NCBI GenBank assembly: GCA_964584225.1
Contig: CAZOZG010000002.1
Span: 5,127-69,126, forward strand
From: an uncultured Candidatus Saccharibacteria bacterium
GTDB lineage: Bacteria; Patescibacteriota; Minisyncoccia; Phycocordibacterales; UBA2100
DNA length: 64,000 bases
Direction of reading: 5' to 3'
In this document: piece after piece, positions 1 to 64,000 of the stretch
How the letters are laid out: each line of letters opens with the position of its first letter
How positions within the stretch are numbered: position 1 is the first letter of the stretch
Position numbers and translations under genes: made by a program
The notes under the pieces: generated by a model
Told to the model about the DNA's origin: nothing
Databases searched by the model: none
Seen by the model: the letters and a program-made list of their open reading frames with translations, nothing else

Positions 1-1073
1 TCAAGTGCGTTGAGTTGCTGATTGAGCACCGCTTGGGAGACACCGGCGACCAAGACATACGGCGTCGTTGAGCTCGATGATGATCCAGATCCGGTGGTCG
101 GAGATGAGGATTGACCGCTGCCGCCGTTGCTATACGATCCGTTTGTTCCGGAAGTACCGGAGTTGTCTGTCGATCCCGTTCCGAACACGCGCGACGAGTC
201 AGGCGGATATTGATTTTGGGTCTGATCACTCTGAGGAGGGTACTCGGGAGGAAACGTGTATGACGTTGTCGCGATCGAGCCAACATCTGTTGTACCGTTA
301 GACCCGGGTACATAGGCAACAGGCAGGTTAGAAAGGTCGACGCCTTGCGGCGGAGCGTTGATGGCGAAAACCGTTGAAGTCGGAGAGTAGGGAATCACAA
401 ACGCTCTGACAACCGCACCGGATGTATTCGTCGAGTCAGCGGGTGCCGCAGGTAAAAAGCCACCAAAAAAAGAAAACACCGGACTCAGGTCCTGATCAAT
501 CACTCCGAAGATACCCATGACCGTACTAAAGAACCCTCCGTCACTCGCGGCAGCAACTTGCTCGTTGCGATTGGCCGATTGAGCGACAACGTTGTGATGC
601 GAGCCGACGAAGGAATAGGCCGACACCGCAAGCAAAAGCCCGACCATCCCTACGGAAATTCGATACACCCACGCAAGTTCGATTGGTCTCGCAACAATCA
701 ACGCACTGTGACCAAAATCGCTTGGTCGATAAAAGCCTGGTTCGGAGCTTAACGAAATTGCAAAAAACTCAACGTCAGGCCGAAGGTTGGAAGGCAAATT
801 TATTTCCTTCGGCACACCGATGTCCCAGCCGCGATACTCAAGTTTGCGCGATTCCGAAAGCGCCTGAGCTCGCTGCGCACGTGCAGAATCGTGATTAGCA
901 AGAAACGTATCAAAGGAGGCTCGCTCGATGTACCATTTTTTTCCAACTTGACGCGCAACAAGATTTCCTTGTTTGCAAAGTTTTATGATGTAATCACGAG
1001 AAAGATCCGACGTACTCGAGGCAACGCCGGCAGGTAGGTATTCCACGCCGTTAAAAAAAATTGATTCGTCCAT
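1..1073 (-). CDS. Partial membrane protein with an N-terminal excisionase-like HTH (HTH_17-like) domain, one TM helix and a Ser/Thr/Gly/Pro-rich extracytoplasmic region. The gene continues past the left edge. Paralog of 1455..2444.
   Basis: Manual minus-strand translation from ATG 1073..1071 gives MDESIFFNGVEYLPAGVASSTSDLSRDYIIKLCKQGNLVARQVGKKWYIERASF..., then the hydrophobic stretch MVGLLLAVSAYSFVG, then a low-complexity S/T/G/P tail that stays open to position 1. It is absent from the ORF track because there is no stop inside the window. Confidence 0.5.
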   Translation of the reverse strand, partial: MDESIFFNGVEYLPAGVASSTSDLSRDYIIKLCKQGNLVARQVGKKWYIERASFDTFLANHDSARAQRAQALSESRKLEYRGWDIGVPKEINLPSNLRPDVEFFAISLSSEPGFYRPSDFGHSALIVARPIELAWVYRISVGMVGLLLAVSAYSFVGSHHNVVAQSANRNEQVAAASDGGFFSTVMGIFGVIDQDLSPVFSFFGGFLPAAPADSTNTSGAVVRAFVIPYSPTSTVFAINAPPQGVDLSNLPVAYVPGSNGTTDVGSIATTSYTFPPEYPPQSDQTQNQYPPDSSRVFGTGSTDNSGTSGTNGSYSNGGSGQSSSPTTGSGSSSSSTTPYVLVAGVSQAVLNQQLNAL

Positions 1074-1454
1074 GTAATCCGTCGGGAGAGAATTGACCGT
1101 GTCCGGATTACCTATATTTTACTAGCTATTTTAGCTATGACGTTCGTTTTTTATTAAATACGTTGTGGATAGAGCAAGAATACAAAATTCCGAGTGTAGA
1201 GAAGGAATTTACATTAAGAAAAAAAATGAAATCAATGCAAAATATATCGGGTAATCGAGATCCGAAGATTATCTAATAAATAATAGATATCTCGGGCAGA
1301 TTGCGCCGAAAAAGATCAAATGGCGAGAGCAGATTCAGAATTCAACATCAAAACGATCCACTTTGGGTCTTTATTTTAGTACTTGGATCAAAATCTGCCT
1401 CAGCAATGCACTTCTCGGATACGCGAGAATCGTTTTTAAAGCAGATATCGGCAA

Positions 1455-2444
1455 TTATAGTGATCTGTAAAACGAGATTTCTGGTGACATTACCCTCTCT
1501 ACGGATGCCACAAAGTTCTCATACGGGCTCATTTGCCTGGCAGCAGGAGCACTAGTTGAAGCAGGCTGTACGTTGCTCGTAACGGCACGATGTAGCAACT
1601 TTAGCCCGGCGAAACCGACAAACAGCGCAACTAGTACTCCAAATAATATTGTGTGCAAATAGTTAAACGTAAATTTAACCGTGGCGACTTTCTTTTTTGC
1701 TTTTGTGGTCACCCGTTGTTCTTCGGCAGGAACCTCTACTGGGCGAGGGCGTGTTTCTATTGGACGCGTTTTCGTTCTAAGATCAAGTCTTTTTCTATCA
1801 TCATCCACATCCCAGGTTCGTGATCGGCGTATTTCCGCGTCGCGCAATTCATCAGACTGTGGTTTTGTTTCAGTAATATCTTTCTTTACATCTGGAATTA
1901 ATTCTTTTTTGTCCTCTACGTAGCGCAGTCGTGTAACTGACTGCGTCGTGGAATTCTCGTCTTGAGATAAGCTTGTCGTAATTTTTTTTGCAATACCAAC
2001 TGATTGCGCTTGCACCGCTGCCAGAAGTGCATCCTTTTCTTGCTTATGAGCGACGATTCGAGCGCGATCGACGTACCAGCGATTACCTACCTGCTGCGAG
2101 GGAATTGTGTTTGCGCGTGCAAGCTGACCCACGTAATCCGAATTATAGCCAGTAATCTCCGCTGCTTTTGCGGCCGAGACATATTCGGTACCGTCAAACG
2201 AAATGACGGACTCGGCGCTTTTGTCCGTCGCAGGTGGTGGTATTGTACGCGCACGAGATTCGGAATTTGTTTTATACGATTGAAGTGATTGCATCGATAC
2301 ATACCACAGTCCCCCAATGCGTTTTGCTTCTATAAATCCTCCCCTCGCCAGTTGGCCTATGTAATCTTGCGCGTACCCAGAAAGCTCCGCCGCCTTTTTT
2401 GAGAGGACGTACTCTTTACCCTCAAGAGTAACAGAGTCAGACAT
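1455..2444 (-). CDS. Membrane-tethered protein with two tandem excisionase-like HTH (HTH_17-like) repeats, a charged linker and a C-terminal TM helix.
   Basis: The repeats KEYVLSKKAAELSGYAQDYIGQLARGGFIEAKRIGGLWYV and TEYVSAAKAAEITGYNSDYVGQLARANTIPSQQVGNRWYV match the pattern of excisionase/MerR-type HTH domains. The C-terminal hydrophobic helix is ILFGVLVALFVGFAGL. Confidence 0.5.
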   Translation of the reverse strand: MSDSVTLEGKEYVLSKKAAELSGYAQDYIGQLARGGFIEAKRIGGLWYVSMQSLQSYKTNSESRARTIPPPATDKSAESVISFDGTEYVSAAKAAEITGYNSDYVGQLARANTIPSQQVGNRWYVDRARIVAHKQEKDALLAAVQAQSVGIAKKITTSLSQDENSTTQSVTRLRYVEDKKELIPDVKKDITETKPQSDELRDAEIRRSRTWDVDDDRKRLDLRTKTRPIETRPRPVEVPAEEQRVTTKAKKKVATVKFTFNYLHTILFGVLVALFVGFAGLKLLHRAVTSNVQPASTSAPAARQMSPYENFVASVERVMSPEISFYRSL

Positions 2445-2509
2445 GCCGAGAAGTATACGGCCGTGCCGAGATTCTGCAACCTCGGTAAGCGATACCGGTT
2501 TATATTCCG

Positions 2510-3946
2510 CTATTTCTCGCCTCGGATTCTTGCCTCGATTATTGAGCGGAGCATCGCCGGGTTTGCCGCACCCTTTGTAGCTTTCATTGCTTGACCAACA
2601 AGAAACTGAAGGGCGGCAACCTTACCCGATCGTAGATCAACGAGCACTTTTTCGTTTTGCTGAAAGACATTGTCTATGACATTTTCTAAAGCCTTTACGT
2701 CCTGCAGTTGAAGCAAACCTTTTTCGTTTGCAACCTTCTCAGGATTCTGGTCTCCTTCAACGCATACTAATAGTATGTCCTTCGCAGAGCGGGAAGAAAG
2801 CTTTCCTTCATCTATCATCCGAGTCAAAACCACAAAATTACGGGGCGATATGCCTATATCGGCTTTATATCCTGAATCTCGATTCTCGGCTTCTCGGATG
2901 ATACTCACTAAATCATTTGCAATGTAGTTTGAAGCTAGTTGAACCAACTTAGTGTTACCCTCAAGGAGCTGTAACACATTTTCCACGAACTTGGCAAGTA
3001 CGGGTTCGCGTACATACAGGTCCGCGTCTTCTTTTTTCACTCCACGCTTTGTGTAGCGATCTCTTCTTTGCCACGGCAACTCGGGCATTGAATTCTTCAA
3101 CGTAAGAAACTCGCCCACTTCCGAAAGTTTCAGGCTTGGCAAATCTGGATCCGGAAAATATCGATAATCGGCGCTCCCCTCTTTCGTACGTTGCGGGAAC
3201 GTCGCCTGTTTACCTTCGTCCCAGCCGCGAGTCTCTTGCATCACTTGTTCTCCTTTTTCCAATGCAGCGATCTGGCGTTTGATTTCGTATTCGACTGCGC
3301 GCTCCATTGCACGAAATGAATTGAGATTTTTTATTTCAACTTTCGTGCCAAGCTGCTCACCTTTGCTGACTGAGACATTCGCTTCTACACGCATTTCACC
3401 TTTTTCCATGTTTGCTTCTGACACATCCAACGTTCGCAGCAGCAATTGCAGCTCGCGCGCAAACGCTCCGGCCTCTTCGGACGAGTATACGACGGGCTCT
3501 GTCACGAGTTCCATCAAAGGCACGCCGGCACGATTGTAATCAACTGTCGTCGTGCCCGTCGCCTCGTCGTGGAGTGAACTGGCCGTATCTTCTTCAAGGT
3601 GAACGCGGGTGATCTGCACACCACGCAGCTCCCCCCCACTCACCAATGGGTACTCATACTGTGAAAGTTGGTAGCCTTTGGGAAGATCGGGATAAAAGTA
3701 GTTTTTGCGGTCGAATTCGGTGTAGTCAACAAGCTTTCCCCCAAGTGCAATCCCTACCCGTAGCACGCTTTTCACCGCTTCCCTGTTGATCACCGGCAAC
3801 GTCCCAGGATGCGCCATGCAGACGGGACAAATATTTACATTCGGTTTCGATTCATCGGGATCATTTTTGGAATCGCAAAACATTTTCGTCTGCGTCTTCA
3901 GTTCTGCATGTATTTCGAGCCCTATCGTGGGTACGTATTCGCTCAT
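2510..3946 (-). CDS. gatB: Asp-tRNA(Asn)/Glu-tRNA(Gln) amidotransferase subunit B.
   Basis: MSEYVPTIGLEIHAELKTQTKMFC...PNVNICPVCMAHPGTLPV is the canonical GatB N-terminus. The start is placed at the internal ATG (3946); the track ORF extends 33 codons further upstream. Stop codon is TAG. Confidence 0.9.
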   Translation of the reverse strand: MSEYVPTIGLEIHAELKTQTKMFCDSKNDPDESKPNVNICPVCMAHPGTLPVINREAVKSVLRVGIALGGKLVDYTEFDRKNYFYPDLPKGYQLSQYEYPLVSGGELRGVQITRVHLEEDTASSLHDEATGTTTVDYNRAGVPLMELVTEPVVYSSEEAGAFARELQLLLRTLDVSEANMEKGEMRVEANVSVSKGEQLGTKVEIKNLNSFRAMERAVEYEIKRQIAALEKGEQVMQETRGWDEGKQATFPQRTKEGSADYRYFPDPDLPSLKLSEVGEFLTLKNSMPELPWQRRDRYTKRGVKKEDADLYVREPVLAKFVENVLQLLEGNTKLVQLASNYIANDLVSIIREAENRDSGYKADIGISPRNFVVLTRMIDEGKLSSRSAKDILLVCVEGDQNPEKVANEKGLLQLQDVKALENVIDNVFQQNEKVLVDLRSGKVAALQFLVGQAMKATKGAANPAMLRSIIEARIRGEK

Positions 3947-4021
3947 TACACAGTACTGTAGCAATTCGCCCTCTTGCCAACAAGCGCTGGCCCTGCGTTT
4001 GCGACGCGCTAAAATAGACGC

Positions 4022-4939
4022 ATGCGAGATTTGTCGCGATTGCAATGCGCCTTACTGACCTTGAGTGCATTCGTATCGTTTGCGTGTATCCTCCCCGCCC
4101 CGACATGGGCGATCACCTGCGCGGCATCAGGCTTTACCGATATCGGCGGTGGCGTTTGTCGCGGATTTCTTACATCCGGCACTTCGTGGACGGTCCCAAC
4201 AGACTGGGACTCGTCCAACAACTATGTCGAGGTTATCGGTGGCGGTGGTAACGGTGGCGACTCCTCAGGATCTGCTCATGCGCAGGGCAGCGGTGGTGGA
4301 GGCGGGGGGTACTCAAAAACTTCAAATGTCAGCCTCACCACGGGGAATTCTGTAACGTATCAGGTCGGCGCTGCGACCGGCGATACTATTTTTAATGGTA
4401 CCGGCGCAACCTGCGATGGCTCGCAAACGTCCGAGGTATGCGCGAAAGGAGGAGGGACCGGGTTCGCATGGAATAACGGTGGCAGCATTGGAAGTTTCGG
4501 AGCCGGAGGGGCCGCCTCCGGCGGCGTCGGTACAACGAAACATTCGGGGGGAAACGGGGCCCTCGGAGTCGTTAATGGCAGCGGTGGTGGCGGAGGCGGA
4601 GCAGGCGGACTCAATGGTGACGGAAACGGCGGGTCGGGTGGCACCGGCGGTTCGGGTGATGCGGGTTCTGGCGGCGCAGCCGGAAGTGGGGCGGGTACGG
4701 AGTGGGATGGGTCGCACGGCTCAGGTGGTGGCGGCAACACAGTGATCGGCACATGTTTTAGTTCTCCTGGCGGCAACGGAGGAAACTACGGCGGTGGCGC
4801 AGCTGCTGGCACCTGTACCGCCGGAGGATCAGGAGCATCAGGCTTGATTGCGATCACGTACACGGCACTAGTACCTGCTCCTCGCATTATTCACCTCAAG
4901 GGCGGCCTGCGGCTTCGCGGCGGAGTGCGGTTTCGATAG
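4022..4939 (+). CDS. Secreted glycine-rich low-complexity protein.
   Basis: Signal-peptide-like N-terminus MRDLSRLQCALLTLSAFVSFACILPAPTWA, followed by long GGxGG/GSGG tracts. The Pro-rich antisense ORF 4360..4776 is a mirror artefact of the GGN codons. Confidence 0.45.
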   Translation: MRDLSRLQCALLTLSAFVSFACILPAPTWAITCAASGFTDIGGGVCRGFLTSGTSWTVPTDWDSSNNYVEVIGGGGNGGDSSGSAHAQGSGGGGGGYSKTSNVSLTTGNSVTYQVGAATGDTIFNGTGATCDGSQTSEVCAKGGGTGFAWNNGGSIGSFGAGGAASGGVGTTKHSGGNGALGVVNGSGGGGGGAGGLNGDGNGGSGGTGGSGDAGSGGAAGSGAGTEWDGSHGSGGGGNTVIGTCFSSPGGNGGNYGGGAAAGTCTAGGSGASGLIAITYTALVPAPRIIHLKGGLRLRGGVRFR

Positions 4940-4943
4940 CAAC

Positions 4944-5519
4944 ATGACACGATTTTTCGTCGCGCTCATCGTGATTACAGCGGCTATCGTGGGAGCCTTG
5001 CTTGTACTCCACCAACCTTCCACGCTCACATCTCTACGCTCAGTCAACGAAGCGTCGTCAACAGCGTCCACGACTGCAAGCTCGACGACGAACACCATGG
5101 CGGCAGAAAGAGCAGTCCCACCAGGTACTACCCTCTTCGAAAATGCCCAGTACCACTTTTCTCTTTTCTATCCGACAGAGCTTGCGGTCACGGAATATCC
5201 CGAGCAAGGAGGCGGACGCTCGTTCAGCTTCGAAAATAAAGACGAAAGTCAGGGATTTGAAATTTATGCGTTTCCCTACAGCGATACACAAATCACACAA
5301 AAACGCTTTCTGACGGACGAACCCTCAGGTGTGCGACAACAACCGAATGACGTTGTGATCGATGGCGTAAAAGCGACAATGTTCTTCGGAAATAATGCGA
5401 TTATGGGTGACACGCGTGAAGTGTGGTTCATCAAAAATGGATATCTGTACGAATTGACCACTTATAAATCACTCGATTCGTGGCTCGGCAGTATCATGCA
5501 GACCTGGAAGTTTATCTAA
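4944..5519 (+). CDS. Hypothetical membrane-anchored protein: N-terminal TM helix, Ser/Thr-rich linker, extracytoplasmic domain.
   Basis: N-terminal hydrophobic stretch FFVALIVITAAIVGALLVL, then the linker STASTTASSTTNT. It directly follows the Gly-rich gene on the plus strand, and both run against the local minus-strand polarity. Confidence 0.4.
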   Translation: MTRFFVALIVITAAIVGALLVLHQPSTLTSLRSVNEASSTASTTASSTTNTMAAERAVPPGTTLFENAQYHFSLFYPTELAVTEYPEQGGGRSFSFENKDESQGFEIYAFPYSDTQITQKRFLTDEPSGVRQQPNDVVIDGVKATMFFGNNAIMGDTREVWFIKNGYLYELTTYKSLDSWLGSIMQTWKFI

Positions 5520-5583
5520 CGACCTTCCGCACTTTCAACTCAGCGTGTATCTCGAGCCCTATAGTCGGAATGTATTCAGCCAT
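5512..5583 (-). pseudogene. Remnant 5' fragment of a gatB copy (23 codons then stop).
   Basis: Minus-strand reading gives ATG GCT GAA TAC ATT CCG ACT ATA GGG CTC GAG ATA CAC GCT GAG TTG AAA..., which translates to MAEYIPTIGLEIHAELKVRKVVR*. That is about 80% nucleotide identity to the true gatB start (MSEYVPTIGLEIHAELK) at 3895..3960, and the similarity extends about 15 nt upstream of the ATG. Confidence 0.5.
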
Positions 5584-5600
5584 CACACTACTGTATCACT

Positions 5601-5924
5601 TCAAAACACCCACGGCCAAATAAAGACAACGAAAGCCACGATCGGAAGTATTGAATAGAGTATTGTTTTACCTATGATAATCTTGTTGCCAACCTTAAAG
5701 GACTCAATTATCGACCAGAGAAGAGCCGCTGGTACTCCGAGCGCGACGATGAGAATTGTTGCGATGAGCGGGACCGCGAGAAAAAATCCCAAAGCTTCCG
5801 TTTGCATTTCAAATTGTTGGATCGCCTGGGAACTCGCCTCAGTATAACCTAATAGCGACCAGGCCAGTACATAGAGTCCAGCGATAGCGTTTACGCGATT
5901 TAAAATAGTGAGACCGCTAACCAT
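5601..5924 (-). CDS. Small polytopic membrane protein, hypothetical.
   Basis: 107 aa with three hydrophobic helices. Confidence 0.35.
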   Translation of the reverse strand: MVSGLTILNRVNAIAGLYVLAWSLLGYTEASSQAIQQFEMQTEALGFFLAVPLIATILIVALGVPAALLWSIIESFKVGNKIIIGKTILYSILPIVAFVVFIWPWVF

Positions 5925-5946
5925 CTCGCAATATTAGCACGCAAAG

Positions 5947-8451
5947 TTAGCCAGAAATCGATTCGTGGGTGACGATCCGCCACTCGCCTGTCGCGATCAT
6001 GGGCTCTGCTTTTTTGAATTTCATCTCGAGCGTTTCTTTGCCATTCGTAATCTTCACTTTGTCGTTGCGGCCAAACGCGCGAGACGTCACTCCACCTGAG
6101 CCCGCAGTGATCGCTTGCGCCGCTTTTTGAACAGCCGCAGCTTCACGTGGTGGCGAGCTTTGTCCGCCAATACCGGGCAGCACATGTTCGATCTGCATCG
6201 AATACGTGATTTCCATGTTTTTGAAGAGTCGCAGACCTTCTTTCTTGTATTCCACCAAGGGATCGCGCTGTCCGTAGGCGCGAAGATTGACTGAACTGCG
6301 CAAGTATTCCATCGCTTCCAGATGCTCGACCCACAGCATATCGACGGTCTGCAATAGGAAACGGCGAACGAGCGGATAGAATGACGCGCCAAGCTCTGAT
6401 TTTTTCTTCTCGACAGACACTTTGATGTTTTCGTTGGTCTCAGACAATTGTGCGAGTTCCTGATCGACAGCAGCATCACCACCCGTGAGAAGCGCGCGGC
6501 GGCGTCCGTAGACGCTTTTACGTTGCACGCTCAAGACGTCGTCATACGCCAAGACGTGCTTTCGGGAATCAAAGTTGAGCTCTTCGATCTTCTGCTGCGC
6601 CTTTTCGAGCGAGCGCGTGATCATCGAATTCGCGATCGGCTCGTCTTCAGGGATTTTGAATGTGCCCATCACTCGCTTAATCATGTCGGAAGCGAACACA
6701 CGCATAAGAGAATCTTCCAGTGAAACGTAGAATTGTGTCTCACCCGGGTCGCCCTGGCGGCCGGAGCGTCCACGGAGTTGGTTGTCGATACGTCGAGCTT
6801 CGTGCCGCTCGGTACCCAAGACAAAGAGCCCGCCGATATTTTTGATTTGCTCGTATGCGCTCTGCGGCGCGGGGTTGCCGCCAAGTTTGATGTCGACGCC
6901 ACGGCCGGCCATGTTGGTCGCGATCGTGACACCACCCGGTTTACCTGCTTGTGCAATGATTTCGCCTTCACGTTCGTGATTTTTCGCGTTCAAAATCTCG
7001 TGCGGAATCCCCTCTTGCTTGAAGTGAGCGCTCAGCATCTCGTTCTTTTCGACGGAGACGGTGCCTACCAAGACGGGCTGCCCTTTCTCGTGCAGCTTTT
7101 TCACTTTGTGAGCAATTGCTTTCATTTTGCCCGCTTCGGTTTGGAAAATCAGGTCGTCGGAATCTTTTCGCTGCGGAGAGATGTTGGTCGGTACGACGAC
7201 AGTATTGAGTCCGTAGACCTTGAAAAATTCTTCGGAGCTCGTGATGGCGGTACCAGTCATGCCGGCGAGCTTCGCATAGAGGCGGAAATAATTTTGGAAG
7301 GTAATTGATGCAAAAGTACGACTCTCTTGCTGAATGCGAACTCCTTCCTTGGCCTCAATTGCTTGGTGTAAACCCTCGCTCCACCGTCTCCCGGGTTGAA
7401 GTCGGCCGGTAAATTCATCGACAATGACAATCTCACCGTCTCGGACGACGTATTCTTTGTCGAGACGATACAGGGCTTGCGCGCGCACGGCCGTCTCGAG
7501 GTGGTGTACGTATTTGATGCCGGCGTCGGTGTAGATGTTGTCCAAACCAAGCGCTTTCTCAGCTTTTTCGATTCCTGCGTCAGAGAGCTGGATCTGCTTG
7601 TGCTTTTCATCAACCTCGTAATCTGTTTCTGGATTCAGTGTTTTCGCGATTGCGGCAAATCGATCGTAGAGCGATTCCGCGTCGGCGACTGGCGCCGATA
7701 TAATGAGGGGCGTGCGTGCTTCGTCGATCAAGATCGAGTCGATTTCGTCGACGATTGCGTAATGATACTCTCGCTGGCGGAGATTTTGTGGTTCATATTC
7801 CAAGTTGTCGCGCAAATAATCGAAACCGTATTCGTTGTTCGTACCGTATGTAATGTCTGCGGCATAGCTTTCGCGGCGCGTGCACGGCTTGAGGAAATCA
7901 TGCATGACCTTGAAGCCGCCGAGCTCTTCGCGTTCTTTCTCGTCGACTGCGTGCGTCGGGTCGTAGATATACGACGCTTCGTGATTAATGACGCCAACGC
8001 TCATCCCAAGCGCGTAGTAGATCTGCCCCATCCACACCGCGTCGCGGCGAGAGAGGTAGTCGTTGACCGTGACGACATGCACACCCTTTGCCATCAACGC
8101 GTTGAGGTACGCAGGGAGAGTCGCGACCAGTGTCTTACCTTCGCCAGTGCGCATCTCGGCAATGTCGCCATTATGAAGAATCATGCCGCCGATGAGCTGC
8201 ACATCGAAGTGTCGCTGCCCAAGCGTCCGACGCGATGCTTCGCGGACCGCTGCGAATGCCTCTGGGGCCAAATCATCTAAGGTCTCGCCCGCGGAGATTC
8301 GATTGCGAAATTTGTGTGTCAGTGCCTTCAGCTCATCGTCGGAAAGTGTCTTGAATTTCTCTTCAAGCGCATTCACTTTCGCGACAATTGGCTCCGCCTT
8401 CTTGAAGGCAGCTGTATTCTCATCACCAACCAATCGCTTCCAAAATGCCAT
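5947..8451 (-). CDS. secA: Preprotein translocase ATPase SecA. The C-terminal tail is non-canonical and lacks the Cys-rich zinc motif.
   Basis: MAFWKRLVGDENTAAFKKAEPIVAKVNALEE..., with DEAD motor motifs (GEGKTLVATLP, DEFTGR, TNMAGRGVDIKLGG). An AGGA Shine-Dalgarno-like sequence sits about 10 nt upstream. Stop codon is TAA. Confidence 0.93.
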   Translation of the reverse strand: MAFWKRLVGDENTAAFKKAEPIVAKVNALEEKFKTLSDDELKALTHKFRNRISAGETLDDLAPEAFAAVREASRRTLGQRHFDVQLIGGMILHNGDIAEMRTGEGKTLVATLPAYLNALMAKGVHVVTVNDYLSRRDAVWMGQIYYALGMSVGVINHEASYIYDPTHAVDEKEREELGGFKVMHDFLKPCTRRESYAADITYGTNNEYGFDYLRDNLEYEPQNLRQREYHYAIVDEIDSILIDEARTPLIISAPVADAESLYDRFAAIAKTLNPETDYEVDEKHKQIQLSDAGIEKAEKALGLDNIYTDAGIKYVHHLETAVRAQALYRLDKEYVVRDGEIVIVDEFTGRLQPGRRWSEGLHQAIEAKEGVRIQQESRTFASITFQNYFRLYAKLAGMTGTAITSSEEFFKVYGLNTVVVPTNISPQRKDSDDLIFQTEAGKMKAIAHKVKKLHEKGQPVLVGTVSVEKNEMLSAHFKQEGIPHEILNAKNHEREGEIIAQAGKPGGVTIATNMAGRGVDIKLGGNPAPQSAYEQIKNIGGLFVLGTERHEARRIDNQLRGRSGRQGDPGETQFYVSLEDSLMRVFASDMIKRVMGTFKIPEDEPIANSMITRSLEKAQQKIEELNFDSRKHVLAYDDVLSVQRKSVYGRRRALLTGGDAAVDQELAQLSETNENIKVSVEKKKSELGASFYPLVRRFLLQTVDMLWVEHLEAMEYLRSSVNLRAYGQRDPLVEYKKEGLRLFKNMEITYSMQIEHVLPGIGGQSSPPREAAAVQKAAQAITAGSGGVTSRAFGRNDKVKITNGKETLEMKFKKAEPMIATGEWRIVTHESISG

Positions 8452-8490
8452 TGTCGCACCATCCTACCGCAAAGCGAGCGTTTTAGCGAT

Positions 8491-8522
8491 ATTAAAAAAA
8501 TAATCCCGGCTCTCGCCGGGAT
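8491..8522 (-). terminator. Rho-independent terminator-like hairpin about 40 nt upstream of the secA start.
   Basis: On the plus strand, an 8-bp perfect stem ATCCCGGC (8503..8510), loop TCTC, and GCCGGGAT (8515..8522). On the minus strand the stem is followed by TATTTTTTTAATA (the complement of the A-tract at 8493..8499). Confidence 0.5.
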
Positions 8523-8535
8523 CATTTGCGATGCG

Positions 8536-8577
8536 CTAGCGGCGCTTCTTCTTGCCCTTCTTCTTTTTCTTTGCCAT
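8536..8577 (-). other. 13-codon Lys-rich micro-ORF (MAKKKKKGKKKRR*), a putative leader peptide that ends 14 nt before the terminator hairpin.
   Basis: ATG at 8577..8575, TAG at 8538..8536. The codons AAG AAA AAG AAG AAG GGC AAG AAG AAG sit between the 14-bp palindrome GTGATCGCGATCAC (8581..8594) and the terminator. There is no strong Shine-Dalgarno sequence, so translation is uncertain. Confidence 0.25.
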
Positions 8578-8663
8578 ATCGTGATCGCGATCACTAGAGA
8601 CTAATTTCGACCCGCACGCTCGTCACCGAAGTGCGATGATGCGTCTTTCTCTTTCATTATTGC

Positions 8664-8696
8664 ACTGCGCGCACGGAAAAAATTTTTTTCCGTGCG
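8664..8696. repeat. 33-nt perfect palindrome GCGCGCACGGAAAAAATTTTTTTCCGTGCGCGC.
   Basis: Read directly from the sequence. It lies in the 333-bp spacer between the O-antigen-ligase-like gene end and secA. Confidence 0.8.
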
Positions 8697-8784
8697 CGCA
8701 TGTGGATAACTTTTATTTTTTGAAGATGCGCGCAACGACACATTGCAAAGCACCCGCGCGAGCTCCAAATTCCTTTGCAAAGAA

Positions 8785-10782
8785 TCAACCTTGTGCGGCC
8801 GCAGCTTGCTTGATCCACGCATCTTGATCGGCTTTGTTCGGATAGAGTGGCGCGAGCGTCTGTCGTGCGCCTGTCTCATCGCCGACCCACAGCTGCGCCT
8901 GCGCGTAGTATTGACGTGCTTGATCATTTTCCGGCAACTCTTCAAAGGCTTGCTTGAACGACGCGACTCCGGCTGCTTTGTCGCCAAGGCGGAATTGATT
9001 GGTGCCAAGTTGGTAGAGAATCGTTTGCTTCGCTGGTGAGAGTTTGTGTGCTTGCTCGAGTGCGATTTCTGCATCTTTATAATCGCCGTACGAATCCAGC
9101 AGCACACCTAAGAAAAGCGGAAAGCGCGCATCCAAGGGCGACGCCTGCATCTGCAACGTCATTTCTTGCGCCGCGGTCTCAAAGAAATTTTTCTTTGCAT
9201 CGGTTGAAATATTTGGATTACCTGCGATCTGCGCCGCGGCTTGAATGAGCTGTTCGCGCGCTTCTTGCGTGCCGTAGGTGCCGTACGCAATTGCTTGTTT
9301 GAAGTACGTGAGGTTTGTGTTGATATCAGATTGCTGCGCGAGAGCATTCAAGAGCGTTTTGTTCTCGAGATACGCATGTCCATTCACGTTCCATGCAGCG
9401 ACGCAAAACAGCACCAGCGCAGCGAGCGAGGCGTATGGCAAGAGATGCCGCGCCGAGAAAGACGTCTCGACAAGCGGCATCGTGCTCTCGTGCGTGCTCG
9501 CGCGCCACGCGATAAACGCAATCACACTCGTGAAGAGAATGTAGCTCGTAACGTTATCGAAGACGAAAAGATCGTGGAAGAAGTACGCGGCGAGTAATCC
9601 TGTGAGAATACTTTGCTCGGCAGCGCTAAAGACGTCGCGTCGCCACACAAGATAGAGTGCCGCAACAAAGATCGAGAGATAGCTCAGCAGTCCCAAGAAA
9701 CCGCCTGCAACGAGCCAGTCGAAGACAACGTCGTGCGTGCGATCAAACCACTGCTCTTGCCCATACATGCGTGGATCGTAGTACTTGTCGAACACAATCG
9801 CGTAGTTTTCTTGCCCCCAGCCCAAGAGCGGTCGCTCTTTCGCACCTTGCCACGCCATGCCCCAATTCAAGAAGCGCGCTTTCACCGTACTATCGGTGAG
9901 CGAAATTGATGAGAGGCGGTTCAAGAATCCGATGTTTTGTACAAACGCACTTTGACGATTGACGTAGATCAGTGCTCCTGCAACGACGAGTGCAACCACG
10001 ACACCTGCTGTCCACCACGCAGCTTTCGAGCGACGCGTCCGCACTGCGAAGAGAAAGAGCGCGATCAAGCCGCCACCGATAAGCCCGAGCGTCGTGCCGC
10101 GCGTGCCAGTGAAAAGGAGCGCCACCGTGTCGACAAAAATGACGATTGCATACCACGCCGACATCCAGCCGCGCATGCCCGCCTTTTCCTTTTGCCACGC
10201 ATTTGCCCAGAGCATCGCGGCGATGAAAATATTGAAAAGCATGTACGCTGCGAGATAGATCGGGTTGCCAAAGGTCGCGTCGATGCGCGCTGAAAGGCCG
10301 CCCGAGCCACCTTGCCCGAGAGCTGCATCCCCCAAAATCTGCGCGAAACCCCAGAAAGCAACCAAGACAGACAAGAGAAGCGACATTTCCCAAAAACGTC
10401 GCCAGAGCTTTTCCGTATTGAGCGTCGTATACGCAACGATGAAGTAGAGCAAGAGATGCATCTGCGTCACCCACCCATCCATGCGCTCGTAATTACTCCA
10501 AAAGCTTTTGAAGGGCACTGCGCCTTGTGCGTCCGCGATCGCGATGACGAGCACAAAAAGCGCAAACGCTCCCAAAAGCAAGGAACGCTTCGGCCAGTAG
10601 GCAGGATTACACAGTGCAAGCGCAAGCCACGCACATGCGATTAATTCAACGATGAGGCGGAATAGAAAATTCTTTCCGGTGATGAACGGAAAGAAAAGAT
10701 CGTAGGCGACGTAAAAGACAATGAAGGGAAGTGCGAAGACGCCAACGATGACGATGCCGCGTAGAAACTTCTCAAGCGTCAT
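8785..10782 (-). CDS. O-antigen ligase (Wzy_C) domain polytopic membrane protein with C-terminal TPR repeats.
   Basis: A 665-aa polytopic membrane protein matching the layout of the O-antigen ligase/Wzy_C family (multiple TM helices plus a large periplasmic loop). The C-terminal approximately 200 aa show a TPR-like pattern (AYLENKTLLNALAQQ...YYAQAQLWVGDETGARQ). Stop codon is TGA. Confidence 0.55.
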   Translation of the reverse strand: MTLEKFLRGIVIVGVFALPFIVFYVAYDLFFPFITGKNFLFRLIVELIACAWLALALCNPAYWPKRSLLLGAFALFVLVIAIADAQGAVPFKSFWSNYERMDGWVTQMHLLLYFIVAYTTLNTEKLWRRFWEMSLLLSVLVAFWGFAQILGDAALGQGGSGGLSARIDATFGNPIYLAAYMLFNIFIAAMLWANAWQKEKAGMRGWMSAWYAIVIFVDTVALLFTGTRGTTLGLIGGGLIALFLFAVRTRRSKAAWWTAGVVVALVVAGALIYVNRQSAFVQNIGFLNRLSSISLTDSTVKARFLNWGMAWQGAKERPLLGWGQENYAIVFDKYYDPRMYGQEQWFDRTHDVVFDWLVAGGFLGLLSYLSIFVAALYLVWRRDVFSAAEQSILTGLLAAYFFHDLFVFDNVTSYILFTSVIAFIAWRASTHESTMPLVETSFSARHLLPYASLAALVLFCVAAWNVNGHAYLENKTLLNALAQQSDINTNLTYFKQAIAYGTYGTQEAREQLIQAAAQIAGNPNISTDAKKNFFETAAQEMTLQMQASPLDARFPLFLGVLLDSYGDYKDAEIALEQAHKLSPAKQTILYQLGTNQFRLGDKAAGVASFKQAFEELPENDQARQYYAQAQLWVGDETGARQTLAPLYPNKADQDAWIKQAAAAQG

Positions 10783-10822
10783 GGTGGGTATTCTAGCAAG
10801 AGCTGTTGTGGACCGCTAGCGC

Positions 10823-11884
10823 TTAGAGCGGCTTGATCGTGACCGCTGATTTCTGATTTTTGAGCGCAGTGCGCAAGACCTCTATCACGCGCACGCCGCT
10901 TTCGATTGCGATCGGAGAATCTACAGGCTTCAGCTTCCCTTTCAGGATTGCGTCGATGTGTCGGACTTCACGATAAAAATCGTCGGGACGTTTTTTGTCG
11001 AAAATCTTCACATCTTCCTTTCCTTCGGCATCTTTCCATTTCACGACGTCGCCACGCGGGTCACCGTTGCAGTACCATTCGATGTAGCCCGCGTCGCCTT
11101 GGACGCGCGCCCACTTGCGGGTCGGTTGCGTCACGACATCTTGAATCACACGACCTACTTTTCTTTTGTCGGTGACGAAAGTGAATGCCGCAATCGCATC
11201 GTACTTCGTCTTGCCTTGCTTTTTCATATCGTAGATTGCAGTCATCGACTTCCATGTGCCGAGTCCTGCCGCGCGTGCGAAGAGTTGCCACAGGTGCAAT
11301 GCGTGTGAATGCTCGCCTGAAGCTCCACCACCGCGATCGATATAGCCGAGGTAGGTGTCCTCTGGACCTGAAAGCCACGGATGCGCTTTGAAAATGCCCG
11401 CCCAGTGCTCGCGAAATTCGACGTCGAGTGTGAGCACATCGCCGATCGGCTTTTTCTTGAGTAGATCAACGATGAAGGTGACCGCCTCCGCGACGCCGTG
11501 GTCGTAACCGACGAGAAGAATCGTCCCCTGTTTTTTTGCGGCAGTGACGAGCTCTTTCAATCCTTTGCCTTCTGGCCCGCACAGCGGCTTTTCAAGCAAC
11601 ATTAATTTCGGTTTGCCTTTCAGCTCCTCAAGCGCAACGCGCATGCGCACATCTGGCGGCGTGCCGATCATCACGATGTCGTATTTCCCTTTTGGCTCTT
11701 TGCCTGCGACGAATTGTTTGATAGATGAATCCCATTTTCCGTAGCGAGTCGGGTAAATGTCCTCGCGCATGCGCTGCAGTGCGGCTTGGTCGCGATCGGT
11801 CACGGTTACCTTCCATCCGATTCTGCGCGCCGCTTGCGCCAAGTGGTTTCCGATCGACCCCGCGCCGATAACTTTGGCGTTCAT
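10823..11884 (-). CDS. Gfo/Idh/MocA-family NAD(P)-dependent sugar oxidoreductase.
   Basis: Rossmann start KVIGAGSIGNHLAQAA and the family EKPL motif (LLEKPLCGP). Confidence 0.5.
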   Translation of the reverse strand: MNAKVIGAGSIGNHLAQAARRIGWKVTVTDRDQAALQRMREDIYPTRYGKWDSSIKQFVAGKEPKGKYDIVMIGTPPDVRMRVALEELKGKPKLMLLEKPLCGPEGKGLKELVTAAKKQGTILLVGYDHGVAEAVTFIVDLLKKKPIGDVLTLDVEFREHWAGIFKAHPWLSGPEDTYLGYIDRGGGASGEHSHALHLWQLFARAAGLGTWKSMTAIYDMKKQGKTKYDAIAAFTFVTDKRKVGRVIQDVVTQPTRKWARVQGDAGYIEWYCNGDPRGDVVKWKDAEGKEDVKIFDKKRPDDFYREVRHIDAILKGKLKPVDSPIAIESGVRVIEVLRTALKNQKSAVTIKPL

Positions 11885-11968
11885 GATGAAGGGATACTAA
11901 CAGCTGCAACACAATCAGCAAGTACTAAAAAGAAGAGGGCGCCCCGCAGGGCGCCCTCACAGTATTCG

Positions 11969-12532
11969 TCACGAGACTTCGTACTGCTCCAGATCCAGGA
12001 AAATATCATGCGCGATATGTTCCGCATCACGTGCAGCGTTTACAATTGTCGGCTGAATCTCCGGAGGCCACGGTGTTTGGATCGTGAGCGCCCAGTGATA
12101 CTGCTCTAGCGTTTTGATGGGCGACACGGAATTCTCCCGCGCGCGCATGGCGATGCTTTTTTTGATTTCCTCTTCGGAAGAAACTTCCAAGCGAAAGAAA
12201 CGCATCGGCACATTGCTGTGTGCTTGCGAGAATTGCAGCACCGGGTCTTTAAACTGCTGCCGCGAACACGTGCCTGAGAACACGATAGGCATGCCGCGGT
12301 GCAGCTGGGCGCTTGCTTCGCCACACGCAAGTTCATAGACGCGCGCCATGAGCGCAATCTCTTCCTCTTTGGGTAAGAGCTGCCCCGACGCATCCAAAAA
12401 ATGAGATCGACGCACCACGTCGACATCAATGGAGACTAGGTTCGAATGCTCGCTCATGTATTTGGCGACAGTCGATTTTCGATGTAGCGGCGGTCCTGTG
12501 AGGAACGCCACAAGAGGCCTATATTCAGGCAC
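11969..12532 (-). CDS. P-loop kinase-like (AAA_33/gluconokinase-like) small protein with a degenerate Walker A. Candidate sugar kinase.
   Basis: LVAFLTGPPLHRKST fits G-x5-KST rather than GxxxxGK[ST]. About 187 aa and alpha/beta-like. Confidence 0.3.
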   Translation of the reverse strand: MPEYRPLVAFLTGPPLHRKSTVAKYMSEHSNLVSIDVDVVRRSHFLDASGQLLPKEEEIALMARVYELACGEASAQLHRGMPIVFSGTCSRQQFKDPVLQFSQAHSNVPMRFFRLEVSSEEEIKKSIAMRARENSVSPIKTLEQYHWALTIQTPWPPEIQPTIVNAARDAEHIAHDIFLDLEQYEVS

Positions 12533-12577
12533 TGGATTCCCCCGCTGTTGTTGGTATGAACTATCCCGTACTCTGTC

Positions 12578-13219
12578 TTAGGACGCAGATTGTGTCAAGA
12601 TTTCCAACAACTCGCTCAATTGCGAAATCGATTTGATGCCTGTCCCCTCCCAGCGCGAGCCAAAGCCCACGAATTGACAACCAAACGTGTGCGCCGCATC
12701 TGCGTCGCCTTCGGTGTCGCCGACAAAAAGCGTATCCAAGACAGGCACATGCGCGTGCTGCACAATCCGCCCAAGATTTTCCACTTTGTTGCGCGGCGTT
12801 CCGTATATTCCTTTAAAAAGAGGTGCGACGCCAAGTGCGTGGATGCTTTCCTGCAGCACTTCTTCCGGCGTGAGCGAATTCACGTACAAAGGAATTTTCT
12901 GCGAAAGCACCGTCATGGCCTGCCGCGCATCATCCGACACTCTCAGTTGGCGCACGCGCTTATCGACGACTTCGCCGTATCTGCGGACATACTCAGCGAC
13001 TTTCGCGTCGATCGCGTCTGTCTCTCCCATGCGCTCAAAAACGCCGCGGATGATATCGGCTCGATTTCCGCGTCCTGTGAGATCGGCACGCGCAGAATCA
13101 ATCTCGCGTTTCGGCACGGGCTCACCAAATTCACTAAACATAAGAGAAAAGCCCTGCTGCTTGATGGGCTCCGAATCCACGATCACGCCGTCGAAATCAA
13201 GAACAAGTGCTTTGATCAT
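12578..13219 (-). CDS. HAD-superfamily hydrolase/phosphatase.
   Basis: HAD motif I MIKALVLDFDGVIVDSEP, and motif IV acidic residues in VGDTEGDADAA. Confidence 0.7.
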   Translation of the reverse strand: MIKALVLDFDGVIVDSEPIKQQGFSLMFSEFGEPVPKREIDSARADLTGRGNRADIIRGVFERMGETDAIDAKVAEYVRRYGEVVDKRVRQLRVSDDARQAMTVLSQKIPLYVNSLTPEEVLQESIHALGVAPLFKGIYGTPRNKVENLGRIVQHAHVPVLDTLFVGDTEGDADAAHTFGCQFVGFGSRWEGTGIKSISQLSELLEILTQSAS

Positions 13220-14767
13220 CTAGTCGAATTGATGCCGACCCCAGTTGTTAAGTTTTGTCTTTCGCTCTTCACGTGCCATTTTAGCAATTTTTGGATCTTC
13301 GTACATCGAGTCATCATTGTGGTGCGTCGTCGATATCTCTTCAAAAATCGCACCAGTTGTCGTCCAGAATTTATGCTTCACGCCGCGCTGAATGATTTGG
13401 AGATCGCCCGGGCGCAGCGTCTTCCGGCGTCCATCGAGTTCCATTTCCAATTCGCCCGCGAGCATATGAAATGCCTCTTCCTTTTTGAGGTGGTGATGAA
13501 AGGGATGTACCTGGCCCGGCAATTGAATGAGAATTTTCTTGCAGTACTCGCGATTGATGCAATCGATGATGACGACACCGTACTTGTGGAAATTTTCGAG
13601 CCCATAGTGATGCGAAAGTTCGACTTCAAATTCCGGCGTGATCGGCACGCCCGCTTCATTGAGCATACCTTTCACTGCGTGAATCGCTTGGTAGATTGTG
13701 TGCTTGCGAGAAAAGCCATCGACGCGCACTTTCTCGCTGACAGCTTCGTCTTTTTTATAATTCTTATCAGCGATTAAGCCGTTGAGAAGACGCCCACTGG
13801 GGAGCTGCCCTTTCTCGATCGGAAACGCAAAATAAACATCTGCCGCTTTGATCTCATCGCCCTTCTTGATCGGCTTTTTGGCGAAGACGCCGCGCATCAA
13901 CGACGCAAGATCTTCCTGCTCTTTCTTTTCGAGCTTTTTCTCGCGCGAACCCACCGCGTCCCTCGCGCGCTCCCATGCCTCTACCCATTTCTCGGTTTGC
14001 TCCGGCGTCGCGGAGTACGCATTGAGCTTTATTTCCGGCGTCGCGACACCAACATGTTTTTCATACATGCGTGCACCTTTCGCGTACGCCATCTGAATAT
14101 TCTCGACATTCTCTGGCGATTCGTGTGTTGAAAAACCGACGACCAGATTCGGGAAACGCTTTTTCAAAACGGTGATTTGTTCGAGCTGCAATTTCTCGGT
14201 GGGGGTCGGATAGATCGAGACACAATGCTGAATCGCAAAATGCACATAGCGGTGGTCGAAAAATGTCACGACGTCGTCGATGCGCTTCAGCGGCAGGCCA
14301 CCAAACGAGATGATCACGGGCTTTTTGGCTTCTGCGATTTTCTGCAGGAGTGGGAAATCGGTCGCCGATGCACTCGCGACTTTCAAGACGTCTGCACCGA
14401 GTCGATCCGCCGTTTCCACGGACTTTTCGTCGAAAGGCGTCACCATTACAATCAATTTTTCTTTGCGCGCCGCCGCGATCAGCTCTTTGAAGTGTTGTTC
14501 TGAAAGACGCGTGGAGAGAAATCGTGGCACGTGTTTGTTGTCGGTCTTTTTGAGATGCTTGGGGTGCACGAACGTATCAAGATCGCGGAACTGGAATTTA
14601 ATCGCTGCCTTCAGCTGGTGCTTTTTGGCAATCGCCCCGATCGCCTTGATGATTTTCTTGCCGTGCGCGACCGAGCCCTGATGGTTGTTGGCCATCTCAA
14701 AGGTAAAGAGGTCGTTGAAGTCGAAACGCTCTGTCGGCTCAAGTTGCATGCCGGCACTATGCATCAA
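13220..14767 (-). CDS. NeuB-family nonulosonic-acid (sialic-acid-type) synthase fused to SAF and a C-terminal cupin domain.
   Basis: NeuB-like TIM-barrel N-terminus (FDFNDLFTFEMANNHQGSVAHGKKII...AIKFQ), an SAF-like segment, then a cupin (QVHPFHHHLKKEEAFHMLAGELEMELDGRRKTLRPGDLQII). 515 aa against about 350 for a stand-alone NeuB. Confidence 0.65.
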   Translation of the reverse strand: MMHSAGMQLEPTERFDFNDLFTFEMANNHQGSVAHGKKIIKAIGAIAKKHQLKAAIKFQFRDLDTFVHPKHLKKTDNKHVPRFLSTRLSEQHFKELIAAARKEKLIVMVTPFDEKSVETADRLGADVLKVASASATDFPLLQKIAEAKKPVIISFGGLPLKRIDDVVTFFDHRYVHFAIQHCVSIYPTPTEKLQLEQITVLKKRFPNLVVGFSTHESPENVENIQMAYAKGARMYEKHVGVATPEIKLNAYSATPEQTEKWVEAWERARDAVGSREKKLEKKEQEDLASLMRGVFAKKPIKKGDEIKAADVYFAFPIEKGQLPSGRLLNGLIADKNYKKDEAVSEKVRVDGFSRKHTIYQAIHAVKGMLNEAGVPITPEFEVELSHHYGLENFHKYGVVIIDCINREYCKKILIQLPGQVHPFHHHLKKEEAFHMLAGELEMELDGRRKTLRPGDLQIIQRGVKHKFWTTTGAIFEEISTTHHNDDSMYEDPKIAKMAREERKTKLNNWGRHQFD

Positions 14768-14780
14768 AAATCACCAAAGA

Positions 14781-14818
14781 TCAAGGCGACGCCTTTAGGG
14801 ATCTTAAGGCGTCGCCTT
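14781..14818. promoter_or_regulatory. Intergenic hairpin with a 14-bp perfect stem between the NeuA-like stop and the NeuB-like start.
   Basis: CAAGGCGACGCCTT (14781..14794), loop TAGGGATCTT, AAGGCGTCGCCTTG (14805..14818). On the minus strand it is followed by ATCTTTGGTGATTTTTGA. Confidence 0.5.
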
Positions 14819-14822
14819 GCAT

Positions 14823-15560
14823 TTAGAGTTTCCGCTGTCGCTCGCGCAGCAGCATTTCTGCGAGACGAAAATCGAGTTCAGTATCAATATTGACCGAATG
14901 ATCGAGGGTCATCTCGAAATAGCCGAGGCGTTTCCCTGAAGTCGAGTGTTGTTTCAAAATCGTATCGCGACGCATCACATCCATCGCGCCCGTATGCACG
15001 TAGACTTTCGGAAAAAGTTGCCTCGGCAAATTGTGAGGCTCATCGTGACCCGTCACTTCTTTCGGCAAAAACGGCTCCAGGTGTTTCCCGTCTTTTGCGA
15101 TCCGCCACAGTTTGTACGGATGCTTCGGCGCTTCGTGAATTGGTCGTACCGCGTCGAGCGTCGCATCGTTCAAAAGTGTATCGATGCCGTGATCGATGTC
15201 GTCAGTGGTGCACAAGGGCGACGTCGGCGGCAGTCGCAGGACGACATCGGGTTCGTAGCCCTCTTTTTCTTTTAAAGTCTTGAGCGCGTGCGTGAGAAAT
15301 TCGACGTCGGTCGAACGGTCTTGAGAAATATGTTCTGGCCGCATAAACGGCACTTCGGCTCCAGATTCTTTTGCGACCTTTGCGATCTCTGTATCGTCCG
15401 TAGACACAATCACGCGCGTGACACTCTTCGATCCCTTCGCCGCCTCGATCATCCAGACGATCAAGGGCTTGCCGGCAATCATGCGAACATTTTTCCGCGG
15501 CAGGCCTTTTGAGCCACCGCGGGCTGGAATAACGGCGAGGATTTCCATATATAGCCGCAT
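14823..15560 (-). CDS. Acylneuraminate (CMP-nonulosonate) cytidylyltransferase family, NeuA/KdsB-like.
   Basis: MEILAVIPARGGSKGLPRKNVRMIAGKPLIVWMIEAAKGS matches the CMP-NeuAc synthetase N-terminal motif. An alternative ATG lies at 15548. Confidence 0.7.
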   Translation of the reverse strand: MRLYMEILAVIPARGGSKGLPRKNVRMIAGKPLIVWMIEAAKGSKSVTRVIVSTDDTEIAKVAKESGAEVPFMRPEHISQDRSTDVEFLTHALKTLKEKEGYEPDVVLRLPPTSPLCTTDDIDHGIDTLLNDATLDAVRPIHEAPKHPYKLWRIAKDGKHLEPFLPKEVTGHDEPHNLPRQLFPKVYVHTGAMDVMRRDTILKQHSTSGKRLGYFEMTLDHSVNIDTELDFRLAEMLLRERQRKL

Positions 15561-15580
15561 TATAGGCTCTTTCTCGGGTA

Positions 15581-15609
15581 TTGCAATAGATACGCATTCG
15601 TGTTAGAAT
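15581..15609 (+). promoter_or_regulatory. Sigma70-like promoter for the plus-strand gene at 15659.
   Basis: TTGCAA (15581..15586), 17-nt spacer, TAGAAT (15604..15609). GGAGG lies 5 nt before the GTG start, inside a 98-bp divergent spacer. Confidence 0.45.
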
Positions 15610-15658
15610 GCTGACCGCTTAAAGAGTCACAAAATCCACAGAAAGAACGGAGGTTCAC

Positions 15659-16660
15659 GTGAATATTTTCCTTGTATCGAACGACAAGGCCCCGACCGAT
15701 GCGTTCCTCAAACTCAGTCCTCACCTTATCGACCATGGACACAAAGTCAGCCATGCCGTTTTTGGTGGCGCCGGTGGCGGAGAGTGGGCTGACATTGCAC
15801 TTATAGGAATGTCGACGCCCGAAAAAAACGCTGAAATCGAAATCGCTGCGGCGCGCGAATGCATCCGTCTCGGTAAGCCATTCGGTTTCTACGCAGATGC
15901 GCATGGTGCGTGGACGCGGCCACACTTCGCGGAGTTCCGCGAAAAAGCCAGCTTCGTTTTCGTTGTCGCCGACGAGCCGGGCACCATGAAAATGTGGCCG
16001 AACGCCCGGATCATCAAAACGGGCAATCCGCTGTGGGCTCAGTACTTCAAGCCCGTCGACAGAAAAGCTGCTCGCGAGGCTATGTCGGCGTTCGACCAAG
16101 ATTTCGTCATCCTGTGTCCTGGTACGAAGAACAGGACACACAACTTGCTGGTCTGGAACGCAGTCATCCAGGCAGCGAAGGGCATACATACTGCACAGGT
16201 CGTCCTTTCACCGCATCCCGGCGATAAGACGGACCCAATGATCTATCAAGATCTCGCGCAACTCGCGGCGCAGGATGCTGTCTGCGTCGATATACCGCGG
16301 AACAAGACAGACGAGCTAGTCCCTGGGGCTGACGTCGTGATCAACGGCACATCCGTCCGCGTTCATGCAATTGCACGCGGAATTCCCGTGATCGACTACT
16401 ATGAGCCACTTTCGCAGACATGGCTCGAAAATGACACCGGCAAATCGAGAAGCTACTTCGCCGATTCGGGCGCCGTGCTTGGTTTGTACGGCAAACAAGC
16501 GAGCTGGCCTGCGCTTGCATCACTGTTCGATAAAGTCGCGAGAGATCCGAAGCTTCTGCAAAAGGGCCAGGAAGGTATCGTCGAAAATGTGTCTCAACAC
16601 GAGATGCTTGAGCGCATGCGAATCGTGCTCGAGCAAGTTGCTCAGTCGAAAGCTGCCTAA
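15659..16660 (+). CDS. GT-B-fold protein (MurG/PseG-like C-terminal domain). Candidate glycosyl- or sialyltransferase, or a nucleotide-sugar hydrolase.
   Basis: GTG start. The C-terminal segment PHPGDKTDPMIYQDLAQLAAQDAVCVDIPRNKTDELVPGADVVINGTSVRVHAIARGIPVIDY resembles the GT-B nucleotide-binding half. No confident family assignment. Confidence 0.3.
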   Translation: MNIFLVSNDKAPTDAFLKLSPHLIDHGHKVSHAVFGGAGGGEWADIALIGMSTPEKNAEIEIAAARECIRLGKPFGFYADAHGAWTRPHFAEFREKASFVFVVADEPGTMKMWPNARIIKTGNPLWAQYFKPVDRKAAREAMSAFDQDFVILCPGTKNRTHNLLVWNAVIQAAKGIHTAQVVLSPHPGDKTDPMIYQDLAQLAAQDAVCVDIPRNKTDELVPGADVVINGTSVRVHAIARGIPVIDYYEPLSQTWLENDTGKSRSYFADSGAVLGLYGKQASWPALASLFDKVARDPKLLQKGQEGIVENVSQHEMLERMRIVLEQVAQSKAA

Positions 16661-16705
16661 GCAGCACAACAAGAGGCGTCGGCCCATAGCCGACGCCTCA
16701 TTCTT

Positions 16706-18079
16706 TTACAACATTTCAAGAACCGCCTGCGCGACGCGTTCAGCCGATTTTCCGTCTACCTTATAAAGCATATCGTGTTTCAATACTTCTCTTTCTTTGC
16801 GTAAATACTCTGGATTTTCAAGAAACTTTTTGATTTCTGCTTCGAGTTCATCATGACTTTTCACAAGCGGCGCCGCACCGATCTGAGTGATGTGTTTGTA
16901 GTGATTGCGCTCATACACGCGCGCGACAGAATCCCAATACGACGGGTGATGATCGCCATCGTATCCAATCAAAATCACCGGCCTGTCATTTGCAGAGGCG
17001 TCGAGCGAGAGCGTCGACTCGGTGTTGATGACGACGTCGCTGTGCTTCAATGAATTTGCGAGATGTGCAATGTCTTTGTTGGTAAACGTCCACGCATACG
17101 TATTGCCAACGCCCATGTCGACCGAAAATTGCAGCTTATCAGAGAGATGCGTACCCGGTCGGTCGAAAATGAAGTGCTTCAATTTTAATTTTTCACTCGA
17201 ATCCGGATATTTCGGATGGAATCGCGCCAGAACCTGCAATGGTCCAAACCTTCCCTCCTCAATGCGCTTATCAAGCTCAATCATGATGTCGCTCGTAAAT
17301 GGTGTCTTCCAATCTCCAGGTACCGCAATCAAGATCATCCGCTTCTTGGGGTCACCACCGATGCCTGCGATGAATTGTTCGCGGGGCACGAAAATATCCT
17401 GTCGTGCATACACATCAAACTGCGGAAAACCGGTGATGACGATGTTTTGTGGCTTGTAATCGCCGAGCTCGATTGCCTCTTCTTTGTTGAACTCGTTGAA
17501 CACAAGTAAGCGATCCGCGCGCATGCGTGTAAATGCCTTGGTCGTCAGCACGTCCCAACTTTTCGCGGTCGTCGCCGTTTTCACGCCGTGTCGCTTCGCT
17601 TGCCGCATCAAGCGAAAATCTTCCGGCGAGAACATGTTGGGCGTGAAGACGAGATCAGGGTTGTATGTGTGAAAGAGATCCTCGCAGTAATCGTCAGGCG
17701 GCACCGTGTAGAGCCAGCGCAAAAATTCGCGCCACACGCGAAAGCGTCCAAGAAATCCGAAAACGCTGCCAACGCAAAATCGCCACAGCGGCCAGCCTTT
17801 GGAGCGCCACATATGCCGACGCAAGACAGCTGAGCGTGTCGGCAATGAATTCCATCCGATGAAATACCACAATCGCTCAGCAAAGGTCGTCGCTTCGGGA
17901 TGGCGTTCGATGAAGACGCGATCACTGCCGTAAGACGTGTGATAGTAGTCGAGACTGCCCTGCGCGCGGACGATGAGCACAAATCGATGCCCCGCCTGTT
18001 TCAAATATTCAAACGTGCCTGAGCGCAACACATTTTTCTCCGTGTCACCGTCGTAGACCGATATGAAAATGGTTTTCAT
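16706..18079 (-). CDS. TagF/KpsS-like GT-B transferase (CDP-alditol or CMP-sugar dependent family), tentative.
   Basis: Segments DIMIELDKRIEEGRFGPLQVLARFHPKYPD and VINTESTLSLDASANDRPVILIGYDGDHHPSYWDSVARVYERNHY resemble conserved blocks of CDP-glycerol glycerophosphotransferase / capsule-synthesis proteins. Confidence 0.3.
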   Translation of the reverse strand: MKTIFISVYDGDTEKNVLRSGTFEYLKQAGHRFVLIVRAQGSLDYYHTSYGSDRVFIERHPEATTFAERLWYFIGWNSLPTRSAVLRRHMWRSKGWPLWRFCVGSVFGFLGRFRVWREFLRWLYTVPPDDYCEDLFHTYNPDLVFTPNMFSPEDFRLMRQAKRHGVKTATTAKSWDVLTTKAFTRMRADRLLVFNEFNKEEAIELGDYKPQNIVITGFPQFDVYARQDIFVPREQFIAGIGGDPKKRMILIAVPGDWKTPFTSDIMIELDKRIEEGRFGPLQVLARFHPKYPDSSEKLKLKHFIFDRPGTHLSDKLQFSVDMGVGNTYAWTFTNKDIAHLANSLKHSDVVINTESTLSLDASANDRPVILIGYDGDHHPSYWDSVARVYERNHYKHITQIGAAPLVKSHDELEAEIKKFLENPEYLRKEREVLKHDMLYKVDGKSAERVAQAVLEML

Positions 18080-18804
18080 GGTTTTTGTGCGACGAGAATG
18101 TGCGAGACACCGAAAGGCAGATTGAGTCGGCGATTCACTGATCGCTCGACATCGATAACGTGCGCTAAGATGCCGTTGATCCAGGCAGGAATCCGCGACA
18201 AGCTGTTTGATAGTTTCTCGCCTTCAGGTTTTTTGTGATAGAAGCGCGCTACAAGCCATACCACCGGAAACATACAGATGTTCCAAAAGCCACTGTAGCG
18301 AATCTGCATGTTGTTGCGCGCAAAGAGTCCGACGAGTTCGCCACGCTTGTAGCGCCTGAGATGATGCCCGTAATCATCGTTTTCATTCCAGAGCGACGGA
18401 AACGCCGGCACCAATATGTAGGCCGAACCGCGCGACTTCAAGACGCGCGCGATCTCGGCAACCGTTTTCGTGTCGTCGATGTGTTCGAGTACGTCAGCGC
18501 AGACGATCGCGTCGACCGAATCACTGGGAAGCGGAATGTCTTCGGCTGAGGCAAGTAATGTTTCGTGATAGCCACGCGCACGCGCGTGTGCGAGCGCTTC
18601 TTCTGAAATATCGAGCCCAATCACTTTCTGAGCGTGAACGGCAAGGACGGGAAAATTCGCACCGACGCCGCATCCAAGATCCAATAGGACGCCGCGCTCT
18701 GCGGGAAAGCGCTCGAGCAAATCATTGAGGACGCGTCGGCGCGATACGTACCACCAACTCGTTTCTTCAAAGCCGGCAATTTCCTCGTGGCTATACGTTT
18801 CCAT
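18076..18804 (-). CDS. Class I SAM-dependent methyltransferase.
   Basis: Motif I LLDLGCGVGANFPVL, and post-I acidic residue VIGLDISEE. Confidence 0.7.
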   Translation of the reverse strand: METYSHEEIAGFEETSWWYVSRRRVLNDLLERFPAERGVLLDLGCGVGANFPVLAVHAQKVIGLDISEEALAHARARGYHETLLASAEDIPLPSDSVDAIVCADVLEHIDDTKTVAEIARVLKSRGSAYILVPAFPSLWNENDDYGHHLRRYKRGELVGLFARNNMQIRYSGFWNICMFPVVWLVARFYHKKPEGEKLSNSLSRIPAWINGILAHVIDVERSVNRRLNLPFGVSHILVAQKP

Positions 18805-19405
18805 GATCCTTCACGACGCGAAACATAAAGTGCACTTCTTCAAAGCCTCCGACCCAGAAACACCACACGCGTGAGCAGAAATAGGGCGAGAGGTTCGCGA
18901 AGAGATCAACGATCGAACCGAAGATGACACCAAACCAGTACTGATAACCAGCGAGTGTGATTCGCTTGAGATAGCGCTGCGCAAACCACGAGAGCCGCAT
19001 CGATTCTATTTTGAATTGAACTCCTTCGTAGCCGCCCTTAAATTTTGGATCAAAGTAAAGTGGGAAACTCACATCAAAACCGTGCTCGTGCTCCGGGTGA
19101 GAAAACCCGCGCGAGAAATGCGGCACACGAATCGAGACGAGTCCGCCGTTTTCCACGATCCGATGCAGCTCGCGCATCACCGCGAACGGCTTTTCGATAT
19201 GTTCCATCACGTGATCGGCTTCGACAAGTGAAAAACGATTGTCGGGAAATGGAAACGGCAGCTGATTGATGTTGTGCACGACGTCGGCGCCCACATTGGC
19301 TCGGAAATCCAAGTTGACATATCCGTCTTTCGGAAATTCACCACTCCCGAGATTGAGTTTGCGCGATTCCTCCGCGTGCATTGCGGGCATCGTAGCACAT
19401 CTCAC
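18791..19405 (-). CDS. Class I SAM-dependent methyltransferase (Methyltransf_11-like).
   Basis: LNLGSGEFPKDGYVNLDF...ADHVMEHIEKPFAVMRELHRIVENGGLV. Confidence 0.6.
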   Translation of the reverse strand: MRCATMPAMHAEESRKLNLGSGEFPKDGYVNLDFRANVGADVVHNINQLPFPFPDNRFSLVEADHVMEHIEKPFAVMRELHRIVENGGLVSIRVPHFSRGFSHPEHEHGFDVSFPLYFDPKFKGGYEGVQFKIESMRLSWFAQRYLKRITLAGYQYWFGVIFGSIVDLFANLSPYFCSRVWCFWVGGFEEVHFMFRVVKDHGNV

Positions 19406-21262
19406 CTATCGCATCCACGCGTCGTACCACAGCTGGAATGTCATTAGGGTCCACAATTTTTTGCGATGATCGCGCGTGCCGGATTCATGCTCGTGCAACA
19501 TACGCTGAATTGGCTCTGGTTTGAAAAAGCCACTGCGGCGCACCGAGTCGGTGGATAGCAATTGATGCGAGAGATCGCGCAATTCTTTCTGCAACCAGCG
19601 ACCAATTGGCACCCCAAAGCCTTGTTTTTTGCGCCACACATTTTCCAACGGCAATTTTTCACTCATGAGCCGCTTCAAAAGGTACTTGCCAGTAAGCCCG
19701 CGATATTTATATGAGTACGGAAGTGCAGAGACAAATTCCACGAGCGTATGATCGAGAAACGGTGCGCGCACTTCCAAGCCGTGCGCCATGCTCGCACGAT
19801 CGACTTTGACCAAAACCTGATCCATGAGGTAGGTGCGCGCGTATGACCATAAAAGGTCGTGATGAAATTGTTCTTTGTCTGCATGGATCGAAAAGAATTG
19901 ATCAAGGTGCGCATACGGTGACCGGCGTGCGGGAGTAATCAAAAGATCATTCGCCTCGCGATCATTGAACGCGCCGAGCCACTGTTGATGCCGATAGCGC
20001 GGATCGGTATCCGCGCCTTCGATAAATTTTTTGAGGACGAAATCTGCACTAAAATAGCCGTGACGGACAGGTAACGCATTGATCACAGGCTCGATGAGCG
20101 AACTGCGCAGGGCACGCGGAATTGCGCGATACCAGCTCACAAATTGTTCTGCACGAAAGGTCGGATAGCCAGCAAACAGTTCGTCGGCGCCGTCGCCGCC
20201 GAGCGCGACCGAGACGTGCTTTTTAGTGAAGGATGACAAAAGGTACGTCGGCAGCACCGACGCGTCGGCGAGTGGTTCATCGATGTAGCGAAACACTTCC
20301 GGAATGAGCTCGACGCAACGCGCGGAAGAAAATTGCTCTGCCGTATGCTCAACCCCGATTGTTTTTGCAGCGATTTTCGCATATGTAAGTTCGTCGAAAT
20401 CTGCATCGTCGAAACCGATCGAGAATGTCTTCACCGGTGCACGCGAGGTCTTTTTTGCGTAGTACGCGACCGTCGAGCTATCGATACCACCTGAGAGGAA
20501 CACTCCTAAGGGGACGTCGCTCATGAGGCGCTTTTCAACAGCGCGCGAGAGATGCCGATCGAGCATCTCTCGCGCGTGTTCAAATGAGATCGAGTGTGAT
20601 TGTCGCGACAACGACCAGTAAATTTCCTCTTGCGGCTCACTCCCCTTTTTCGAAACGACGTAGCCACCTGGCTGTACCTTGCGCACACCTTTGAAAATCG
20701 AATATGGCGTCGGAACGTATTCGTACGTGAGATACATGCGCACGGCATCCGGATCAATTTCTTTTTTGAATGCGGGGTGCTGCATCAACGATTTCAATTC
20801 GGAGCCGAAAATCAAGGTGTCGTCGAATACTCCCCAGTACAGGGGTTTCTTCCCCATGCGATCGCGCACAAGATACACGGTGTCGCCACGATGATCGTAG
20901 AGCGCGAAGGCGAACATGCCCTCGAGCTTTTCAAACGCTTTCGCCCCGTATCGCTCGAAGAGCGCAAGAATCACCTCGGTGTCGGTGTTGCTCGTGAATA
21001 CGTAGCCTTGAATTTCTTTTTTGAGTTCTTGGAAATTATAGATTTCGCCGTTGAAAATGATGGTCGTGTGGCCGCTCGCGCTCGTCATTGGCTGATGACC
21101 TGCTGCTGATAGGTCGATAATCGAAAGACGCGTGTGCGCAAAACCAATATGACCTGCATACCAGATACCTCGATCGTCCGGCCCGCGGCGACCCAATGCA
21201 TTCGTCATTTTATCGAGCGTCGCCGTGTCGCCCTTCCCGTAAAATCCGCCGATGCCGCACAT
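19406..21262 (-). CDS. asnB: Asparagine synthase (glutamine-hydrolysing) family amidotransferase.
   Basis: MCGIGGFYGKGD N-terminal nucleophile, and the SGGIDSS PP-loop. Confidence 0.85.
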   Translation of the reverse strand: MCGIGGFYGKGDTATLDKMTNALGRRGPDDRGIWYAGHIGFAHTRLSIIDLSAAGHQPMTSASGHTTIIFNGEIYNFQELKKEIQGYVFTSNTDTEVILALFERYGAKAFEKLEGMFAFALYDHRGDTVYLVRDRMGKKPLYWGVFDDTLIFGSELKSLMQHPAFKKEIDPDAVRMYLTYEYVPTPYSIFKGVRKVQPGGYVVSKKGSEPQEEIYWSLSRQSHSISFEHAREMLDRHLSRAVEKRLMSDVPLGVFLSGGIDSSTVAYYAKKTSRAPVKTFSIGFDDADFDELTYAKIAAKTIGVEHTAEQFSSARCVELIPEVFRYIDEPLADASVLPTYLLSSFTKKHVSVALGGDGADELFAGYPTFRAEQFVSWYRAIPRALRSSLIEPVINALPVRHGYFSADFVLKKFIEGADTDPRYRHQQWLGAFNDREANDLLITPARRSPYAHLDQFFSIHADKEQFHHDLLWSYARTYLMDQVLVKVDRASMAHGLEVRAPFLDHTLVEFVSALPYSYKYRGLTGKYLLKRLMSEKLPLENVWRKKQGFGVPIGRWLQKELRDLSHQLLSTDSVRRSGFFKPEPIQRMLHEHESGTRDHRKKLWTLMTFQLWYDAWMR

Positions 21263-21265
21263 AGG

Positions 21266-22204
21266 CTAGCAGTTTATCTTTTCAGCGATGCGATACGTGC
21301 GTTTGCCCTGCCCTTCGTAATAGATGCGCGTCAATACTTCCGCGATGAGCCCCATGAGAATGAATTGCACGCCAATCAAAATGAGAAAGATCGTGAGAAG
21401 CGGCAGCGGCGTCAGGATAAACGACACGCCCCAGGCAATTTTAAGTACGACAGCCCACAACCCGCATGCTGCTCCGAGAATAATGCTCGCAAAACCGACC
21501 AATCCGAAGAAATGCATCGGGCGCGCGAGGTAGGTCGTCAAAAACTTCACGACCAAGAGATCCAGGAGGACTTTGACCGTGCGCGAGAGATTGTATTTGG
21601 AAACCCCGTGCACCCGCGGGTGGTGCGTTACTTCGATTTCAGTGACACGCCCGCCATTCCACGCGGCATAGGCCGGGATGAAGCGGTGCATTTCACCGTA
21701 GAGCATAACGCCGTCGAGCGCGTTTCTTCGGTATGCTTTGAGCGAACAGCCGTAATCGCTGATGCGAACGCCGGTGACGCGCGCGATAAGCGCGTTGGCC
21801 ATTTTCGAAGGCAGGGTGCGCGTGAGCGAATTGTCTTGGCGATTTTTACGCCAGCCGGAAACGACGTCATACCCTTCATCGAGCTTCGCAACAAGACGCG
21901 GAATATCAGCGGGATCATTCTGGCGATCTGCGTCCATCGGAATGATGATGCCACCCTGCGCGAGCTCGAAGCCGGCAGCCATCGCCGCGGTCTGACCAAA
22001 ATTGCGACTGAACCGCAGTACACGCACTGATGTATCCATCTTCGCGAGTTCACGCAACTCGGCGAAACTTTCGTCACGCGAACCGTCGTCGACAAAAATA
22101 ATTTCATATTCGCCCATTCCTTTCACAACCGGCATGAGTCGCTCGTACAAGGGTTTCAAATTCCCCGCTTCGTTATAAACCGGTATGACGATGGAGTACT
22201 TCAT
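21266..22204 (-). CDS. GT2 polyprenyl-phosphate sugar synthase-like glycosyltransferase (DPM1/ArnC/GtrB-like) with C-terminal TM helices.
   Basis: MKYSIVIPVYNEAGNL...IIFVDDGSRDES...DADRQNDP. The start is set at the internal ATG 22204, which forms an ATGA overlap with the upstream gene's stop. The track ORF is 42 codons longer. Confidence 0.75.
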   Translation of the reverse strand: MKYSIVIPVYNEAGNLKPLYERLMPVVKGMGEYEIIFVDDGSRDESFAELRELAKMDTSVRVLRFSRNFGQTAAMAAGFELAQGGIIIPMDADRQNDPADIPRLVAKLDEGYDVVSGWRKNRQDNSLTRTLPSKMANALIARVTGVRISDYGCSLKAYRRNALDGVMLYGEMHRFIPAYAAWNGGRVTEIEVTHHPRVHGVSKYNLSRTVKVLLDLLVVKFLTTYLARPMHFFGLVGFASIILGAACGLWAVVLKIAWGVSFILTPLPLLTIFLILIGVQFILMGLIAEVLTRIYYEGQGKRTYRIAEKINC

Positions 22205-23580
22205 GAGCTTCGCTGTATCATACGCCGCAATCGAGCAATAAGATACGCCCCGCCGACGACTGCGCCGGTAAAGATCAACGGATTGATGGGATAACGATAA
22301 CGACCGTTTACCCCGGCGCCGGCAGACCACGAGAGACCGAGGTAATAGAGAACGCTCAAGAGCATGACGAGTGCGAAAATGCGCTGCGTACCTCCGCGTA
22401 TCACAAGGACGATTGAGCCGACAAAAAACAGCGCGCTCACGATGACCCAGAACAAGCGACCGACAAGCGGGACAATGAGTACCGGACCTGTCTCACTGAC
22501 GACGCGCTCGAAGGTTGCAATTGGCCCCTCTGTAATCAGCATGTGCGTCGGCGAAAACGTGTAGTCGAAAGAGTGCACGAGATTCCAGTGTTCGAGGTAA
22601 TACGTCCATGCGTCGTTCGTGAAAAACGCGATCGCAACCGAGACGAACGATTTCACCGTTGCGCCAGGGTTGTCGATCATAATGGCGAGCCCCTCGCGGA
22701 AGAGCGTCGGCGATAGCGAAAGATTTTGCTGAATCGTATCCAGCGGAATGTTGTGTCGCTTTGCGAAATCTGCTTCGAGCGCGTCTTTCGCGCTTCGCCA
22801 CGCAACACCGTCGCGATACGAAATAATCGTGGCACCGAGATCAGAGTACACATTTTGAAGGCCACCGGAGGAGAAGCTCACGACGCCAAAAATTCGGTCG
22901 TTTCGAATAAGCCACGGACTCGAAATGATGAGAAACGGAATAATCGCCGCAGCGACGTATTTCAGATATGCGCGCGGCGATTCGACCAAAAGCACGACAA
23001 GGATGAGCAACGCAGGTGTGAATTCTGCGATGGGACGCGTCAGCGCCGCGAGCGCGCAGAGCGCGCTCGCGGCGCATAGTGCAACAACCGATCGCTCGGT
23101 CACGTAGCGAAACACACAGTAGATTGCCAGCGTGTTGATCGTCGCAAACAACGTCTCCGTCAGAATCGAAAAATTGATAAAAATCGAATAAGGCTCAAAC
23201 GCCATGAGCGCTGCGGCGACGAGCGCGATGCGCTCGTCGCTCCCAACCATATACGCAATCTTGTACGTAAAAAGAATCAACACGAGTGACAATACAATTT
23301 GCAACCAAATGACCGGTAGGTCCGAGCCCGTTACCGACTCTGATGCCGCGATCATCAAGGGCAAGAGCGGTGTTCGGATACTGTCCGGCGCATATGGCGA
23401 ACTCGTCGCCATCGAGTATCCGTTCCCCGCGAGCATATTGTGCGCAAGTTGCGTGTAATTCCCGGTGTCACCAAGCACAAAAAAATCGGGTCGACCTGCC
23501 GAGTCGAGCGCCAAGAAAAGCACAAGTCGGAGGAGAAGCGCGAGCCCAAGAATCCACCAGAGCCTTTTGGGAATATTCAT
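22201..23580 (-). CDS. GT-C-fold membrane glycosyltransferase (ArnT/PMT, GT39/83-like), paralog 1.
   Basis: Polytopic. The N-terminal loop LGDTGNYTQLAHNMLAGNGYSMATSSPYAPDSIRTPLLPLMIAA is shared with paralogs 24756..26141 and 42341..43705. Confidence 0.55.
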   Translation of the reverse strand: MNIPKRLWWILGLALLLRLVLFLALDSAGRPDFFVLGDTGNYTQLAHNMLAGNGYSMATSSPYAPDSIRTPLLPLMIAASESVTGSDLPVIWLQIVLSLVLILFTYKIAYMVGSDERIALVAAALMAFEPYSIFINFSILTETLFATINTLAIYCVFRYVTERSVVALCAASALCALAALTRPIAEFTPALLILVVLLVESPRAYLKYVAAAIIPFLIISSPWLIRNDRIFGVVSFSSGGLQNVYSDLGATIISYRDGVAWRSAKDALEADFAKRHNIPLDTIQQNLSLSPTLFREGLAIMIDNPGATVKSFVSVAIAFFTNDAWTYYLEHWNLVHSFDYTFSPTHMLITEGPIATFERVVSETGPVLIVPLVGRLFWVIVSALFFVGSIVLVIRGGTQRIFALVMLLSVLYYLGLSWSAGAGVNGRYRYPINPLIFTGAVVGGAYLIARLRRMIQRSS

Positions 23581-24674
23581 ATGCTCTTCGATGGCGCAGC
23601 ACGGAAAATCCAGCGGAGCGCGAAGAAACTTTCAAGCGCGATCACGATATTGGTAATGACGGCAGCAAGCATGTACCACAATCCAGCGTATTCGACCAAG
23701 ACGTACATCATCACCAAATTGATGGCAAGGTTGAATATCGCGACAGAAAAATGCTGCGACATTTGTGTGCCGATTCTCTCGGTTGCTGCGTTTCTGAAGG
23801 TCCAGTACTTTTGCATCGCGAAACTTGCCATAAACGCAAAGACAAACGCGAGCGCGGAGGAAAACAAATACCAAATGGAGACGTACTCCGTAAAAATATA
23901 GAGAAGCGCGAAGTTGATCACCGCTGCAAGTCCGCCGGAAATGATAAAACGCGTGACTTTCATCGCAGAACTTCTTCGATGTGCGCCGATCCCGAGTCGA
24001 GCGAGGAAAATCGCGAGTACGATTTCGATGCCGTGTACCCAATTGAGCTTTTTGCCACTTTGTTTCGTGCGCGCTGCATACGAAATTGGTATCTCGACTG
24101 CGCGGCCACTCCTGATGAGCACCAGCGTCAGGTCGACTGCATCAAAGACAAAGTCATCGTGCGAGGATTGTAGGAGCTCCCGCACGTACGCGCGCGGGAA
24201 CACTTTGTAGCAAGTGAATATGTCAGAAAGACGTGTGAAAAAAAGAATGTTAAACATCCGCGTCACCAACTCACCACCATGGAAAAAGATTAAGCTATAC
24301 GGGACGTTATTTTGTTGCATCGAACGGGACCCAAAAACAGAATCTGCGCGCCCTTCGATAATCGGTGCGAGCAATTTCATGTATTCAGCCGGATCGTATT
24401 CAAGATCTGCATCTTGAATAATGATGTATTCGCCGCGCGCCGCTTTCAATCCGTCTTTCACCGCTGCTCCTTTCCCACCGTTTCGTAGGCGATAGAGAAG
24501 TGTCACGTTTTCAAGTCCGCGTAATACCGATTTCGTCTCATCGCGAGAGCCATCGTCAACGACGATAATTTCTTTTTGCCATCCGCTTGGAAGAGGCGCG
24601 TTTTTGACGCGCCGAATGAGCTCGGCGATACTCGCCGCTTCGTTGTAGCACGGAATCACAACCGAAAGGGTCAT
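23577..24674 (-). CDS. GT2 glycosyltransferase fused to a C-terminal GtrA-like membrane domain.
   Basis: MTLSVVIPCYNEAASIAELIRRV...VVDDGSRDET, then KVTRFIISGGLAAVINFALLYIFTEYV (GtrA-like). An alternative start lies at 24734. Confidence 0.65.
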   Translation of the reverse strand: MTLSVVIPCYNEAASIAELIRRVKNAPLPSGWQKEIIVVDDGSRDETKSVLRGLENVTLLYRLRNGGKGAAVKDGLKAARGEYIIIQDADLEYDPAEYMKLLAPIIEGRADSVFGSRSMQQNNVPYSLIFFHGGELVTRMFNILFFTRLSDIFTCYKVFPRAYVRELLQSSHDDFVFDAVDLTLVLIRSGRAVEIPISYAARTKQSGKKLNWVHGIEIVLAIFLARLGIGAHRRSSAMKVTRFIISGGLAAVINFALLYIFTEYVSIWYLFSSALAFVFAFMASFAMQKYWTFRNAATERIGTQMSQHFSVAIFNLAINLVMMYVLVEYAGLWYMLAAVITNIVIALESFFALRWIFRAAPSKSI

Positions 24675-24755
24675 ATGAAAAAAGTGGCTCTCCCACTCAT
24701 TAAAAACACTCTCACGGAACGCTGCATCTATCAAGTCGCGTGCTATTGTAGGCGG

Positions 24756-26141
24756 ATGTCAGGAATCTTGGACACACTTTTCAGCCCGTTTCGACGCAAT
24801 CGAGGGCAGTCGTTCTTCGAGCGCGATCACGCGTGGTTTTTCTTGCTTTTCGCCTTTCTGCTGCGCTTTGCGGTCTTTTGTTTTATCCTGGTTTGTTTCG
24901 GGGACACGGGATTTTTCTTGTCGCCCTTTTCCGACGGTCAGGGATACGTCACGATTGCGCAAAATCTTCTCCCCGGTCACGGATTTTCGCTCGATACAGC
25001 CGAACCATATTCCGCCGACATTAAGCGCGTCCCGCTCTATCCGCTCTTTCTCGCGTCAACATTCGCACTCACAGGTGGCGCGTGGTGGCTCGCAGCTCTA
25101 CTGCAAGTCGTCATCGGCTCGGCCGTCGTCTTTTGGATATACCGACTCACTTTAGAGCTGTGGGAAAAACGTGCGGCATTTTTTGCGGCAGTCTTCGCTT
25201 CGATTCAACCATTCGCAATCTTTCTTTCGACGCAACTTTTGGCTGAAGCGCTTTTCTCGGCAGTACTTTTCGCGTCATTCGTGTTTCTTTTCCGCGCGCT
25301 TAGGTCAGAAAAACGATATGTATTTTTGATTGCTGGTCTTATCGCGGGCCTTGCGATGCTCGTGAAGCCTGCCGCTGAATATGTGCCCGTCTTGATGACT
25401 CCCCTCATTGCGCTCGCTGAGCGCGGTGTGAAGCGGCTTTCGAATCCTGTGCTCTATCTCCTCGGGATTGCTCTGATTATCTCGCCATGGATTATTCGAA
25501 ACGACATGGTCTCCGGTATTCCGACCATTTCGTATGAATCGAGCGTTCTCTTTTCGCTGCATCTTGCAGGCTACAACGCCTACAAAGCGACCGGCGCTGC
25601 CGGCAATGAGGCACACTATCGACCAGATGACACTTATGAAGCTGTCGTCGGCACACCACAGAGCGAATATTTCATGCGCGTGTTGCGGACGTTTGCGTCG
25701 GATCCGATCGGGTTTTCAAAATATCTCGCTATCACGACGGTGCCGTTTCTCTTCGGTGATGGGTTCGTCACCATTCACAACGCACTCACGACAAACTCGT
25801 CGGTGCCAGCGTGGGATTTCTCAACCTCCGCCTCGATGCTCGGACGCACCATCGGCTTTGGCGTTTTGCCACCACAGCTTCTGGTGTTGAGTATTGTGAG
25901 TAAAGCACTGTGGGCGCTCGTGTTGCTCGCGGCGTTGTGGGGATTTGTCTCTCTCGTGTTGAAAGGTACACTACACCTCTACGTCGGCATCGCGTGCGCG
26001 CTCGCAATTACGTATTTCATGCTCGCTGGCGGACCCGTGAATTCAGCGCGCTACCGGCAACCCGTCGAACCATTATTCTTCGTGCTTGCTGGAATTGGAG
26101 TCGCGAATATATGGTCACGCATCGAACGTACACAAAAATAA
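24756..26141 (+). CDS. GT-C-fold membrane glycosyltransferase (ArnT/PMT-like), paralog 2.
   Basis: FSDGQGYVTIAQNLLPGHGFSLDTAEPYSADIKRVPLYPLFLAS and multiple TM helices. The track ORF begins at a TTG (24576); ATG candidates are 24675 and 24756. Confidence 0.5.
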   Translation: MSGILDTLFSPFRRNRGQSFFERDHAWFFLLFAFLLRFAVFCFILVCFGDTGFFLSPFSDGQGYVTIAQNLLPGHGFSLDTAEPYSADIKRVPLYPLFLASTFALTGGAWWLAALLQVVIGSAVVFWIYRLTLELWEKRAAFFAAVFASIQPFAIFLSTQLLAEALFSAVLFASFVFLFRALRSEKRYVFLIAGLIAGLAMLVKPAAEYVPVLMTPLIALAERGVKRLSNPVLYLLGIALIISPWIIRNDMVSGIPTISYESSVLFSLHLAGYNAYKATGAAGNEAHYRPDDTYEAVVGTPQSEYFMRVLRTFASDPIGFSKYLAITTVPFLFGDGFVTIHNALTTNSSVPAWDFSTSASMLGRTIGFGVLPPQLLVLSIVSKALWALVLLAALWGFVSLVLKGTLHLYVGIACALAITYFMLAGGPVNSARYRQPVEPLFFVLAGIGVANIWSRIERTQK

Positions 26142-26142
26142 T

Positions 26143-26799
26143 ATGAGCAACGCTGTCGCTGAGGAAAATGCATTAAAGATGGAGCTCGCGGAAATCGTCC
26201 CGGAATACTATTCCCAATCCGGCATCGTGCAGTGGCTTTTTCACCGTCGGCTCAAGAGCGCGCTCGCGTTTCTGAAACGCTTCCCTGCGGCCTCGCTCCT
26301 TGACGCTGGCTGCGGTGATGGCTCATTTATGCAACTCATAGCGAGCGATGACACTTTGAAAGCCCTGCATGCGACTGGACTCGACATTAATCCGCGGATC
26401 ACGTCTCTCAAGAACGCAATGCCGCACTATTCGTTTGTAGTCGGAAGTCTACTCAAAATGGATCTTCCGGACGAATCATTCGATACAGTCGTGTCCCTCG
26501 ACGTGCTTGAACACTTTGAAAACGCCGACGTGCCCGTCGGCGAAATACGACGGGTCTTGAAAAAGGGCGGTCATTTCATCACGAGTGAACCTGTTGAGTC
26601 ACTACTCTATAAATCGCTCCGATTTCTTCTCAAGGGAACATTTTCGCAGGAGTCCGGGCCCGGCTCGAGCCCGCACCACTACAACGCACGCGGAATCGAT
26701 CAGGTCGTCCGCGCGGCCGGTTTTATCCGTCTCGAATCAAAGAAAATTCCCCTCCCCACCCCACTCGATCTCTTTCACATCAACTTGTACGAAAAGTAA
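26143..26799 (+). CDS. Class I SAM-dependent methyltransferase.
   Basis: LLDAGCGDGSFMQLIA...VVSLDVLEHFENADVPVGEIRRVLKKGGHFI. The start ATG lies 1 nt after the upstream TAA. Confidence 0.65.
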   Translation: MSNAVAEENALKMELAEIVPEYYSQSGIVQWLFHRRLKSALAFLKRFPAASLLDAGCGDGSFMQLIASDDTLKALHATGLDINPRITSLKNAMPHYSFVVGSLLKMDLPDESFDTVVSLDVLEHFENADVPVGEIRRVLKKGGHFITSEPVESLLYKSLRFLLKGTFSQESGPGSSPHHYNARGIDQVVRAAGFIRLESKKIPLPTPLDLFHINLYEK

Positions 26800-26835
26800 C
26801 TCACGCGGGAAACGCACGACGATGCGACCCGCGAT

Positions 26836-28017
26836 CTACTGCACTTCGCGGACAGGAACAGGAAATACGTATCGGTGCGGCCCGGATAATTTTTTCTTCA
26901 CTTCATCGAAATAGTCATGCACAAACACGACAAACACGTCGGGCTTGTGCTTTTCCAAATACGACATTGGCACGATCGGTATATGCGTTCCGGGAGTATA
27001 TTTATGCTGCTTAATCGGTGTCTCGTCGACAACAAACGAAATGAGGTCGGGTCCGATATTCCCGAAATTACATATTGTGGAGAGGCGCGCCGGTGCAGCA
27101 AAACCCGCGACGAGGAGGCCTTCCGACTTATACCTTTCAAGCGTTGCGCGAAGATCCGCAATTTGTGTGCGAGCTTCCTTCCCGAACGTAAGCACCCGCT
27201 CGGGCGTCAACCTGTTCGATTCATAGGCAAGATGCTGCGCCACGCTTTCACTCGGCGGTGCACCAGTTCCCTTCTTCTCTACGGTCGCTCGTAGCGAGCC
27301 ACCGTGAGAAGAAGTCTCTTCGACGTCGGACAAGTACATGCCATGTCGCTGGAACAGCTTTTCAAGTGATGTCACGGAGAAATACGAGATACGATCAAGG
27401 TAGAATCGCTCGAAGCGCATGTCTTTGAGTACCGTATCTACATACTCGATCTCGAGAATAAATTTCCCGTCTTCGGTGAGTAATTCTTTTACGTCATCGA
27501 TAAACGTGTGTGGATCGCCTAGGTGCGAAAACATGCTGAATCCTATTATCACGTCTGGCCGACCATGTTTCGAGACAATTTCTTTGACCGTTGTGGCATC
27601 AAAGAACGCGGTGATCGTTGTGAGGCCAGCTTCGTTGGCGATTTTAGATACGTTGATGGCTGGCTCGACACCAATTGCCGCAACACCCATTTCTTTCAGC
27701 GGTTTCAGCAGTATGCCATCGTTGGAACCGATATCAACGACAAATTTTGCGCGTGCCAATGTCTTTGCAAAATTCCTATAATGAGTAACAACGCCAGCAT
27801 TCACGGACGAAAGATGGTAGTAATCTTCAAACATTTTCTCTCGAGAAATTGTTGTCCCAATGTGTACGCTTTTACATGTTGGACAAAAGTACATTTTCAA
27901 CGGGTAAAATTCCTCGGTCGCAAATTCTTCTTTTGTCGGATACTTAATCGCAAGTGGTTGCCGGCCCAGATCAAGAAATTCAATGGTGTTTTCTGCGACG
28001 CATAGTCTGCATTGCAT
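26836..28017 (-). CDS. NDP-hexose C-methyltransferase family (TylC3-like: Zn-ribbon N-terminal domain plus C-methyltransferase domain).
   Basis: CRLC...LGRQPLAIKY...FCPTCKSVHIG has the CxxC...CxxC N-terminal layout of the TylC3-type family, followed by a Rossmann methyltransferase core. Confidence 0.55.
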   Translation of the reverse strand: MQCRLCVAENTIEFLDLGRQPLAIKYPTKEEFATEEFYPLKMYFCPTCKSVHIGTTISREKMFEDYYHLSSVNAGVVTHYRNFAKTLARAKFVVDIGSNDGILLKPLKEMGVAAIGVEPAINVSKIANEAGLTTITAFFDATTVKEIVSKHGRPDVIIGFSMFSHLGDPHTFIDDVKELLTEDGKFILEIEYVDTVLKDMRFERFYLDRISYFSVTSLEKLFQRHGMYLSDVEETSSHGGSLRATVEKKGTGAPPSESVAQHLAYESNRLTPERVLTFGKEARTQIADLRATLERYKSEGLLVAGFAAPARLSTICNFGNIGPDLISFVVDETPIKQHKYTPGTHIPIVPMSYLEKHKPDVFVVFVHDYFDEVKKKLSGPHRYVFPVPVREVQ

Positions 28018-28083
28018 ACGATGTGTTCACCACTATACCTTCTTTTGGTACTCGAGGAAATACAGCGCGTCAGAGTCGTGTCT

Positions 28084-29094
28084 TTACAGCCTCACGCGCT
28101 TGCCTGTCCGCGCCGATGTCCGTAAGGCTTCCATGACCTTCGCTTGCTGGAGAATTCTTGATCTCATCGACTTCATCTCTCCTCTATTCGTCTGTGTGAC
28201 GACATCATAGAAGTAGCGAAAACTAAGCGCGAATTGATTGACCGCCGGCACAGCGATCGTTTCGATCATATCTTTCATTCCATCATTTGTAATCAACTCA
28301 ACAAGCGGCACGAACGACGGCGGGATCGCAAACGCGCGGTTCGTGCGCACGATACCCTTCGATCCCCAGATCGAGTAGGTGTTTTGATAGTGATTATTAA
28401 AACCAAACGCCATAAAGGCGCTTCTGCCGCCGGGAAACTCTAATAGCGCGGAGCCGTGAACGTCGACCTCGTGACCGTTTTTGGAAAGAGTGCACATGAC
28501 TGCATGCGGTTCCTCGGCAAAAATTTTTCGGGCCATGAAGGCGGTGTAGCAACCACAGTCATTCAGCGCTCCGCCTCCTAGATCCTTTCGATAGCGGATG
28601 TCTTCTTGCGGGAACGGAGGAAACCCGTACGCCCCTTGCCACACCAGAGGAATTCCGATGGCTCCCTTTCGGAGGAGCGACATTATCCTCGCGTGCTGGG
28701 GATGAAATTCGGGGACGAAATTTTCATAGAGCGCGACGCCATATTTTTCTGATGCGCGGAGCATGCGCTTGGCGGAGGAAAGACTGCCGGTGATAGATTT
28801 CTCTACGATACAGTGCTTCCCCGCCCGCATCGCTTGCGTCACCCATCGTTCCTGCACGCCGACGGGAAGCGGACTATAGATGATGTCAATGCGTTTGCGG
28901 GCGATGAGCGATTCGTACGATTTTATTTCCAGGCTGTGCTTTGCCGCTCACGCGCTTGCTTTTTCCCGTGTACGACTCGCCATCACCACGAGTTCCGCCT
29001 GTTCTATGCTCCTCAAGGCACCGATGCCATACCGCTCGGCAATATTCGCCGTCCCCAGTATTCCCACGCGCAGTTTCCTTACAGGACGGCGCAT
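28084..29094 (-). pseudogene. Gfo/Idh/MocA-family sugar oxidoreductase (candidate NDP-hexose 3-ketoreductase) interrupted by an in-frame TGA at 28950..28948.
   Basis: Manual translation from ATG 29094 gives MRRPVRKLRVGILGTANIAERYGIGALRSIEQAELVVMASRTREKASA*AAKHSLEIKSYESLIARKRIDIIYSPLPVGVQERWVTQAMRAGKHCIVEKS..., all in one frame. The track shows only the GTG-initiated downstream part 28084..28857. Confidence 0.55.
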
Positions 29095-29852
29095 ACGTTA
29101 CGTGCGAGCGAATTCACGACGTTGTCTACGCGTAAGAGCTTCTGAATCTGAAGGCGCGTCAGCCAGATGTAGTCGTCTGTAATCGGCACGTTCTCATGTT
29201 CGTCGACTTCGACAATCATGGTGCGATTGATCTTTCGATAAAACCGTCCGCCATCTTCGACGCCGCTCACGGTCGTGAGGAGACGCCCCTTGCCGCCCTC
29301 TCTGAAATATTCCACGAGCCGGGGATTCTTCCCTCGATGCGCTCGAGAGAGGTTACCTTCTGAGACCTGCAGAGCCGGAGATATCTGGACGCGGTCTACA
29401 TTTCCCGGCTCGAATTTGGCATAAAACAAGTAGTGGGGGACGCCGCCGATTACCTTGCGTATAACGCCCGAAATCCCGACTTCGGTCTGCTTCACCATCG
29501 GTTGCGACCATGAGGGAACTTCCCGGTCAGCGGCTCCGGTAACCTCGACTCCAATAATTGAGAAGAATTTTCCGCTCTCGTGCGCAATGCAGCCGGTTTT
29601 CGGATCGATCTTCCAATGCTGCATGCCCGTAATATTTGTTTCCTCAACGCGCGCCGGATACTCCGTTTGCTTTTTTCTGAGCCATGCGAGTACGCCTTCA
29701 ACGTCTCCGGATTTTTCAGCGAGCGCAAGCTCTTCGACACGCTCTGCCGCAGCGGTGATTGCTCGCGTGACGGTAAAGCCGGCATTTCCCACCAGTTTCG
29801 CAATATGTTCCGCAATGCCCATAGGTATGTACAGATCGGAGGGTGATGTCAC
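29079..29852 (-). CDS. NDP-hexose 2,3-dehydratase family (EvaA/TylX3-like), single-domain form.
   Basis: The C-terminal block DDYIWLTRLQIQKLLRVDNVVNSLARNVCAVL resembles the conserved end of hexose 2,3-dehydratase repeats. At 257 aa it is about half the usual two-repeat length. Confidence 0.45.
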   Translation of the reverse strand: MTSPSDLYIPMGIAEHIAKLVGNAGFTVTRAITAAAERVEELALAEKSGDVEGVLAWLRKKQTEYPARVEETNITGMQHWKIDPKTGCIAHESGKFFSIIGVEVTGAADREVPSWSQPMVKQTEVGISGVIRKVIGGVPHYLFYAKFEPGNVDRVQISPALQVSEGNLSRAHRGKNPRLVEYFREGGKGRLLTTVSGVEDGGRFYRKINRTMIVEVDEHENVPITDDYIWLTRLQIQKLLRVDNVVNSLARNVCAVL

Positions 29853-30578
29853 TCACGCCGCGCGCTTTGCGACTTCATTTGAGACTCGTAAGAGCGCGTC
29901 AAACGTTCCCGCATCAGACCAGCCGCCCCGGACGACTGCAAAGGTGAGTTTCTTCTTTTTGATATAGACGTTGTTGACATCGGTGATTTCCAGCTCGCCC
30001 CGCGCTGACGGTTTCAGTGTTTTGATTATTGAGAAAACGTTGGAGTCAAAGATATAAAATCCTGTCTGCGCAAGTTCCGACCTCGGCTCTTTCGGCTTCT
30101 CTTCGATCGTGAGAATCCGCTTCCCCGAGGTATCAAAGACCGGCACACCGAAACCTATGGGATTGTGCATCTCCTTGAAAAAGACAAGTGCGCCTCCTTT
30201 GAATTTTTTAAGTTCCTTTTTGAAATCCTTTTCGAAAATGTTGTCACCGAGAATGACCGCAACGTTGTCATCCTTCACAAAATCCTCCGCGTATTTCAGT
30301 GCATCGGCAATGCCGCCATTGTTGGTATCTTGGAGTGCATAGGAGAGCTTGACCCCATACTCAGTGCCAGAGCCGAGAAAGTTCATAAAGTGACCTGCGT
30401 GTTCGCGCCCGCAGACAATCATGATATCGCGTACGCCAGATTTTCTGAGTGTCTCCATCGGGTAGATAATCATCGGCTTGTTGTACACCGGCAGGAGATG
30501 CTTATTAGTAATGCGCGTCAGCGGGCTAAGGCGTGTTCCAAGGCCGCCCGCGAGGATCACTCCTTTTGTCTCTCTCAT
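29853..30578 (-). CDS. rmlA: Glucose-1-phosphate thymidylyltransferase (short form).
   Basis: KGVILAGGLGTRLSPLTRITNKHLLPVYNKPMIIYPMETL. The start forms an ATGA overlap with the rmlB stop. Confidence 0.75.
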   Translation of the reverse strand: MRETKGVILAGGLGTRLSPLTRITNKHLLPVYNKPMIIYPMETLRKSGVRDIMIVCGREHAGHFMNFLGSGTEYGVKLSYALQDTNNGGIADALKYAEDFVKDDNVAVILGDNIFEKDFKKELKKFKGGALVFFKEMHNPIGFGVPVFDTSGKRILTIEEKPKEPRSELAQTGFYIFDSNVFSIIKTLKPSARGELEITDVNNVYIKKKKLTFAVVRGGWSDAGTFDALLRVSNEVAKRAA

Positions 30579-31627
30579 ACCTTCGCGGAATGACCTTTCC
30601 ACAAATCGATGTGCGGATTAAAAACGCCTGTCCGCTGCCTGACGTTGTCTATCCAGGTGCGATGTGCGAGATACCACTCGATTGTGCTTTTAAAGGCCTC
30701 AGGAAACGAGTGCGAGGGTTTCCAACCGAGCTCACGCCGTATACGCGTGCTATCGATGGCATAACGACGATCGTGGCCCGGGCGATCCGGCACGTACTCA
30801 ATCCACGACTCATCGCGACCGAAGTGCGCAAGGATCATCGATGCGATGGTGCGATTATCCGTCTCATTGTCTGCACCGATGTTGTAGACCGCACCCGGCT
30901 TTCCCGCCATGAGGCAACGCAGGAGCGCATCACAATGATCTAAGACGTAAATCCAGTCGCGGACATGCTTCCCGTCACCGTACAGGGGCAATCGTTTACC
31001 TTCGAGCATGCGCACGATAAAAAACGGGATGAGTTTTTCCGGATACTGGTTTGGGCCGTAGTTGTTGGAACAATGGGTAACGACGACCGGCACACCCCAC
31101 GTCGCGTGAAATGCGCGACAGAGCAAATCGCCGCCGGCTTTTGTCGCAGCGTATGGCACATTCGGCTGGAACGCAGTACTTTCATGAAAGCGCTCTTTCC
31201 CCGTCAGGGGAAGCGTGCCGTATGTCTCGTCAGTCGAGACCTGCACGAATTTCGATACTCCAGACGCTTTGACTGCCTCGAGGAGGTGGTAGACGCCCTC
31301 GATGTTCGTTTTGATGAATTCGAGTGCGCCGACATGGATCGAGCGATCGACGTGCGTCTCCGCTGCAAAATTAATCACGTAGTGAGGTCGGAAATTCTCA
31401 AACACTCGTGTGACCGCCTCAGCATCCGCGACATCGCCGAGTACAAAGGTATACCGCGGGTCGTTCTCGATAGCAGTCAGATTTTCAAGATTTCCGGAAT
31501 AGGTGAGCCTGTCGAGATTGACGATGCGCACGTCACTGTGCTTACTAAGAATCGAGCAGATGAAATTTGACCCGATGAAGCCGGCGCCACCACACACCAA
31601 TACGGTTTTACCGTTTAGATCCGACAT
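30575..31627 (-). CDS. rmlB: dTDP-glucose 4,6-dehydratase.
   Basis: KTVLVCGGAGFIGSNFI...YAATKAGGDLL (YxxxK), an extended SDR. Confidence 0.85.
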   Translation of the reverse strand: MSDLNGKTVLVCGGAGFIGSNFICSILSKHSDVRIVNLDRLTYSGNLENLTAIENDPRYTFVLGDVADAEAVTRVFENFRPHYVINFAAETHVDRSIHVGALEFIKTNIEGVYHLLEAVKASGVSKFVQVSTDETYGTLPLTGKERFHESTAFQPNVPYAATKAGGDLLCRAFHATWGVPVVVTHCSNNYGPNQYPEKLIPFFIVRMLEGKRLPLYGDGKHVRDWIYVLDHCDALLRCLMAGKPGAVYNIGADNETDNRTIASMILAHFGRDESWIEYVPDRPGHDRRYAIDSTRIRRELGWKPSHSFPEAFKSTIEWYLAHRTWIDNVRQRTGVFNPHIDLWKGHSAKV

Positions 31628-31660
31628 AGTGATACCGACAGTAAAGCCTAGAACGAGCGA

Positions 31661-32653
31661 CTAGGCAACCGTCTGCTCTCCCATCGAAAGAAGCGATTCT
31701 TCTAATCGACGAAATGTGTCTGCGATGCCTTCCCGTTTCCACGTGTTACGTATGTGGACGGCAAATGGATCACCCTGCCACATATATTCCTCCATCTTGT
31801 CCGCATAAAAATCATAGTAGCCGTTCTCTGCGAAACCCGTTGACGAGAAGTACCCGTTCCGCTTCGGCATCAGTGAGAATCGCTCCGGAAGGCACGCGTC
31901 TATCACTTTATTGATATATCGCCCCTGATCCGCGCTCTTCCAGACGGGTTGCAATAATTCAATGGGCATCTGAGATTCCTTCAGCAGTTGTGCCACGCGA
32001 TAGCCGACATCGCGGGAACTCCCCATGCGCCATCGCTCTTTCATGCTCCACACAGACCGAGCAAAAAAAGAATCACCTCTTGTTTTCTTCACCGGGAACT
32101 CGCCACGCGGATTTGTCGCGCGATGCGTTGCCGTGAAAGGATAGGCGGGGTGAAAATTAAGTTCCATCGCCGGGACGCGTGTTGTGTCGACGAATAAACA
32201 CGTGTGAGTCGGGTAGTATCGTACTTTCTTTGAGTACTGGGGATGCCACGGCGCCCCGAACGCCGCGAGCTCCTGGCGACGCATGTGTGATACAATTTCG
32301 AGCGCCCAATTCGGACGAATGATAAAAAAGTCTGCATCCAAGAACATAATGAACCGGGTTCGGCATTGCGGGAGCAGACTATTGAGGGCAGATGATGCGT
32401 GAAATGGATACACGATGGGCTTCGCATATATCTTTTCGAATTCCGAAATCTCAAAACCTTGAAATATCTCTATGTCTCCGTCGGGAGGAGAGACCTTTTT
32501 CTCGCGCGGTGAGTTGTCGATGACAATCCAGCGAAGCGCGGCGTCTTCGTTGAGCTTTCGCGTGAGTCGCCAATTCATCGACAGTAAGTCGCTCGTCTCT
32601 TTGCGATGATATACCGAACAAATGGTCAGGTCGGGCATAGGAAATGTGTTCAC
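31661..32653 (-). CDS. Divergent GT-A-fold (GT2-like) glycosyltransferase, tentative.
   Basis: LTICSVYHRKE...RWIVIDNSPRE...FIMFLDADFF (DxD-like). Confidence 0.3.
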   Translation of the reverse strand: MNTFPMPDLTICSVYHRKETSDLLSMNWRLTRKLNEDAALRWIVIDNSPREKKVSPPDGDIEIFQGFEISEFEKIYAKPIVYPFHASSALNSLLPQCRTRFIMFLDADFFIIRPNWALEIVSHMRRQELAAFGAPWHPQYSKKVRYYPTHTCLFVDTTRVPAMELNFHPAYPFTATHRATNPRGEFPVKKTRGDSFFARSVWSMKERWRMGSSRDVGYRVAQLLKESQMPIELLQPVWKSADQGRYINKVIDACLPERFSLMPKRNGYFSSTGFAENGYYDFYADKMEEYMWQGDPFAVHIRNTWKREGIADTFRRLEESLLSMGEQTVA

Positions 32654-34020
32654 CGCCAGTGCTTTGGGATCAGCGGCGCGATGTAGGGTAAGCGGCCGGC
32701 GGCTTTGCGAATCAACATCCGTTCGTGCGGATCAAAGTCAAATAGTTCACTTACCGAAAGCGTAAATTCCGGTAGCACACCCTGAAGCCGCAGCGTCCGC
32801 TCGATCATACTCGCGAGTAGAATGAGCGTCGATCCGATACCGATGCCCGGCACGCCCCAGACGTACACCCCGAGCGCGGTCCCAATGACGGTAAATATAA
32901 TCTTCCACACCGTCGACCAAAAAAAGGCATACTGCGATTTGAGCGCGGCGAATGCGGGCGCGTAGACTGCCACGACCGCCGCCGGGAAAATACTCCACAT
33001 GAGTCCGAGCATGATCGGTACTGCCGGGCCGTACTTGGGGAAAATCAGTATCAAAATTGGCAAACCGACAAAGGTGGCCACGAGGAGCGGCACACACAGG
33101 ATGAGTTGCGCTTTCACCGCACTTTTCACATAGCGGATAAATTCGGTCGATTGATCGACATAGCGAGGCAGAAGAGGCGCAAGGACGCTGCCGAGCGGCA
33201 AAAAGGCGGTCACCTGACTATAAATCCCTTCAGCAAACGAAAAGAGGCCGACAGCTTCTGTGCCAAGAAAAAAACGGATAATCCAAATCTGAACCGTCGA
33301 GGCGAGCGTCCCCAGGTACGAATTGGCGACGCCCCACTTGCGATGATCTTGGAGCATGCGCCAAAACGCGTGCGGATCTTCGGCGTGCGAGCGACCGAAC
33401 ACGCGATACGCCGAAAGAGAGCGCGGCAAATACAAAAGCACGGTTACAAATTGTGAAATCACGATCGCATACAAAAGACCGTAGACGCCCATATCAAATG
33501 CGAAAAAGAGAAAACACAGCGCGACAAATTTTACGAACTCTTCGAGATTGGTGTAGAGCGCCTGGTCAAAATAGCGCAGCTCAATCGTGGCGAGCATAGT
33601 CGAAACGACGCGAAACGGCGTCACGAGAAGACTGAATGACGAAATCTTAATGAGCGTGCCAATCGCAGGGTTGCCCGCGAGCGCTGCGGCTCTGTCGGCA
33701 AAGAAAAAGAGTGCCGCCCATGCGACGATGCCCAGAAGCATATTGAGCGAGAGAAACTGCAAAAAAAGTGCTTTCATTTTTCCGAATTCGCCGCGAGTGC
33801 GCTCTGCGCCCATGTCCGCGATGATGACCGAATTGAGTCCAGGCAAAAGAAAAATGCTGATCGTGGAAATGACCGAAAGCACGAGTTGCGAGAGGCCGTA
33901 GTCGTAGACAGTCAGCGTCCGGAGGATGATGAAGACGTTGGCGAAGATGACGACTTTGGCGACGATAGTGCTCACGGTATTCCACGCGACACCGCGCCCC
34001 ACTGTGTTGACGATGCTCAT
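32650..34020 (-). CDS. Wzx-type polysaccharide flippase (MOP superfamily).
   Basis: About 12 TM helices. The start is set at the internal ATG, which forms an ATGA overlap with the GT4 stop at 34017. Confidence 0.6.
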   Translation of the reverse strand: MSIVNTVGRGVAWNTVSTIVAKVVIFANVFIILRTLTVYDYGLSQLVLSVISTISIFLLPGLNSVIIADMGAERTRGEFGKMKALFLQFLSLNMLLGIVAWAALFFFADRAAALAGNPAIGTLIKISSFSLLVTPFRVVSTMLATIELRYFDQALYTNLEEFVKFVALCFLFFAFDMGVYGLLYAIVISQFVTVLLYLPRSLSAYRVFGRSHAEDPHAFWRMLQDHRKWGVANSYLGTLASTVQIWIIRFFLGTEAVGLFSFAEGIYSQVTAFLPLGSVLAPLLPRYVDQSTEFIRYVKSAVKAQLILCVPLLVATFVGLPILILIFPKYGPAVPIMLGLMWSIFPAAVVAVYAPAFAALKSQYAFFWSTVWKIIFTVIGTALGVYVWGVPGIGIGSTLILLASMIERTLRLQGVLPEFTLSVSELFDFDPHERMLIRKAAGRLPYIAPLIPKHWR

Positions 34021-35171
34021 ACAGTTCGCTTGATAGTAGCAAGAATACGTGCGACCCGGGCGTCCCACGTGTATTTTTGCGAAAGCTCGCGCGCGCGCTT
34101 CGCGCGCGCGCTTTTCTCTGGACTCGTCAGTGCCTCCTCGATCCCACGCGCAAGTGCCGTCGGATCATCCGGTCGCACCAAAAAAGCAGATCGCTCATCG
34201 AGTACCTCGCGGACACTGGGTAAATCAGACGCCACGATCGGAATCCCAGAGGTCATGTATGAAAACAATTTCAGCGGCGACGTGTAACGCGCTGAAATAT
34301 CGAATCGACCGGAGTTAGGCAGAATAAGCACATCGGCGGCTGCTTGATTGTCAGCGAGCTCATGGTACGGTCGAATTCCGAAAAACTGCACGCGTGGATT
34401 CTTTGGCGCGAGCTTCGCGATTTGTTCTGGCTGGCCGCCGATGATTCCAACGACCACGTCTTCTGGCAAAAGTGTTACTGCACGCAATAGGACGTCGGTC
34501 CCCTTCCAGGCATCGATACGGCCGATATAGAGCGCGACATGTTTGTCGAGCGGCAGATTGAGCCGCGCGCGAGCCTTCGCGCGCGGCTCGGGATTGGCGA
34601 ACTCATTCAAATCCACCGCATCTGAAGCGACCGTTATTTTGTCAGCAGTGACACCCAGATGAACCAAATCATCCTTTAAACCCTGTGTGATCGCAACGAT
34701 TGTCGTTGCATGTGCGAGCGCTCGGAGAAGCAGTCGGTGCCAGCGCGGAATGTCATGCATCTCGATCACGACTCGATTTCTTTTAGGCGAACACAGAAAA
34801 AGCAGCGGATAATCGCGGCAGTAGATGATGTCGCCTGGTTTCGACACTTTAGAAAAAAACAAACTCACTACAAAAGAGAACACGTCGAATAGAAAAAGAA
34901 CGTACGGGAAAAATCGAGTCCGACTCCCCAGGTCAGGCATCGCGACTCGGCGAATACTAAATGTCGGTCGGATTTTGTAATAGTCAAAAGGATCTTGCCC
35001 CGCAAAGTTGCGCTTCCCCGGCACGACGAGCTCGACCGAAAGCCCTGCATTCGCAAATGCCGCGCACATATGCATTATCTGAAGCCCGTGCGCGCGGCCT
35101 GTCGGAATGCGCGCGGCAGAGATATACACGAGGCGTTTGGATGAGTTAGCGGTGTCTCCCATAGTCATCAT
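34017..35171 (-). CDS. GT4 (GT-B) glycosyltransferase.
   Basis: HVALYIGRIDAWKGTDVLLRAV...ILPNSGRFDISARYTSPLKLFSYMTSGIPIVASD. The start is ambiguous (35162, 35171 or 35207). Confidence 0.7.
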   Translation of the reverse strand: MMTMGDTANSSKRLVYISAARIPTGRAHGLQIMHMCAAFANAGLSVELVVPGKRNFAGQDPFDYYKIRPTFSIRRVAMPDLGSRTRFFPYVLFLFDVFSFVVSLFFSKVSKPGDIIYCRDYPLLFLCSPKRNRVVIEMHDIPRWHRLLLRALAHATTIVAITQGLKDDLVHLGVTADKITVASDAVDLNEFANPEPRAKARARLNLPLDKHVALYIGRIDAWKGTDVLLRAVTLLPEDVVVGIIGGQPEQIAKLAPKNPRVQFFGIRPYHELADNQAAADVLILPNSGRFDISARYTSPLKLFSYMTSGIPIVASDLPSVREVLDERSAFLVRPDDPTALARGIEEALTSPEKSARAKRARELSQKYTWDARVARILATIKRTV

Positions 35172-35952
35172 CGAGCCGGACAATGTCGCGCTCGTCAAAA
35201 TCGCCATACGCGACCTCCACGATGATTCCCCCGCGCTTCGATGCGAGCCGATGCACCTGCTTTTTCTTCACACGAAACACCTCGCCTTTTTTGAGCGCTA
35301 CGGTACGCTCCCCCGAAGCCGCGTGGACAACGGCCGATGCATCGCCCTGCAGCAGGAGCCACCACTCTTCGCGGCGACGGTGATACTGTAAACTCAATCG
35401 CTTCCCAGGCTTGACGTAGATGGTCTTGAGGTTCCAGCCTTTGCCGCTGTCCCAGCCGTAGTATTCGCCCCACGGTCGCAACGTGCGCGAGGCGGGCTTG
35501 CGTGCTGCATGTATCATCCACGACGACGATTGCACCTTGCCTCCTGTCCCGACGTTGAACGCCATCTTGATGCCGTACTTTTTGCACACGGCCGCCTCCG
35601 CAATGTCACGCGTGTTCTTTCGATCGCCACCATTGGCAAAGACTGCAGGCTTGAGGCGCGCGAGCGCGCGGCCAACACCGAGATTTTTCCCGCCCGGCCT
35701 GTCGTCGGTCACGACAACTGCGTCGACGAACGAAAAAGCACCGATCAATTCCGCGCGCTCGCGCGCCGACATGAAGACAAACCCCTTTTTATCCTTGAGC
35801 CAATTGTCGTTGTTCAAAATGACGACCAGCCGATCGCCGAGCGTACGGGCCGCTTGAAACATGCGTACGTGTCCGATATGCAAGGGGTCAAAGCCCCCTG
35901 AGACAGCGACAACCATGGGGCGGTGTTTTCGTGTTCGCTTCAGTGTTGGCAT
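35146..35952 (-). CDS. Sugar-phosphate nucleotidyltransferase (RfaE-domain-II/HxGH cytidylyltransferase-like) fused to a C-terminal cupin.
   Basis: MVVAVSGGFDPLHIGHVRMF...FANGGDR, then the cupin WGEYYGWDSGKGWNLKTIYVKPGKRLSLQYHRRREEWWLLLQGDASAV. Confidence 0.5.
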   Translation of the reverse strand: MPTLKRTRKHRPMVVAVSGGFDPLHIGHVRMFQAARTLGDRLVVILNNDNWLKDKKGFVFMSARERAELIGAFSFVDAVVVTDDRPGGKNLGVGRALARLKPAVFANGGDRKNTRDIAEAAVCKKYGIKMAFNVGTGGKVQSSSWMIHAARKPASRTLRPWGEYYGWDSGKGWNLKTIYVKPGKRLSLQYHRRREEWWLLLQGDASAVVHAASGERTVALKKGEVFRVKKKQVHRLASKRGGIIVEVAYGDFDERDIVRLDDDYGRHR

Positions 35953-35953
35953 G

Positions 35954-36979
35954 CTAATTGAGCATTCGCATTGCCGTTTCGACGTCAGCGCGCACCATCA
36001 TGGCCACGAGCTTCTTAAAAGGGACCGTGGGCTCCCAGCCGAGTTTGCGACACGCTTTGGAATAATCGCCCCGGAGCGCGTGCACTTCCGCGGGGCGATA
36101 AAACTCTTTTGACACGCGGACGATGATTCGATTGCCTTTTGTGACGCCGACCTCCTTCAGTCCGCTGCCTTTCCAAGTGAGCGCAATACCAAGCTCTTCG
36201 CACGCAGCTTCGACAAATTCGCGCACTGAATGGCTTTCGTTGGTCGCTATAACGTAATCGTCGGCTTTCCTTTGCTGCAGCATCAAATGCATCGCGCGAA
36301 CGTAATCTCCCGCAAAGCCCCAGTCGCGGCGCGCATCCAGATTTCCAAGCGCAAAGCTCTCCTGAAGACCGAGCGCGACCTTGGCCAAAGAAACGGTTAT
36401 TTTGCGTGTAACGAAATGCTCCCCGCGGCGCGGCGATTCATGATTGAAAAGAATGCCGGAGGTAATGTGAACGCCTAAGCGTTCGCGATAGCCGACAACA
36501 AAATCCTGATGCGCTTTGAGCTTTGCCTCAGCGTACGGAGAGACAGGCTGGAAGGGAGAGTGTTCGTCTTGTGGCGGCTTTGTCTTCCCGAACATCTCAC
36601 TTGTCGATGCCTGATAGATGCGGACTTTGGGATTGATTTTTATCGCTTCATTGACGAGGCGCCCGACGCCGTAGTAGTTGATTTCCATTGTCTCTTCGGG
36701 GCATTTGAATGAAATGCCGACGTCTGAAAGTGCGGCAAGGTTGTAAATCTCATCCGGCCTCGCCTCTTTCAAGACGCGCGCGAGCGACGCGCCATCGCGT
36801 AGATTACCGTACCGCATTTGTATTGAGCGATCATCGGCGAGTTTGTGAATGCGCATCAAAGGATCAAGGCTCGTCCGACGCATGAGACCCCACACTTCGT
36901 AGCCCTTGCCGACCAAATACTCGGCAAGATAAGAGCCATCCTGGCCGGTAACGCCTGTGATGAGCGCGCGTTTTTTCAT
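35954..36979 (-). CDS. gmd: GDP-mannose 4,6-dehydratase.
   Basis: MKKRALITGVTGQDGSYLAEYLVGKGYEVWGLMRRTS...YAEAKLKAH. Confidence 0.85.
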   Translation of the reverse strand: MKKRALITGVTGQDGSYLAEYLVGKGYEVWGLMRRTSLDPLMRIHKLADDRSIQMRYGNLRDGASLARVLKEARPDEIYNLAALSDVGISFKCPEETMEINYYGVGRLVNEAIKINPKVRIYQASTSEMFGKTKPPQDEHSPFQPVSPYAEAKLKAHQDFVVGYRERLGVHITSGILFNHESPRRGEHFVTRKITVSLAKVALGLQESFALGNLDARRDWGFAGDYVRAMHLMLQQRKADDYVIATNESHSVREFVEAACEELGIALTWKGSGLKEVGVTKGNRIIVRVSKEFYRPAEVHALRGDYSKACRKLGWEPTVPFKKLVAMMVRADVETAMRMLN

Positions 36980-37058
36980 ATCGACCCACTATACCCTCTC
37001 GCGTGCGTTTCGAAAAGAGCCTGTATTTGAGCGCTTATACATGCTATGCTAGCCCGTC

Positions 37059-38321
37059 ATGGCAAGAATTATTGAACGAACAACCTGCCGAATATCGGGA
37101 GAAACGCTGAAACCGCTTTTTTCGCTCGGCGACATCTACATTTCTGACTTTTTGCCCACAGAGGCGAAGCCGCGCAGCCCGAAAGTGCCGCTCGAGCTGA
37201 TGCTCGCGCCGAAATCCGGCCTCGTGCAGCTCAAACACACCGCGCCCTCAGAGGACATGTACAAAGTCTACTGGTATCGCTCCGGCACCAACGAATCGAT
37301 GGTGGCGGAATTGAAAGACATCGCGGAGTCGGTGTCGCGCCACATGCGCCTCGGAAAAGGCAGCATCTGGATTGATGTCGGCTGTAACGACGGCACGCTC
37401 CTTTCGTTTCTTTCAAAAGACATCACCCGCATCGGCTACGATCCGAACGACTACAAGAAGTTTTCGTCTCCGCACGCAGACCTCATCGTGAACGATTATT
37501 TCAATGCGAAGGCGTTTCGCGCCTCGAAATACGGAAAGAAAAAAGCGAAGGTCATCACGTCGATCGCAATGTTCTACGATCTCGAGGATCCGCACGCGTT
37601 TGCGAAGGATGTATACGACATTTTGGATGCTGACGGTATGTGGGTCATTCAAATGAGCTATTTGCCGCTCATGCTCACACAACTCGCGTTTGATAATATC
37701 TGTCACGAACATCTCGAATACTACAGTTTGACTGCGCTGAAGTATCTTTTGGACCAACACCGTTTTAAAATCGTCGACTGTCAGCTCAACGACATCAACG
37801 GCGGCAGTTTTCGCATCCATATCCAAAAGAAATCAGCGGCGGCAGATTCCTTCGCGACTGCCCCGTATCGAGACGTCGCGGCCTATCGAGTCGATGCATT
37901 GCTCGAATATGAAAAAAAACTTCGGCTCAACGACCCGAAGACATACAAAGATTTTTATAAACGCTGCCTTAAGTTGCGAGAGCAAACACTACGTTTTTTA
38001 AAAGCAGAAAAAAAGAAAGGTAAGAAAATCTGGGCATACGGCGCCTCGACCAAAGGCAATACGCTCTTGCAGTGGTGGGGCATCGACAGCTCTCTCGTCG
38101 ATGGCATCGCTGAGCGCTCCGAAGCGAAATTCGGACTGAAGACAGTCGGTTCGAACATTCCAATTTCTTCCGAAGCGAAGATGCGAAAGGCAAAACCCGA
38201 TTATCTCTTGGTGCTCCCATGGCATTTCATCGAGTCATTTGTCCGCCGTGAACAAGAATTTCTGAAACGTGGCGGGAGATTCATTGTCCCCTGCCCCCAC
38301 TTTGAGGTCATCCCTGGCTAG
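37059..38321 (+). CDS. C-methyltransferase-family protein (TylC3-like fold; N-terminal Zn site degenerate).
   Basis: TTCRISGETLKPLFSLGDIYISDF...SIWIDVGCNDGTLLSF...MFYDLEDPHAFAKDVYDILDADGMWVIQMSYL. Confidence 0.45.
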   Translation: MARIIERTTCRISGETLKPLFSLGDIYISDFLPTEAKPRSPKVPLELMLAPKSGLVQLKHTAPSEDMYKVYWYRSGTNESMVAELKDIAESVSRHMRLGKGSIWIDVGCNDGTLLSFLSKDITRIGYDPNDYKKFSSPHADLIVNDYFNAKAFRASKYGKKKAKVITSIAMFYDLEDPHAFAKDVYDILDADGMWVIQMSYLPLMLTQLAFDNICHEHLEYYSLTALKYLLDQHRFKIVDCQLNDINGGSFRIHIQKKSAAADSFATAPYRDVAAYRVDALLEYEKKLRLNDPKTYKDFYKRCLKLREQTLRFLKAEKKKGKKIWAYGASTKGNTLLQWWGIDSSLVDGIAERSEAKFGLKTVGSNIPISSEAKMRKAKPDYLLVLPWHFIESFVRREQEFLKRGGRFIVPCPHFEVIPG

Positions 38322-39472
38322 CGCATCAATTCTCGATATACCGCAAGAATTGCATCCGCAGATGCCGCCCAGGTGAATTTCTTGGCGAGGACGAAGCCGT
38401 TCCGTTTGACCTCTTCGTTCCGTTTCGGATCCATGATCTCCTTCATGCCACGCGCGACATCACGCACATCGAGCGCATCCACCAAGACTGCATCGCGACC
38501 GGTGATTTCCGGTCTGGCGGTTTCTGATACCACCGTCGGGGTACCACACGCCATTGCTTCGATTGCTGGGAGACCGAACCCTTCGTTTAAGAGCGGAAAA
38601 ACAAGCGCGAAAGCCGCGCCGTACACTCCCGGCAAATCCGCTTGCTCCACGTACCTAATGACATGAACGCGCTCACGCACGCGACTCTTCTTAAGAAAAG
38701 CCCCGACGAGTGGCAGTTCTGTGCCGGTAGCTCCAACGTTGACATAGTGCATCCTCGTGTCACCGCTTTCGTTGCAGTACATCTCAAATGCTTGCAGACA
38801 GCGCACCACATTTTTTATCGGTATAAGTCGGCCCACGCCCAAAAAGAAGGACTCGGGTAGATCGTATTTCGAACGCACGGCCCGGATCAAATCGCGAGAG
38901 GCAGGCTTGAATGAATCATCCGCGCCATTGTGAATGACGCGTATCTGTCGGGCTTCGAAGCGATAGTATTTCGCAATATCGCGTGCCGCGTAAGACGAGC
39001 CAGCAATCGCTATATCGATTTGCTTTCGCCATAGTATCAGAGTCCAGTTGAAGACATGCCGGGCTGCATTGAAGCGATTGTATGCGGTGACATCCCCCGC
39101 GCCGTGTACGGTGACGACCAAATGCGTTGCCGGTGCTCTCCAAAAGAATGGATAGAGGCGGGGCTGGAACCAATGCATGATGTCGAACTGTTCGCGTGTC
39201 GTCAATATGAAATACATGAAGCGGAGCGAGCGTCTGTTGAACACGCGGAAGCGGAATTCTGGAATGATAATTTCACGAACGCCGTGCTGGTAGATTTCGT
39301 CGTCGAAACGCTCGTAGTGTATGAACGTGAGTTCAAACTCATCGCGATGCTTGAGCAATGTCTCTACGCACTTACGTGCGACCACGGCCGTACCTTTGGC
39401 GAGGCGTCCGTCGATCGTCGATGTCATGAGCGCGAGTCGAATCTTTGGCTTCATACGTGCAAAATGTCGCAC
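38318..39472 (-). CDS. GT4 glycosyltransferase.
   Basis: GVGRLIPIKNV...EGFGLPAIEAMACGTPTVVSE. Confidence 0.7.
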   Translation of the reverse strand: MRHFARMKPKIRLALMTSTIDGRLAKGTAVVARKCVETLLKHRDEFELTFIHYERFDDEIYQHGVREIIIPEFRFRVFNRRSLRFMYFILTTREQFDIMHWFQPRLYPFFWRAPATHLVVTVHGAGDVTAYNRFNAARHVFNWTLILWRKQIDIAIAGSSYAARDIAKYYRFEARQIRVIHNGADDSFKPASRDLIRAVRSKYDLPESFFLGVGRLIPIKNVVRCLQAFEMYCNESGDTRMHYVNVGATGTELPLVGAFLKKSRVRERVHVIRYVEQADLPGVYGAAFALVFPLLNEGFGLPAIEAMACGTPTVVSETARPEITGRDAVLVDALDVRDVARGMKEIMDPKRNEEVKRNGFVLAKKFTWAASADAILAVYRELMR

Positions 39473-39527
39473 CTAGAGTATGCAGGGAGCGATGGGAAAA
39501 AACAAGAAACCGTACTAGACTTCTCGC

Positions 39528-41300
39528 ATGTGCGGGATTTTCGGCATCAATGAAAAGAATGAACCACTCGTCGACGCAGCGGCTGCGTGCATTCGTCACC
39601 GCGGGCCAGATTCCTACGGCAAATGGATTGGGGAGTCTTTTTCTTTTGGTTTCGACCGACTCGCGATTATCGATCTCGATCAACGCGCCAATCAGCCGAT
39701 GTGGGACGATGCGCGCGAGCTCGCCGTTGTTTTCAACGGGGAAATCTATAATTTCAAAGAGCTGAAGAGTGAACTCGAAAAAGAATTTCAGTTTCGTACG
39801 ACCTCTGATACAGAAGTCTTGCTCTACGGGTATAAAAAATACGGACCAGCATTCGCCGAGCGATTACGTGGCATGTTTGCTTATGCGATCTACGACTCGA
39901 AGAAAAATCGTGTGGTGCTGTTTCGCGATCACGCTGGCATCAAACCCCTCCTCTACTATTTCAAAGACGGCATCTTTCTCTTCGGTTCTGAGATGAAAGC
40001 AGTTATGCGTGCGCTTTCACAAAAACAGATCGCGCCGACGCTCGATCGCGATGCAATTCAAAGTTACTTCGGGCTTGGCTATATTCTTTCTCCGGCGACG
40101 ATGTACAAACACGTTCGCAAAGTGCCTCGTGGCTCGTATCTCGAATTCGATATTGCGAAGAAGCAAATTGTTGCCGTAGAACATTTTAAAAGTCCCGGGG
40201 CGAAGGCGAAAAGTGATGACGAGCTTTTCACGATTATCGAACAAAGCATTCTTGATCACCTGATCGCAGATGTGCCCGTCGGTCTCTTTTTCTCAGGGGG
40301 AACGGATTCATCGCTTATTGCATCGATCTTGCACGCGCACAAGGTGGACCTTGAGACATTCAGTATCGGAGTCGAGGGACGAGACACCGACCGAAAATAC
40401 TTTTCCGAAATAAGCGAAACGCTCGGCATCAAGGCGCACGCGTTCGATTTCACACCCGCGGAATTCAACGCGGTCTACGAACCCGTCATGAACAAAGTGG
40501 ATGAACCATGCGCCGATATTTCGATTTTTCCCACGTACTTTGTCTCTCAAAAAGCCGCGGAACGGGTGAAAGTGGTGCTTTCTGGCGAAGGCGGTGACGA
40601 ACTTTTCTTTGGATACGCGCGGCAGCGCGCGCTCGCGCGCCTCCGCGGCGCGCGCTGCCGCGCTTCCCTCACACTTGTCGAACAACTTTTCTTGCGCACA
40701 CCAACCTTTAAAGGCAAAAACTTCGTTTTCGAGAAGATCTTTACGCTCCTACGACAGCCCGTGAGCGCGTACCTCCTCTTCATGTCACCGTCGCGTGACC
40801 TTACCAATCCTGCTGCGTGGGCTGCTGCAAAAAAATCTCTCGTAGAGCAGGCGAATGAACCACTCTACTTCGACCGCGATCTGTATCTTGAAAATGATTT
40901 ATTGCGTAAGACCGACTTCGCGACATCACTAAACTCAATCGAAGGCCGCGTTCCCCTTCTCGACCCACGTATCATCGCAGCCGCACCGGCGTTTGCCAGT
41001 GAATACAAACCATCGGCACCGTCGAAACCAGTGCTGAAACGGCTTCTCGCTCGTTTTTTGCCGAAAGAATTGGTGTACCGCCCAAAAAGTGGTTTTGGGA
41101 TTCCGCTGCTGCGAATGCTGCCTCATTCAGAGGCTTTGCGACGTGATCTCGATTTGGCAATTGCTTACCTGCAAAAAGAGAGGCTCTTGTATGCAACATT
41201 GCCACGCACACGTGAAGAACTGGTGGCTCGGTATCCGAATCTGTGTTTCGCGATGATCAGTCTTTACCGTGCGCTCACGAACAACGCATCACAAGCCTGA
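39528..41300 (+). CDS. asnB: Asparagine synthase-family amidotransferase, second paralog.
   Basis: MCGIFGINEK, SGGTDSS. Confidence 0.8.
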   Translation: MCGIFGINEKNEPLVDAAAACIRHRGPDSYGKWIGESFSFGFDRLAIIDLDQRANQPMWDDARELAVVFNGEIYNFKELKSELEKEFQFRTTSDTEVLLYGYKKYGPAFAERLRGMFAYAIYDSKKNRVVLFRDHAGIKPLLYYFKDGIFLFGSEMKAVMRALSQKQIAPTLDRDAIQSYFGLGYILSPATMYKHVRKVPRGSYLEFDIAKKQIVAVEHFKSPGAKAKSDDELFTIIEQSILDHLIADVPVGLFFSGGTDSSLIASILHAHKVDLETFSIGVEGRDTDRKYFSEISETLGIKAHAFDFTPAEFNAVYEPVMNKVDEPCADISIFPTYFVSQKAAERVKVVLSGEGGDELFFGYARQRALARLRGARCRASLTLVEQLFLRTPTFKGKNFVFEKIFTLLRQPVSAYLLFMSPSRDLTNPAAWAAAKKSLVEQANEPLYFDRDLYLENDLLRKTDFATSLNSIEGRVPLLDPRIIAAAPAFASEYKPSAPSKPVLKRLLARFLPKELVYRPKSGFGIPLLRMLPHSEALRRDLDLAIAYLQKERLLYATLPRTREELVARYPNLCFAMISLYRALTNNASQA

Positions 41301-42344
41301 GAGAATATCGATGAGTTTTTGGAGTTGTTGCCCGTCTTCGCGATCGGCACGCACTTTTTGAAAACCCGCCACACCGAGCTCGCGTATGCGCTCTAGTGAA
41401 GCAGTGACGCCGCGAATCGCGTGTGCAAGCGCAGGGGCGGTGCGCTCCTGCACGAGCGCACCGCACTGCTCGTCTACAAACTCGTGCATACCTGGAATAT
41501 CGAAAGCGACCACAGGCATCGCCGCACGCTGCGCTTCCGCGACGACGTTGGGACACCCTTCCCGCTGCGACGGTAAAACAAAGAGATCGTGCGTGCGGTA
41601 GAGCTCCTCGACTCGAGCAGGCGCGACAGCACCGAGGAACGAGACGCGCGAGCCTAAGGAAGCGGCGCGCGCTTCAAGCGCGCGCCGCTCTTTCCCCTCT
41701 CCTGCAATCGTCAGCGTATACTCGCGTGGCAACTCCTTCATCGCGTCAATCAAAATCGCCTGATCTTTTTTTGGAGTGAGACTTCCGACCGTCAGGAGTT
41801 TTGTCCCGGCGAACACACGAGCTGGCGACTCTGTGGGGAGCTGAATGCCGTTGTAGAGAATCCGCATGCGCCGCGAGAGCCACGGCGCATGTGCGCACAG
41901 AGAATCCGCCACCGCGTGAGAAACAGCGATGATCGCGTTTGATGTGAATCCAAGCGCAATGTCAACGAATTTGTAGAGCACGGGTTTGATGTCGGCCATG
42001 TTCGCTTCGCGTGTCACGAGCGAGAGTCGTGGCGAAAAGATTTTTACACATCGCCCAAAAGTATTTGTCTCGTTGAGTGTCGTATATAATACATCGATTT
42101 TGTGCTCGCGACACAGAGCGCTCAGCCGCCGCAGCGCACCAAAGTCAAAAATCGATCGGGCGCCGATGTTCATAACACGCTCCTGAGGCACCCGAAGTTC
42201 TCCAATGCGAGCTCCGGGCGTAAACAATGTCACGGCATGTACTTCCCATCCGCGCTCATAGAGCTCATTGATTTGGGAGATAAAGACTGACTCAGCTCCG
42301 CCGAGTGCAAAAGAATTTATAAGAAACGCGACACGTTTTTTCAT
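41289..42344 (-). CDS. GT4 glycosyltransferase.
   Basis: MKKRVAFLINSFALGGAESV...REGCPNVVAEAQRAAMPVVAFDIPG. The start ATGA-overlaps the upstream stop. Confidence 0.7.
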   Translation of the reverse strand: MKKRVAFLINSFALGGAESVFISQINELYERGWEVHAVTLFTPGARIGELRVPQERVMNIGARSIFDFGALRRLSALCREHKIDVLYTTLNETNTFGRCVKIFSPRLSLVTREANMADIKPVLYKFVDIALGFTSNAIIAVSHAVADSLCAHAPWLSRRMRILYNGIQLPTESPARVFAGTKLLTVGSLTPKKDQAILIDAMKELPREYTLTIAGEGKERRALEARAASLGSRVSFLGAVAPARVEELYRTHDLFVLPSQREGCPNVVAEAQRAAMPVVAFDIPGMHEFVDEQCGALVQERTAPALAHAIRGVTASLERIRELGVAGFQKVRADREDGQQLQKLIDILSGL

Positions 42345-43705
42345 ATGAAGCGATGTCGAATCCATAATGCGAATGTGGCGACAACGTCCATTGCAATCAG
42401 AAAAAGGAACGGTTCGATGGGAATTCTGTAGCGAGGATTCGCGACTGGGCCCGCGATGAGCGCAAGAATGCCAACCAAGGCGATCGTACCGAGCACAAAG
42501 ACGATCAGACGACTACGACGATATATCCACGACGCAGCAAACAAACTCAACCAAGCAAAAAGCCATACGAGCCGTTCGAGGAGAATTGGAATGTTTGAGA
42601 AAATACTCTGGATGACGCCTGCATAATCGCCACGCACCAAGCTCTCGGTCGGCGTGTGGTACATCTGTGGCGATCCGGAAAGAATTCCGAGGTCATGAAG
42701 CTCCAGATAGAGCGTCCCGATGCTTGTGCCGAAGAAAAATGGTGCGGTCGAGAGTACGTGATATCGGGCATAGGCAAACGGCTGTGAGAGAATCGCCGCG
42801 CGCACAACCGCTTTTTCCTGCGCAGTAAATGCGAACGACTGCTGCGCATCGGAGTCGCTCGTGCCGATCTCAGCAAACATGTCCGCGTGAACGTCGTCGA
42901 TCGACTTTCCCATCTCAGCGGCTTTAAAACCAGCGACGTCGTAATACCAGAGCGTATAGGTACCATTTGGTGAAAGTGCAAAATGACCCGCGACGTGCTC
43001 GTTGCGAATCATCCACGGGACGAGGACAACAAACGCGCACAGGAGTATCGTTAAAAGACCAATCGCGCATTTTTTTGTATCTGGCCAGTACCGTACTACT
43101 CCCATGAGTGCAATAAATGGCGTCATGTAGAGTCCGATCGGCCGAACGAGAATCGCCAATCCGATCAGGATGCCGCTCAGAGCAAGCGGAATCAACCAGT
43201 GCCGTTTCGTCGTGAGCAGCATTAGATAGAAACCGCTCAAGAAAAGTGCCATAAACAATGTCTCTGACAATGCAAACCACGTGTGCAGGAAAACAATCGG
43301 GTCGATAAGATACAAGAGCGCCGCGGCTATTGCAACGGGTCGCGAGAAAAAACGAACTCCGATGAAATACGTCAATGACGCTGCATATGCAGTCAGCAAA
43401 AGTTGCGCGAAGGGAACGATCAGCAGGGACGAAGAGACTGAAAACAATAAAGCGAGAAACGCTGGATAGCCCGGTGTCCGGAAAACATCCGGTGCGCTTG
43501 TCGCCGTAAGCGCAAAGCGGTGATCGGAAAGCATAGTCCGCGCGAGCGTGATGTAGCCGACCGAATCTGGACTTGCAATCATCTGTTCGACACTGCGCCC
43601 ATGCGCGCTGCCGGCGTTATACATAGCGACAAACAAGGCACCGTAGACAAGGAGACATACGAGCGCGATAACGCTTGCAATTTGAATGTCAGTCAACTTT
43701 TTCAT
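42341..43705 (-). CDS. GT-C-fold membrane glycosyltransferase (ArnT/PMT-like), paralog 3.
   Basis: PDSVGYITLARTMLSDHRFALTATSAPDVFRTPGYPAFLALLFS, polytopic. Confidence 0.5.
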   Translation of the reverse strand: MKKLTDIQIASVIALVCLLVYGALFVAMYNAGSAHGRSVEQMIASPDSVGYITLARTMLSDHRFALTATSAPDVFRTPGYPAFLALLFSVSSSLLIVPFAQLLLTAYAASLTYFIGVRFFSRPVAIAAALLYLIDPIVFLHTWFALSETLFMALFLSGFYLMLLTTKRHWLIPLALSGILIGLAILVRPIGLYMTPFIALMGVVRYWPDTKKCAIGLLTILLCAFVVLVPWMIRNEHVAGHFALSPNGTYTLWYYDVAGFKAAEMGKSIDDVHADMFAEIGTSDSDAQQSFAFTAQEKAVVRAAILSQPFAYARYHVLSTAPFFFGTSIGTLYLELHDLGILSGSPQMYHTPTESLVRGDYAGVIQSIFSNIPILLERLVWLFAWLSLFAASWIYRRSRLIVFVLGTIALVGILALIAGPVANPRYRIPIEPFLFLIAMDVVATFALWIRHRFI

Positions 43706-44715
43706 GACAGCAGCGCAAAAAGACGCTGGGAAAGAAGCGCCAGAGAATGCTCCCGCTCAACATACTCCCTGCAACTTCGTGCGATGTGCTCACGCTCAGC
43801 AGGAGCGAGAGACAGCGCATATCGTAACGTCGACACAAGTGTTTCAGTCGATCCGTCTGTGACGAATAACTGCGTCGGGATAACGTCTTTCACCGCGTCA
43901 TTCGCGACAATCGGAAGACACCCGGAAGCCATCGCTTCGCCGATTGTTTTATCGAATGAGCCCGACGGCGTGAGATTGCAGTAGATCGCGTGCGCGCGAT
44001 AAATGGCTGGAGTCTCCTCGTTACGTACGGCTCCATGAAATTCAAGAGACGGAATCCCCGTAAATTTTGATTTCACTTCCCGTGCATACGACTCGTGGCC
44101 CACCGTCGCGTCGCCATACACATCGGCATGTACGTGCTCACGTTCGAGTGACGCAAGAGCTGCGAGAAAGACTTCCAGTTTTTTGACAGGATCGAGTCGA
44201 CCCAAAAAAAGGATCGAATCCGCCGGTGCCTTGTCGGTCGGCGTAAAGAGCGTCGTATCAATGCCAATCGGCATGCGCGTCGCGTTTTGGTAGTGAGCGA
44301 CGTACGCTGATGGTGACGTGTAACAAACTCTCGTCGACAGCATCGCTGCAATACGAGTTTGCCACGTGCCTTTTTTGTGATTGCGCCAGAGAATGACCTT
44401 TTTGCCGAGAAAACGCCAGAGGATACCAGCGAGCAATACATATTCCTGATTCATGTGTACGAATACGGCGTCGTATTGATTGCGAAGCGACCAGACGAGT
44501 CTATAAAAACGCAGAACTCTAGAAACGCGCGGCCTGCCGCGCTCCTTCCCGAGTGAACTCACACGTACATTTGTGGGCAACTGATACCGACCTTCCCGCA
44601 AACAAATCACCTCAATCGCCTCGCAATGCTTTGCAAATTCCACAAGCCATCCATGGAAAAAACCCAAAACCGGGTCGTCGAGGTCCAAGGCTTGCGTGGT
44701 GACAAGCAGCCGCAT
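43702..44715 (-). CDS. GT4 glycosyltransferase.
   Basis: GT-B EX7E-like C-terminal region. GRLDPVKKLEVFLAALA...GEAMASGCLPIVAND. Confidence 0.65.
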   Translation of the reverse strand: MRLLVTTQALDLDDPVLGFFHGWLVEFAKHCEAIEVICLREGRYQLPTNVRVSSLGKERGRPRVSRVLRFYRLVWSLRNQYDAVFVHMNQEYVLLAGILWRFLGKKVILWRNHKKGTWQTRIAAMLSTRVCYTSPSAYVAHYQNATRMPIGIDTTLFTPTDKAPADSILFLGRLDPVKKLEVFLAALASLEREHVHADVYGDATVGHESYAREVKSKFTGIPSLEFHGAVRNEETPAIYRAHAIYCNLTPSGSFDKTIGEAMASGCLPIVANDAVKDVIPTQLFVTDGSTETLVSTLRYALSLAPAEREHIARSCREYVEREHSLALLSQRLFALLS

Positions 44716-44719
44716 TGTG

Positions 44720-45610
44720 TTATTTTCGCACCTTTTTCGCTTTCGCGCCTTTCAAAACACTTTTGCCGTATACGCCCTCCAACAGGTCGAGGTCTTTGTG
44801 CGTGGACGTGAGGAGCTCAATGTTTTTCGCTTCCATTGCCTTCAAAACCTCGAATGCGCGTTTGTCATGCGGAAGATGCTTTTTGAAAAGTCGGCTCAAT
44901 GCCGCGACATCTTTGATGAAGCAACCACCGCCTGCGCCACGGCCGCTTTTGTGCACCGGGTTGCTGTAGCGATTCGAAATCAACGGATCCGCTTTGATCG
45001 CGCGATTCACCACGTCCCAGTTGGCCCCGAATTGCTGCGCGAGATCGTACATGAGGTTGAAGAGAATCACTTGCGTGTAGCCGCTCGCGTTGTGTGTGTA
45101 TTTGAAAATTTCTGCCTCGGCACTTTTCACAATTTCCGAGTGCGGCGCTTTCGGAAGCGTTTTCATCACGCGTTCCGCGGCCATGTAGTGTTTCGCATCA
45201 GAGACTGGTAGACCGACGAGATTGACGAACGGGTGCGCAGCATCGTGCACGTGCGACGCAATCGAGAGGAACTCGGGTCCAAACAACACAATCCGATCGG
45301 AGAATTTCTTCTGCAACATTTCTGTCGTGCCCGGCAAAATCGTTGATTTGATGACGGCAATTTTTCCCTTGCCGACGAGCGGAATCACGCTCTGCACCAC
45401 AGAGATGTCGAAACCTTTCGGCGTCGTCGGCGTCCAGACTGCAATGAAAACAATGTCGCAGTCTTTGATTTTGTCTTTATTTTTGATCCACGGCTTTTCG
45501 AGCGAGTAACGCACGACCTCATAGCCGCGCTCCTCGTAATTATCCGCGTATGCTTTACCGATCCAGCCCTGCCCGATGAAACCAATGCGAGGCTTGCCGT
45601 TTTTCGCCAT
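44720..45610 (-). CDS. UDP-glucose/GDP-mannose 6-dehydrogenase family protein, short form lacking the C-terminal nucleotide-sugar-binding domain.
   Basis: RIGFIGQGWIGKAY, KSTILPGTT, FGPEFL, and catalytic Cys block GRGAGGGCFIKDVAAL. The protein ends about 45 aa after the Cys; total 296 aa. Confidence 0.55.
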   Translation of the reverse strand: MAKNGKPRIGFIGQGWIGKAYADNYEERGYEVVRYSLEKPWIKNKDKIKDCDIVFIAVWTPTTPKGFDISVVQSVIPLVGKGKIAVIKSTILPGTTEMLQKKFSDRIVLFGPEFLSIASHVHDAAHPFVNLVGLPVSDAKHYMAAERVMKTLPKAPHSEIVKSAEAEIFKYTHNASGYTQVILFNLMYDLAQQFGANWDVVNRAIKADPLISNRYSNPVHKSGRGAGGGCFIKDVAALSRLFKKHLPHDKRAFEVLKAMEAKNIELLTSTHKDLDLLEGVYGKSVLKGAKAKKVRK

Positions 45611-45636
45611 AGGAAGGCATTATGGCGATTTTTTGG

Positions 45637-46773
45637 CTATACGCAAGCCTGAATGTCGTCGACGTAGCTTCTCAGATATTCATCAAAATTTTTGTATGGA
45701 TATTCCTTGAGCACACCGGTCCGCGAGCCATCTTTGAACCATTGCGCGAGAGCGTCGGCGAAGCCGGCTTCGGTCGTGACGATTGCGCCTACTTCTCGGG
45801 CAATCCCAACGTCGGTCGACAATACTGGTTTGCCGGCGGCGAGTGCTTCCACGATCACGAGTCCGTACCCTTCGTACTTCGAAGGAACGAGAACGAGATC
45901 CGAAAGTCGGTAGTGTGGCCCAGGATCTCGAGTCTCCTCGAAGAACACGCGATCTGCGACGCCAAGATCGCGTGCGGCGCTCTCGAGCGCCGCACGCTGA
46001 CCTCCCTTTCCAATAATGATCAAACCGGTGTCACTCGGTGCGCTCTGCGCGAAAGCGCGGATCGCAAGTGCGACATTTTTTTCCGGTTCAAGACGAGCGA
46101 CCACAAGAAGTTTCGTCGCAAATTTTCCAAAACGTCTAATCAAATCAGGGTTATGCTCGATGTGCGCGAAGCGATCAACATCAGCGTAAATCGGCAACAC
46201 GACGACGGGTGACGCCAGGTTGAAACGCGTTTCGATGCTTCGTTTGATGTGTTCGGAGACGACGCGCACTCGCGACGCGCGACGCAGCACGTATCCGGCA
46301 ATCCAAACGCGCACGCGATTTACGAGTGAGAGCCGCGCGAACGCTGGCGCCAGAAAATCCGTGTGCACTTGCACATGCAATTTCGCGCCCAGGCGCTCTG
46401 CGATTTTCAATCCTGCGTAGCCGGTTTCAAACGGATCCTGTACCGTGACGATATCGGCTTTCTCAAGCGCACGACCGATACGTATCGCATCAAAAATCCT
46501 GCGAACGCGCGATGATGAATTGGTCGGAATGAGCATCACTGAGCCGATCGTCTCTTTTTTGTACGAGCCGCCGCACATCACGATGATGTCGACGCGTGAG
46601 AAGAAACGCGTATACGCCAAAATGCGCTCCCGCACTTTTGAATTTTTGTCAAAAACTGCCGTCTCCGTACCTACAACGATGAGCGATTGTGAGCTATGAT
46701 GCTCCGAATGAAACGATTGCTGCTTCGCGCCGCCGGTTGTGTCGGCTTGCCCGCTGTGTTCAGATTCTTCCAT
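45637..46773 (-). CDS. GT4 glycosyltransferase. The start is uncertain; the track ORF extends to 46914.
   Basis: EGYGLVIVEALAAGKPVLSTDVG. The N-terminal domain begins near SLIVVGTETAVF. Confidence 0.6.
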   Translation of the reverse strand: MEESEHSGQADTTGGAKQQSFHSEHHSSQSLIVVGTETAVFDKNSKVRERILAYTRFFSRVDIIVMCGGSYKKETIGSVMLIPTNSSSRVRRIFDAIRIGRALEKADIVTVQDPFETGYAGLKIAERLGAKLHVQVHTDFLAPAFARLSLVNRVRVWIAGYVLRRASRVRVVSEHIKRSIETRFNLASPVVVLPIYADVDRFAHIEHNPDLIRRFGKFATKLLVVARLEPEKNVALAIRAFAQSAPSDTGLIIIGKGGQRAALESAARDLGVADRVFFEETRDPGPHYRLSDLVLVPSKYEGYGLVIVEALAAGKPVLSTDVGIAREVGAIVTTEAGFADALAQWFKDGSRTGVLKEYPYKNFDEYLRSYVDDIQACV

Positions 46774-47682
46774 AGAAATACGTTGACAATCGTACTCTAT
46801 CACGGCGTCGCGCCGAAGCGCGACATCGGCAAAGAAAACAATCTGTATAATTACCGCGGCAAATATATCGCGCCGGAAGATTTTGAATGGCAAATGCAGT
46901 ACATCAAAAAGCATTACACTGTGCTCGATCTTGAAAAAGCGCTTTCACGGATGCGCGAAAATACGCTGCCGAGAAATGCACTCGCGATTACCTTTGACGA
47001 TGGTTACCGGAATTTTTACGATTACGCGTATCCGATTCTCAAAAAAAACAACCTGACGGCGACGATGTTTTTAGTGAGCGACTTTGTGCTCGAAAAGAAA
47101 CCGCTGTGGGTCGATAGACTCGAGTATGCTATGGGTAACTTGAAGATCGAACGCGCAGAGAAAATAAAGAAAGACTCTGTTATGCGTCAGGAGTTGAAAC
47201 GAGCTAGCTCTGTCGAGCGGGAACAACGTTTGAGGGCGCTTGAACAAGAAACCGGCGCGCTACTTTCCGATTTTGACGGCGAAAAAGCAGTGTATGCGCC
47301 ACTTTCGGTCGAACAGATGCAGGAAATGCGCGCGCTAGTCTCCTTCGGCGCGCATACAAAAACGCACCCAATCCTGAGCACAGAATCAAGCACCGACGCC
47401 GAGCGCGACATCCGCGAATCGAAAGAATCTCTTGAGCGGGCACTCGGAAAGCTCTCATCAGTGTTTGCCTATCCCAACGGACAGCCCGGCGATTGGACTG
47501 AAGCAAACGAGCAATCGCTCAAGAGACTTGGTTTTACCTACGCTCTGACGACGACCGAGGGGACAAACACGAGCACGACACACCCTTTTCGACTCACCCG
47601 AGTTGTGTTAGACAGTACCAATCGCTCCGGTGCATTTGCAGCAATCCTCACTGGCGTGCGATCATTCTTGAAATCACTATGA
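46696..47682 (+). CDS. Polysaccharide deacetylase (NodB-homology) family.
   Basis: ALAITFDDGYRNFYDYAYPILKKNNLTATMFLV...FGAHTKTHP. Confidence 0.7.
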   Translation: MMLRMKRLLLRAAGCVGLPAVFRFFHRNTLTIVLYHGVAPKRDIGKENNLYNYRGKYIAPEDFEWQMQYIKKHYTVLDLEKALSRMRENTLPRNALAITFDDGYRNFYDYAYPILKKNNLTATMFLVSDFVLEKKPLWVDRLEYAMGNLKIERAEKIKKDSVMRQELKRASSVEREQRLRALEQETGALLSDFDGEKAVYAPLSVEQMQEMRALVSFGAHTKTHPILSTESSTDAERDIRESKESLERALGKLSSVFAYPNGQPGDWTEANEQSLKRLGFTYALTTTEGTNTSTTHPFRLTRVVLDSTNRSGAFAAILTGVRSFLKSL

Positions 47683-48428
47683 CCACGCGCACAGAAGTCA
47701 CTTTTTTCAACGACACGAGTAATTCCTATCTCGCGGAATACCAGCGTGAGACGCCGGAAGGCTACTCGTTTCGCGTGCGCCGCGAAAAAGTCTTAGCGAT
47801 GTTGCCCGAAGGCAGTGGCAAAAAGATTCTCGATCTCGCTTCAGGCCCTGGGACCATGATCAAGGGTCTCCGAGCGAAAAACTACGATGTGACCTGCGTC
47901 GACGCGGCGCCCGACATGATTGAGCTTGCAAAAAAAGAAGCGAGCACCGACCCGTACGTCGTGTGCGAAGTTGGCGACGCATACGGATTGCGTTTCGCCG
48001 ACAATGCTTTCGACATCGAAACCGCAATGGGACTTATCGAATATCTCGACGACGAACACAAGTATTTGAATGAAGTAAAACGCATCGTAAAACCGGGCGG
48101 CACTGCCATTATTACGTTCCCGAATATCTGGAGTCCGTGGCGCGCGTGGAACCGCGTATTACGCGCCGTTCGCAATAGTGTAAAGCCACACAAAGCAACA
48201 GGCCTCCTGCATCGCGAATACACTGCAAAACGCGTACGCGCGCTCATGGACGAACACGGTTTTGATACTGTAGATGTGTTGTACTACAACCTCAAACTTG
48301 TTCCCTACCCCTTGGATCGGCTGTTCCCGCGGTTTACTGTGTGGTTCTCTCACGTGTGCGAGAAACTCGACAGGACACCGTTGCGCTGGTTTGGCACTGC
48401 TTTTATCGTTGAGGCACGCAAGCGCTAG
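47679..48428 (+). CDS. Class I SAM-dependent methyltransferase.
   Basis: KILDLASGPGTMIKGL...DVTCVDAAPDMIE. Confidence 0.65.
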   Translation: MTTRTEVTFFNDTSNSYLAEYQRETPEGYSFRVRREKVLAMLPEGSGKKILDLASGPGTMIKGLRAKNYDVTCVDAAPDMIELAKKEASTDPYVVCEVGDAYGLRFADNAFDIETAMGLIEYLDDEHKYLNEVKRIVKPGGTAIITFPNIWSPWRAWNRVLRAVRNSVKPHKATGLLHREYTAKRVRALMDEHGFDTVDVLYYNLKLVPYPLDRLFPRFTVWFSHVCEKLDRTPLRWFGTAFIVEARKR

Positions 48429-49405
48429 ATCAGCTCGAGCATTTCGCGCGCGACATCTTTGTACATACGTACTGTTTTGAATGCTCTGACTCGCTCGCAC
48501 AGTGCCTGATACTTCGACGTATCTGCCAAATCTTGTATGCCGCTGATCATGTCTGATTCACTTAATGGATCGACAATGACACCGTATTCGCGGAATTGTT
48601 CGGCGTAGCCCGAATATTTCGTGAGGAGAAACGGTTTGCCGCAGCGTAAGGCGTCGATGACAGAATTCGGGGCGACGTCAGAGATCGAAGGGACGGCAAC
48701 GGCGTGTGCACGCGCAATGCGTGAAAAAAGCTCATCGCGACTCATGCTGGAGAGTTCGACGAGGGAAAGATTCGTATGTGCAGCCTCGAATGCTTTTCGG
48801 AACGCAGATTGATTTTTTAGCTTCAGATTGCGACCGAAGACAAGTACCTCGCCGCTTGATTCCTGTGGTGCGATGCGCTCGGGTATCACATTCTCGACAA
48901 CATGACAGCGCGCTTCGTCTAAATCATAGTAATCCTCCCATACGTTGATGAGCCAGCGTGTATTGAACACGAGCGTCGCGTGATTGAGCATCCAGCGCAC
49001 CGAGCGAAATGCTACCCGTTCTTTATTGTTCAACCGATCTAAATGTTCATACAGTTGCGGAAGTGGCACAAGATCACCGGTGCGCTCGACATAGGATTCC
49101 CACGCGAAATCGCCTCCGACACGGATAAGTACCGGCTTACGCAATAGCATGCCGACGAATGCCGCAGGCACACCGACACTGTACGTATCGAATGCAAAAA
49201 TCGCATCGGCACCGACCGACGCGAAGAAGAGTTTGATCCCATACAAAAGGTGGCGAACGCCACTTGGCAATTTGCGCAGCGAACCGAACAACACGAGCGG
49301 GGCCCGGTGCCCGGATGCTTCAAGCGCTTTTTTTACACCTTCAGCATAGAGCGCAGGCCCACCGATTTCTGGCGGGTAAATTCCCGTCGCAATCACAATC
49401 CGCAT
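48425..49405 (-). CDS. GT4-like (GT-B) glycosyltransferase.
   Basis: MRIVIATGIYPPEIGGPALYAEGVKKALEASGH. The start is the internal ATG 49405; the track ORF is 50 codons longer. Confidence 0.5.
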   Translation of the reverse strand: MRIVIATGIYPPEIGGPALYAEGVKKALEASGHRAPLVLFGSLRKLPSGVRHLLYGIKLFFASVGADAIFAFDTYSVGVPAAFVGMLLRKPVLIRVGGDFAWESYVERTGDLVPLPQLYEHLDRLNNKERVAFRSVRWMLNHATLVFNTRWLINVWEDYYDLDEARCHVVENVIPERIAPQESSGEVLVFGRNLKLKNQSAFRKAFEAAHTNLSLVELSSMSRDELFSRIARAHAVAVPSISDVAPNSVIDALRCGKPFLLTKYSGYAEQFREYGVIVDPLSESDMISGIQDLADTSKYQALCERVRAFKTVRMYKDVAREMLELI

Positions 49406-49647
49406 GAGAAATAGACTACAGCAAAGCGAAGAGGCGCGCCATGCGCGCCTCCGCATATAGTACTCACTCCGCATGAAGCCATCGCCCCATCGGAGTCTGG
49501 GTGTAGTCGTGTACCGCTTGCGCAGACACCTGCGCACACGCGACGTACCATTCATACCACCATCCGACGTTGACCCAGTAGAAAAATGCTGCCATGGCTG
49601 ATCCTCCTACTGCCGACAGCAAACACCCGAACTCGACCGGGCGCAAG

Positions 49648-50868
49648 TCAGTTATCCGCTCGTCGTGCAGTGTCAAAGAGACGCGATTGCGCACGCGCGA
49701 TCAAGTTCCAGTCGTATTTTTCCACCACCAGGGCGCGCGCGTTTTTGACTATGCGAGCGACGAGCGCCGGGTCATCAAGGTATCGTCGAACCGCGGCAGC
49801 GACCGATTGCGGATCGCGGACATTGCAGAAAAGTCCCGTCGGTTCATGTTCAGGATTTCTATCTGGATCGAAGAGAAAATCCGGAATACCGCCGACTGGC
49901 GTCGCGACGACAGGAATGCCCGCGGCGAACGCTTCGACAAACGCGCTCCCCATGCCCTCGATAATCGACGGGCGGACAAAAATATCTGAAATCCTTAAAA
50001 GCGCCGGAATGTCTGTGTGATCGATGCTTCCGGCGAAGATAACGCGGCCTGACGCGATTTTATTCGCATGTATTTCGAGTTTACCGCGATCTTCCCCATC
50101 GCCAGCGATCAACAACTTCACATGCGCCGGAAGATGTGGGAGTGCAGCGATAATATCTTCGACGCCGCGCGAAAGCACCAAGCGAGATGCAGTAAACAAA
50201 AACACGTCACCCATTCTTTTATCAAATCGTTTCTTCAAGTCTAGTAGTTTTTGATCGTCAATCGGCGCGGAAAATTGTGCGACGTCGACTGCGTTTGGAA
50301 TGACATCGATCGGCCCATGATAGCCAATGTCGCGCGTCAATCGCTCGATGAAATTTGAAATTACTTTGATTCGGTCCGCTCGCCTATATATGGCCCTATA
50401 GAGACCCCAGATTGCTCGCAGCAACGGCTGGCGATCCTTGATTTGCTGCAGGGAATTACCGTCCTGGAGCTCAAGCACGTACGGAATATTTCTGTGCACG
50501 AGCTTGAAAAAGAGTGCTCCGAATCCTGCTTGGTTGGCCAGCATCGCCCAGACGACATCGTATCGATTCGCCTGATTGAGCGAGAGCGCTTTGAAAAACG
50601 ACGTAACAGGAAAAAGGATTTTCGCGACCTTGCATTGCCAAGGCATCGCGCGATCGGAAATCTTCGGATGATCCGCGGTGAATCCAATGCGATAGACGGT
50701 AATGTTCCCTACCTTTTCGACGCGCGGAAGATTGCGATCGAATCGGAGTGTAATCATGTCAAAGGTGTACTCATTCGGACTGATCCGATCGGTGATTTCT
50801 TTCATCGCAAGTTCTGCGCCACCCACATACGGCACATACGCGAGCGAAAATATGAGGACTCGTTTCAT
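49648..50868 (-). CDS. GT4 glycosyltransferase.
   Basis: MKRVLIFSLAYVPYVGGAELAMKE...EGMGSAFVEAFAAGIPVVATPVGG. Confidence 0.7.
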   Translation of the reverse strand: MKRVLIFSLAYVPYVGGAELAMKEITDRISPNEYTFDMITLRFDRNLPRVEKVGNITVYRIGFTADHPKISDRAMPWQCKVAKILFPVTSFFKALSLNQANRYDVVWAMLANQAGFGALFFKLVHRNIPYVLELQDGNSLQQIKDRQPLLRAIWGLYRAIYRRADRIKVISNFIERLTRDIGYHGPIDVIPNAVDVAQFSAPIDDQKLLDLKKRFDKRMGDVFLFTASRLVLSRGVEDIIAALPHLPAHVKLLIAGDGEDRGKLEIHANKIASGRVIFAGSIDHTDIPALLRISDIFVRPSIIEGMGSAFVEAFAAGIPVVATPVGGIPDFLFDPDRNPEHEPTGLFCNVRDPQSVAAAVRRYLDDPALVARIVKNARALVVEKYDWNLIARAQSRLFDTARRADN

Positions 50869-50879
50869 TTGTATCGCGG

Positions 50880-51320
50880 CTATTTTACGAGCCCGAACAG
50901 CAAGCGCGAAATCGCGTCTCGACTTTTGATTGCGTTTTCCTTGATTTGTTGATATCGCTTCCTCAATTCGTCACGCTCGGCCGCCAAGTGGGATTGCTGT
51001 GCGCCGGTCGCGCTCGGCAACATGTCGTCATAGCCTGCCATAGCTGCTTGAAACCGACGATCGGTAACTACATCACCTAAATCATTTATCGCACTGTATG
51101 CGGTTTCCGATTTTTTCATCGCGGCCGAGACGGTTTCAAAAAATCCAGCTGATTGTTGGTCTCCCGATTTCTGCTTCAAGAAATTTGTTGCGACACCGTA
51201 GCCAAGCGCAGCGAATATGCGGGCGATTTCACCGGGCCCTCGCGCCGACTGCCGCTCAAATGTCTGCCACGGTTCGGCTTTGCTTTCAGGCTTTTCTGTT
51301 GTGCGTGGTCGTTCAAGCAT
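50880..51320 (-). CDS. Hypothetical soluble protein.
   Basis: 146 aa with no recognisable motif. Overlaps the next gene by 8 nt. Confidence 0.3.
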   Translation of the reverse strand: MLERPRTTEKPESKAEPWQTFERQSARGPGEIARIFAALGYGVATNFLKQKSGDQQSAGFFETVSAAMKKSETAYSAINDLGDVVTDRRFQAAMAGYDDMLPSATGAQQSHLAAERDELRKRYQQIKENAIKSRDAISRLLFGLVK

Positions 51321-51591
51321 AGCTTTCGCTCAATGTCTTTTCTTCCGCTAGGGCGGCGTCCCACTTGGTCAGATTATTTTCGTTCAGCGCTTCGTGTTTC
51401 TGCCGAATGTTTTTCGTTGCAGTTGCGACGTGCGCTCGGTCTTCACTGAGAAATTGGACCAACTCATCGCAGTATTCTGGCGGGAGCGTTGCGACGACTT
51501 GTTGCCACAGATCTAGATCCGAACGGGATACGCCGTATGCCGGATCACTCACGATCTCTATAATCGATTGCGCAGTACCCATACGCTGCAT
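51313..51591 (-). CDS. Hypothetical small acidic protein.
   Basis: 92 aa, first gene of a two-gene unit. Confidence 0.3.
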   Translation of the reverse strand: MQRMGTAQSIIEIVSDPAYGVSRSDLDLWQQVVATLPPEYCDELVQFLSEDRAHVATATKNIRQKHEALNENNLTKWDAALAEEKTLSESYA

Positions 51592-51613
51592 TCTATATCG
51601 TCCTTGTCATAAG

Positions 51614-51643
51614 AAAAACCCCCAGCCTGAGCCAGGGGTTTTG
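51614..51643 (-). terminator. Rho-independent terminator (bidirectional-looking) downstream of 51667..52137.
   Basis: AAAAACCCCCAGCCTGAGCCAGGGGTTTT: a CCCC/GGGG stem with an inner GC pair, flanked by an A-tract and a T-tract. Confidence 0.5.
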
Positions 51644-51666
51644 TATTTGGCCACTAGGAATGTGCT

Positions 51667-52137
51667 CTAGTGCAGCACGTTGGCAACGTCTTCGAGAGCG
51701 TCGGCGCTTGCCGAGTGCCCTTTCGAGCGCAAAAACCGGGAGCCGTGCTTGACGGCAAGGCCAAGACCGGTCTTGAGCGAGTCATGCAGACGCGTTTTCT
51801 GTTGCTCGTCGAGCGATTGGTACGCACCGTATGCACGGCCGACGGGCGCAGGTTCCATCCTCCGACTCGTCGCGATGCTAAACAGTGTCGCCAACCAGGG
51901 GCCCGATATTGCGAGCAGCATCGAGACAACGACGCCGACAATTGCGAGGCCCGGAGGATGCTCCAGGTGACTCACGAAATAAATCGTCGACGCGATGTAC
52001 AGTGTCGTGCATGCGAAGCTCCAGGCGATGAAGAAAAACAGCGCCCGACGCAATCGCGCGTAGCCAAACAAGAAGCTGACAATGAGCACAAGTAGTGGCA
52101 GCATCAGTAAAACTTTCATAGTCCCTCCTTTGGACAA
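51667..52137 (-). CDS. Hypothetical membrane protein (3 TM helices).
   Basis: Hydrophobic helices LLMLPLLVLIVSFLFGY, FFIAWSFACTTLYIASTIYFV and LAIVGVVVSMLLAISGPWLATLF. Confidence 0.4.
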   Translation of the reverse strand: MSKGGTMKVLLMLPLLVLIVSFLFGYARLRRALFFFIAWSFACTTLYIASTIYFVSHLEHPPGLAIVGVVVSMLLAISGPWLATLFSIATSRRMEPAPVGRAYGAYQSLDEQQKTRLHDSLKTGLGLAVKHGSRFLRSKGHSASADALEDVANVLH

Positions 52138-52194
52138 AAAGTCTCTGATTTGATCCAGTCGGTATTATACTTTGGAATCCTTACGTAGTCAAGC

Positions 52195-53064
52195 TCACTG
52201 CTCTTGGGCTTTCAGCGAGTCGATATACTGCTTGACGGTCATTTGCGTTTTCCAGCCAAACTCCTTCTCGGCGCGAGATGTGTCGACGATCGAATCCATG
52301 CGATTACCTGGCCTCTCTGGAAGCATTTCGATGTTGTCGGTAAACATCTTTGCAATATCGAGAATCGAATATGATTCGGGCGCGCCAAGTCCGTAATCGT
52401 CGCCCTGCCCCTGTTCCCCGACCATCATCAGCCCACGCGCGAGATCATCGACGTGGGTGAAGTTTCGCTTTTGCGTCCCCGGCGCACGCACGGTGATCGG
52501 TTTCCCTTCTTTATAGAGCGTCTTGAAAATTCCCATAACGCTGCCGTACTTCGGGTCGGTGCTCTCGCGCGCGCCGTAGGCATTGTAGAAATACGTGACG
52601 GCGTATGGGAGCTGGAACCAATTGCCGTAATTCCGGGCAAGCTCCGTATTCGACGCCTTCATCCACGCATATGGCGATTGATCGCGGCCCATGCCGCCGT
52701 CGGCGAATTTCGTGGAGGAGCCCGCATAGACCAATTTGCAGCCGCGCGCACGCCAGTATTCGAAAACTTTGTGCGTGCCCAAGACGTTGCTCTCCCACAC
52801 GAGCGGGAGATCACTGAAGCTCTGCTCGACACGCGAGTATTCGCCGAGGTGAAAAATGATCTTTGGTTTTTCTTTGCCCAAGAGTTCTTCGATGTCTTTG
52901 GTGTGCCCTTCGACGTATTCTGCAACAGTGACATGATTTTCCTTTTTACCGATGAAGTAATTGTCGAGCGAGACGACGCGATATTTCGGCAGCAACATCT
53001 CAATGAGGCGAGAGCCGATCATGCCCGCCCCGCCCGTGACGATCACGGTTTCTTTTCCAGCCAT
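52195..53064 (-). CDS. Extended-SDR NAD-dependent epimerase/dehydratase, UDP-glucuronate decarboxylase (UXS)-like.
   Basis: VIVTGGAGMIGSRL...SLDNYFIGKKENH resembles the VDNFFTGRK motif of UXS. YxxxK is present (YAWMK). Confidence 0.55.
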   Translation of the reverse strand: MAGKETVIVTGGAGMIGSRLIEMLLPKYRVVSLDNYFIGKKENHVTVAEYVEGHTKDIEELLGKEKPKIIFHLGEYSRVEQSFSDLPLVWESNVLGTHKVFEYWRARGCKLVYAGSSTKFADGGMGRDQSPYAWMKASNTELARNYGNWFQLPYAVTYFYNAYGARESTDPKYGSVMGIFKTLYKEGKPITVRAPGTQKRNFTHVDDLARGLMMVGEQGQGDDYGLGAPESYSILDIAKMFTDNIEMLPERPGNRMDSIVDTSRAEKEFGWKTQMTVKQYIDSLKAQEQ

Positions 53065-53104
53065 TGAGCTTCACTCTACAACAATTTTGTGGCTCTATCC
53101 AACC

Positions 53105-54934
53105 TTATTCGTGACTTCCGCCGTTGAGGACTTTTTGCAATTCTTCGGGCGAGACTTCGCCATTGCTTTTGCTTTCGGGAGGACGTGGTGCCGGAGGCCG
53201 TGGAGCTTCTGCTGCTGGAGCGCGGACGGGTTGTGGCTGCGGGCGAGGATGCGGCGAGGGATTACTGTGTGTCTTTGCAGACATGCGAGAGCGTAAGACA
53301 TCTGCGGGAGAGCGCTGTCCAGATGCGTTTGACGGATTTTCCTGGGGCGCGGCGGCAGGCCTTGCCGCAGCGATTGCGTCGCGGAGCGCTCCGCGCTCCG
53401 CGGGTGCGGCTTGCGGCTGCGCCTGCGGCGGACGAGGAGCATTTTGAGGTCGCACGTATCGATCTTCTCGGCGCGGGATGAATTCGCGCGGCTCGCGCTG
53501 CATCTGGGGACGTGGCCCACGATCGGATCGGTCATCTCGTGGCGCGCCATCGCGCGGACCGTTCCATCGCCGCTCCCCCATCCCGCGTCGCTCGGCGGGT
53601 GCGCCCGCGGGTCGCGGGGGCGGTGCGAATTCTGCCTGACGTTTATTGACTGATGCTTCAATGTCGGTGCGTTTCCTCCCAAACTCTTCGCGTGAATTTG
53701 AAATCACATCATCGCGATACGAAACAGGCGGCGCCTCGATGGGCGCGATGGTGTCTGCAGAAAATGGTGGTGAGCCTACACCGTCGATCATGAGCGTGAG
53801 ATAGATTTGTCCGATTCCAAGGCCTGCCAGATCCTCGGCCGTAAATGTCGGGTCAAACACGGTTTCCAAAACTTCCGCGTCAAAAGGCCCGACGCGGAAA
53901 CACACGAGCGTCCCGATGTTGCCGAAAACCGCATCTCGCACTTTTTCTTCCATTTGCTCGATGTATTGGTTGGCGAGTGTGAGCGCAAGTTTGTATTTGC
54001 GCGATTCGGAAAGAATGTCGGCGAACGCCTCGTTCATCATCGACTGGAACTCGTCGACGTAAAAATAAAAGCGAGGCAACTTCGCCATCCGGAGAGGCGG
54101 CTCGTCGGCTCGCGAAATCGCCGCGAGATAAATCTTCACGACAAGCATTGATCCTAGAAGCGCGGCATTGGTCTCACCCATGCGCCCTTTTGAAAGGTTC
54201 ACAATGAAAATCTTTTTCTCATCCATCATTTGGCGGAGATCGAAAGTCGACTTCGGTTGCCCGACAATATTACGAATCAACGGGTTCGAGGTGAATTGAC
54301 CGACTTTGTTTTGAATCGCCGGCGTCGCTTCACGCGTATAGGTATCGGTAAAGCTCGCAAATTCTTCCGTCCAGAACGATTTGACTATCGGGTCGGTGAT
54401 GCGCTCAATCACCGCGGCGCGAAATACTTTGTTGGTGAGCATTCTGTTGACGTCGAGCAATGTGGAGCCAGGGTACTCGAGCAGTGCGAGCAAGGTGTTT
54501 TGCAAAATATATTCCATACGTGCACTCCACGCATCGACCCAGATACGCTTCAGTGCGCCCATGAGTCCGGAGACGACGAGATGTCGTTTCTCGTAGCCGA
54601 CGTCTTCCATCACGTTGAAGCCAACCGGATAGTCGGTGTCGAAAGGCGCGAAATAGACGACGTCTTTCAAGCGGTCGTGCGGGACGAAATTGAGGAGTCG
54701 CTCGGCGGTCGCACCGTGCGGATCGATGAAGGCGATACCTTCCCCGTTTTGGATGTCTTGGATCGCCATGTTCTCGAGCATTGTGGATTTACCCATGCCG
54801 GTCTTACCGATGATGTACATGTGCTTCCCTCGGTCGTCGGCGCGAATACCAAACATCTCGCGTTTCCCGCGCATGTGGGTAGCGCCAAAATACGTAATAC
54901 GTTTATCCGGATCGCTTTGGTCATTCCCGGCCAT
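53105..54934 (-). CDS. VirD4/TraD/HerA-like (DUF87-type) P-loop ATPase with an approximately 200-aa Pro/Arg/Ala-rich disordered C-terminal tail.
   Basis: Walker A IIGKTGMGKST; Walker B-like YFYVDEFQ; then low-complexity PPPRPAGAPAERRG...PRPQPQPVRAPAAEAPRPPAPRPP. Confidence 0.5.
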   Translation of the reverse strand: MAGNDQSDPDKRITYFGATHMRGKREMFGIRADDRGKHMYIIGKTGMGKSTMLENMAIQDIQNGEGIAFIDPHGATAERLLNFVPHDRLKDVVYFAPFDTDYPVGFNVMEDVGYEKRHLVVSGLMGALKRIWVDAWSARMEYILQNTLLALLEYPGSTLLDVNRMLTNKVFRAAVIERITDPIVKSFWTEEFASFTDTYTREATPAIQNKVGQFTSNPLIRNIVGQPKSTFDLRQMMDEKKIFIVNLSKGRMGETNAALLGSMLVVKIYLAAISRADEPPLRMAKLPRFYFYVDEFQSMMNEAFADILSESRKYKLALTLANQYIEQMEEKVRDAVFGNIGTLVCFRVGPFDAEVLETVFDPTFTAEDLAGLGIGQIYLTLMIDGVGSPPFSADTIAPIEAPPVSYRDDVISNSREEFGRKRTDIEASVNKRQAEFAPPPRPAGAPAERRGMGERRWNGPRDGAPRDDRSDRGPRPQMQREPREFIPRREDRYVRPQNAPRPPQAQPQAAPAERGALRDAIAAARPAAAPQENPSNASGQRSPADVLRSRMSAKTHSNPSPHPRPQPQPVRAPAAEAPRPPAPRPPESKSNGEVSPEELQKVLNGGSHE

Positions 54935-54985
54935 GAGGAAAGTATAGCAAATCTTGCACGTTCGATTGCTTCGTGGTCCTGCGTG

Positions 54986-56119
54986 CTACTGGTACTGAAT
55001 GTAAATCGGCGACGGTGTGAGCTTCAATACTTGCGCAGGTGTCATCATGCCGGTCGATGGTGGCTTGAGGTCGTTTTTGTAGAAAAGCTTGAAGCCGGTG
55101 AATTGCACAGGCTCATCTGCAACGATGTTGACGAAGGTATTGATTTTCTTCGCCTGATCGCCCCAGCCGTCCATATCCATCACGATCTGCACTTCTGGCA
55201 ACGGCTGTATTTTCTCCGCATTCGTGACCATGTCTTGCGTAAAGCGATGAATCATCAGAATTTTCGGGGGAAGGTCGTGATCACGTACAATGCCCGCAAG
55301 ATACGTGGCGACCCAATTGATGTCGGTCGCATCGAGTGTGCCAATTTCATCGCCTGGCGGGATTGCGTGTTTCATCGAGAACTCGGGATCGACGCCGACC
55401 ATGACATTTGGCATCGCGAGATATTTCTCATACTGCGGCAATTCTTTTTGCACCGTCGAAAAACCAACCTGAAAATCCAAAAAAACGAGTCCGTGGACCT
55501 GTTGTGCGAGCTCAAGCGCTTTATCGATTTGATCGTCTGGCATGCGGGCGCGATACATGCCATCGGCGCCTTTCGAGGCTTGCGCGGTGACGACGATGTA
55601 ATGAAGGGCAGGTACGACCGGAGTCGAAGGATCTGCGGCGGCCCATTGCACTGTCGTTGACGCGAGACGCTGGAGCATTTCTTCCGGCGGGTACTGACCA
55701 AGGACACCCATTTGAGTGGAATAGAAATTGCCGTAGTAGGCGACAATACGATTGAACGGCAGGAGCGCGCCATCATTCGGGTAGACGGCTTTCGCTGGCC
55801 ATGCGGGCCTATGCGTTTTGGTGTTCGTCGCAAAGCCGTTCGCGTCGAGTGGAGTCGTCGTGCCGGCGAGAAACGCGAAGTACCAAGGACTTGAAGTGGC
55901 GATGTGCGCGAGTGCGAGTAGCTTTTCGTCGTACGCGCGCTTATCGAGGGGCGGACGCGTGATGCGTACTGTGTCGACGGGGTTGTCGCGATCGAAGGAA
56001 ACTTGCGGCGCGGCGAGCGAGATAGCGCTCGCCGCGCCGCCCAACACGATCACAATGCCAGCGAGGTAGCCAGCGTTACGCCATGTCATTCCCATCTGTT
56101 TTCGGAGCGCTTTCAGCAT
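54986..56119 (-). CDS. Hypothetical secreted or membrane-anchored protein, possibly a TIM-barrel glycosidase-like fold (very tentative).
   Basis: N-terminal anchor GYLAGIVIVLGGAASAISLA. The track ORF extends to 56182; likely starts are 56119 or 56092. Confidence 0.3.
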   Translation of the reverse strand: MLKALRKQMGMTWRNAGYLAGIVIVLGGAASAISLAAPQVSFDRDNPVDTVRITRPPLDKRAYDEKLLALAHIATSSPWYFAFLAGTTTPLDANGFATNTKTHRPAWPAKAVYPNDGALLPFNRIVAYYGNFYSTQMGVLGQYPPEEMLQRLASTTVQWAAADPSTPVVPALHYIVVTAQASKGADGMYRARMPDDQIDKALELAQQVHGLVFLDFQVGFSTVQKELPQYEKYLAMPNVMVGVDPEFSMKHAIPPGDEIGTLDATDINWVATYLAGIVRDHDLPPKILMIHRFTQDMVTNAEKIQPLPEVQIVMDMDGWGDQAKKINTFVNIVADEPVQFTGFKLFYKNDLKPPSTGMMTPAQVLKLTPSPIYIQYQ

Positions 56120-56388
56120 AAGTCTGACTCTGATGCGGCATGACCGGCTGCTTGGGCAGGCGGCTGCGGACAATAATGCCAAGTATGATCACGAGCACCC
56201 CCGCAGCAAACGCCAACACGTCGTGCCAACTTTGCGGTACCCCCAAAAAAGGCTGTAGTGCAACAAACGTCCCGGCAAGTATGATGAGCGCATCAAGCGT
56301 CATATAATCGATTCCGGAAAGTATATCGCACGTTGTGTGAATGGTACACTTCATCCCATTACCATCTGTCGTAGCTCATCTTAGACAT

Positions 56389-56766
56389 ATGATTGATCAT
56401 GCAGGCGTGCACGTTAGCGATTACGAAAAGTCGAAAGCATATTACACACAAGCACTCGCCCCGCTTGGCTATACGCTCATTGCCGACTACGCAGAGTACA
56501 AAGCTGCGGGTTTTGGTGAAAGCGGCAAGGCAGATTTTTGGATCAGTGGCGATGGCGCCGAACAGGATAATCACGTTGCATTTTCCGCAAAAGATAAAGC
56601 AACGGTCAACGCATACTACAAAGCGGCGATGGCCGCAGCTGGCACAGACAACGGTGCACCCGGCTATCGCAAAGATTACTCGCCCGGCTACTACGCGGCA
56701 TTCGTGAAAGACCTGGATGGTCACAACATTGAGGTCGTCTTCCACGATCCAAACCCGAGCGCCTAG
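56389..56766 (+). CDS. VOC (glyoxalase/bleomycin-resistance) family protein.
   Basis: MIDHAGVHVSDYEKSKAYYTQALAPLGY...HVAFSAKDKATVNAYY...GHNIEVVFHD. The track start of 56341 is an alternative. Confidence 0.55.
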   Translation: MIDHAGVHVSDYEKSKAYYTQALAPLGYTLIADYAEYKAAGFGESGKADFWISGDGAEQDNHVAFSAKDKATVNAYYKAAMAAAGTDNGAPGYRKDYSPGYYAAFVKDLDGHNIEVVFHDPNPSA

Positions 56767-57431
56767 GGTTCAATGATGACGACAAACTCGCCGCGGGCCT
56801 TCTGGCCCGCGGCGAGTTTTTCTTCCAACTCTTTCGGCGCACCAGAAAGTACTTCTTCGTGCATTTTGGTGAGCTCGCGAGCGATTGTGATGCTCGCTTT
56901 TGGTACAAATGAACCAAGCTCCTTCAACAATTTCAAAATTCGGTGTGGCGATTCGTAGAGTACGACGGGGACATCGCTTTTTGCAATTTGTTTGATCGCG
57001 GTTTGCCTTCCCTTTTTGTGCGGTAGAAATCCAATAAACGTAAAAGACTGCGCATCGATACCTGCGATCGACAGTGCAGCAGTGAGCGCGCTTGGGCCTG
57101 GTACTGCGTCGACGATGCCGCCGTGCTCGCGAACAAACGCAACCAAGCGAGAACCGGGGTCCGAAATTCCTGGCGTCCCGGCGTCAGTCACGTAGCAAAT
57201 GTGCTCCCCTCGCTCGAGCCGTTCGAGCACTTCTTTCGCGCCTTTCATCTCCGTCGCCGCATCGAGTCGATGGACCGATTTACGCAAACCGTAGTGGTTT
57301 AAGAGCTTTAGGATTTCACGCGTGTCTTCCGCATAAATTGCCGTGCATTCTTTCAGGTTCCACAGTGCGCGGAAGGTGATGTCGCCCATATTTCCGATGG
57401 GAGTTGCGACGATTGAAAGTTTGCCTTGAGC
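56763..57431 (-). CDS. rsmI: 16S rRNA (cytidine1402-2'-O)-methyltransferase.
   Basis: KLSIVATPIGNMGDITFRALWNLKECTAIYAEDTRE...VTDAGTPGISDPG...LYESPHRILKLL. Confidence 0.8.
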   Translation of the reverse strand, partial: AQGKLSIVATPIGNMGDITFRALWNLKECTAIYAEDTREILKLLNHYGLRKSVHRLDAATEMKGAKEVLERLERGEHICYVTDAGTPGISDPGSRLVAFVREHGGIVDAVPGPSALTAALSIAGIDAQSFTFIGFLPHKKGRQTAIKQIAKSDVPVVLYESPHRILKLLKELGSFVPKASITIARELTKMHEEVLSGAPKELEEKLAAGQKARGEFVVIIEP

Positions 57432-57450
57432 CATGCGAAAGACGCTACCA

Positions 57451-58092
57451 TCATTCGCTCGCATTGAGAAGCTGCCACAGCTCATCGGTATCAGTCGCGA
57501 CTCGCACGCCAGTATTACTGAGTGCGTTCATCGAATTGAATCCCCACGATACCGCAATCATATCGATGCCCGCGGCGCGGCACGCCTCGACGTCACGTAT
57601 TTCATCTCCGATGTATACAGTGGACGATGGGTCGAGGTGTTCCTGTCGAATTGTTTTGCGTAGCGCGTGGGATTTACCAAAAATTGACGCTCCTGCTCGC
57701 ACAAAATCTGGGCGAATGGTAGCGCTTCTGAGTATCGCCGTGACGGTACGATCCGAATTTGACGAGACGATTCCGACGCGCACGCGCGCACCTTCGAGGC
57801 GTTCGATCAGGTCAGGGATACCCTCTACAACCTCCACATGAGCGACCCGTTTTTCGAATTCTTCCCGACCTCTGCGCTGCATCTGATAGACCTTCCACAT
57901 ATTCCAGCGCGCGGTGCCAAGTCGGCGCGTGAGCACATCGCGCGCATTTTCCTCTCGCAACGCCGTGATTTCTTCTGATCGAATCGGCGCGAAACTAAAT
58001 TCCTTTGCAAGCACGTTGATCGTCTCCAGCGTGGCGAGTTCGCTTTTTGCGATCGTGCCGTCAAAATCAAAAATGACCGTTTTGTATCGCAT
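57451..58092 (-). CDS. HAD-superfamily hydrolase.
   Basis: MRYKTVIFDFDGTIAKSE (motif I), and VYIGDEIRDVEA (motif IV). Confidence 0.65.
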   Translation of the reverse strand: MRYKTVIFDFDGTIAKSELATLETINVLAKEFSFAPIRSEEITALREENARDVLTRRLGTARWNMWKVYQMQRRGREEFEKRVAHVEVVEGIPDLIERLEGARVRVGIVSSNSDRTVTAILRSATIRPDFVRAGASIFGKSHALRKTIRQEHLDPSSTVYIGDEIRDVEACRAAGIDMIAVSWGFNSMNALSNTGVRVATDTDELWQLLNASE

Positions 58093-58093
58093 A

Positions 58094-59365
58094 CTAATCA
58101 GCAATTTGCTCAGCAACTTTGTATATATCGCCCGCGCCCATTGTGATAATGAGTGTACCTTTGCCTTCATCGAGTAAACGATCACGGATCGCGTCAAAAG
58201 AATCGAGCGCGGTCACGTTGCGCCCAGCCGCGCGAGCGAGCGTGTGATTGGAGACAGTCGGATCGGGTGCTTCACGTGCCGGGTAGATAGGCGCGACGAT
58301 CGCTTTATCGGCGCTTGCGAGCGCGGCTGCGAATTCTTTCTGTAAACTTTTGGTTCGACTATAGAGGTGCGGATGGAATGCGACAACGATTTTATGACCG
58401 GGAAATTTCCATCGCGCAGCATCGATTGTGAGAGCAATCGCCGTCGGATGGTGCGCGTAGTCGTCATACACGATTGCACCGAGCGGCGTTTCGCCCTTGT
58501 ACTCGAAGCGACGCCACGACCCTTTGAAATCGGCGAGCGCGTCATTAATCGCGCTTTGTTCGATATCGGGAAACGCAGCGCGCGCCGCGGCCGCCGCGGC
58601 GCGCGCATTCATTTTGTTGAATTCCCCCAGGAGACCAATCTCGGGCACGTCCACTTTCGTGAAATCGATTACCGTCGCTGAAACATTCCGCAACGCCGGT
58701 GCGACATTCGAATCCTCCGGATTTGTCACGATGAAACCGTGTCGTGGGACTTTTTCAGCAGCTTTCCGGAACGTCTCCTGCAGCGCAGCGAGATCGGGAA
58801 AATAATCCGTGTGATCTAATTCGCAGTTGGTAATAACCAAAATCTCAGGAGACAATTTCAAAACGTGATCACGATACTCACACGCTTCAACGACAAAAAG
58901 ATCATCGCGACCTGCAAGAAAATTCGATCCAAAATCTCGCACGATCGATCCGACGATCGCCGTCGGCTCTTTATGCGCGTCGCGCAAGATTTTCGCGAGC
59001 ATGCCGGTCGTCGTCGTCTTGCCATGCGTCCCTGTTATGGCGATCGTGCGCGCATCTTTCGACACCTCACCGAGCGCTTCGAAATACGACATCCCTGGAA
59101 TCTGCATTTCCTTCGCGCGAATACGTTCGACATTGTCGCTCCAGACCGCATCGCTGTAGATCAAAAGCTCACTGTCAGCCGGAATATTGCATTGGTCGTG
59201 TCCAATCGCGACTGTGATTCCCTTTTGTGCCAACAAGGCAGTCGTCGGCGATTCTTCTCTATCTGAACCTCTCACATCAGTCCCTCGATGCTTCAGCAAT
59301 TGCGCGAGCGCGGACATGCCGATGCCTCCGATCCCGACCATATAGATCTTTTGCGGGAGTTGCAT
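58094..59365 (-). CDS. murC: UDP-N-acetylmuramate--L-alanine ligase.
   Basis: IYMVGIGGIGMSALAQLL...AITGTHGKTTTT. Confidence 0.88.
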   Translation of the reverse strand: MQLPQKIYMVGIGGIGMSALAQLLKHRGTDVRGSDREESPTTALLAQKGITVAIGHDQCNIPADSELLIYSDAVWSDNVERIRAKEMQIPGMSYFEALGEVSKDARTIAITGTHGKTTTTGMLAKILRDAHKEPTAIVGSIVRDFGSNFLAGRDDLFVVEACEYRDHVLKLSPEILVITNCELDHTDYFPDLAALQETFRKAAEKVPRHGFIVTNPEDSNVAPALRNVSATVIDFTKVDVPEIGLLGEFNKMNARAAAAAARAAFPDIEQSAINDALADFKGSWRRFEYKGETPLGAIVYDDYAHHPTAIALTIDAARWKFPGHKIVVAFHPHLYSRTKSLQKEFAAALASADKAIVAPIYPAREAPDPTVSNHTLARAAGRNVTALDSFDAIRDRLLDEGKGTLIITMGAGDIYKVAEQIAD

Positions 59366-59442
59366 AAGTACCAGTATACAGATTAAAGTGCTGACGGTTG
59401 TAGAACCTTAACGTACCCTATAGTGCTTCAGAGGAGAGTCCA

Positions 59443-60243
59443 ATGGCGCTACCTTCGAGTATTACAAGCGAGGTCGGCGCTTCGGTGCAACCTCCCAAGA
59501 TCCTGATCGAAGATTTGCACTTCCGCTATGGTACCAACCACGTCCTCAAAGGCGTGAACATGCCGATTCGCGAACGATGCGTGACTGCCATTATCGGGCC
59601 ATCGGGTTGCGGCAAATCTACCTTACTTCGTGTTCTTAATCGCATATACGATCTTTACCCAAATCAGCGTGCGGAAGGGAAAGTGCTGTTGGACGGGGTG
59701 AACATACTCGCGCCTGGTACCGACCTCAATCTCTTGCGAGCGCGCGTCGGTATGGTGTTTCAGAAAGCGACGCCGTTTCCGATGTCGATTTATGAAAACA
59801 TCGCATTCGGCATTCGCTTGTACAACCGCTTGCCGAAATCTGAAATTGATGCACGAGTACAACACTATCTGAAAAAAGCGGTGCTTTGGGAAGAAGTAAA
59901 AGACAAGCTGCGCACAAACGCCAACAGTCTGTCGGGTGGCCAGCAGCAGCGCTTGTGCATTGCCCGCTCGATCGCGATTCAGCCCGAGGTGCTTTTGTTC
60001 GACGAACCGTGCTCTGCGCTTGATCCGATATCAACCGCAAAGATCGAGGAGTTGCTCGATGAGCTGAGAAGCGATTACACGATTGTGATCGTCACTCACA
60101 ACCTGCAACAAGCTGCACGAATCGGTGATTTCACCGCCTTCATGCTGCTTGGTGAGCTTATCGAATTCGATAGCTCGCTCAAGATAGCAACGAATCCGAG
60201 CCGTCGAGAAACGTCGGACTACATCACTGGTCGTTTTGGTTGA
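59443..60243 (+). CDS. pstB: Phosphate ABC transporter ATP-binding protein.
   Basis: [20 protein letters not shown]...[22 protein letters not shown]...[34 protein letters not shown]...YITGRF matches the PstB signature along its full length. Confidence 0.85.
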
Positions 60244-60282
60244 GATTTGCCGCTTTGCGCATACGCGCAAAGCGGCAATTTT

Positions 60283-61605
60283 TTATACTGCCGACACAAT
60301 TTTCAAAAATTGATCGTTGCGATCAAATTCGTTCTTAAAATATTTCCCGAAAGAAGCAAACGCGGGGCTGTAAAGTACGGTTTCGCCTGGCTCGGCAACC
60401 TGGAACGCACGCACGACCGTCGCCTTCAATCCCTCTTCCTCATACACCTGGACGGCCGGTTGTAGGGCAAATATATCTTCTCGAATCCGTTCCGAGCCGC
60501 GCTCTTTGAAGAGAACAACCTTCGAACACCACTTCGGGATCTCTTGTATCAATTCCGACATATCGAGTCCCTTATCATCGCCGCCCATGATCAGCACAAC
60601 GCCCTTCTTATGCTGATCACCGACTGCACGAAGGGCCGCGATCGTCGCTGTGGGTGTCGTCGAATTATTATCGTTATAGATTTTCACGCCGTTCACGTCC
60701 CGCAAAAATTGCAATCGCCCCTCGACACCTTCGAACGATTCAAGTCCGTCTTTCACTTCTTCGTCGGAAAGTCCGAGTGCCATGAGCACAGCTGCAGCGA
60801 GAGCCGCATTTTCACGATTGTGTTCTCCGACGACCCGCAATTTCCAATCATGTGGGAGAGGCACGGGCGTCATGGCCCCGACTGAGGGTTTCGTTGCAGC
60901 GACGCGCTCCGCGATCGAGGTACCAACGATTAATTTATCGTCTTTCGTTTGAAACTTGAAAATGTTTGTTTTGTCTGCAAAATACGTTTCCATATCAGGA
61001 TAATAATTGAGATGATCGGCAGAAAGATTCGTCACGACGGCGATGTGCGGACTGATTTTGAGTTCTCCAAAACCTTGGAGCTGCCATGAGTCGAGTTCCA
61101 AGACTGCAACGTCGCCTTTTTTCACACTGTGCAGCATGGCGAGCGTTGATTTACCGCGAATATTGCCACCGAGCAGCGCGTGCTTCCCAGCACGCACGAG
61201 AGTTCGATAAATCATGTGTGTCACGGTGGACTTGGCGCGTGTACCGGTAACACCGACGATTGTTGCGCCCATTTCCGACGCATATTTTGCAAAAAGCGCG
61301 GTTGACATCATGACAGGCACGCCCGCTTTCTGGGCAGCGGCGATTTCTGGCGAGTTCAGCGGCACCCCTGCCGCCTTCAATACCATGTCTGCATCTGTAA
61401 AATCAGCCATGTCGTGACCACCAAGATGAAATGCAACGTTCTTAAAATGCTCGAGTTTTTTAACGGACACGGCGAGTTCATCCGATGTCTTTTTGTCCGT
61501 TACGACGATTTCAGCCCCACAATTGGCTAAGAATTCGACATCACCTACCCCGCGACCGAGGAGTCCAAGACCCATTACCGTGATCTTTTTGCCCTCAAAT
61601 GGCAT
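60283..61605 (-). CDS. murD: UDP-N-acetylmuramoylalanine--D-glutamate ligase.
   Basis: KKITVMGLGLLGRG...GVTGTRAKSTVTHMIY. Confidence 0.85.
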   Translation of the reverse strand: MPFEGKKITVMGLGLLGRGVGDVEFLANCGAEIVVTDKKTSDELAVSVKKLEHFKNVAFHLGGHDMADFTDADMVLKAAGVPLNSPEIAAAQKAGVPVMMSTALFAKYASEMGATIVGVTGTRAKSTVTHMIYRTLVRAGKHALLGGNIRGKSTLAMLHSVKKGDVAVLELDSWQLQGFGELKISPHIAVVTNLSADHLNYYPDMETYFADKTNIFKFQTKDDKLIVGTSIAERVAATKPSVGAMTPVPLPHDWKLRVVGEHNRENAALAAAVLMALGLSDEEVKDGLESFEGVEGRLQFLRDVNGVKIYNDNNSTTPTATIAALRAVGDQHKKGVVLIMGGDDKGLDMSELIQEIPKWCSKVVLFKERGSERIREDIFALQPAVQVYEEEGLKATVVRAFQVAEPGETVLYSPAFASFGKYFKNEFDRNDQFLKIVSAV

Positions 61606-61669
61606 GCAAACATTCGACATCGTGCTGCAACTATATCACTTGCGCTTCAAAGTTTCTCATTCTCGAATC

Positions 61670-61699
61670 TGTTATCCACTTGTCGAAAATCAGTGCACA
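61670..61699 (+). promoter_or_regulatory. Sigma70-like promoter upstream of the DUF4430 gene.
   Basis: TTGTCG (61670..61675), 18-nt spacer, TACAAT (61694..61699). The predicted transcription start near 61706 leaves an approximately 180-nt leader. Confidence 0.4.
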
Positions 61700-61705
61700 A
61701 GAGTA

Positions 61706-61885
61706 CAATGCGCGTCCCAGTTGATTGTGGAAGTCGGGTTTCATCCCCGCACTGTGCCGCAACGGTAATGTCCTTCGCTGTAGCGAGGGAACGAGTCCGG
61801 TCTTCGATCAACTGTACATCCCGAGCAGGACAGCACCGCATACGGTGTTCGATCGAAAGATCTCTGCTTCGGGCAGGGATTTTTT
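61706..61885 (+). ncRNA. Candidate cobalamin riboswitch / structured 5' leader ending in a T-tract immediately before the ATG.
   Basis: GGAAGTCGGGTTTCATCC...CCCCGCACTGTG...GGTAATG (61729..61770) resembles the GGGAA..GGTG.AA.TCC...CCCGCCACTGTAA core of cobalamin riboswitches. A CCCGAGCAG / CTGCTTCGGG stem and TTTTTT (61880..61885) precede the start codon. Downstream genes are DUF4430 (B12-binding-type) proteins. Confidence 0.3.
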
Positions 61886-62383
61886 ATGCGAAAACACATC
61901 ACAATCATCATCGCACTTATCGCGGCCGCGATCAGCGTCGTCACGTTGTCGACACTACAAGAGCGCACGAGCACAGCAGTCGCCCCATCGGCGCAACAAA
62001 ACGTACAGCAATCTGAACCGGCGCCTGCATCGCAGGCGCCGGCTGCGAGCCATTCTTCGAACCCGACTCCCGCCGCATCTTCCAATGCGCCGGCACCCAA
62101 TGTCACTCTCCTTGTCGGCAGCTCTTCGTACCACACATTTATCCCAACGGGATCGACGGTCTTTGATCTCATGCGGACACTCGCCTCAACCACGGACTTC
62201 CGTTTTACCTATCGCACGTATCAATCGCTCGGCGCATTTATCGAATCGATCGATGGCATGGCAAACGCGCACGATTGGTACTGGTTTCTCTACATCAATG
62301 GCAAATCGTCGCAGACCGGAGCAACGCAAACAGCACTCAACCCTGGCGACACGGTCGAGTGGCGATATGAGAAAAATTATTAA
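61886..62383 (+). CDS. Secreted DUF4430-like protein (intrinsic-factor/transcobalamin beta-domain-like).
   Basis: Signal/TM anchor ITIIIALIAAAISVV, then an S/P/A-rich linker, then GSTVFDLMRTL...AFIESIDGMANAHDWYWFLYINGKSSQTGATQTALNPGDTVEWRYE. Confidence 0.4.
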   Translation: MRKHITIIIALIAAAISVVTLSTLQERTSTAVAPSAQQNVQQSEPAPASQAPAASHSSNPTPAASSNAPAPNVTLLVGSSSYHTFIPTGSTVFDLMRTLASTTDFRFTYRTYQSLGAFIESIDGMANAHDWYWFLYINGKSSQTGATQTALNPGDTVEWRYEKNY

Positions 62384-62392
62384 TTAGTAGTA

Positions 62393-64000
62393 ATGCGCAT
62401 GACGTATAAAAACACGTTTGCAAGTTTGGTTCTCACTTTTAGTATTGCGATCACACCGACCTTCGCATTTGCGGACGATGCGAGCTCGACGCCGCCACTC
62501 GATGCAAGTTCGACTCCCCCGACCGCCACTTCAACAGAGCCTACGGCGACATCATCGCCACTGTCGATCACCGCTCCAGGAGATCAAACATTTTCGACGA
62601 CGACATTTCCTGCGTTTCCGTTACTGGATTTTGCGACAGCGTCCGACACTCCGGATTCGAATCCAACTGTCAGCTTTTCTCCGACATCATTTCCGCATGG
62701 CACGACGACGGTGACATGGACGGCGACCGATGCCGCGAACAACGTCGCAACAACCACCTCGAACGTCGGCGTCTTTCTCGGCGTCGAAGGTTCTATCGAT
62801 GTGCCGCCGAATTGCATCGTGACCGATAGCGACGGAGTCGCACATCAATACCCTGAAGCGAGTTCGACAAGCACGTACCTTGGAATCTGTGCGCTTGAAG
62901 CAGCAAAAGAGAGTGGCCTCATTTCTTCAGTTGGACTCTCGAATCAGTTTCCGAGTCTCGGCTTGTTTGTGACGAGTGTCGATGGAATCGCTGCAGACCC
63001 AAATAGTCAATTCTGGGCACTCTTTCAAAATGATGGTTTCGCGAGCGCAGGACTGAGCTCGCTTCCGGTACATGCGACTGACACGATCGCTTTGAAACTC
63101 GAGGACTTCAATGGCAACAATCTGGGTGGCAAGGTCATCCTGCATATCAATAGTCTGGTGAGCACGAGCTCGAATGCAACAAGCACGAGTGCTACGAGCA
63201 CACCGGAAAATCCGCCGCCCCCGCCCGGAGGCGGCGGTGGCATTTCGCACCTATTCCTCAACATCCCAAACGCGTTTGCGTATCTTACGAGTAAACAAAA
63301 CGCCAACGGTTCCTTCGGCGCACCAGGGGACGACCCGATCAAGACAGACTGGGCCGCGATCGCGTGTGCGGTCCCGAATGCACCTGCGCAGCCGTGCAAT
63401 AAGTTGCGCGCGTACGAACTCGCGGCTACGCCAACGCTCTCCGTCGTTACCGACGCGGAGCGACATGCAATGGCGCTTGAAGCATTGAATATCGATCCCT
63501 ACACAGGTGCTTCCGTCAATTACATTGCAACAATTGTGAATGCCTTCGACGGCACGAGTATTCCCGGACCGGTACAAAATGATATTTTCGCACTCTTCCC
63601 ACTCCTGCACGCCGGCTATGCACCGACCGACGACATAATTCAAAAAATCGGCGCTTCGGTACTCGCTGCACAAAAGCCTGACGGTTCGTGGGGCGATCCG
63701 GACACGACGGCTGCGGCAATTCAGGGGCTCGGCATGCTCTTCACAGGAGACCCGGCGAAAGATGGCGCGCTCGGCGCAGCACTCGGCATGGCCGAAGGAA
63801 AGCTACTCGCGACCGAAGGCTCCGACGCGTCATGGGACGAAAACGTCGACTCGACGAGTTGGATACAAACGATGATGAACTCGGTGCAGGAGGGCGATCC
63901 AGCTCATGCAATTCCCTTCACGAGCTCCGCCGGCCTCGTCCCCAACGATGCGATCGCGCGTACCCAAGCGACAGACGGCGGTGTGCAACCAAATAGCGTG
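62393..64000 (+). CDS. Partial large secreted surface protein (continues past the right edge): signal peptide, T/S/P-rich region, HYR-like segment, DUF4430-like domain, G/P linker, and prenyltransferase/squalene-cyclase-like alpha/alpha-toroid repeats.
   Basis: Manual translation from ATG 62393 stays open to 64000: MRMTYKNTFASLVLTFSIAITPTFAFADDASSTPP...TWTATDAANNVATTTSNV...GICALEAAKESGLISSVGLSNQFPSLGLFVTSVDGIAADPNSQFWALFQNDGF...PPPPPGGGGG...KQNANGSFGAPGD...QKPDGSWGDPDTT. Not in the ORF track because it has no stop in the window. Confidence 0.5.
   Translation, partial: MRMTYKNTFASLVLTFSIAITPTFAFADDASSTPPLDASSTPPTATSTEPTATSSPLSITAPGDQTFSTTTFPAFPLLDFATASDTPDSNPTVSFSPTSFPHGTTTVTWTATDAANNVATTTSNVGVFLGVEGSIDVPPNCIVTDSDGVAHQYPEASSTSTYLGICALEAAKESGLISSVGLSNQFPSLGLFVTSVDGIAADPNSQFWALFQNDGFASAGLSSLPVHATDTIALKLEDFNGNNLGGKVILHINSLVSTSSNATSTSATSTPENPPPPPGGGGGISHLFLNIPNAFAYLTSKQNANGSFGAPGDDPIKTDWAAIACAVPNAPAQPCNKLRAYELAATPTLSVVTDAERHAMALEALNIDPYTGASVNYIATIVNAFDGTSIPGPVQNDIFALFPLLHAGYAPTDDIIQKIGASVLAAQKPDGSWGDPDTTAAAIQGLGMLFTGDPAKDGALGAALGMAEGKLLATEGSDASWDENVDSTSWIQTMMNSVQEGDPAHAIPFTSSAGLVPNDAIARTQATDGGVQPNSV

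Follow-up and report, generated by a model that had tools for sequence, protein, structure and literature searches.

Three GT-C paralogues, two synthase-type GT2 genes and a single GtrA-like domain in a surface-sugar gene island of an uncultured member of the Parcubacteria

A surface-sugar gene island of about 45 kb in the genome of an uncultured member of the Parcubacteria (CPR) holds three GT-C paralogues, here termed B, D, and E, along with two genes for GT2 enzymes, A and C. We consider it probable, at roughly 0.7, that the five genes belong, as part of this glycan island, to a multi-component transmembrane glycosylation machinery in which donors and flippase would be shared and the island's own glycopolymer would serve as acceptor. 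All five ORFs had been proposed in a first-pass annotation of the window (the whole stretch of 64,000 nt analyzed here) and were recovered with identical boundaries.

Gene inventory and identity of the GT-C paralogues

Genes C, B, and A open a tightly packed operon of seven genes on the minus strand, in the order C-B-A-AsnB-MTa-MTb-TagF-like. C, the first gene (23577..24674; 365 aa), joins a GT2 catalytic domain to a four-helix GtrA/DPMS-type membrane domain; B (22201..23580; 459 aa) is a GT-C of the PMT_2 type with candidate catalytic Asp38 in the first loop past TM1, and A (21266..22204; 312 aa) is an ArnC/GtrB-type polyprenyl-phosphate glycosyltransferase composed of a GT2 domain and two C-terminal TM helices. 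They are followed by an AsnB-type glutamine amidotransferase (19406..21262; Pfam Asn_synthase, 5.8e-102, plus GATase_6 and GATase_7), whose best NCBIfam match, the EPS-associated amidotransferase TIGR03108, scored 552 bits and thus fell under the cut-off of that model, by the two SAM methyltransferases MTa (18791..19405; Methyltransf_11) and MTb (18076..18804; Methyltransf_11, 2e-22), and by a TagB/TagF-like glycerophosphotransferase-family protein as last gene (16706..18079; Glyphos_transf, 3.8e-9). A bidirectional terminator-like hairpin at 16673..16699 (12-bp stem, 9 G-C pairs) ends both this operon and the convergent ORF 15659-16660.

Gene D (24756..26141, plus strand; 461 aa) is divergent from C, with 81 nt between D and the start of C, and is followed by the SAM methyltransferase gene MTd (26143..26799, plus strand; Pfam). 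The NCBI gene call for D is 27 codons longer (P0150, 488 aa); a start at 24756 is plausible, since conservation within the family begins at F-F-E-R-D-H-A-W. Gene E (42341..43705, minus strand; 454 aa) lies between two GT4 genes on the same strand, one at 43702..44715 (Pfam), which overlaps the start of E by 4 nt, and one at 41289..42365, which overlaps its end; a UDP-glucose/GDP-mannose dehydrogenase-family gene (44720..45610, minus strand; Pfam) belongs to the same operon, which contains no GT2 gene of its own. The polysaccharide deacetylase-family gene adjoining it (46696..47682, plus strand; Polysacc_deac_1, 1.4e-22) is a gene whose product could be a partner that acts on a lipid-linked sugar in the manner of ArnD. 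A membrane protein with a Wzy_C (O-antigen ligase/polymerase-like) domain and C-terminal TPR is encoded further away, at 8785..10782 on the minus strand (Wzy_C, 4.9e-21, plus TPR).

The homology of B, D, and E is far beyond chance. They align pairwise over their full length, at 26% identity for B and D (E-value 2e-31) and at 26% (2e-18) and 27% (3e-24) for the other pairs, in agreement with the earlier proposal of three paralogues. Against Pfam PMT_2 (PF13231; gathering threshold 26.1 bits), B scored 36.0 bits (1e-8) and D 56.1 bits (6.6e-15), both above the threshold, and E 25.7 bits (1.5e-5), marginally under it; homologues of E carry PMT_2. A match to PMT (PF02366) was obtained with B only and is partial (residues 92-199, 28.3 bits). 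A loop shared by all three, likewise pointed out before, is present as the mutually aligned strings GDTGNY, SDGQGY, and PDSVGY; within this D-x-x-x-Y motif, the Asp (D38) and the Tyr (Y42) each occur in 113 of 115 family members. The loop-1 Asp aligns in B (Asp38), D (Asp60), and E (Asp47), and the K/R-rich N-terminus and the position of TM1 would place it outside the membrane. Further residues conserved among the 115 relatives are R69 (109), E142 (113, E or D), R182 (115, R or K), W223 (111), N227 (112), and R427 (113). The proteins are polytopic membrane proteins that superpose on solved GT-C structures, with ArnT as top match in the Foldseek structure search. B, D, and E are enzymes with a GT-C fold that fall in the PMT_2 (ArnT/PMT) sequence superfamily and in the CAZy GT39/GT83 neighbourhood. 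That they are instead transporters or scaffolds resembling GT-Cs is highly improbable, given the near-invariance of the loop-1 Asp and the charged residue set in 115 relatives, their obligatory linkage to lipid-sugar synthases and the known fusions to such synthases.

More specific assignments within the superfamily were rejected. ArnT (GT83) proper does not apply to any of the three, as none matched the NCBIfam ArnT equivalog model at E-value <= 0.1 and an arn operon context is lacking: the Pfam scan of ORFs gave no ArnA or ArnB homologue in the window. ArnT from the PDB gave no sequence match to the GT-Cs either, even when a family profile was used. With A scoring 237 instead of 529 bits in addition, the locus differs from the ArnC/ArnT pathway (with ArnD and ArnE/F) for lipid A aminoarabinose. 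To our knowledge, lipid A synthesis is not expected in Parcubacteria. Protein O-mannosyltransferase (GT39) was rejected as well: all three proteins carry the loop-1 Asp, none has the DE dipeptide (G-D-T-G, S-D-G-Q, P-D-S-V), and none has a Pfam match to PMT_4TMC or MIR.

These features also bear on the nature of the acceptor. With the chemistry unchanged, the acceptor might be a protein, with O-glycosylation of Ser/Thr-rich regions in surface proteins (pilins, S-layer or membrane-anchored proteins) as for actinobacterial Pmt, streptococcal GtrB/PgtC2, and PgfS/PgfM1. A protein acceptor is equally compatible with the data; as an alternative we regard it as rather unlikely. It is disfavored by loops reading D-T, D-G, and D-S in place of a DE motif and by the missing PMT_4TMC and MIR domains, by the position of the GT-Cs in operons of the polysaccharide type, among Wzx, GT4, TagF-like, and nucleotide-sugar genes, and by the failure to find a candidate Ser/Thr-rich substrate gene adjoining the GT-Cs. 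The same absence of the DE dipeptide, MIR, and PMT_4TMC, together with the polysaccharide-like context, sets the three apart from GT39 enzymes (Pmt1/2/4 and actinobacterial Pmt), PgfS/PgfM1, and GtrB/PgtC2.

Two synthase-type GT2 enzymes and one GtrA-like domain

A and C both display the features of the polyprenyl-phosphate glycosyltransferases (GtrB/ArnC/DPMS family of GT2). A matches Pfam Glycos_transf_2 (E-value 3.6e-34) and, over its full length, the PDB structures of ArnC (9hwj; 5e-61, residues 2-308) and GtrB (5ekp; 2e-43), and has a DAD motif followed by the two C-terminal TM segments, which bears out its earlier description as an ArnC-like GT2. It is not an ArnC equivalog (Und-P Ara4FN transferase), with 236.9 bits against NCBIfam NF007986 and a cut-off of 529, and its sugar cannot be assigned because of this shortfall.

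C matches Glycos_transf_2 (1.8e-31) and GtrA_DPMS_TM (6e-19) and aligns with the Pyrococcus furiosus DPMS (5mlz; 3e-20) over residues 1-346 of 365, so that the annotated GT2-GtrA fusion holds up over practically its entire length; it has a DAD motif (DADLEYDP) and four to five TM segments. We classify C as a GT2 of the DPMS type whose four-helix membrane domain is GtrA-like; its build of GT2, interface region, and four TM helices (GtrA_DPMS_TM) is that of the P. furiosus type-III DPMS (5MLZ, 9EP0). Type-III DPMS has been defined by the motif DADxQHPP and by Arg117, Arg131, Ser135, and Lys178, as well as Asn248, Asn277, and Phe338 (PMC12992685). The HMMER alignment of C with 5mlz retains the equivalents of DAD, Arg117, and Asn248, whereas Arg131 is replaced by Leu, Ser135 by His, Lys178 by Asp, Asn277 by Ser, and DADxQHPP by DADLEYDP, with Phe338 outside the aligned region. 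Despite the common architecture, we thus rejected C as a motif-defined type-III DPMS, and because most of the defining residues are missing, its sugar cannot be assigned and is not to be assumed to be mannose; the family, moreover, has been described in archaea, whereas C is bacterial. The membrane domain of PfDPMS has been proposed to flip the enzyme's own product, as suggested so far by one crystallographic study only (PMC12992685). C is a putative synthase of a polyprenyl-phosphate sugar, and its own product may be flipped by it as well.

Pfam scans covering about 55 of the 58 called ORFs in the window yielded two membrane-anchored GT2 enzymes of the polyprenyl-P-sugar-synthase type and one GtrA-like domain, the one fused to C, and no free GtrA, SMR or MATE gene. 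The remaining GT2-like ORF, 31661-32653, is a weak match that lacks a TM helix. The lone GtrA-like domain forms the membrane part of a DPMS-type enzyme and is not a separate flippase. The window encodes two donors at most, whose sugars and acceptor are not readable from sequence; it is part of a genome in which more synthases or flippases may lie elsewhere.

The first-pass annotation had read the locus as synthase, GT-C, and GtrA-type flippase in triplicate, suggestive of three distinct lipid-linked monosaccharide decorations. The functional logic is supported by synteny and fusions; the triplicate is not, with two synthases and one fused GtrA-like domain, and the three decorations were overstated, as D has no conserved adjacency to the GT2-GtrA gene and E has no GT2 of its own. 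Three complete and independent modules, each adding one monosaccharide, are very unlikely. The GT-C paralogues are indeed ancient, each forming its own orthologous clade, and two different synthases adjoin two of them, but the count of two synthase-type GT2 enzymes and one GtrA-like domain fails the three-module reading within the window, ORF 31661-32653 does not make up for the third synthase, and the conserved partner of D is a methyltransferase while E sits in a GT4 operon.

Conserved neighbourhoods and domain fusions

Synteny links B to a synthase. In each of the 13 distinct loci recovered, the gene right after the B-type GT-C is an A orthologue (53-73% identity), and in all loci long enough to show it (9/9) the AsnB-type amidotransferase comes after A. 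Across the loci of Parcubacteria, B-A-AsnB forms an invariant core, and the GT2/GT-C pairing proposed earlier is borne out by it and by fusions elsewhere. A GtrA module, fused or free, occurs within about 8 kb in seven of the nine AsnB-reaching loci, and free GtrA genes adjoin orthologues in L007, L009, L021, L024, and L026. C orthologues (51-59% identity) were found in L003, L022, and L025, an MTa orthologue in L021, MTb orthologues (37-51% identity) 3' of AsnB in L005, L007, L013, and L021, and TagF-like orthologues in these four loci and in L010.

D forms a monophyletic clade with nine orthologues (51-57% identity). Its conserved neighbours are the SAM methyltransferase and, divergently, the Wzy_C-TPR gene: MTd orthologues (58-63% identity) lie directly 3' of D orthologues in L010 and L011, and a Wzy_C-TPR gene adjoins D orthologues in the same two loci and C orthologues in L003 and L025. 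The divergent position of D next to the GT2-GtrA gene, as annotated, holds for the window, but this adjacency is not conserved in other loci. The closest orthologues of E each have a free GtrA gene immediately 3'. Loose linkage suggests C or A as possible partners of D and E.

Fusions in the GT-C subfamily include GT2::GT-C (with an SMR gene just before), GT-C::GT2, GtrA::GT-C, and GT-C::GtrA::GT-C, as well as GT-C::methyltransferase (P0199, P0212, P0256, P0257, P0272), GT4::GT-C and GT4::GT-C::GT4 (P0223, P0229, P0261, P0264), and GT-C::deacetylase (P0206, P0298). The partner types (GT2, GtrA, GT4, SAM-methyltransferase, deacetylase) are those that adjoin the GT-Cs in the window. Linkage and fusions to synthase-type GT2 genes make B, D, and E putative users of polyprenyl-phosphate-linked sugar donors.

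We also considered that one or more of the GT-Cs, E above all, build a backbone by extending, at the outer face, a lipid-anchored glycan primed by cytoplasmic GT4 enzymes, as PimE does after PimA/PimB, or AftA/Emb, when mycobacteria make lipoglycans and arabinan. This is rather doubtful: Pfam places the sequences with PMT_2 rather than with the Emb/Aft or PimE families, GtrA and not GT4 is the partner of the closest E orthologues, and the proteins are small (about 455 aa) and have no carbohydrate-binding module.

Proposed mechanism and implications

In the favored reading of shared donors and a glycopolymer acceptor, A, and separately C, would move a sugar from a nucleotide sugar onto polyprenyl phosphate at the cytoplasmic face. 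The lipid-linked sugar would then be flipped, with the GtrA-like domain of C as sole candidate encoded in the window. At the outer face, B would glycosylate an acceptor with the product of A, Asp38 serving as catalytic base, and D and E would modify further acceptor sites with what C or A makes, such that one donor and one flippase could be common to several GT-Cs, as in Lactococcus and Shigella. The AsnB-type enzyme would amidate the sugar or the glycan, which the methyltransferases would tailor as well. The acceptor would most likely be the glycopolymer of the island itself, namely a heteropolysaccharide flipped by Wzx, a phosphate-containing polymer of the TagF type, or both, and E and its GT4 neighbours would probably complete a lipid-anchored glycan begun by those GT4 enzymes.

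The hallmark features of three-component systems have been set out (PMC11127046). We compared the locus with GtrA/GtrB/GtrC of Shigella and Salmonella phages, CsbB/GtcA/YfhO and GtlA/GtlB of Bacillus and Listeria, and CsdAB/CD/EF with CflA of Lactococcus lactis. Common to all are a membrane-anchored GT2 of the kind that makes a polyprenyl-P-monosaccharide, a GtrA-family element, and PMT_2-type GT-Cs, with several GT-C paralogues per genome and fewer flippases than transferases. In L. lactis, three pairs go with one flippase, and B. subtilis likewise has three pairs; a single GtrA flippase can serve several GT-A/GT-C pairs, and teichoic acids and wall polysaccharides are among the polymers that PMT_2-type GT-Cs decorate (PMC8035078). 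Unlike in these systems, a free GtrA is missing from the window, where the GtrA-like helices are fused to a second GT2, an AsnB-type amidotransferase belongs to the invariant core, methyltransferases recur as neighbours or fusions, and the host is a CPR bacterium.

A bolder and distinctly speculative idea, which we hold to be improbable, is that a Parcubacteria-specific conserved cassette (B-type GT-C, ArnC-like synthase, and AsnB, usually with methyltransferases and a TagF-like protein), beside a NeuB-cupin nonulosonic-acid-like pathway, installs a previously undescribed amidated and/or methylated surface sugar from outside the membrane, and that the DPMS-like GT2-GtrA both makes the donor and flips it, takes the place of a separate flippase, and supplies several GT-Cs. 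If this were true, the surface decoration made by the cassette could be a determinant of episymbiont-host attachment.

On the whole, the locus is an ordinary instance of known multi-component transmembrane glycosylation, i.e., of bacterial surface decoration from outside, and leaves the current understanding of such systems unchanged. Its yield lies in well-defined gene pairs (B with A and AsnB, D with its methyltransferase, E with GT4 or GtrA) and in C, a bacterial DPMS-like enzyme that bears on the recently proposed idea of a synthase flipping its own product. CPR genomes are tiny, and yet about 45 kb of this one, with three GT-C paralogues among the genes, is given over to surface glycans; this points to the outer-face sugar coat as a large expense in organisms that are thought to live on hosts, attached to them.

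GT-C paralogues and polyprenyl-phosphate sugar synthases

All five open reading frames listed in the first-pass annotation are present at the coordinates given there, and the membrane proteins among them, B (22201-23580, minus strand; 459 aa), D (24756-26141, plus strand; 461 aa) and E (42341-43705, minus strand; 454 aa), are GT-C proteins as it had proposed, not permeases of another family. In Pfam, B matches PMT_2 with 36.0 bits (cut-off 26.1) and PMT with 28.3 bits, D matches PMT_2 with 56.1 bits, and E, with 25.7 bits, lies slightly under the same PMT_2 cut-off of 26.1. Full-length pairwise alignments gave 26% identity for B/D (E-value 2e-31), 26% for B/E (2e-18) and 27% for D/E (3e-24), and the loop strings quoted for the three are indeed present and homologous. 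PDB sequence searches with D alone or with a 24-sequence family profile returned no match even at E-values <= 10, so that the GT-C classification rests on Pfam and on fold comparison, for which the structures of B (pLDDT 88.1, pTM 0.89) and E (pLDDT 93.6, pTM 0.92) were modelled; ArnT took the top rank when the B model was compared with known structures using Foldseek.

In an alignment of 115 GT-C relatives (numbering of B), the loop-1 aspartate Asp38 (Asp60 in D, Asp47 in E) is kept in 113 sequences, as are Tyr42, Glu142 (Glu or Asp) and Arg427, while Arg182 (Arg or Lys) is kept in all 115, Asn227 in 112, Trp223 in 111 and Arg69 in 109. These near-invariant positions, together with the loop-1 Asp in B, D and E, make all three paralogues look catalytically competent as judged from sequence. 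The Asp lies about 10 residues past TM1, and the Lys- and Arg-rich N-terminus predicts an outward orientation of its loop, which is the arrangement found in other GT-C enzymes. A neighbour-joining tree resolved three separate orthologous clades, with 16 orthologues for B, 9 for D and 5 for E, the B and D clades being sisters; the three are old paralogues and not products of recent duplication. An exhaustive HMMER search with B retrieved 7,800 cluster representatives at E-values <= 1e-3 versus 78 at <= 1e-30, which makes the B clade a minor offshoot of a very large family.

Residues 2-308 of the GT2 enzyme A (21266-22204, minus strand; 312 aa; Glycos_transf_2, E-value 3.6e-34) can be aligned with ArnC (5e-61), and its entire length with Synechocystis GtrB (2e-43). 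Because it also carries a DAD motif and two TM helices at its C-terminal end, A is, on sequence grounds, a polyprenyl-phosphate glycosyltransferase. It is not an equivalog of ArnC (237 bits versus 529 required) or of PgfS (172 versus 500). Ara4N, which the ArnC analogy would have suggested as its sugar, was rejected, the score being far under the equivalog cut-off and the window containing no ArnA or ArnB.

Protein C (23577-24674, minus strand; 365 aa; Glycos_transf_2, E-value 1.8e-31; GtrA_DPMS_TM, 6e-19) aligns over residues 1-346 with the Dol-P-Man synthase of Pyrococcus furiosus (3e-20), and the GT2-GtrA fusion therefore represents the type-III DPMS architecture. A 2026 crystallographic study defined this family by specific residues and proposed that its GtrA-like membrane domain is able to flip the product (PMC12992685). 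C retains DAD, Arg117 and Asn248, but QHPP is changed to EYDP, Arg131 to Leu, Ser135 to His, Lys178 to Asp and Asn277 to Ser, so that by its motifs C falls outside the type-III DPMS family, though the design is common to both. With the majority of the defining residues lost, mannose as the sugar of C, by analogy to DPMS, was likewise discarded.

Conserved partnerships across related loci

Scanning GTDB species-representative genomes with the B-family alignment yielded three loci, to which a metagenome scan added 11; 13 distinct loci with a B-type GT-C, this window included, were compared. An A orthologue (53-73% identity) directly follows the B-type gene in all 13, and an orthologue of the amidotransferase AsnB (54-68%) comes next in each of the nine loci with sufficient downstream sequence. 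C orthologues (51-59%) belong to only part of the loci and occupy varied positions (L003, L022, L025), and a free GtrA gene is found close by in L007, L021 and L024. The last of these, from a Parcubacteria metagenome, carries downstream of its B-A-AsnB core, at 11243-14254, the free GtrA-like gene and an E-like GT-C of 868 aa, roughly double the normal size.

A methyltransferase gene (58-63% identity) comes after every D orthologue, and the D orthologues and a Wzy_C-TPR gene are divergently oriented (L010, L011); with no GT2 adjacent to them there, these orthologues show that the C-D adjacency of the window is not conserved. As C orthologues tend to adjoin Wzy_C-TPR as well (L003, L025), C, D and Wzy_C-TPR appear loosely linked. 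For each of the two closest E orthologues (47-48%), the next gene is a free GtrA gene that overlaps it, and a more distant orthologue has a methyltransferase and a GT4 as neighbours.

Among GT-C relatives we found fusions of GT2::GT-C (P0052, with an SMR gene in front) and GT-C::GT2 (P0219), GtrA::GT-C (P0252), GT-C::GtrA::GT-C (P0195), GT-C::methyltransferase (P0199, P0212, P0256, P0257, P0272), GT-C::deacetylase (P0206, P0298), GT4::GT-C (P0223, P0261) and GT4::GT-C::GT4 (P0229, P0264). Each neighbour type of the window thus exists somewhere as part of one polypeptide with such a GT-C, which is strong evidence that the GT-Cs and these neighbours are functional partners. The GT4 fusions also suggest that E might extend a glycan backbone, a live alternative to its acting, like D, on other sites with donors supplied by A or C.

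The core of the synthase, GT-C and GtrA logic put forward in the first-pass annotation is correct and is now much better supported than before, with partnerships that differ from those it had assumed. Its extension "in triplicate", to three distinct monosaccharide decorations, is not supported: the window encodes two synthases and one fused GtrA-like domain, and no free flippase was found, neither the small membrane ORFs 5601-5924, 51365-51670 and 51667-52137 nor other unannotated ORFs scanned having a Pfam match.

A seven-gene operon within a surface-glycan island

On the minus strand, seven genes follow one another in the order C, B, A, AsnB, MTa, MTb and TagF-like. Neighbouring genes overlap by up to 14 nt or are separated by at most 3 nt, and a 12-bp hairpin (16673-16699) closes this single seven-gene operon, which is bigger than the module previously described. 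D forms a divergent pair with a methyltransferase (26143-26799), and E overlaps GT4 genes on either side, with a dehydrogenase and another GT4 upstream. A consensus promoter scan returned fewer sites than in shuffles and was uninformative. Convergent with the operon, and sharing its hairpin, is a 333-aa ORF (15659-16660, plus strand) with no Pfam or NCBIfam match and no TM helix, which has counterparts (41-49% identity) at the corresponding place in L010, L013 and L014.

These genes lie in a surface-glycan island (8.7-53 kb of the window) bounded by SecA/GatB and MurC/MurD. The nearest homologues are in MAGs of Kaiserbacteria, Sungbacteria and the "Parcubacteria group", and proteins identical to those of the window are encoded on a 71.9-kb NCBI contig and in the Logan assembly of run SRR12313478; by nearest homologues and synteny, the window belongs to a Parcubacteria (CPR) genome. 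The island encodes a Wzy_C-TPR protein, the TagF-like enzyme, Wzx, a deacetylase, a UDP-sugar dehydrogenase, a set made up of a NeuB-cupin protein, a PseF-like cytidylyltransferase, a HAD protein and a kinase, several methyltransferases, two AsnB paralogues, six GT4 genes, RmlA, RmlB, a 2,3-dehydratase, two C-methyltransferases and a GDP-mannose dehydratase. Both AsnB-type glutamine amidotransferases (19406-21262, minus; 39528-41300, plus) have the catalytic Cys2; the former, strictly linked to the GT2/GT-C pair, best matches the EPS-associated XrtA/PEP-CTERM amidotransferase model (552 bits, under the cut-off). The Wzy_C (O-antigen ligase/polymerase-like) membrane protein with its C-terminal TPR domain (8785-10782, minus) is a candidate polymerase, ligase or O-oligosaccharyltransferase; genes for such proteins recur beside C-, D- or E-type genes in many CPR loci (L003, L009, L010, L011, L025 and L027).

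The set at 10823-15560 (minus), comprising the NeuB-cupin fusion (515 aa), the PseF-like cytidylyltransferase, a HAD phosphatase, an AAA_33 kinase-like protein and a GFO oxidoreductase, resembles a nonulosonic-acid pathway, with scores under the NeuB, PseI and PseF cut-offs, and is kept beside GT-C genes in the Parcubacteria loci L007, L010 and L011. RmlA, an RmlB-like dehydratase, a single-domain NDP-hexose 2,3-dehydratase (257 aa), a ketoreductase-like GFO protein and two sugar C-methyltransferases (26836-31627 and 37059-38321) suggest that a branched 2,6-dideoxyhexose is made by a pathway resembling those for antibiotic sugars. In this cluster, a GFO/IDH/MocA oxidoreductase gene (28084-29094, minus), with its Rossmann N-terminus and C-terminal domain in one frame, is broken by one in-frame TGA (28948-28950, between …REKASA and AAKHS…). 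Recoding was rejected because TGA terminates 16 of 47 genes, and the gene looks like a pseudogene or the product of a sequencing error.

The longest ORF of the GT4 gene at 45637-46914 (minus) overlaps the divergent deacetylase gene (46696-47682, plus) by about 220 nt, its true start probably lying downstream of the first start codon. Just beyond the island, a homologue of TrwB/TraG-like type IV coupling proteins (53105-54934, minus) is followed by a 398-aa ORF (54986-56182) that has a single TM helix and matches no family. The window contains no tRNA genes.

A proposed shared-donor route and its probable acceptor

From the folds, motifs, family assignments, operon structure and conserved linkage established here, a route may be sketched in which A would use a nucleotide sugar to glycosylate polyprenyl phosphate, the lipid-linked product would be flipped, and on the outer face B would pass the sugar on to an acceptor. 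C would make a second donor and may provide flipping through its GtrA-like domain, D and E would use donors of A or C for other sites, and AsnB and the methyltransferases would tailor the sugar or glycan. Several GT-Cs sharing donors and one flippase are documented. In L. lactis, three pairs (CsdAB, CsdCD, CsdEF) go with a single flippase, CflA; B. subtilis likewise has three pairs, and many GT-Cs of such pairs are of the PMT_2 type (PMC8035078). We favour the island's own polymer as the acceptor; a protein is a live alternative, with precedent in GtrB/PgtC2 and PgfS/PgfM1 (PMC11092751).

The literature searched contained no description of these systems in CPR bacteria; for monoderm and diderm bacteria, their parts and working logic are textbook knowledge (PMC11127046; PMC8035078). 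Mildly new are the invariant B-A-AsnB core, the recurring methyltransferase partnership and the fact that the sole GtrA-type element is part of a DPMS-like synthase in a bacterium.

Follow-up and report, generated by a model that had tools for sequence, protein, structure and literature searches.

What does a set of enzymes for sugar 2-deoxygenation and C-methylation produce when its genes lie inside a cell-surface glycan island of a Parcubacteria-like CPR bacterium? The question is raised by five genes on the minus strand (31627-26836) of a 64-kb stretch of DNA, hereafter the window. Mycarose is made by 4,6-dehydration, 2,3-dehydration, 3-ketoreduction, C3-methylation and 4-ketoreduction, both in the pathway to the D-mycarose of mithramycin and in the Tyl and Ery pathways to L-mycarose. 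The window operon shares this logic, but the predicted destination of its product is a Wzx-dependent glycan and not an aglycone. To our knowledge, work on sugar 2,3-dehydratases has been confined to two-domain enzymes of antibiotic producers, with EvaA as the sole structural model. The dehydratase of the window belongs to a widespread one-domain form of this enzyme, which had been known solely with two domains. The operon itself probably provides an activated 2,6-dideoxyhexose, most plausibly C-methyl-branched, for a Wzx-dependent surface glycan.

Organization of the operon and a proposed pathway

All five genes were confirmed at the coordinates given in the preliminary description, and profile searches returned HMM-level matches far beyond chance. 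The order from 5' to 3' is RmlB, RmlA, dehydratase, ketoreductase and C-methyltransferase. RmlB, a dTDP-glucose 4,6-dehydratase of 350 aa (30575..31627, minus strand; PF16363/PF01370), scored 431 bits against TIGR01181 (cutoff 365), and its orthologues in the related loci L005 and L006 were 84% identical and held the same operon position. The short RmlA-type glucose-1-phosphate nucleotidylyltransferase (241 aa; 29853..30578, minus strand) matched PF00483 with an E value of 9e-59 and scored 239 bits against TIGR01207, under the cutoff of 360 for that model; its orthologues in L005 and L006 have 241-242 aa. The sequence reads ATGA at 30578-30575, where the ATG of RmlA overlaps the stop codon of RmlB, and the order is RmlB followed by RmlA.

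Upstream and co-directional with the operon, on the minus strand, are a weakly GT2-like gene (330 aa; 31661..32653; PF00535 at E 5e-4, below cutoff), which is a candidate transferase for the sugar of the operon, a Wzx-type polysaccharide flippase (472 aa; 32650..34068; PF13440, PF01943) and a GT4 glycosyltransferase (396 aa; 34017..35207; PF13692, PF00534). These genes keep their position in L005 and L006, where the same five-gene order follows them with an intact reductase (332 and 336 aa) and with dehydratases sharing 82% and 79% identity, respectively, with that of the window. The surrounding glycan island of 40 kb includes the Wzx-type flippase, GT2, GT4 and PMT_2 transferases, an O-antigen-ligase-like protein and NeuB. 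Taken with the family matches, these neighbours uphold the central claim of the preliminary description, namely a 2-deoxygenation and C-methylation toolkit in a surface-glycan island. A terminator-like hairpin just 3' of the methyltransferase stop codon (26801..26819, minus strand), detected by a consensus scan only, possibly marks the operon end.

The first steps of mycarose-type pathways have been described (PMC8987622). In the pathway proposed for the window, RmlA and RmlB, with assigned families and a nucleotide specificity of the short RmlA that is predicted, would yield dTDP-4-keto-6-deoxy-D-glucose. The 247-aa EvaA homologue, to which activity is ascribed on the basis of homology and catalytic residues, would strip the 2-OH to give a 3,4-diketo-2,6-dideoxy sugar. 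As its orthology suggests, the KijD10-type enzyme would then reduce C3 with NAD(P)H, after which the methyltransferase may methylate the 4-keto intermediate via an enolate, most likely at C3, although the regiochemistry is uncertain. An unassigned 4-ketoreductase would complete the sugar, and the products of the neighbouring GT2-like, GT4 and Wzx genes are predicted to use it.

The C-methyltransferase and the predicted end product

The sugar C-methyltransferase (393 aa; 26836..28017, minus strand) contained a Zn-ribbon (PF08421), a SAM-binding (PF13489) and a C-terminal (PF08484) domain, all above cutoff, and thus has the three domains and the four-Cys zinc ribbon of the TylC3 family members MtmC, TcaB9 and KijD1. 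Its only strong solved relatives were TcaB9 (216 bits), KijD1 (215 bits) and MtmC (194 bits), all of them C3-methyltransferases, which separates it from proteins that group with O- or N-methyltransferases only. It is 34% identical to TcaB9, its CxxC...CxxC cysteines align to those of TcaB9, and the equivalents of Y76, H181 and Y222 are kept. However, the catalytic motif Y-D-E-H of TcaB9 (Y222, E224, H225), which is Y-H-E-H in MtmC, reads Y-L-D-R in the window, so that the E224-H225 pair of TcaB9, shared as E-H by MtmC, is replaced by D-R. The motif His of TcaB9, which is mutated in PDB entry 4E2Z, reportedly has a catalytic role (Bruender and Holden 2012). All 119 top homologues of the window enzyme (119/119) have YLDR or YFDR, and they form a separate 393-aa subfamily that is widespread across phyla, between which it is ~57% identical. 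The earlier label of a TylC3-type C-methyltransferase is therefore appropriate as regards its solved relatives, but it has to be narrowed to a distinct subfamily with an altered motif.

Elsewhere, the usual partners of the Y-L-D-R subfamily are a 355-360-aa SDR and a short Gfo/Idh/MocA gene of 288 aa, indicating that its native substrate may differ. Together with the motif change, and with the presence of any C-methyltransferase in only 3/19 archaeal loci (19/19 CPR loci have one), these partners favour methylation at another carbon (e.g. C5) or of another nucleotide sugar, in which case the product would be a 2,6-dideoxyhexose that lacks the branch, like that of most DPANN loci. We regard this as the lesser possibility, though one of some weight, because the solved relatives all act on C3 and the gene lies 66 nt past the reductase, at the same place in three related genomes. 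Moreover, the sister locus L007, with a dehydratase 80% identical to that of the window, has a standard C-methyltransferase in its operon instead, which fits a like-for-like replacement.

For the final steps, a tblastn search of the 64-kb window at E 1e-3 gave no match to an RmlC-type 5-epimerase, and RmlC was likewise absent from 19/19 CPR loci; the absence of a 5-epimerase excludes L-mycarose, and a D-configured product would be expected. An RmlD-type 4-ketoreductase was found neither within the operon nor elsewhere in the window, where the sole candidate is a generic GalE-like SDR 21 kb away (53064..52195). The term mycarose-type in the preliminary description was therefore too specific, as neither a 5-epimerase nor a 4-ketoreductase could be assigned. 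The canonical coupled operon of CPR bacteria, exemplified by L071, consists of RmlB, RmlA, an RmlD-like SDR, C-methyltransferase, dehydratase and reductase, and its RmlD-like SDR would fit a D-mycarose-like product. The methyltransferase of this canonical cassette is another enzyme, with 409 aa and the MtmC-like motif FDT[IV]YHEHL.

An in-frame stop codon in the 3-ketoreductase gene

The KijD10-type NDP-sugar 3-ketoreductase gene (328 codons; 28084..29067, minus strand) matched PF22725, PF02894 and PF01408 and was 75% identical over its full length to the intact orthologue of L005. This orthologue scored 198 bits against KijD10 (3RBV) and 99 bits against the next solved structure, which together with the Pfam matches corroborates the original assignment as a Gfo/Idh/MocA 3-ketoreductase. 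KijD10 is the dTDP-sugar C3-ketoreductase of the L-digitoxose pathway, and the window protein shares its fold and the lysine of the EK(P/S) motif, with VEKS aligned to AEKP of KijD10 at the equivalent of Lys102, the catalytic Lys (PMC11167396). Unlike KijD10, the window copy is interrupted by an in-frame TGA, and the 3-OH stereochemistry that it would set is not readable from sequence. The TGA at codon 40 (28950..28948, minus strand) had been overlooked in the preliminary description. It is located after the Rossmann glycine motif and before the EK catalytic motif, and Phe (TTC or TTT) is found there in relatives. If the stop is real, the strain would be unable to carry out the 3-ketoreduction step.

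A comparison with the independent contig L072 showed 2110/2120 identical positions, with all 10 mismatches in a 90-nt patch (28892..28981, minus strand). Within this patch L072 follows the family consensus whereas the window does not, having five non-consensus residues; L072, L005 and L006 all have an uninterrupted frame. As L072 reads Phe at the position of the TGA and the ten differences are confined to 90 nt, the stop is either a lesion at the level of the strain or an error of assembly and does not characterize the lineage.

A true pseudogene would mean that the pathway is dead here, with no 2-deoxy sugar and at most an unstable diketo intermediate, or flux elsewhere. The codon-40 stop and the five non-consensus residues in one patch are compatible with such decay, and RmlB and RmlA both end at TGA, indicating that this codon is a genuine stop in the organism. 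Nevertheless, we consider a dead pathway unlikely, since ten changes within 90 nt do not resemble neutral decay, the other 2030 nt in common with L072 are identical, the near-identical L072 genome has an intact allele, and the other genes of the operon are all intact.

A widespread one-domain family of putative 2,3-dehydratases

The mechanical ORF of the EvaA-type NDP-hexose 2,3-dehydratase comprises 257 aa from a GTG, but homologues favour an ATG start that gives 247 aa (29079..29822, minus strand). The protein matched PF03559 at an E value of 1e-60 (205 bits versus a gathering cutoff of 25) with a single domain copy, and EvaA (4J7G) at 2e-68, with 145 bits for the N-domain and 86 bits for the C-domain. 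Its E138 and E189 are equivalent to E139 and E190 of EvaA, mutation of which kills activity (PMC8987622), and alignments showed both glutamates to be invariant in 21/21 and 35/35 single-domain proteins. The preliminary description of the ORF as a hexose 2,3-dehydratase homologue was thus supported by the family HMM and the conserved catalytic glutamates.

The same description had called a single domain of about half length atypical, which holds family-wide, as ~145/150 top PF03559 representatives have the two-domain form. The minority form nevertheless defines a large family and is the norm in this lineage. The 64 loci identified at the species level all (64/64) have an ORF of one domain (174-270 aa) that gave a single HSP, and every member ends uniformly at a conserved NSLARNVCAxL, indicating that the dehydratase is not truncated. 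These loci are distributed over CPR bacteria, DPANN archaea, Nitrosopumilus, Cloacimonadota and Microbacterium. Like EvaA of Amycolatopsis orientalis, TylX3, OleV, KijB1 and SpnO, the one-domain proteins belong to PF03559 with its Nudix-like fold, keep the pocket A glutamates and have the same partners, namely RmlA, RmlB and a 3-ketoreductase. In contrast to those enzymes, they have one domain (210-260 aa) instead of two in tandem (410-500 aa), and they occur in surface-glycan loci of CPR, DPANN and other lineages, not in antibiotic clusters.

A KijD10-like reductase was encoded at most 1.5 kb downstream of the dehydratase in 43/64 loci and in 19/19 CPR loci, and among the 64 loci RmlA was present in 49 and RmlB in 43. 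The dehydratase-reductase pair forms a module that is conserved in CPR bacteria, in DPANN archaea and in several further lineages.

The domains of EvaA work jointly, the second pocket being a remnant (PMC8987622), a vestige from which Kubiak, Thoden and Holden inferred a pre-duplication ancestor. Since the one-domain form lacks the vestigial pocket-B domain, an EvaA-like architecture would need a homodimer, and the window protein presumably forms one that mimics the two-domain pseudo-dimer of EvaA. A neighbour-joining tree placed the one-domain family, with weak support, as sister to the N-domains of the two-domain enzymes and not nested among them. An AF2 model of the dehydratase, of moderate confidence only (pLDDT 77), matched EvaA best among PDB structures, followed by Nudix hydrolases. 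This second match, and the joint action of the two domains in EvaA with its remnant second pocket, would suit a Nudix-fold sugar-nucleotide binder or hydrolase with another role. We consider such a role improbable in view of the two invariant glutamates, the identity of 33-41% with the active N-domains of the two-domain form and the tight coupling to a KijD10-type 3-ketoreductase, whose sole known substrate class is the 2,3-dehydratase product. In the literature, no biochemistry of any one-domain PF03559 protein was found.

A secondary-metabolite cluster for a glycosylated antibiotic is very improbable even though such a set of enzymes is most familiar from the pathways to macrolides and aureolic acids (PMC8987622; PMC8341913), because polyketide, non-ribosomal-peptide and aglycone genes are absent, the neighbours are the glycan-island genes described above, and the archaeal version of the module adjoins STT3/AglB. 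In this context of flippases, glycosyltransferases and, in archaea, the oligosaccharyltransferase AglB, a compact and conserved operon for a 2-deoxy sugar, which in CPR bacteria would also be C-methyl-branched, implies an unusual, hydrolytically labile sugar on episymbiotic ultrasmall cells, whose attachment to hosts depends centrally on the chemistry of their surface.

More tentatively, and with doubt on our part, the one-domain proteins could be survivors of the ancestor that preceded the duplication in EvaA, or closely analogous to it, and work as symmetric homodimers in which both active sites are live. CPR bacteria, DPANN archaea and the other lineages with one-domain loci might then routinely decorate their surfaces with 2,6-dideoxy sugars, with 3-C-methyl, D-mycarose-like sugars in CPR bacteria. 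If so, sugars of a class regarded as restricted to secondary metabolites would occur in CPR bacteria. A strongly conserved one-domain family of this size makes the gene-duplication idea directly testable and provides deoxysugar engineering with a minimal scaffold. Furthermore, cultured Microbacterium strains have the dehydratase-reductase pair, which opens the prediction to experiment.

The operon and its glycan island

Five genes run in the same direction on the minus strand between window positions 31627 and 26836. They encode, in order, RmlB (dTDP-glucose 4,6-dehydratase, 350 aa), a short RmlA-type nucleotidylyltransferase (241 aa), a 2,3-dehydratase, a Gfo/Idh/MocA oxidoreductase and a sugar C-methyltransferase. 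The order of the first two follows from the RmlB stop codon (TGA) and the RmlA start codon, which overlap as ATGA (30578-30575). RmlB scored 431 bits against TIGR01181 (equivalog cutoff, 365), the 2,3-dehydratase contains one NDP-hexose 2,3-dehydratase domain (PF03559, E 1e-60), and the methyltransferase comprises Zn-ribbon, SAM-binding and C-terminal domains. Together with matches of the reductase to KijD10 and of the methyltransferase to TcaB9, KijD1 and MtmC, these results agree, at the level of sequence analysis, with the enzyme assignments made in the preliminary description. Its main proposal, that the operon would supply a 2-deoxy, probably C-branched sugar to a structural glycan, is supported by the same kind of evidence. 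A genetic code that reads TGA as Gly or Trp, known from some CPR lineages, was excluded, since RmlB and RmlA both terminate at TGA and the other ORFs translate at full length with table 11.

A GT2-like gene, a Wzx-type flippase gene and a GT4 gene are located upstream of the operon and are co-directional with it. The surrounding glycan island spans roughly 8.7-50.9 kb of the window (G+C content, 52%) and contains several GT2, GT4 and PMT_2 transferases, an O-antigen-ligase-like protein, a GtrA-fused GT2, a NeuB and cytidylyltransferase pair, asparagine-synthase paralogues and methyltransferases. Within the pair (13220-15560), a NeuB-family synthase with a fused C-terminal cupin (515 aa) adjoins a CMP-sugar-type cytidylyltransferase, suggesting that this CPR genome encodes a nonulosonic-acid pathway. 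The two asparagine-synthase (glutamine-hydrolysing) paralogues (19406-21262 and 39528-41300), also found in L005 and L006, two related loci with the same five-gene order, may amidate a sugar or glycan. A perfect 10-bp all-G/C hairpin, CGCGCGCGCG-CTT-CGCGCGCGCG, was located at 34088-34111, in the GT4 coding region near the Wzx start.

No RmlC-type epimerase could be detected across the 64-kb window, and no RmlD-type reductase (4-ketoreductase) either. The single unassigned SDR there (53064-52195) is generically GalE-like and adjoins a TrwB/VirD4-like type-IV coupling ATPase gene (53105-54934). The proposed label of a mycarose-type pathway is therefore too specific, and, with no 5-epimerase in the window, an L-sugar is not expected. 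The final 4-ketoreduction has no assigned gene in this lineage.

The one-domain dehydratase and its conserved module

EvaA was the sole match of the dehydratase among solved structures (E 2e-68), with 145 bits for its N-terminal domain versus 86 bits for its C-terminal domain. EvaA is a dimer in which each subunit contains two Nudix-like domains (PMC8987622, review). In an AlphaFold model of the window protein (pLDDT 77), EvaA was the best structural match, followed by Nudix hydrolases. The two catalytic glutamates of EvaA are retained as E138 and E189; neither varies in an alignment of 21 sequences or among taxonomically diverse single-domain proteins (35/35). Because its homologues, 210-257 aa in length, all share the same conserved C-terminus, NSLARNVCAxL, the window dehydratase is not truncated. 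The homologues place its start at an ATG yielding 247 aa; an exact-sequence look-up of this version returned no record, and a 257-aa version matched L072, an independent contig nearly identical to the window. The nearest named relatives were encoded in MAGs of Parcubacteria, Kaiserbacteria, Paceibacterota and Patescibacteria. The window itself belongs to a CPR bacterium, probably one resembling Kaiserbacteria. One homologue outside the window, P0184 (351 aa), is split by an insert of ~100 aa that, judged by eye, resembles a GIY-YIG nuclease domain and may be a mobile insertion.

A scan covering one genome per GTDB species identified 64 loci, and in all 64 the ORF was one-domain, with a single HSP and a length of 174-270 aa. 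The half-length protein, previously regarded as atypical, is thus no local anomaly. Among the carriers are CPR bacteria (Kaiserbacteria, Parcubacteria, Paceibacterota and, as a divergent group, Uhrbacteria), DPANN archaea (Woese-, Nano- and Aenigmarchaeota), Nitrosopumilus, Cloacimonadota, SAR86, Bdellovibrionales and cultured Microbacterium. One-domain proteins thus form a coherent, widespread clade. They are nevertheless a minority overall, because ~145 of the best 150 among 1466 family members (E<=1e-3) in a 1.84-billion-protein representative library were two-domain proteins of the canonical type (410-500 aa). In an unrooted neighbour-joining tree built from 35 single domains together with 29 N-domains and 29 C-domains, the main single-domain clade was sister to the N-domains and not nested inside them, and the Uhrbacteria-type proteins formed a separate deep branch; bootstrap values were low (20-48%). 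With these values and no usable outgroup, the tree did not distinguish an ancestral from a secondarily reduced form. Family membership is already known, since databases label these proteins 'NDP-hexose 2,3-dehydratase family'; a literature search returned nothing on one-domain 2,3-dehydratases, nor any account of the toolkit from CPR or DPANN organisms or from surface glycans. The new elements are the one-domain architecture, how widely it occurs and its setting among glycan genes.

A KijD10-like Gfo/Idh/MocA gene was found on the same strand within 1.5 kb downstream of the dehydratase gene in 43 of the 64 loci, including all 19 CPR loci. Of the 64 loci, 49 contained RmlA and 43 contained RmlB. 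A C-methyltransferase occurred in 19/19 CPR loci, in contrast to only 3/19 archaeal loci, and an RmlD-like SDR was found in 16 of the 19 CPR loci, whereas RmlC was found in none. The canonical operon, represented by Parcubacteria locus L071, is translationally coupled and encodes RmlB, RmlA, an RmlD-like SDR (285 aa), a C-methyltransferase (409 aa), the dehydratase (212 aa) and the reductase (331 aa). From this gene set, we infer that the six enzymes would cover all steps to a D-configured 2,6-dideoxy-3-C-methylhexose. One archaeon has the cassette next to a full RmlABCD set and an STT3/AglB oligosaccharyltransferase. The methyltransferase was absent from most Woesearchaeota loci, for which the predicted product would therefore be an unbranched 2,6-dideoxyhexose.

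The interrupted reductase gene

The intact reductase orthologue in L005 shares 75% identity with the window gene across its entire length. It scored 198 bits against KijD10 ('Sugar 3-ketoreductase', 3RBV), whereas the next solved protein reached 99 bits, and the EK-motif catalytic lysine is retained. The family assignment of the preliminary description is thus supported, but the window gene is interrupted by a TGA, overlooked there, at codon 40 (28950-28948), past the GxGxxA Rossmann motif and ahead of the EK motif. A frameshift does not account for the short ORF, as the upstream 70 codons lie in the same frame with one TGA between. At the stop position, L005 (TTC), L006 (TTT) and KijD10 all have Phe.

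L072 (Logan contig, run SRR12313478) matched the window at 2110 of 2120 positions, and all 10 differences fell within 90 nt of the reductase gene (28892-28981). At the non-synonymous sites, L072 carries the family consensus (I, P, R, F, E and D) in place of M, R, S, stop, K and R in the window. Because this near-identical contig reads the consensus Phe, as do L005 and L006, the stop is not a lineage property; it is a strain-level lesion or else an artefact of the consensus or assembly in the MAG. A diversity-generating retroelement was rejected as the cause of the patch, since the substitutions are not restricted to adenines. Conversion by a paralogous gene was also rejected, as no donor sequence was found in the window; the sole repeat found for the patch on searching the window was a 13-nt match inside the same reductase gene.

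The C-methyltransferase subfamily

The solved relatives of the window methyltransferase were all sugar C3-methyltransferases (TcaB9, 216 bits; KijD1, 215; MtmC, 194), and its four zinc-ribbon cysteines align with those of TcaB9. The family proposed earlier therefore holds; the subtype does not, as the protein belongs to a different subfamily and is itself only ~33% identical to the 409-aa enzyme of the canonical CPR/archaeal cassette. The cassette enzyme contains FDT[IV]YHEHL, nearly identical to FDTIYHEHL of MtmC, and TcaB9 contains FDQIYDEHF, whereas the window enzyme has FERFYLDR, replacing Glu-His with Asp-Arg. The motif His is the residue altered in the TcaB9 variant 4E2Z; Bruender and Holden reportedly proposed it in 2012 as the catalytic base. 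Y-[LF]-D-R was present in 119 of 119 top homologues, and the subfamily (393 aa) shows ~57% identity across Acidobacteria, Alphaproteobacteria and CPR.

In the window, L005 and L006, the Y-L-D-R methyltransferase gene lies immediately 3' of the reductase gene. The sister locus L007, whose dehydratase is 80% identical to that of the window, instead has a standard C-methyltransferase, placed before the dehydratase; because of this difference, the Y-L-D-R enzyme is read as a putative non-orthologous replacement of the standard one. Its job would most likely be C-methylation of the 4-keto-2,6-dideoxy intermediate, with C3 as the candidate carbon. Elsewhere, the subfamily is coupled with a 352-360-aa SDR, in L071 (2502-4790) and in two further loci, L073 (9001-12178) and L074 (9001-12177), the latter two also having a short Gfo/Idh/MocA gene (287/288 aa). 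This module, hosted by Parcubacteria, a Xanthobacteraceae MAG and a 1.58-Mb contig, looks like an uncharacterised branched-sugar pathway.

A second C-methyl-sugar route was observed at window positions 35146-38321. A GDP-mannose 4,6-dehydratase gene (36979-35954; TIGR01472, 409 bits, just below the cutoff of 415) is oriented divergently to a second C-methyltransferase gene (37059-38321; 420 aa), whose product has MtmC as its best solved match (158 bits) and the motif C-H-E-H. The same pair occurs in L006. A 268-aa protein adjoining the window pair fuses a cytidylyltransferase-like domain with a mannose-6-P-isomerase-type cupin.

Follow-up and report, generated by a model that had tools for sequence, protein, structure and literature searches.

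The segment 61716-61885 of the window (the whole stretch of 64,000 nucleotides that was analysed) was identified as the 5' leader of an operon of two genes and, with a probability of about 0.85, as a corrinoid (vitamin B12) riboswitch by which this operon is repressed. The leader is a genuine, ordinary cobalamin riboswitch, and most likely two secreted, transcobalamin-like B12-binding proteins are switched off by it. The window copy is structurally typical, carries a lineage-specific variant of the proposed kissing loop and is placed before genes of predicted B12 binders. The evidence comprises the match in sequence and structure to a known aptamer family, covariation among related leaders, an arrangement kept across the family, and the protein fold. 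A B12 riboswitch upstream of DUF4430 genes had been proposed in an earlier note on this DNA. That overall reading is supported by a significant match to RF01482, by a covarying structure and by a DUF4430 open reading frame within 173 nt downstream in 97 of the 124 listed leaders, with three corrections: the quoted terminator stem was re-assigned as the antiterminator, the P13 hairpin was added and one core motif was placed in a new register.

Promoter and aptamer

The leader lies in a 265-nt gap between the divergent gene murD and the ATG at 61886. All the sequence elements quoted in the earlier note lie within this gap, each of them in the place given for it. The features of the 5' part are as follows.

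60283-61620, minus strand: murD, divergent from the leader
61680-61709, plus strand: sigma-70-type promoter, TTGTCG (61680-61685), N18 spacer, TACAAT (61704-61709)
61718-61814, plus strand: cobalamin riboswitch aptamer with a four-way junction, from the RF01482 alignment and covariation
61718-61727 with 61805-61814, plus strand: outer helix P1/P3, 10 bp
directly after the 5' strand of the outer helix, plus strand: J3/4, UGGAA
61733-61738 with 61746-61750, plus strand: P4, loop 61739-61745
61753-61755 with 61759-61761, plus strand: P5 (UGU-GCC-GCA)
61755-61759, plus strand: L5 loop UGCCG, from the Rfam alignment; aptamer half of the proposed kissing loop
61763-61765 with 61797-61799, plus strand: P6 (CGG with CCG)
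61771-61790, plus strand: P6 extension, an internal loop and an 8-bp hairpin
61794-61804, plus strand: B12-box-like AGUCCGGUCUU

The promoter proposed before, TTGTCG-N18-TACAAT, is present. It scored 9/12 in a consensus scan, which taken alone is at chance level (2 promoter-type sites in 1.6 kb, 1.3 expected); its position is conserved in the relatives. Of 99 related leaders, 35 have the pattern TTGnnn-N16-19-TAnnnT with its end 7-9 nt ahead of the outer helix, a distance that forms a sharp peak in comparison with other offsets; in the window, the promoter and the first aptamer helix are 8 nt apart. The probable start of transcription is accordingly at about 61716 (61716-61717), for a leader of approximately 170 nt.

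No matches were obtained when the whole window was scanned with Rfam at gathering thresholds. In E-value mode on the local region, positions 61718-61814 (plus strand) matched RF01482, the AdoCbl riboswitch of clan CL00101, with 44.5 bits, the gathering score of this model being 50 bits; the E-value was 4e-7 on 400 nt and about 5e-5 for the identical sequence within 52 kb. No other Rfam model scored higher than RF01482 on the window or on 17 of 20 relatives. The scan with Rfam covariance models that had been suggested as a check thus gave a divided answer, since the window copy stayed under the gathering score, whereas its E-value is significant and 9 of the 20 orthologous leaders passed. In these 20 short homologous loci the passing scores ranged from 52 to 62 bits (best 61.8), eight further loci reached 33-49 bits on RF01482, and three showed only weak RF00174 matches. 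The leader family lies within a known Rfam family, of which the window copy is a near miss.

The core of the aptamer, GGAAG...ACUGUGCCGCAACGGUAA, was located at 61729-61768 (GGAAGTCGGGTTTCATCCCCGCACTGTGCCGCAACGGTAA), and the core pattern occurred in 0 of 100 shuffles of the window. The core nucleotides (GGAAG of J3/4, the B12 box AGUCxGG and J6/3) match the model consensus and are almost invariant in 47 leaders. The earlier note had recognised this core correctly, but its comparison of CCCCGCACTGTG with the consensus CCCGCCACTGT was out of register. CCCCGC falls in the 3' strand of P4 in the covariance model; CCCCGCACTGTG is the P4 3' strand plus J4/5, not the CCCGCCACUGU motif, and the true counterpart of the GGuCcCgCCACUGU / CCCGCCACUGU motif is UGUGCCGCAACGGU at 61753-61766.

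Related leaders and covariation

Homologs of the downstream 165-aa DUF4430 protein, with 38-50% identity, were found in metagenome-assembled genomes of Patescibacteria, including Kaiserbacteria, Nomurabacteria and Paceibacterota. A custom model, R1, which scores the window at 105 bits, detected this leader at about 26 of the 42 genome loci recruited by the protein alone, and a scan of metagenomes with the core pattern gave at least 120 stretches. In total, at least 132 distinct leaders were collected from Patescibacteria genomes and metagenomes, and the leader counts given here refer to those listed. The search with R1 showed no second copy of the riboswitch in the window. Three loci of the P0007 type (L006-L008) have no leader, the DUF4430 gene beginning 22 nt after the preceding gene; thus, not every ortholog is controlled by a riboswitch. 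In some other loci, such as L003, L012 and L013, one or two hairpins are inserted 5' of the core. Literature searches for cobalamin riboswitches in Patescibacteria or CPR returned nothing specific.

Covariation was evaluated on 47 leaders aligned with MAFFT (A2), with the structure taken from the Rfam alignment. In this set 93.9% of the cells were paired, compared with 40-62% when the partners were slid, and changes on both sides were observed in 17 of 25 pairs, including all 10 of the outer helix and 4 of the 5 in P4; none of 500 shuffles reached any of these measures. RNAalifold, applied blind, recovered the outer helix (P3), P4 and, with 14-17 double changes per pair, the base of the P6 extension. 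A P6-extension hairpin of at least 4 bp was present in 114 of 122 listed leaders. Compensatory changes were found in the outer helix, P4, the P6 extension and P13. A conserved structure in orthologous leaders, for which the earlier note had asked as a test of its reading, was accordingly found, and with strong covariation.

In the main set L5 shows no variation, nor do the stem of P5 and the base of P6, because these bases were specified in the pattern with which the metagenomes were searched. The three P6 pairs are constant throughout and are uninformative on pairing. Owing to this invariance, the pairing of these elements and the kissing loop rest on the Rfam consensus, a few variants and analogy. 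Among the variants, P5 pairing is kept through double changes in the protein-recruited leaders L020 (UAU/GUA) and L032 (AGU/GCU). RNAalifold also proposed alternative pairs in invariant columns (UGGA/UCCG and ACUGU/ACGGU); these were set aside, as covariation cannot test them in this set and as L020 breaks one of them while it keeps the Rfam P5.

A chance resemblance, with a leader that is no ligand-sensing RNA at all, could be argued from the score under the Rfam cut-off and from a fold z-score of only -2.6. Against it stand the E-value of 5e-5 in the 52-kb search, more than 120 leaders conserved in diverse Patescibacteria, four helices of which show compensatory changes, and the consistent association with genes of B12 binders. 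This explanation, already contradicted by the comparative data, retains a negligible probability.

P13, proposed kissing loop and expression platform

The following features were recognised between the aptamer and the first gene.

61819-61830, plus strand: P13 hairpin UCC-CGAGCA-GGA, a covarying stem of 3 pairs, with the L13 loop at 61822-61827
61820-61873, plus strand: antiterminator, CCCGAGCAG (61820-61828) with CUGCUUCGGG (61864-61873), -17.0 kcal/mol
61834-61847, plus strand: predicted variable spacer hairpin CACCG-CAUA-CGGUG; relatives have a hairpin of different sequence there
61860-61880, plus strand: intrinsic terminator AUCUCUGC-UUCGG-GCAGGGAU, in the minimum-free-energy fold, followed by a U run at 61880-61885

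The P13 hairpin had been missed in the earlier note. Its loop CGAGCA was present in 122 of 125 listed leaders, with the hairpin 4-8 nt after the outer helix, and its stem varied as UCC/GGA (97), UUC/GAA (6), UCU/AGA (5), GCC/GGC (once) and some G-U variants. L13, CG(A)GCA, is complementary to L5, UGCCG, with five pairs and one bulged A. Both loops are invariant within the subfamily, so that no covariation signal for their pairing is available there. The relative L046 has the canonical L5 UCCCG together with an L13 of CGGGGA; the second base of L5 and the fourth base of L13 change together between subfamilies, and on this pair the proposed kissing loop covaries between them. The canonical L5 consensus is UCCCG and the canonical kissing pair is UCCCG with CGGGA (PMC10327014). 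A kissing interaction of the L5 'GCC' with a 'GGC' in the loop or 3' arm of the terminator was also considered, and was rejected because this motif is missing from several relatives (L028, L033), whereas the P13 loop CGAGCA is nearly universal.

In the DNA, CCCGAGCAG (61820-61828) and CTGCTTCGGG (61864-61873) are complementary over 9 pairs with one bulged U. The earlier note had taken this pairing for the stem of the terminator. The pairing is real, but it is that of an antiterminator. Between this stem and the T run lie six bases (CAGGGA), so that it is not the terminator hairpin, which is found at 61860-61880. The antiterminator is mutually exclusive both with P13 and with the terminator. 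Across 91 leaders, duplexes between the P13 region and the 5' arm plus loop of the terminator had a mean energy of -11.0 kcal/mol, compared with -6.0 kcal/mol in shuffles (Wilcoxon p = 3.5e-15), and energies of -8 kcal/mol or lower were reached by 79% of the real duplexes and by 2% of the shuffle means for each leader. In the window, this duplex is precisely the stem quoted in the earlier note.

The terminator consists of a G+C-rich stem of 8 bp, a loop of 5 nt and U6, the corresponding T6 run at 61880-61885 adjoining the ATG. It was not listed in a simple consensus scan for promoters and terminators, in our reading because the stem can extend into the U run, and it was established instead by folding and by family comparison. 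The minimum-free-energy fold, which had been named beforehand as a check, contains the hairpin, and in 95 of 124 listed leaders P13 is followed by a hairpin rich in G+C and a T run; the claim of a terminator-type expression platform directly before the start codon was in this respect well founded. In the window the antiterminator state has the energy listed above and the state with P13 and the 8-bp terminator -18.2 kcal/mol, and the minimum free energy, with the extended terminator, is -29.7 kcal/mol. These energies fit a kinetic switch, in which the 3' strand of the antiterminator is transcribed before the 3' arm of the terminator.

Control could also be mainly translational, with the 61860-61880 hairpin hiding a ribosome-binding site and the U run beside the ATG being incidental. 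The sequence AGGGA at 61875-61879, in the 3' arm of the hairpin and 6 nt before the ATG, is a likely Shine-Dalgarno sequence, and four relatives (L056, L146, L156 and L157) have no terminator and an ATG directly after P13, at a distance of 5-8 nt, so that the 3' arm of P13, GGA(A/G), can serve as the ribosome-binding site (GGAA or GGAG). However, the window hairpin has the stem, loop and U run of a textbook intrinsic terminator, and in the relatives the terminator mostly ends 10-25 nt before the start codon, where it cannot cover a ribosome-binding site. Predominantly translational control is on this evidence rather unlikely for the window. The two modes are not exclusive. As AGGGA lies inside the terminator arm, transcription and translation may both be controlled here.

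By analogy with the corrinoid riboswitch of Priestia megaterium metE, in which the logic of the kissing loop, of P13, and of the antiterminator and the terminator was proven by compensatory mutagenesis (PMC10327014), transcription termination would proceed as follows. On binding of cobalamin, L5 (61755-61759) would pair with L13 (61822-61827) through the five pairs and the bulged A, and this kissing loop would steady the weak three-pair stem of P13. With P13 and L13 locked, CCCGAGCAG would be kept from CUGCUUCGGG, the terminator and its U6 would form, and transcription would end just before the ATG at 61886; in any transcript that is read through, the putative ribosome-binding site AGGGA would be buried in the same hairpin. 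When cobalamin is absent, the antiterminator would form first during transcription and the operon would be on. The leader is thus proposed to be an OFF switch.

Activating corrinoid riboswitches exist, as in A. halodurans cobT, where P13 itself is the antiterminator (PMC10327014). An arrangement of this kind is highly improbable in the window. P13 (61819-61830) does not overlap the terminator and does overlap the 5' strand of the antiterminator, so that its stabilisation favours termination; moreover, genes for uptake and scavenging are normally repressed by B12. Repression by the ligand is therefore the preferred direction of the switch.

Downstream genes and comparison with known systems

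Two genes follow the leader.

61886-62383, plus strand: gene 1, 165 aa; N-terminal hydrophobic anchor, low-complexity linker, DUF4430 domain (transcobalamin-like beta-grasp)
62393 to beyond 64000, plus strand: gene 2, at least 536 aa, cut by the end of the window; N-terminal anchor, DUF4430 domain at aa 186-237

Both genes had been described as DUF4430-like, and both pass the Pfam cut-off (PF14478, gathering score 23.8 bits), gene 1 with 55.1 bits (E 1e-14) and gene 2 with 26.7 bits. In gene 2 the DUF4430 domain is preceded by a weak HYR-like domain and followed by an alpha/alpha-toroid-like region. Its full-length ortholog L003:5546-7744 matched SQHop_cyclase_C with 27.1 bits (gathering score 26.1) and Cobalamin_bind with 24.3 bits, just under the gathering score of 25, and its best PDB sequence match was the alpha domain of transcobalamin-1 (E 0.045).

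Sequence searches of the PDB gave only weak transcobalamin matches (E 0.02-0.1), and a comparison of folds was needed. In the AlphaFold model of gene 1, blocks of residues 71-165 had a mean pLDDT of about 89-98. The top 15 Foldseek matches of this model in the PDB were all transcobalamin or haptocorrin (E about 2e-6), with intrinsic factor further down, and superposition on 5np4, the human transcobalamin beta domain with cyanocobalamin, gave a TM score of 0.78 and an rmsd of 1.9 A. The assignment of DUF4430 to the fold of the transcobalamin-type B12-binding beta domain, made in the earlier note, agrees with this predicted model. Cells of the Patescibacteria type are presumably unable to make B12. 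Both proteins, which are transcobalamin-like and membrane-anchored or secreted, would most likely capture external B12 for such a cell. The further link from DUF4430 to bacterial surface B12 scavengers is not supported by the paper on BtuH (PMC8941943), in which neither DUF4430 nor transcobalamin is mentioned. A precedent that does apply is the study of Burroughs et al. 2007 (PMC1796856), where secreted bacterial proteins with an SLBB domain and a toroid C-terminal to it were predicted to bind B12.

Among the 53 open reading frames scanned in the 64-kb window, no btuB, btuFCD, B12 transporter or B12-dependent enzyme was found; they are mostly glycosyltransferase and polysaccharide genes, together with SecA, GatB, MurC, MurD and a PstB-like ATPase. 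Elsewhere, divergent DUF4430 proteins are encoded after at least three more listed leaders, and CbtA, a subunit of a cobalt transporter, after one. Aptamers of the same type also precede uncharacterised families, in particular proteins of 400-580 aa with a C-terminal zinc ribbon.

These data indicate that Patescibacteria, with their reduced genomes, have retained a dedicated sensor for B12 that is coupled to transcobalamin-like surface proteins, and this coupling of sensor to binder is indirect evidence of dependence on scavenged corrinoids. With regard to annotation, Rfam gathering scores miss the window copy and about half of its relatives, which are recovered by the lineage-tuned model R1. 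The understanding of how cobalamin riboswitches work is unchanged. A bolder and, in our estimation, unlikely proposal is that the UGCCG/CG(A)GCA variant represents a distinct, Patescibacteria-centred subclass of cobalamin riboswitches, whose regulon is almost limited to the secreted transcobalamin-like pair, in an operon without a recognisable membrane transporter. If this were true, it would imply an undescribed uptake of corrinoids from the surroundings or from hosts by ultra-small, probably B12-auxotrophic episymbionts; the subclass might have a corrinoid selectivity of its own, and the zinc-ribbon and other uncharacterised families would be new B12-related functions.

With respect to the classes defined for cobalamin riboswitches (PMC7367189), the window aptamer is Cbl-IIb-like by architecture. 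The traits of Cbl-I (P1 and P3 separated by a P2 loop-stem-loop, and P6 with a large P7-P11 extension) are absent from the window copy, which has a continuous 10-bp outer helix directly before UGGAAG and a single 8-bp hairpin on P6; those of Cbl-IIa (a bulged J1/3 and a loop-capped P6) are absent as well. Class Cbl-IIb is characterised by a J1/3 segment that is paired or has mismatches and by a P6 with a short hairpin as extension (PMC7367189), and the window copy, without a P2 arm or J1/3 bulge and with a short hairpin on P6, fits this definition.

The ligand is probably adenosylcobalamin, as RF01482 is the best Rfam model and the Cbl-IIb architecture is described as AdoCbl-binding (PMC7367189). 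It is possible, though it seems to us the less probable case, that another corrinoid is sensed (methyl- or hydroxocobalamin, or an incomplete corrinoid) and that the 'AdoCbl' label of Rfam is misleading. Among cobalamin riboswitches selectivity depends on peripheral elements, and secondary structure is no reliable guide to it (PMC7367189); P6 is capped by a bare loop, as in Cbl-IIa, in six relatives (L167, L169, L024, L025, L040 and L045), and the L5/L13 pair is non-canonical.

The window aptamer shares with RF01482 and Cbl-IIb the four-way junction of P3-P6, the GGAAG of J3/4, the P4 loop, the B12 box AGUC(C/A)GG, a P6 extended by a short hairpin and the 3' P13 hairpin. It differs from RF01482 in L5 (UGCCG instead of UCCCG) and in L13 (CGAGCA instead of the CGAGGCA-type loop of the model), and its local alignment spans only model positions 17-104, because the outer 5' segment and the long P13 stem of the model are missing in the window. 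As in P. megaterium metE (PMC10327014), an L5-L13 kissing loop would stabilise a weak P13. The metE riboswitch has five contiguous kissing pairs (UCCCG/CGGGA) and a P13 with an internal loop, whereas in the window the predicted kissing loop has a bulged A, P13 has 3 bp, and the bases of the L13 loop are themselves used by the antiterminator. With env8HyCbl (Cbl-IIa; PDB 4FRN) the window copy has in common a small aptamer without P2, a bulged kissing loop, which is a predicted one in the window, and a 3' arm of P13 that can carry a ribosome-binding site (PMC10327014, PMC7367189). In contrast to the bulged J1/3, the bare loop on P6 and the translational control of env8HyCbl, the outer helix of the window copy is continuous, its P6 is extended by a hairpin, and a terminator is present.

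Among the proteins, gene 1 is modelled as the B12-binding beta domain of transcobalamin, intrinsic factor and haptocorrin, and gene 2 combines a beta domain with an alpha/alpha toroid, as do the bacterial SLBB proteins (PMC1796856). The two predicted B12 binders are Patescibacteria proteins and differ in having an N-terminal anchor and low-complexity linkers; their order of domains is reversed relative to the animal proteins, and the two domains of the transcobalamin type are split in the window over two genes.

Variation in the architecture of the leader

In many relatives of the riboswitch (loci L003:4740-4812, L012, L013, L019, L021, L030 and others), the outer helix is separated from GGAAG, the J3/4 core motif that directly follows this helix in the window copy, by an insertion of 35-55 nt. 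The insertion folds into one or two hairpins, such as AUCCGC-AGUUAGAAAAA-GCGGAU, and a possible alternative partner for its 3' arm is AUCCGU, located 3' of the conserved B12 box. The insertion may represent an arm similar to P2, which is absent from the window copy, or an alternative pairing. A different layout was observed in a parcubacterial leader (L036:3355-3629), in which the aptamer is present and the conserved motif of P13, the hairpin 3' of the aptamer, lies more than 100 nt farther downstream than usual. The lineage-tuned covariance model gave a second, weak match of 15 bits at L036:3523-3629, and this layout may reflect either inserted sequence or a tandem copy that has degenerated.

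Proteins encoded behind the aptamer

The first ORFs found 3' of the riboswitch at ten related loci were as follows:

L057, L069, L113, L120, L122, L150, L167: proteins of 400-580 aa
L114, L148, L155: very acidic proteins of 550-725 aa

The leaders of the seven loci of the first line have the same aptamer type, with loop L5 UGCCG and the P13 loop L13 CGAGCA. A GGC(A/P)G-like motif is common to all seven proteins, as is a zinc ribbon of the form CxxC...CxxC at the C-terminus; the three scanned against Pfam (L113, L120 and L167) gave a weak zinc-ribbon match and otherwise no family. They look like an uncharacterised family, putatively under B12 control. The N-terminal block WQLE(H/Y)KGDSGY.FDG is conserved among the three acidic proteins, and the one scanned, that of L114, had no match in Pfam. 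With respect to L072, L089 and L138, the cobalt transporter subunit CbtA is encoded downstream of one leader (Pfam E 5e-48), and secreted proteins of ~410-450 aa, repeat-rich in appearance as judged by eye, are encoded downstream of the other two; the one scanned, from L089, had no Pfam match.

DUF4430 genes without a leader and gene content of the window

The P0007 lineage (L006-L008; 5001-5486 in L006) carries a DUF4430 gene pair without a riboswitch leader. The first gene of the pair begins 22 nt past the end of a TrwB-like gene in L006-L008, and in L006 and L008 the latter is within a same-strand gene run including an AAA+/ClpB-like gene. A TrwB_AAD_bind protein is also present in the window, among the following features:

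10800-53100: glycan gene cluster, ~40 kb
19406-21262 and 39528-41300: two asparagine-synthase paralogs, inside the glycan cluster
53105-54934: TrwB_AAD_bind protein
56763-57485 (-): 240-aa protein, PF00590 'Tetrapyrrole (Corrin/Porphyrin) Methylases', E 1e-29

The cluster encodes glycosyltransferases, sugar-nucleotide dehydratases and epimerases, C-methyltransferases, NeuB, an O-antigen-ligase-like protein and a flippase, and it commits a considerable fraction of a small genome to surface glycans. On the basis of its size and context, the PF00590 protein is more likely a putative RsmI-type rRNA methyltransferase than an enzyme of corrin biosynthesis.
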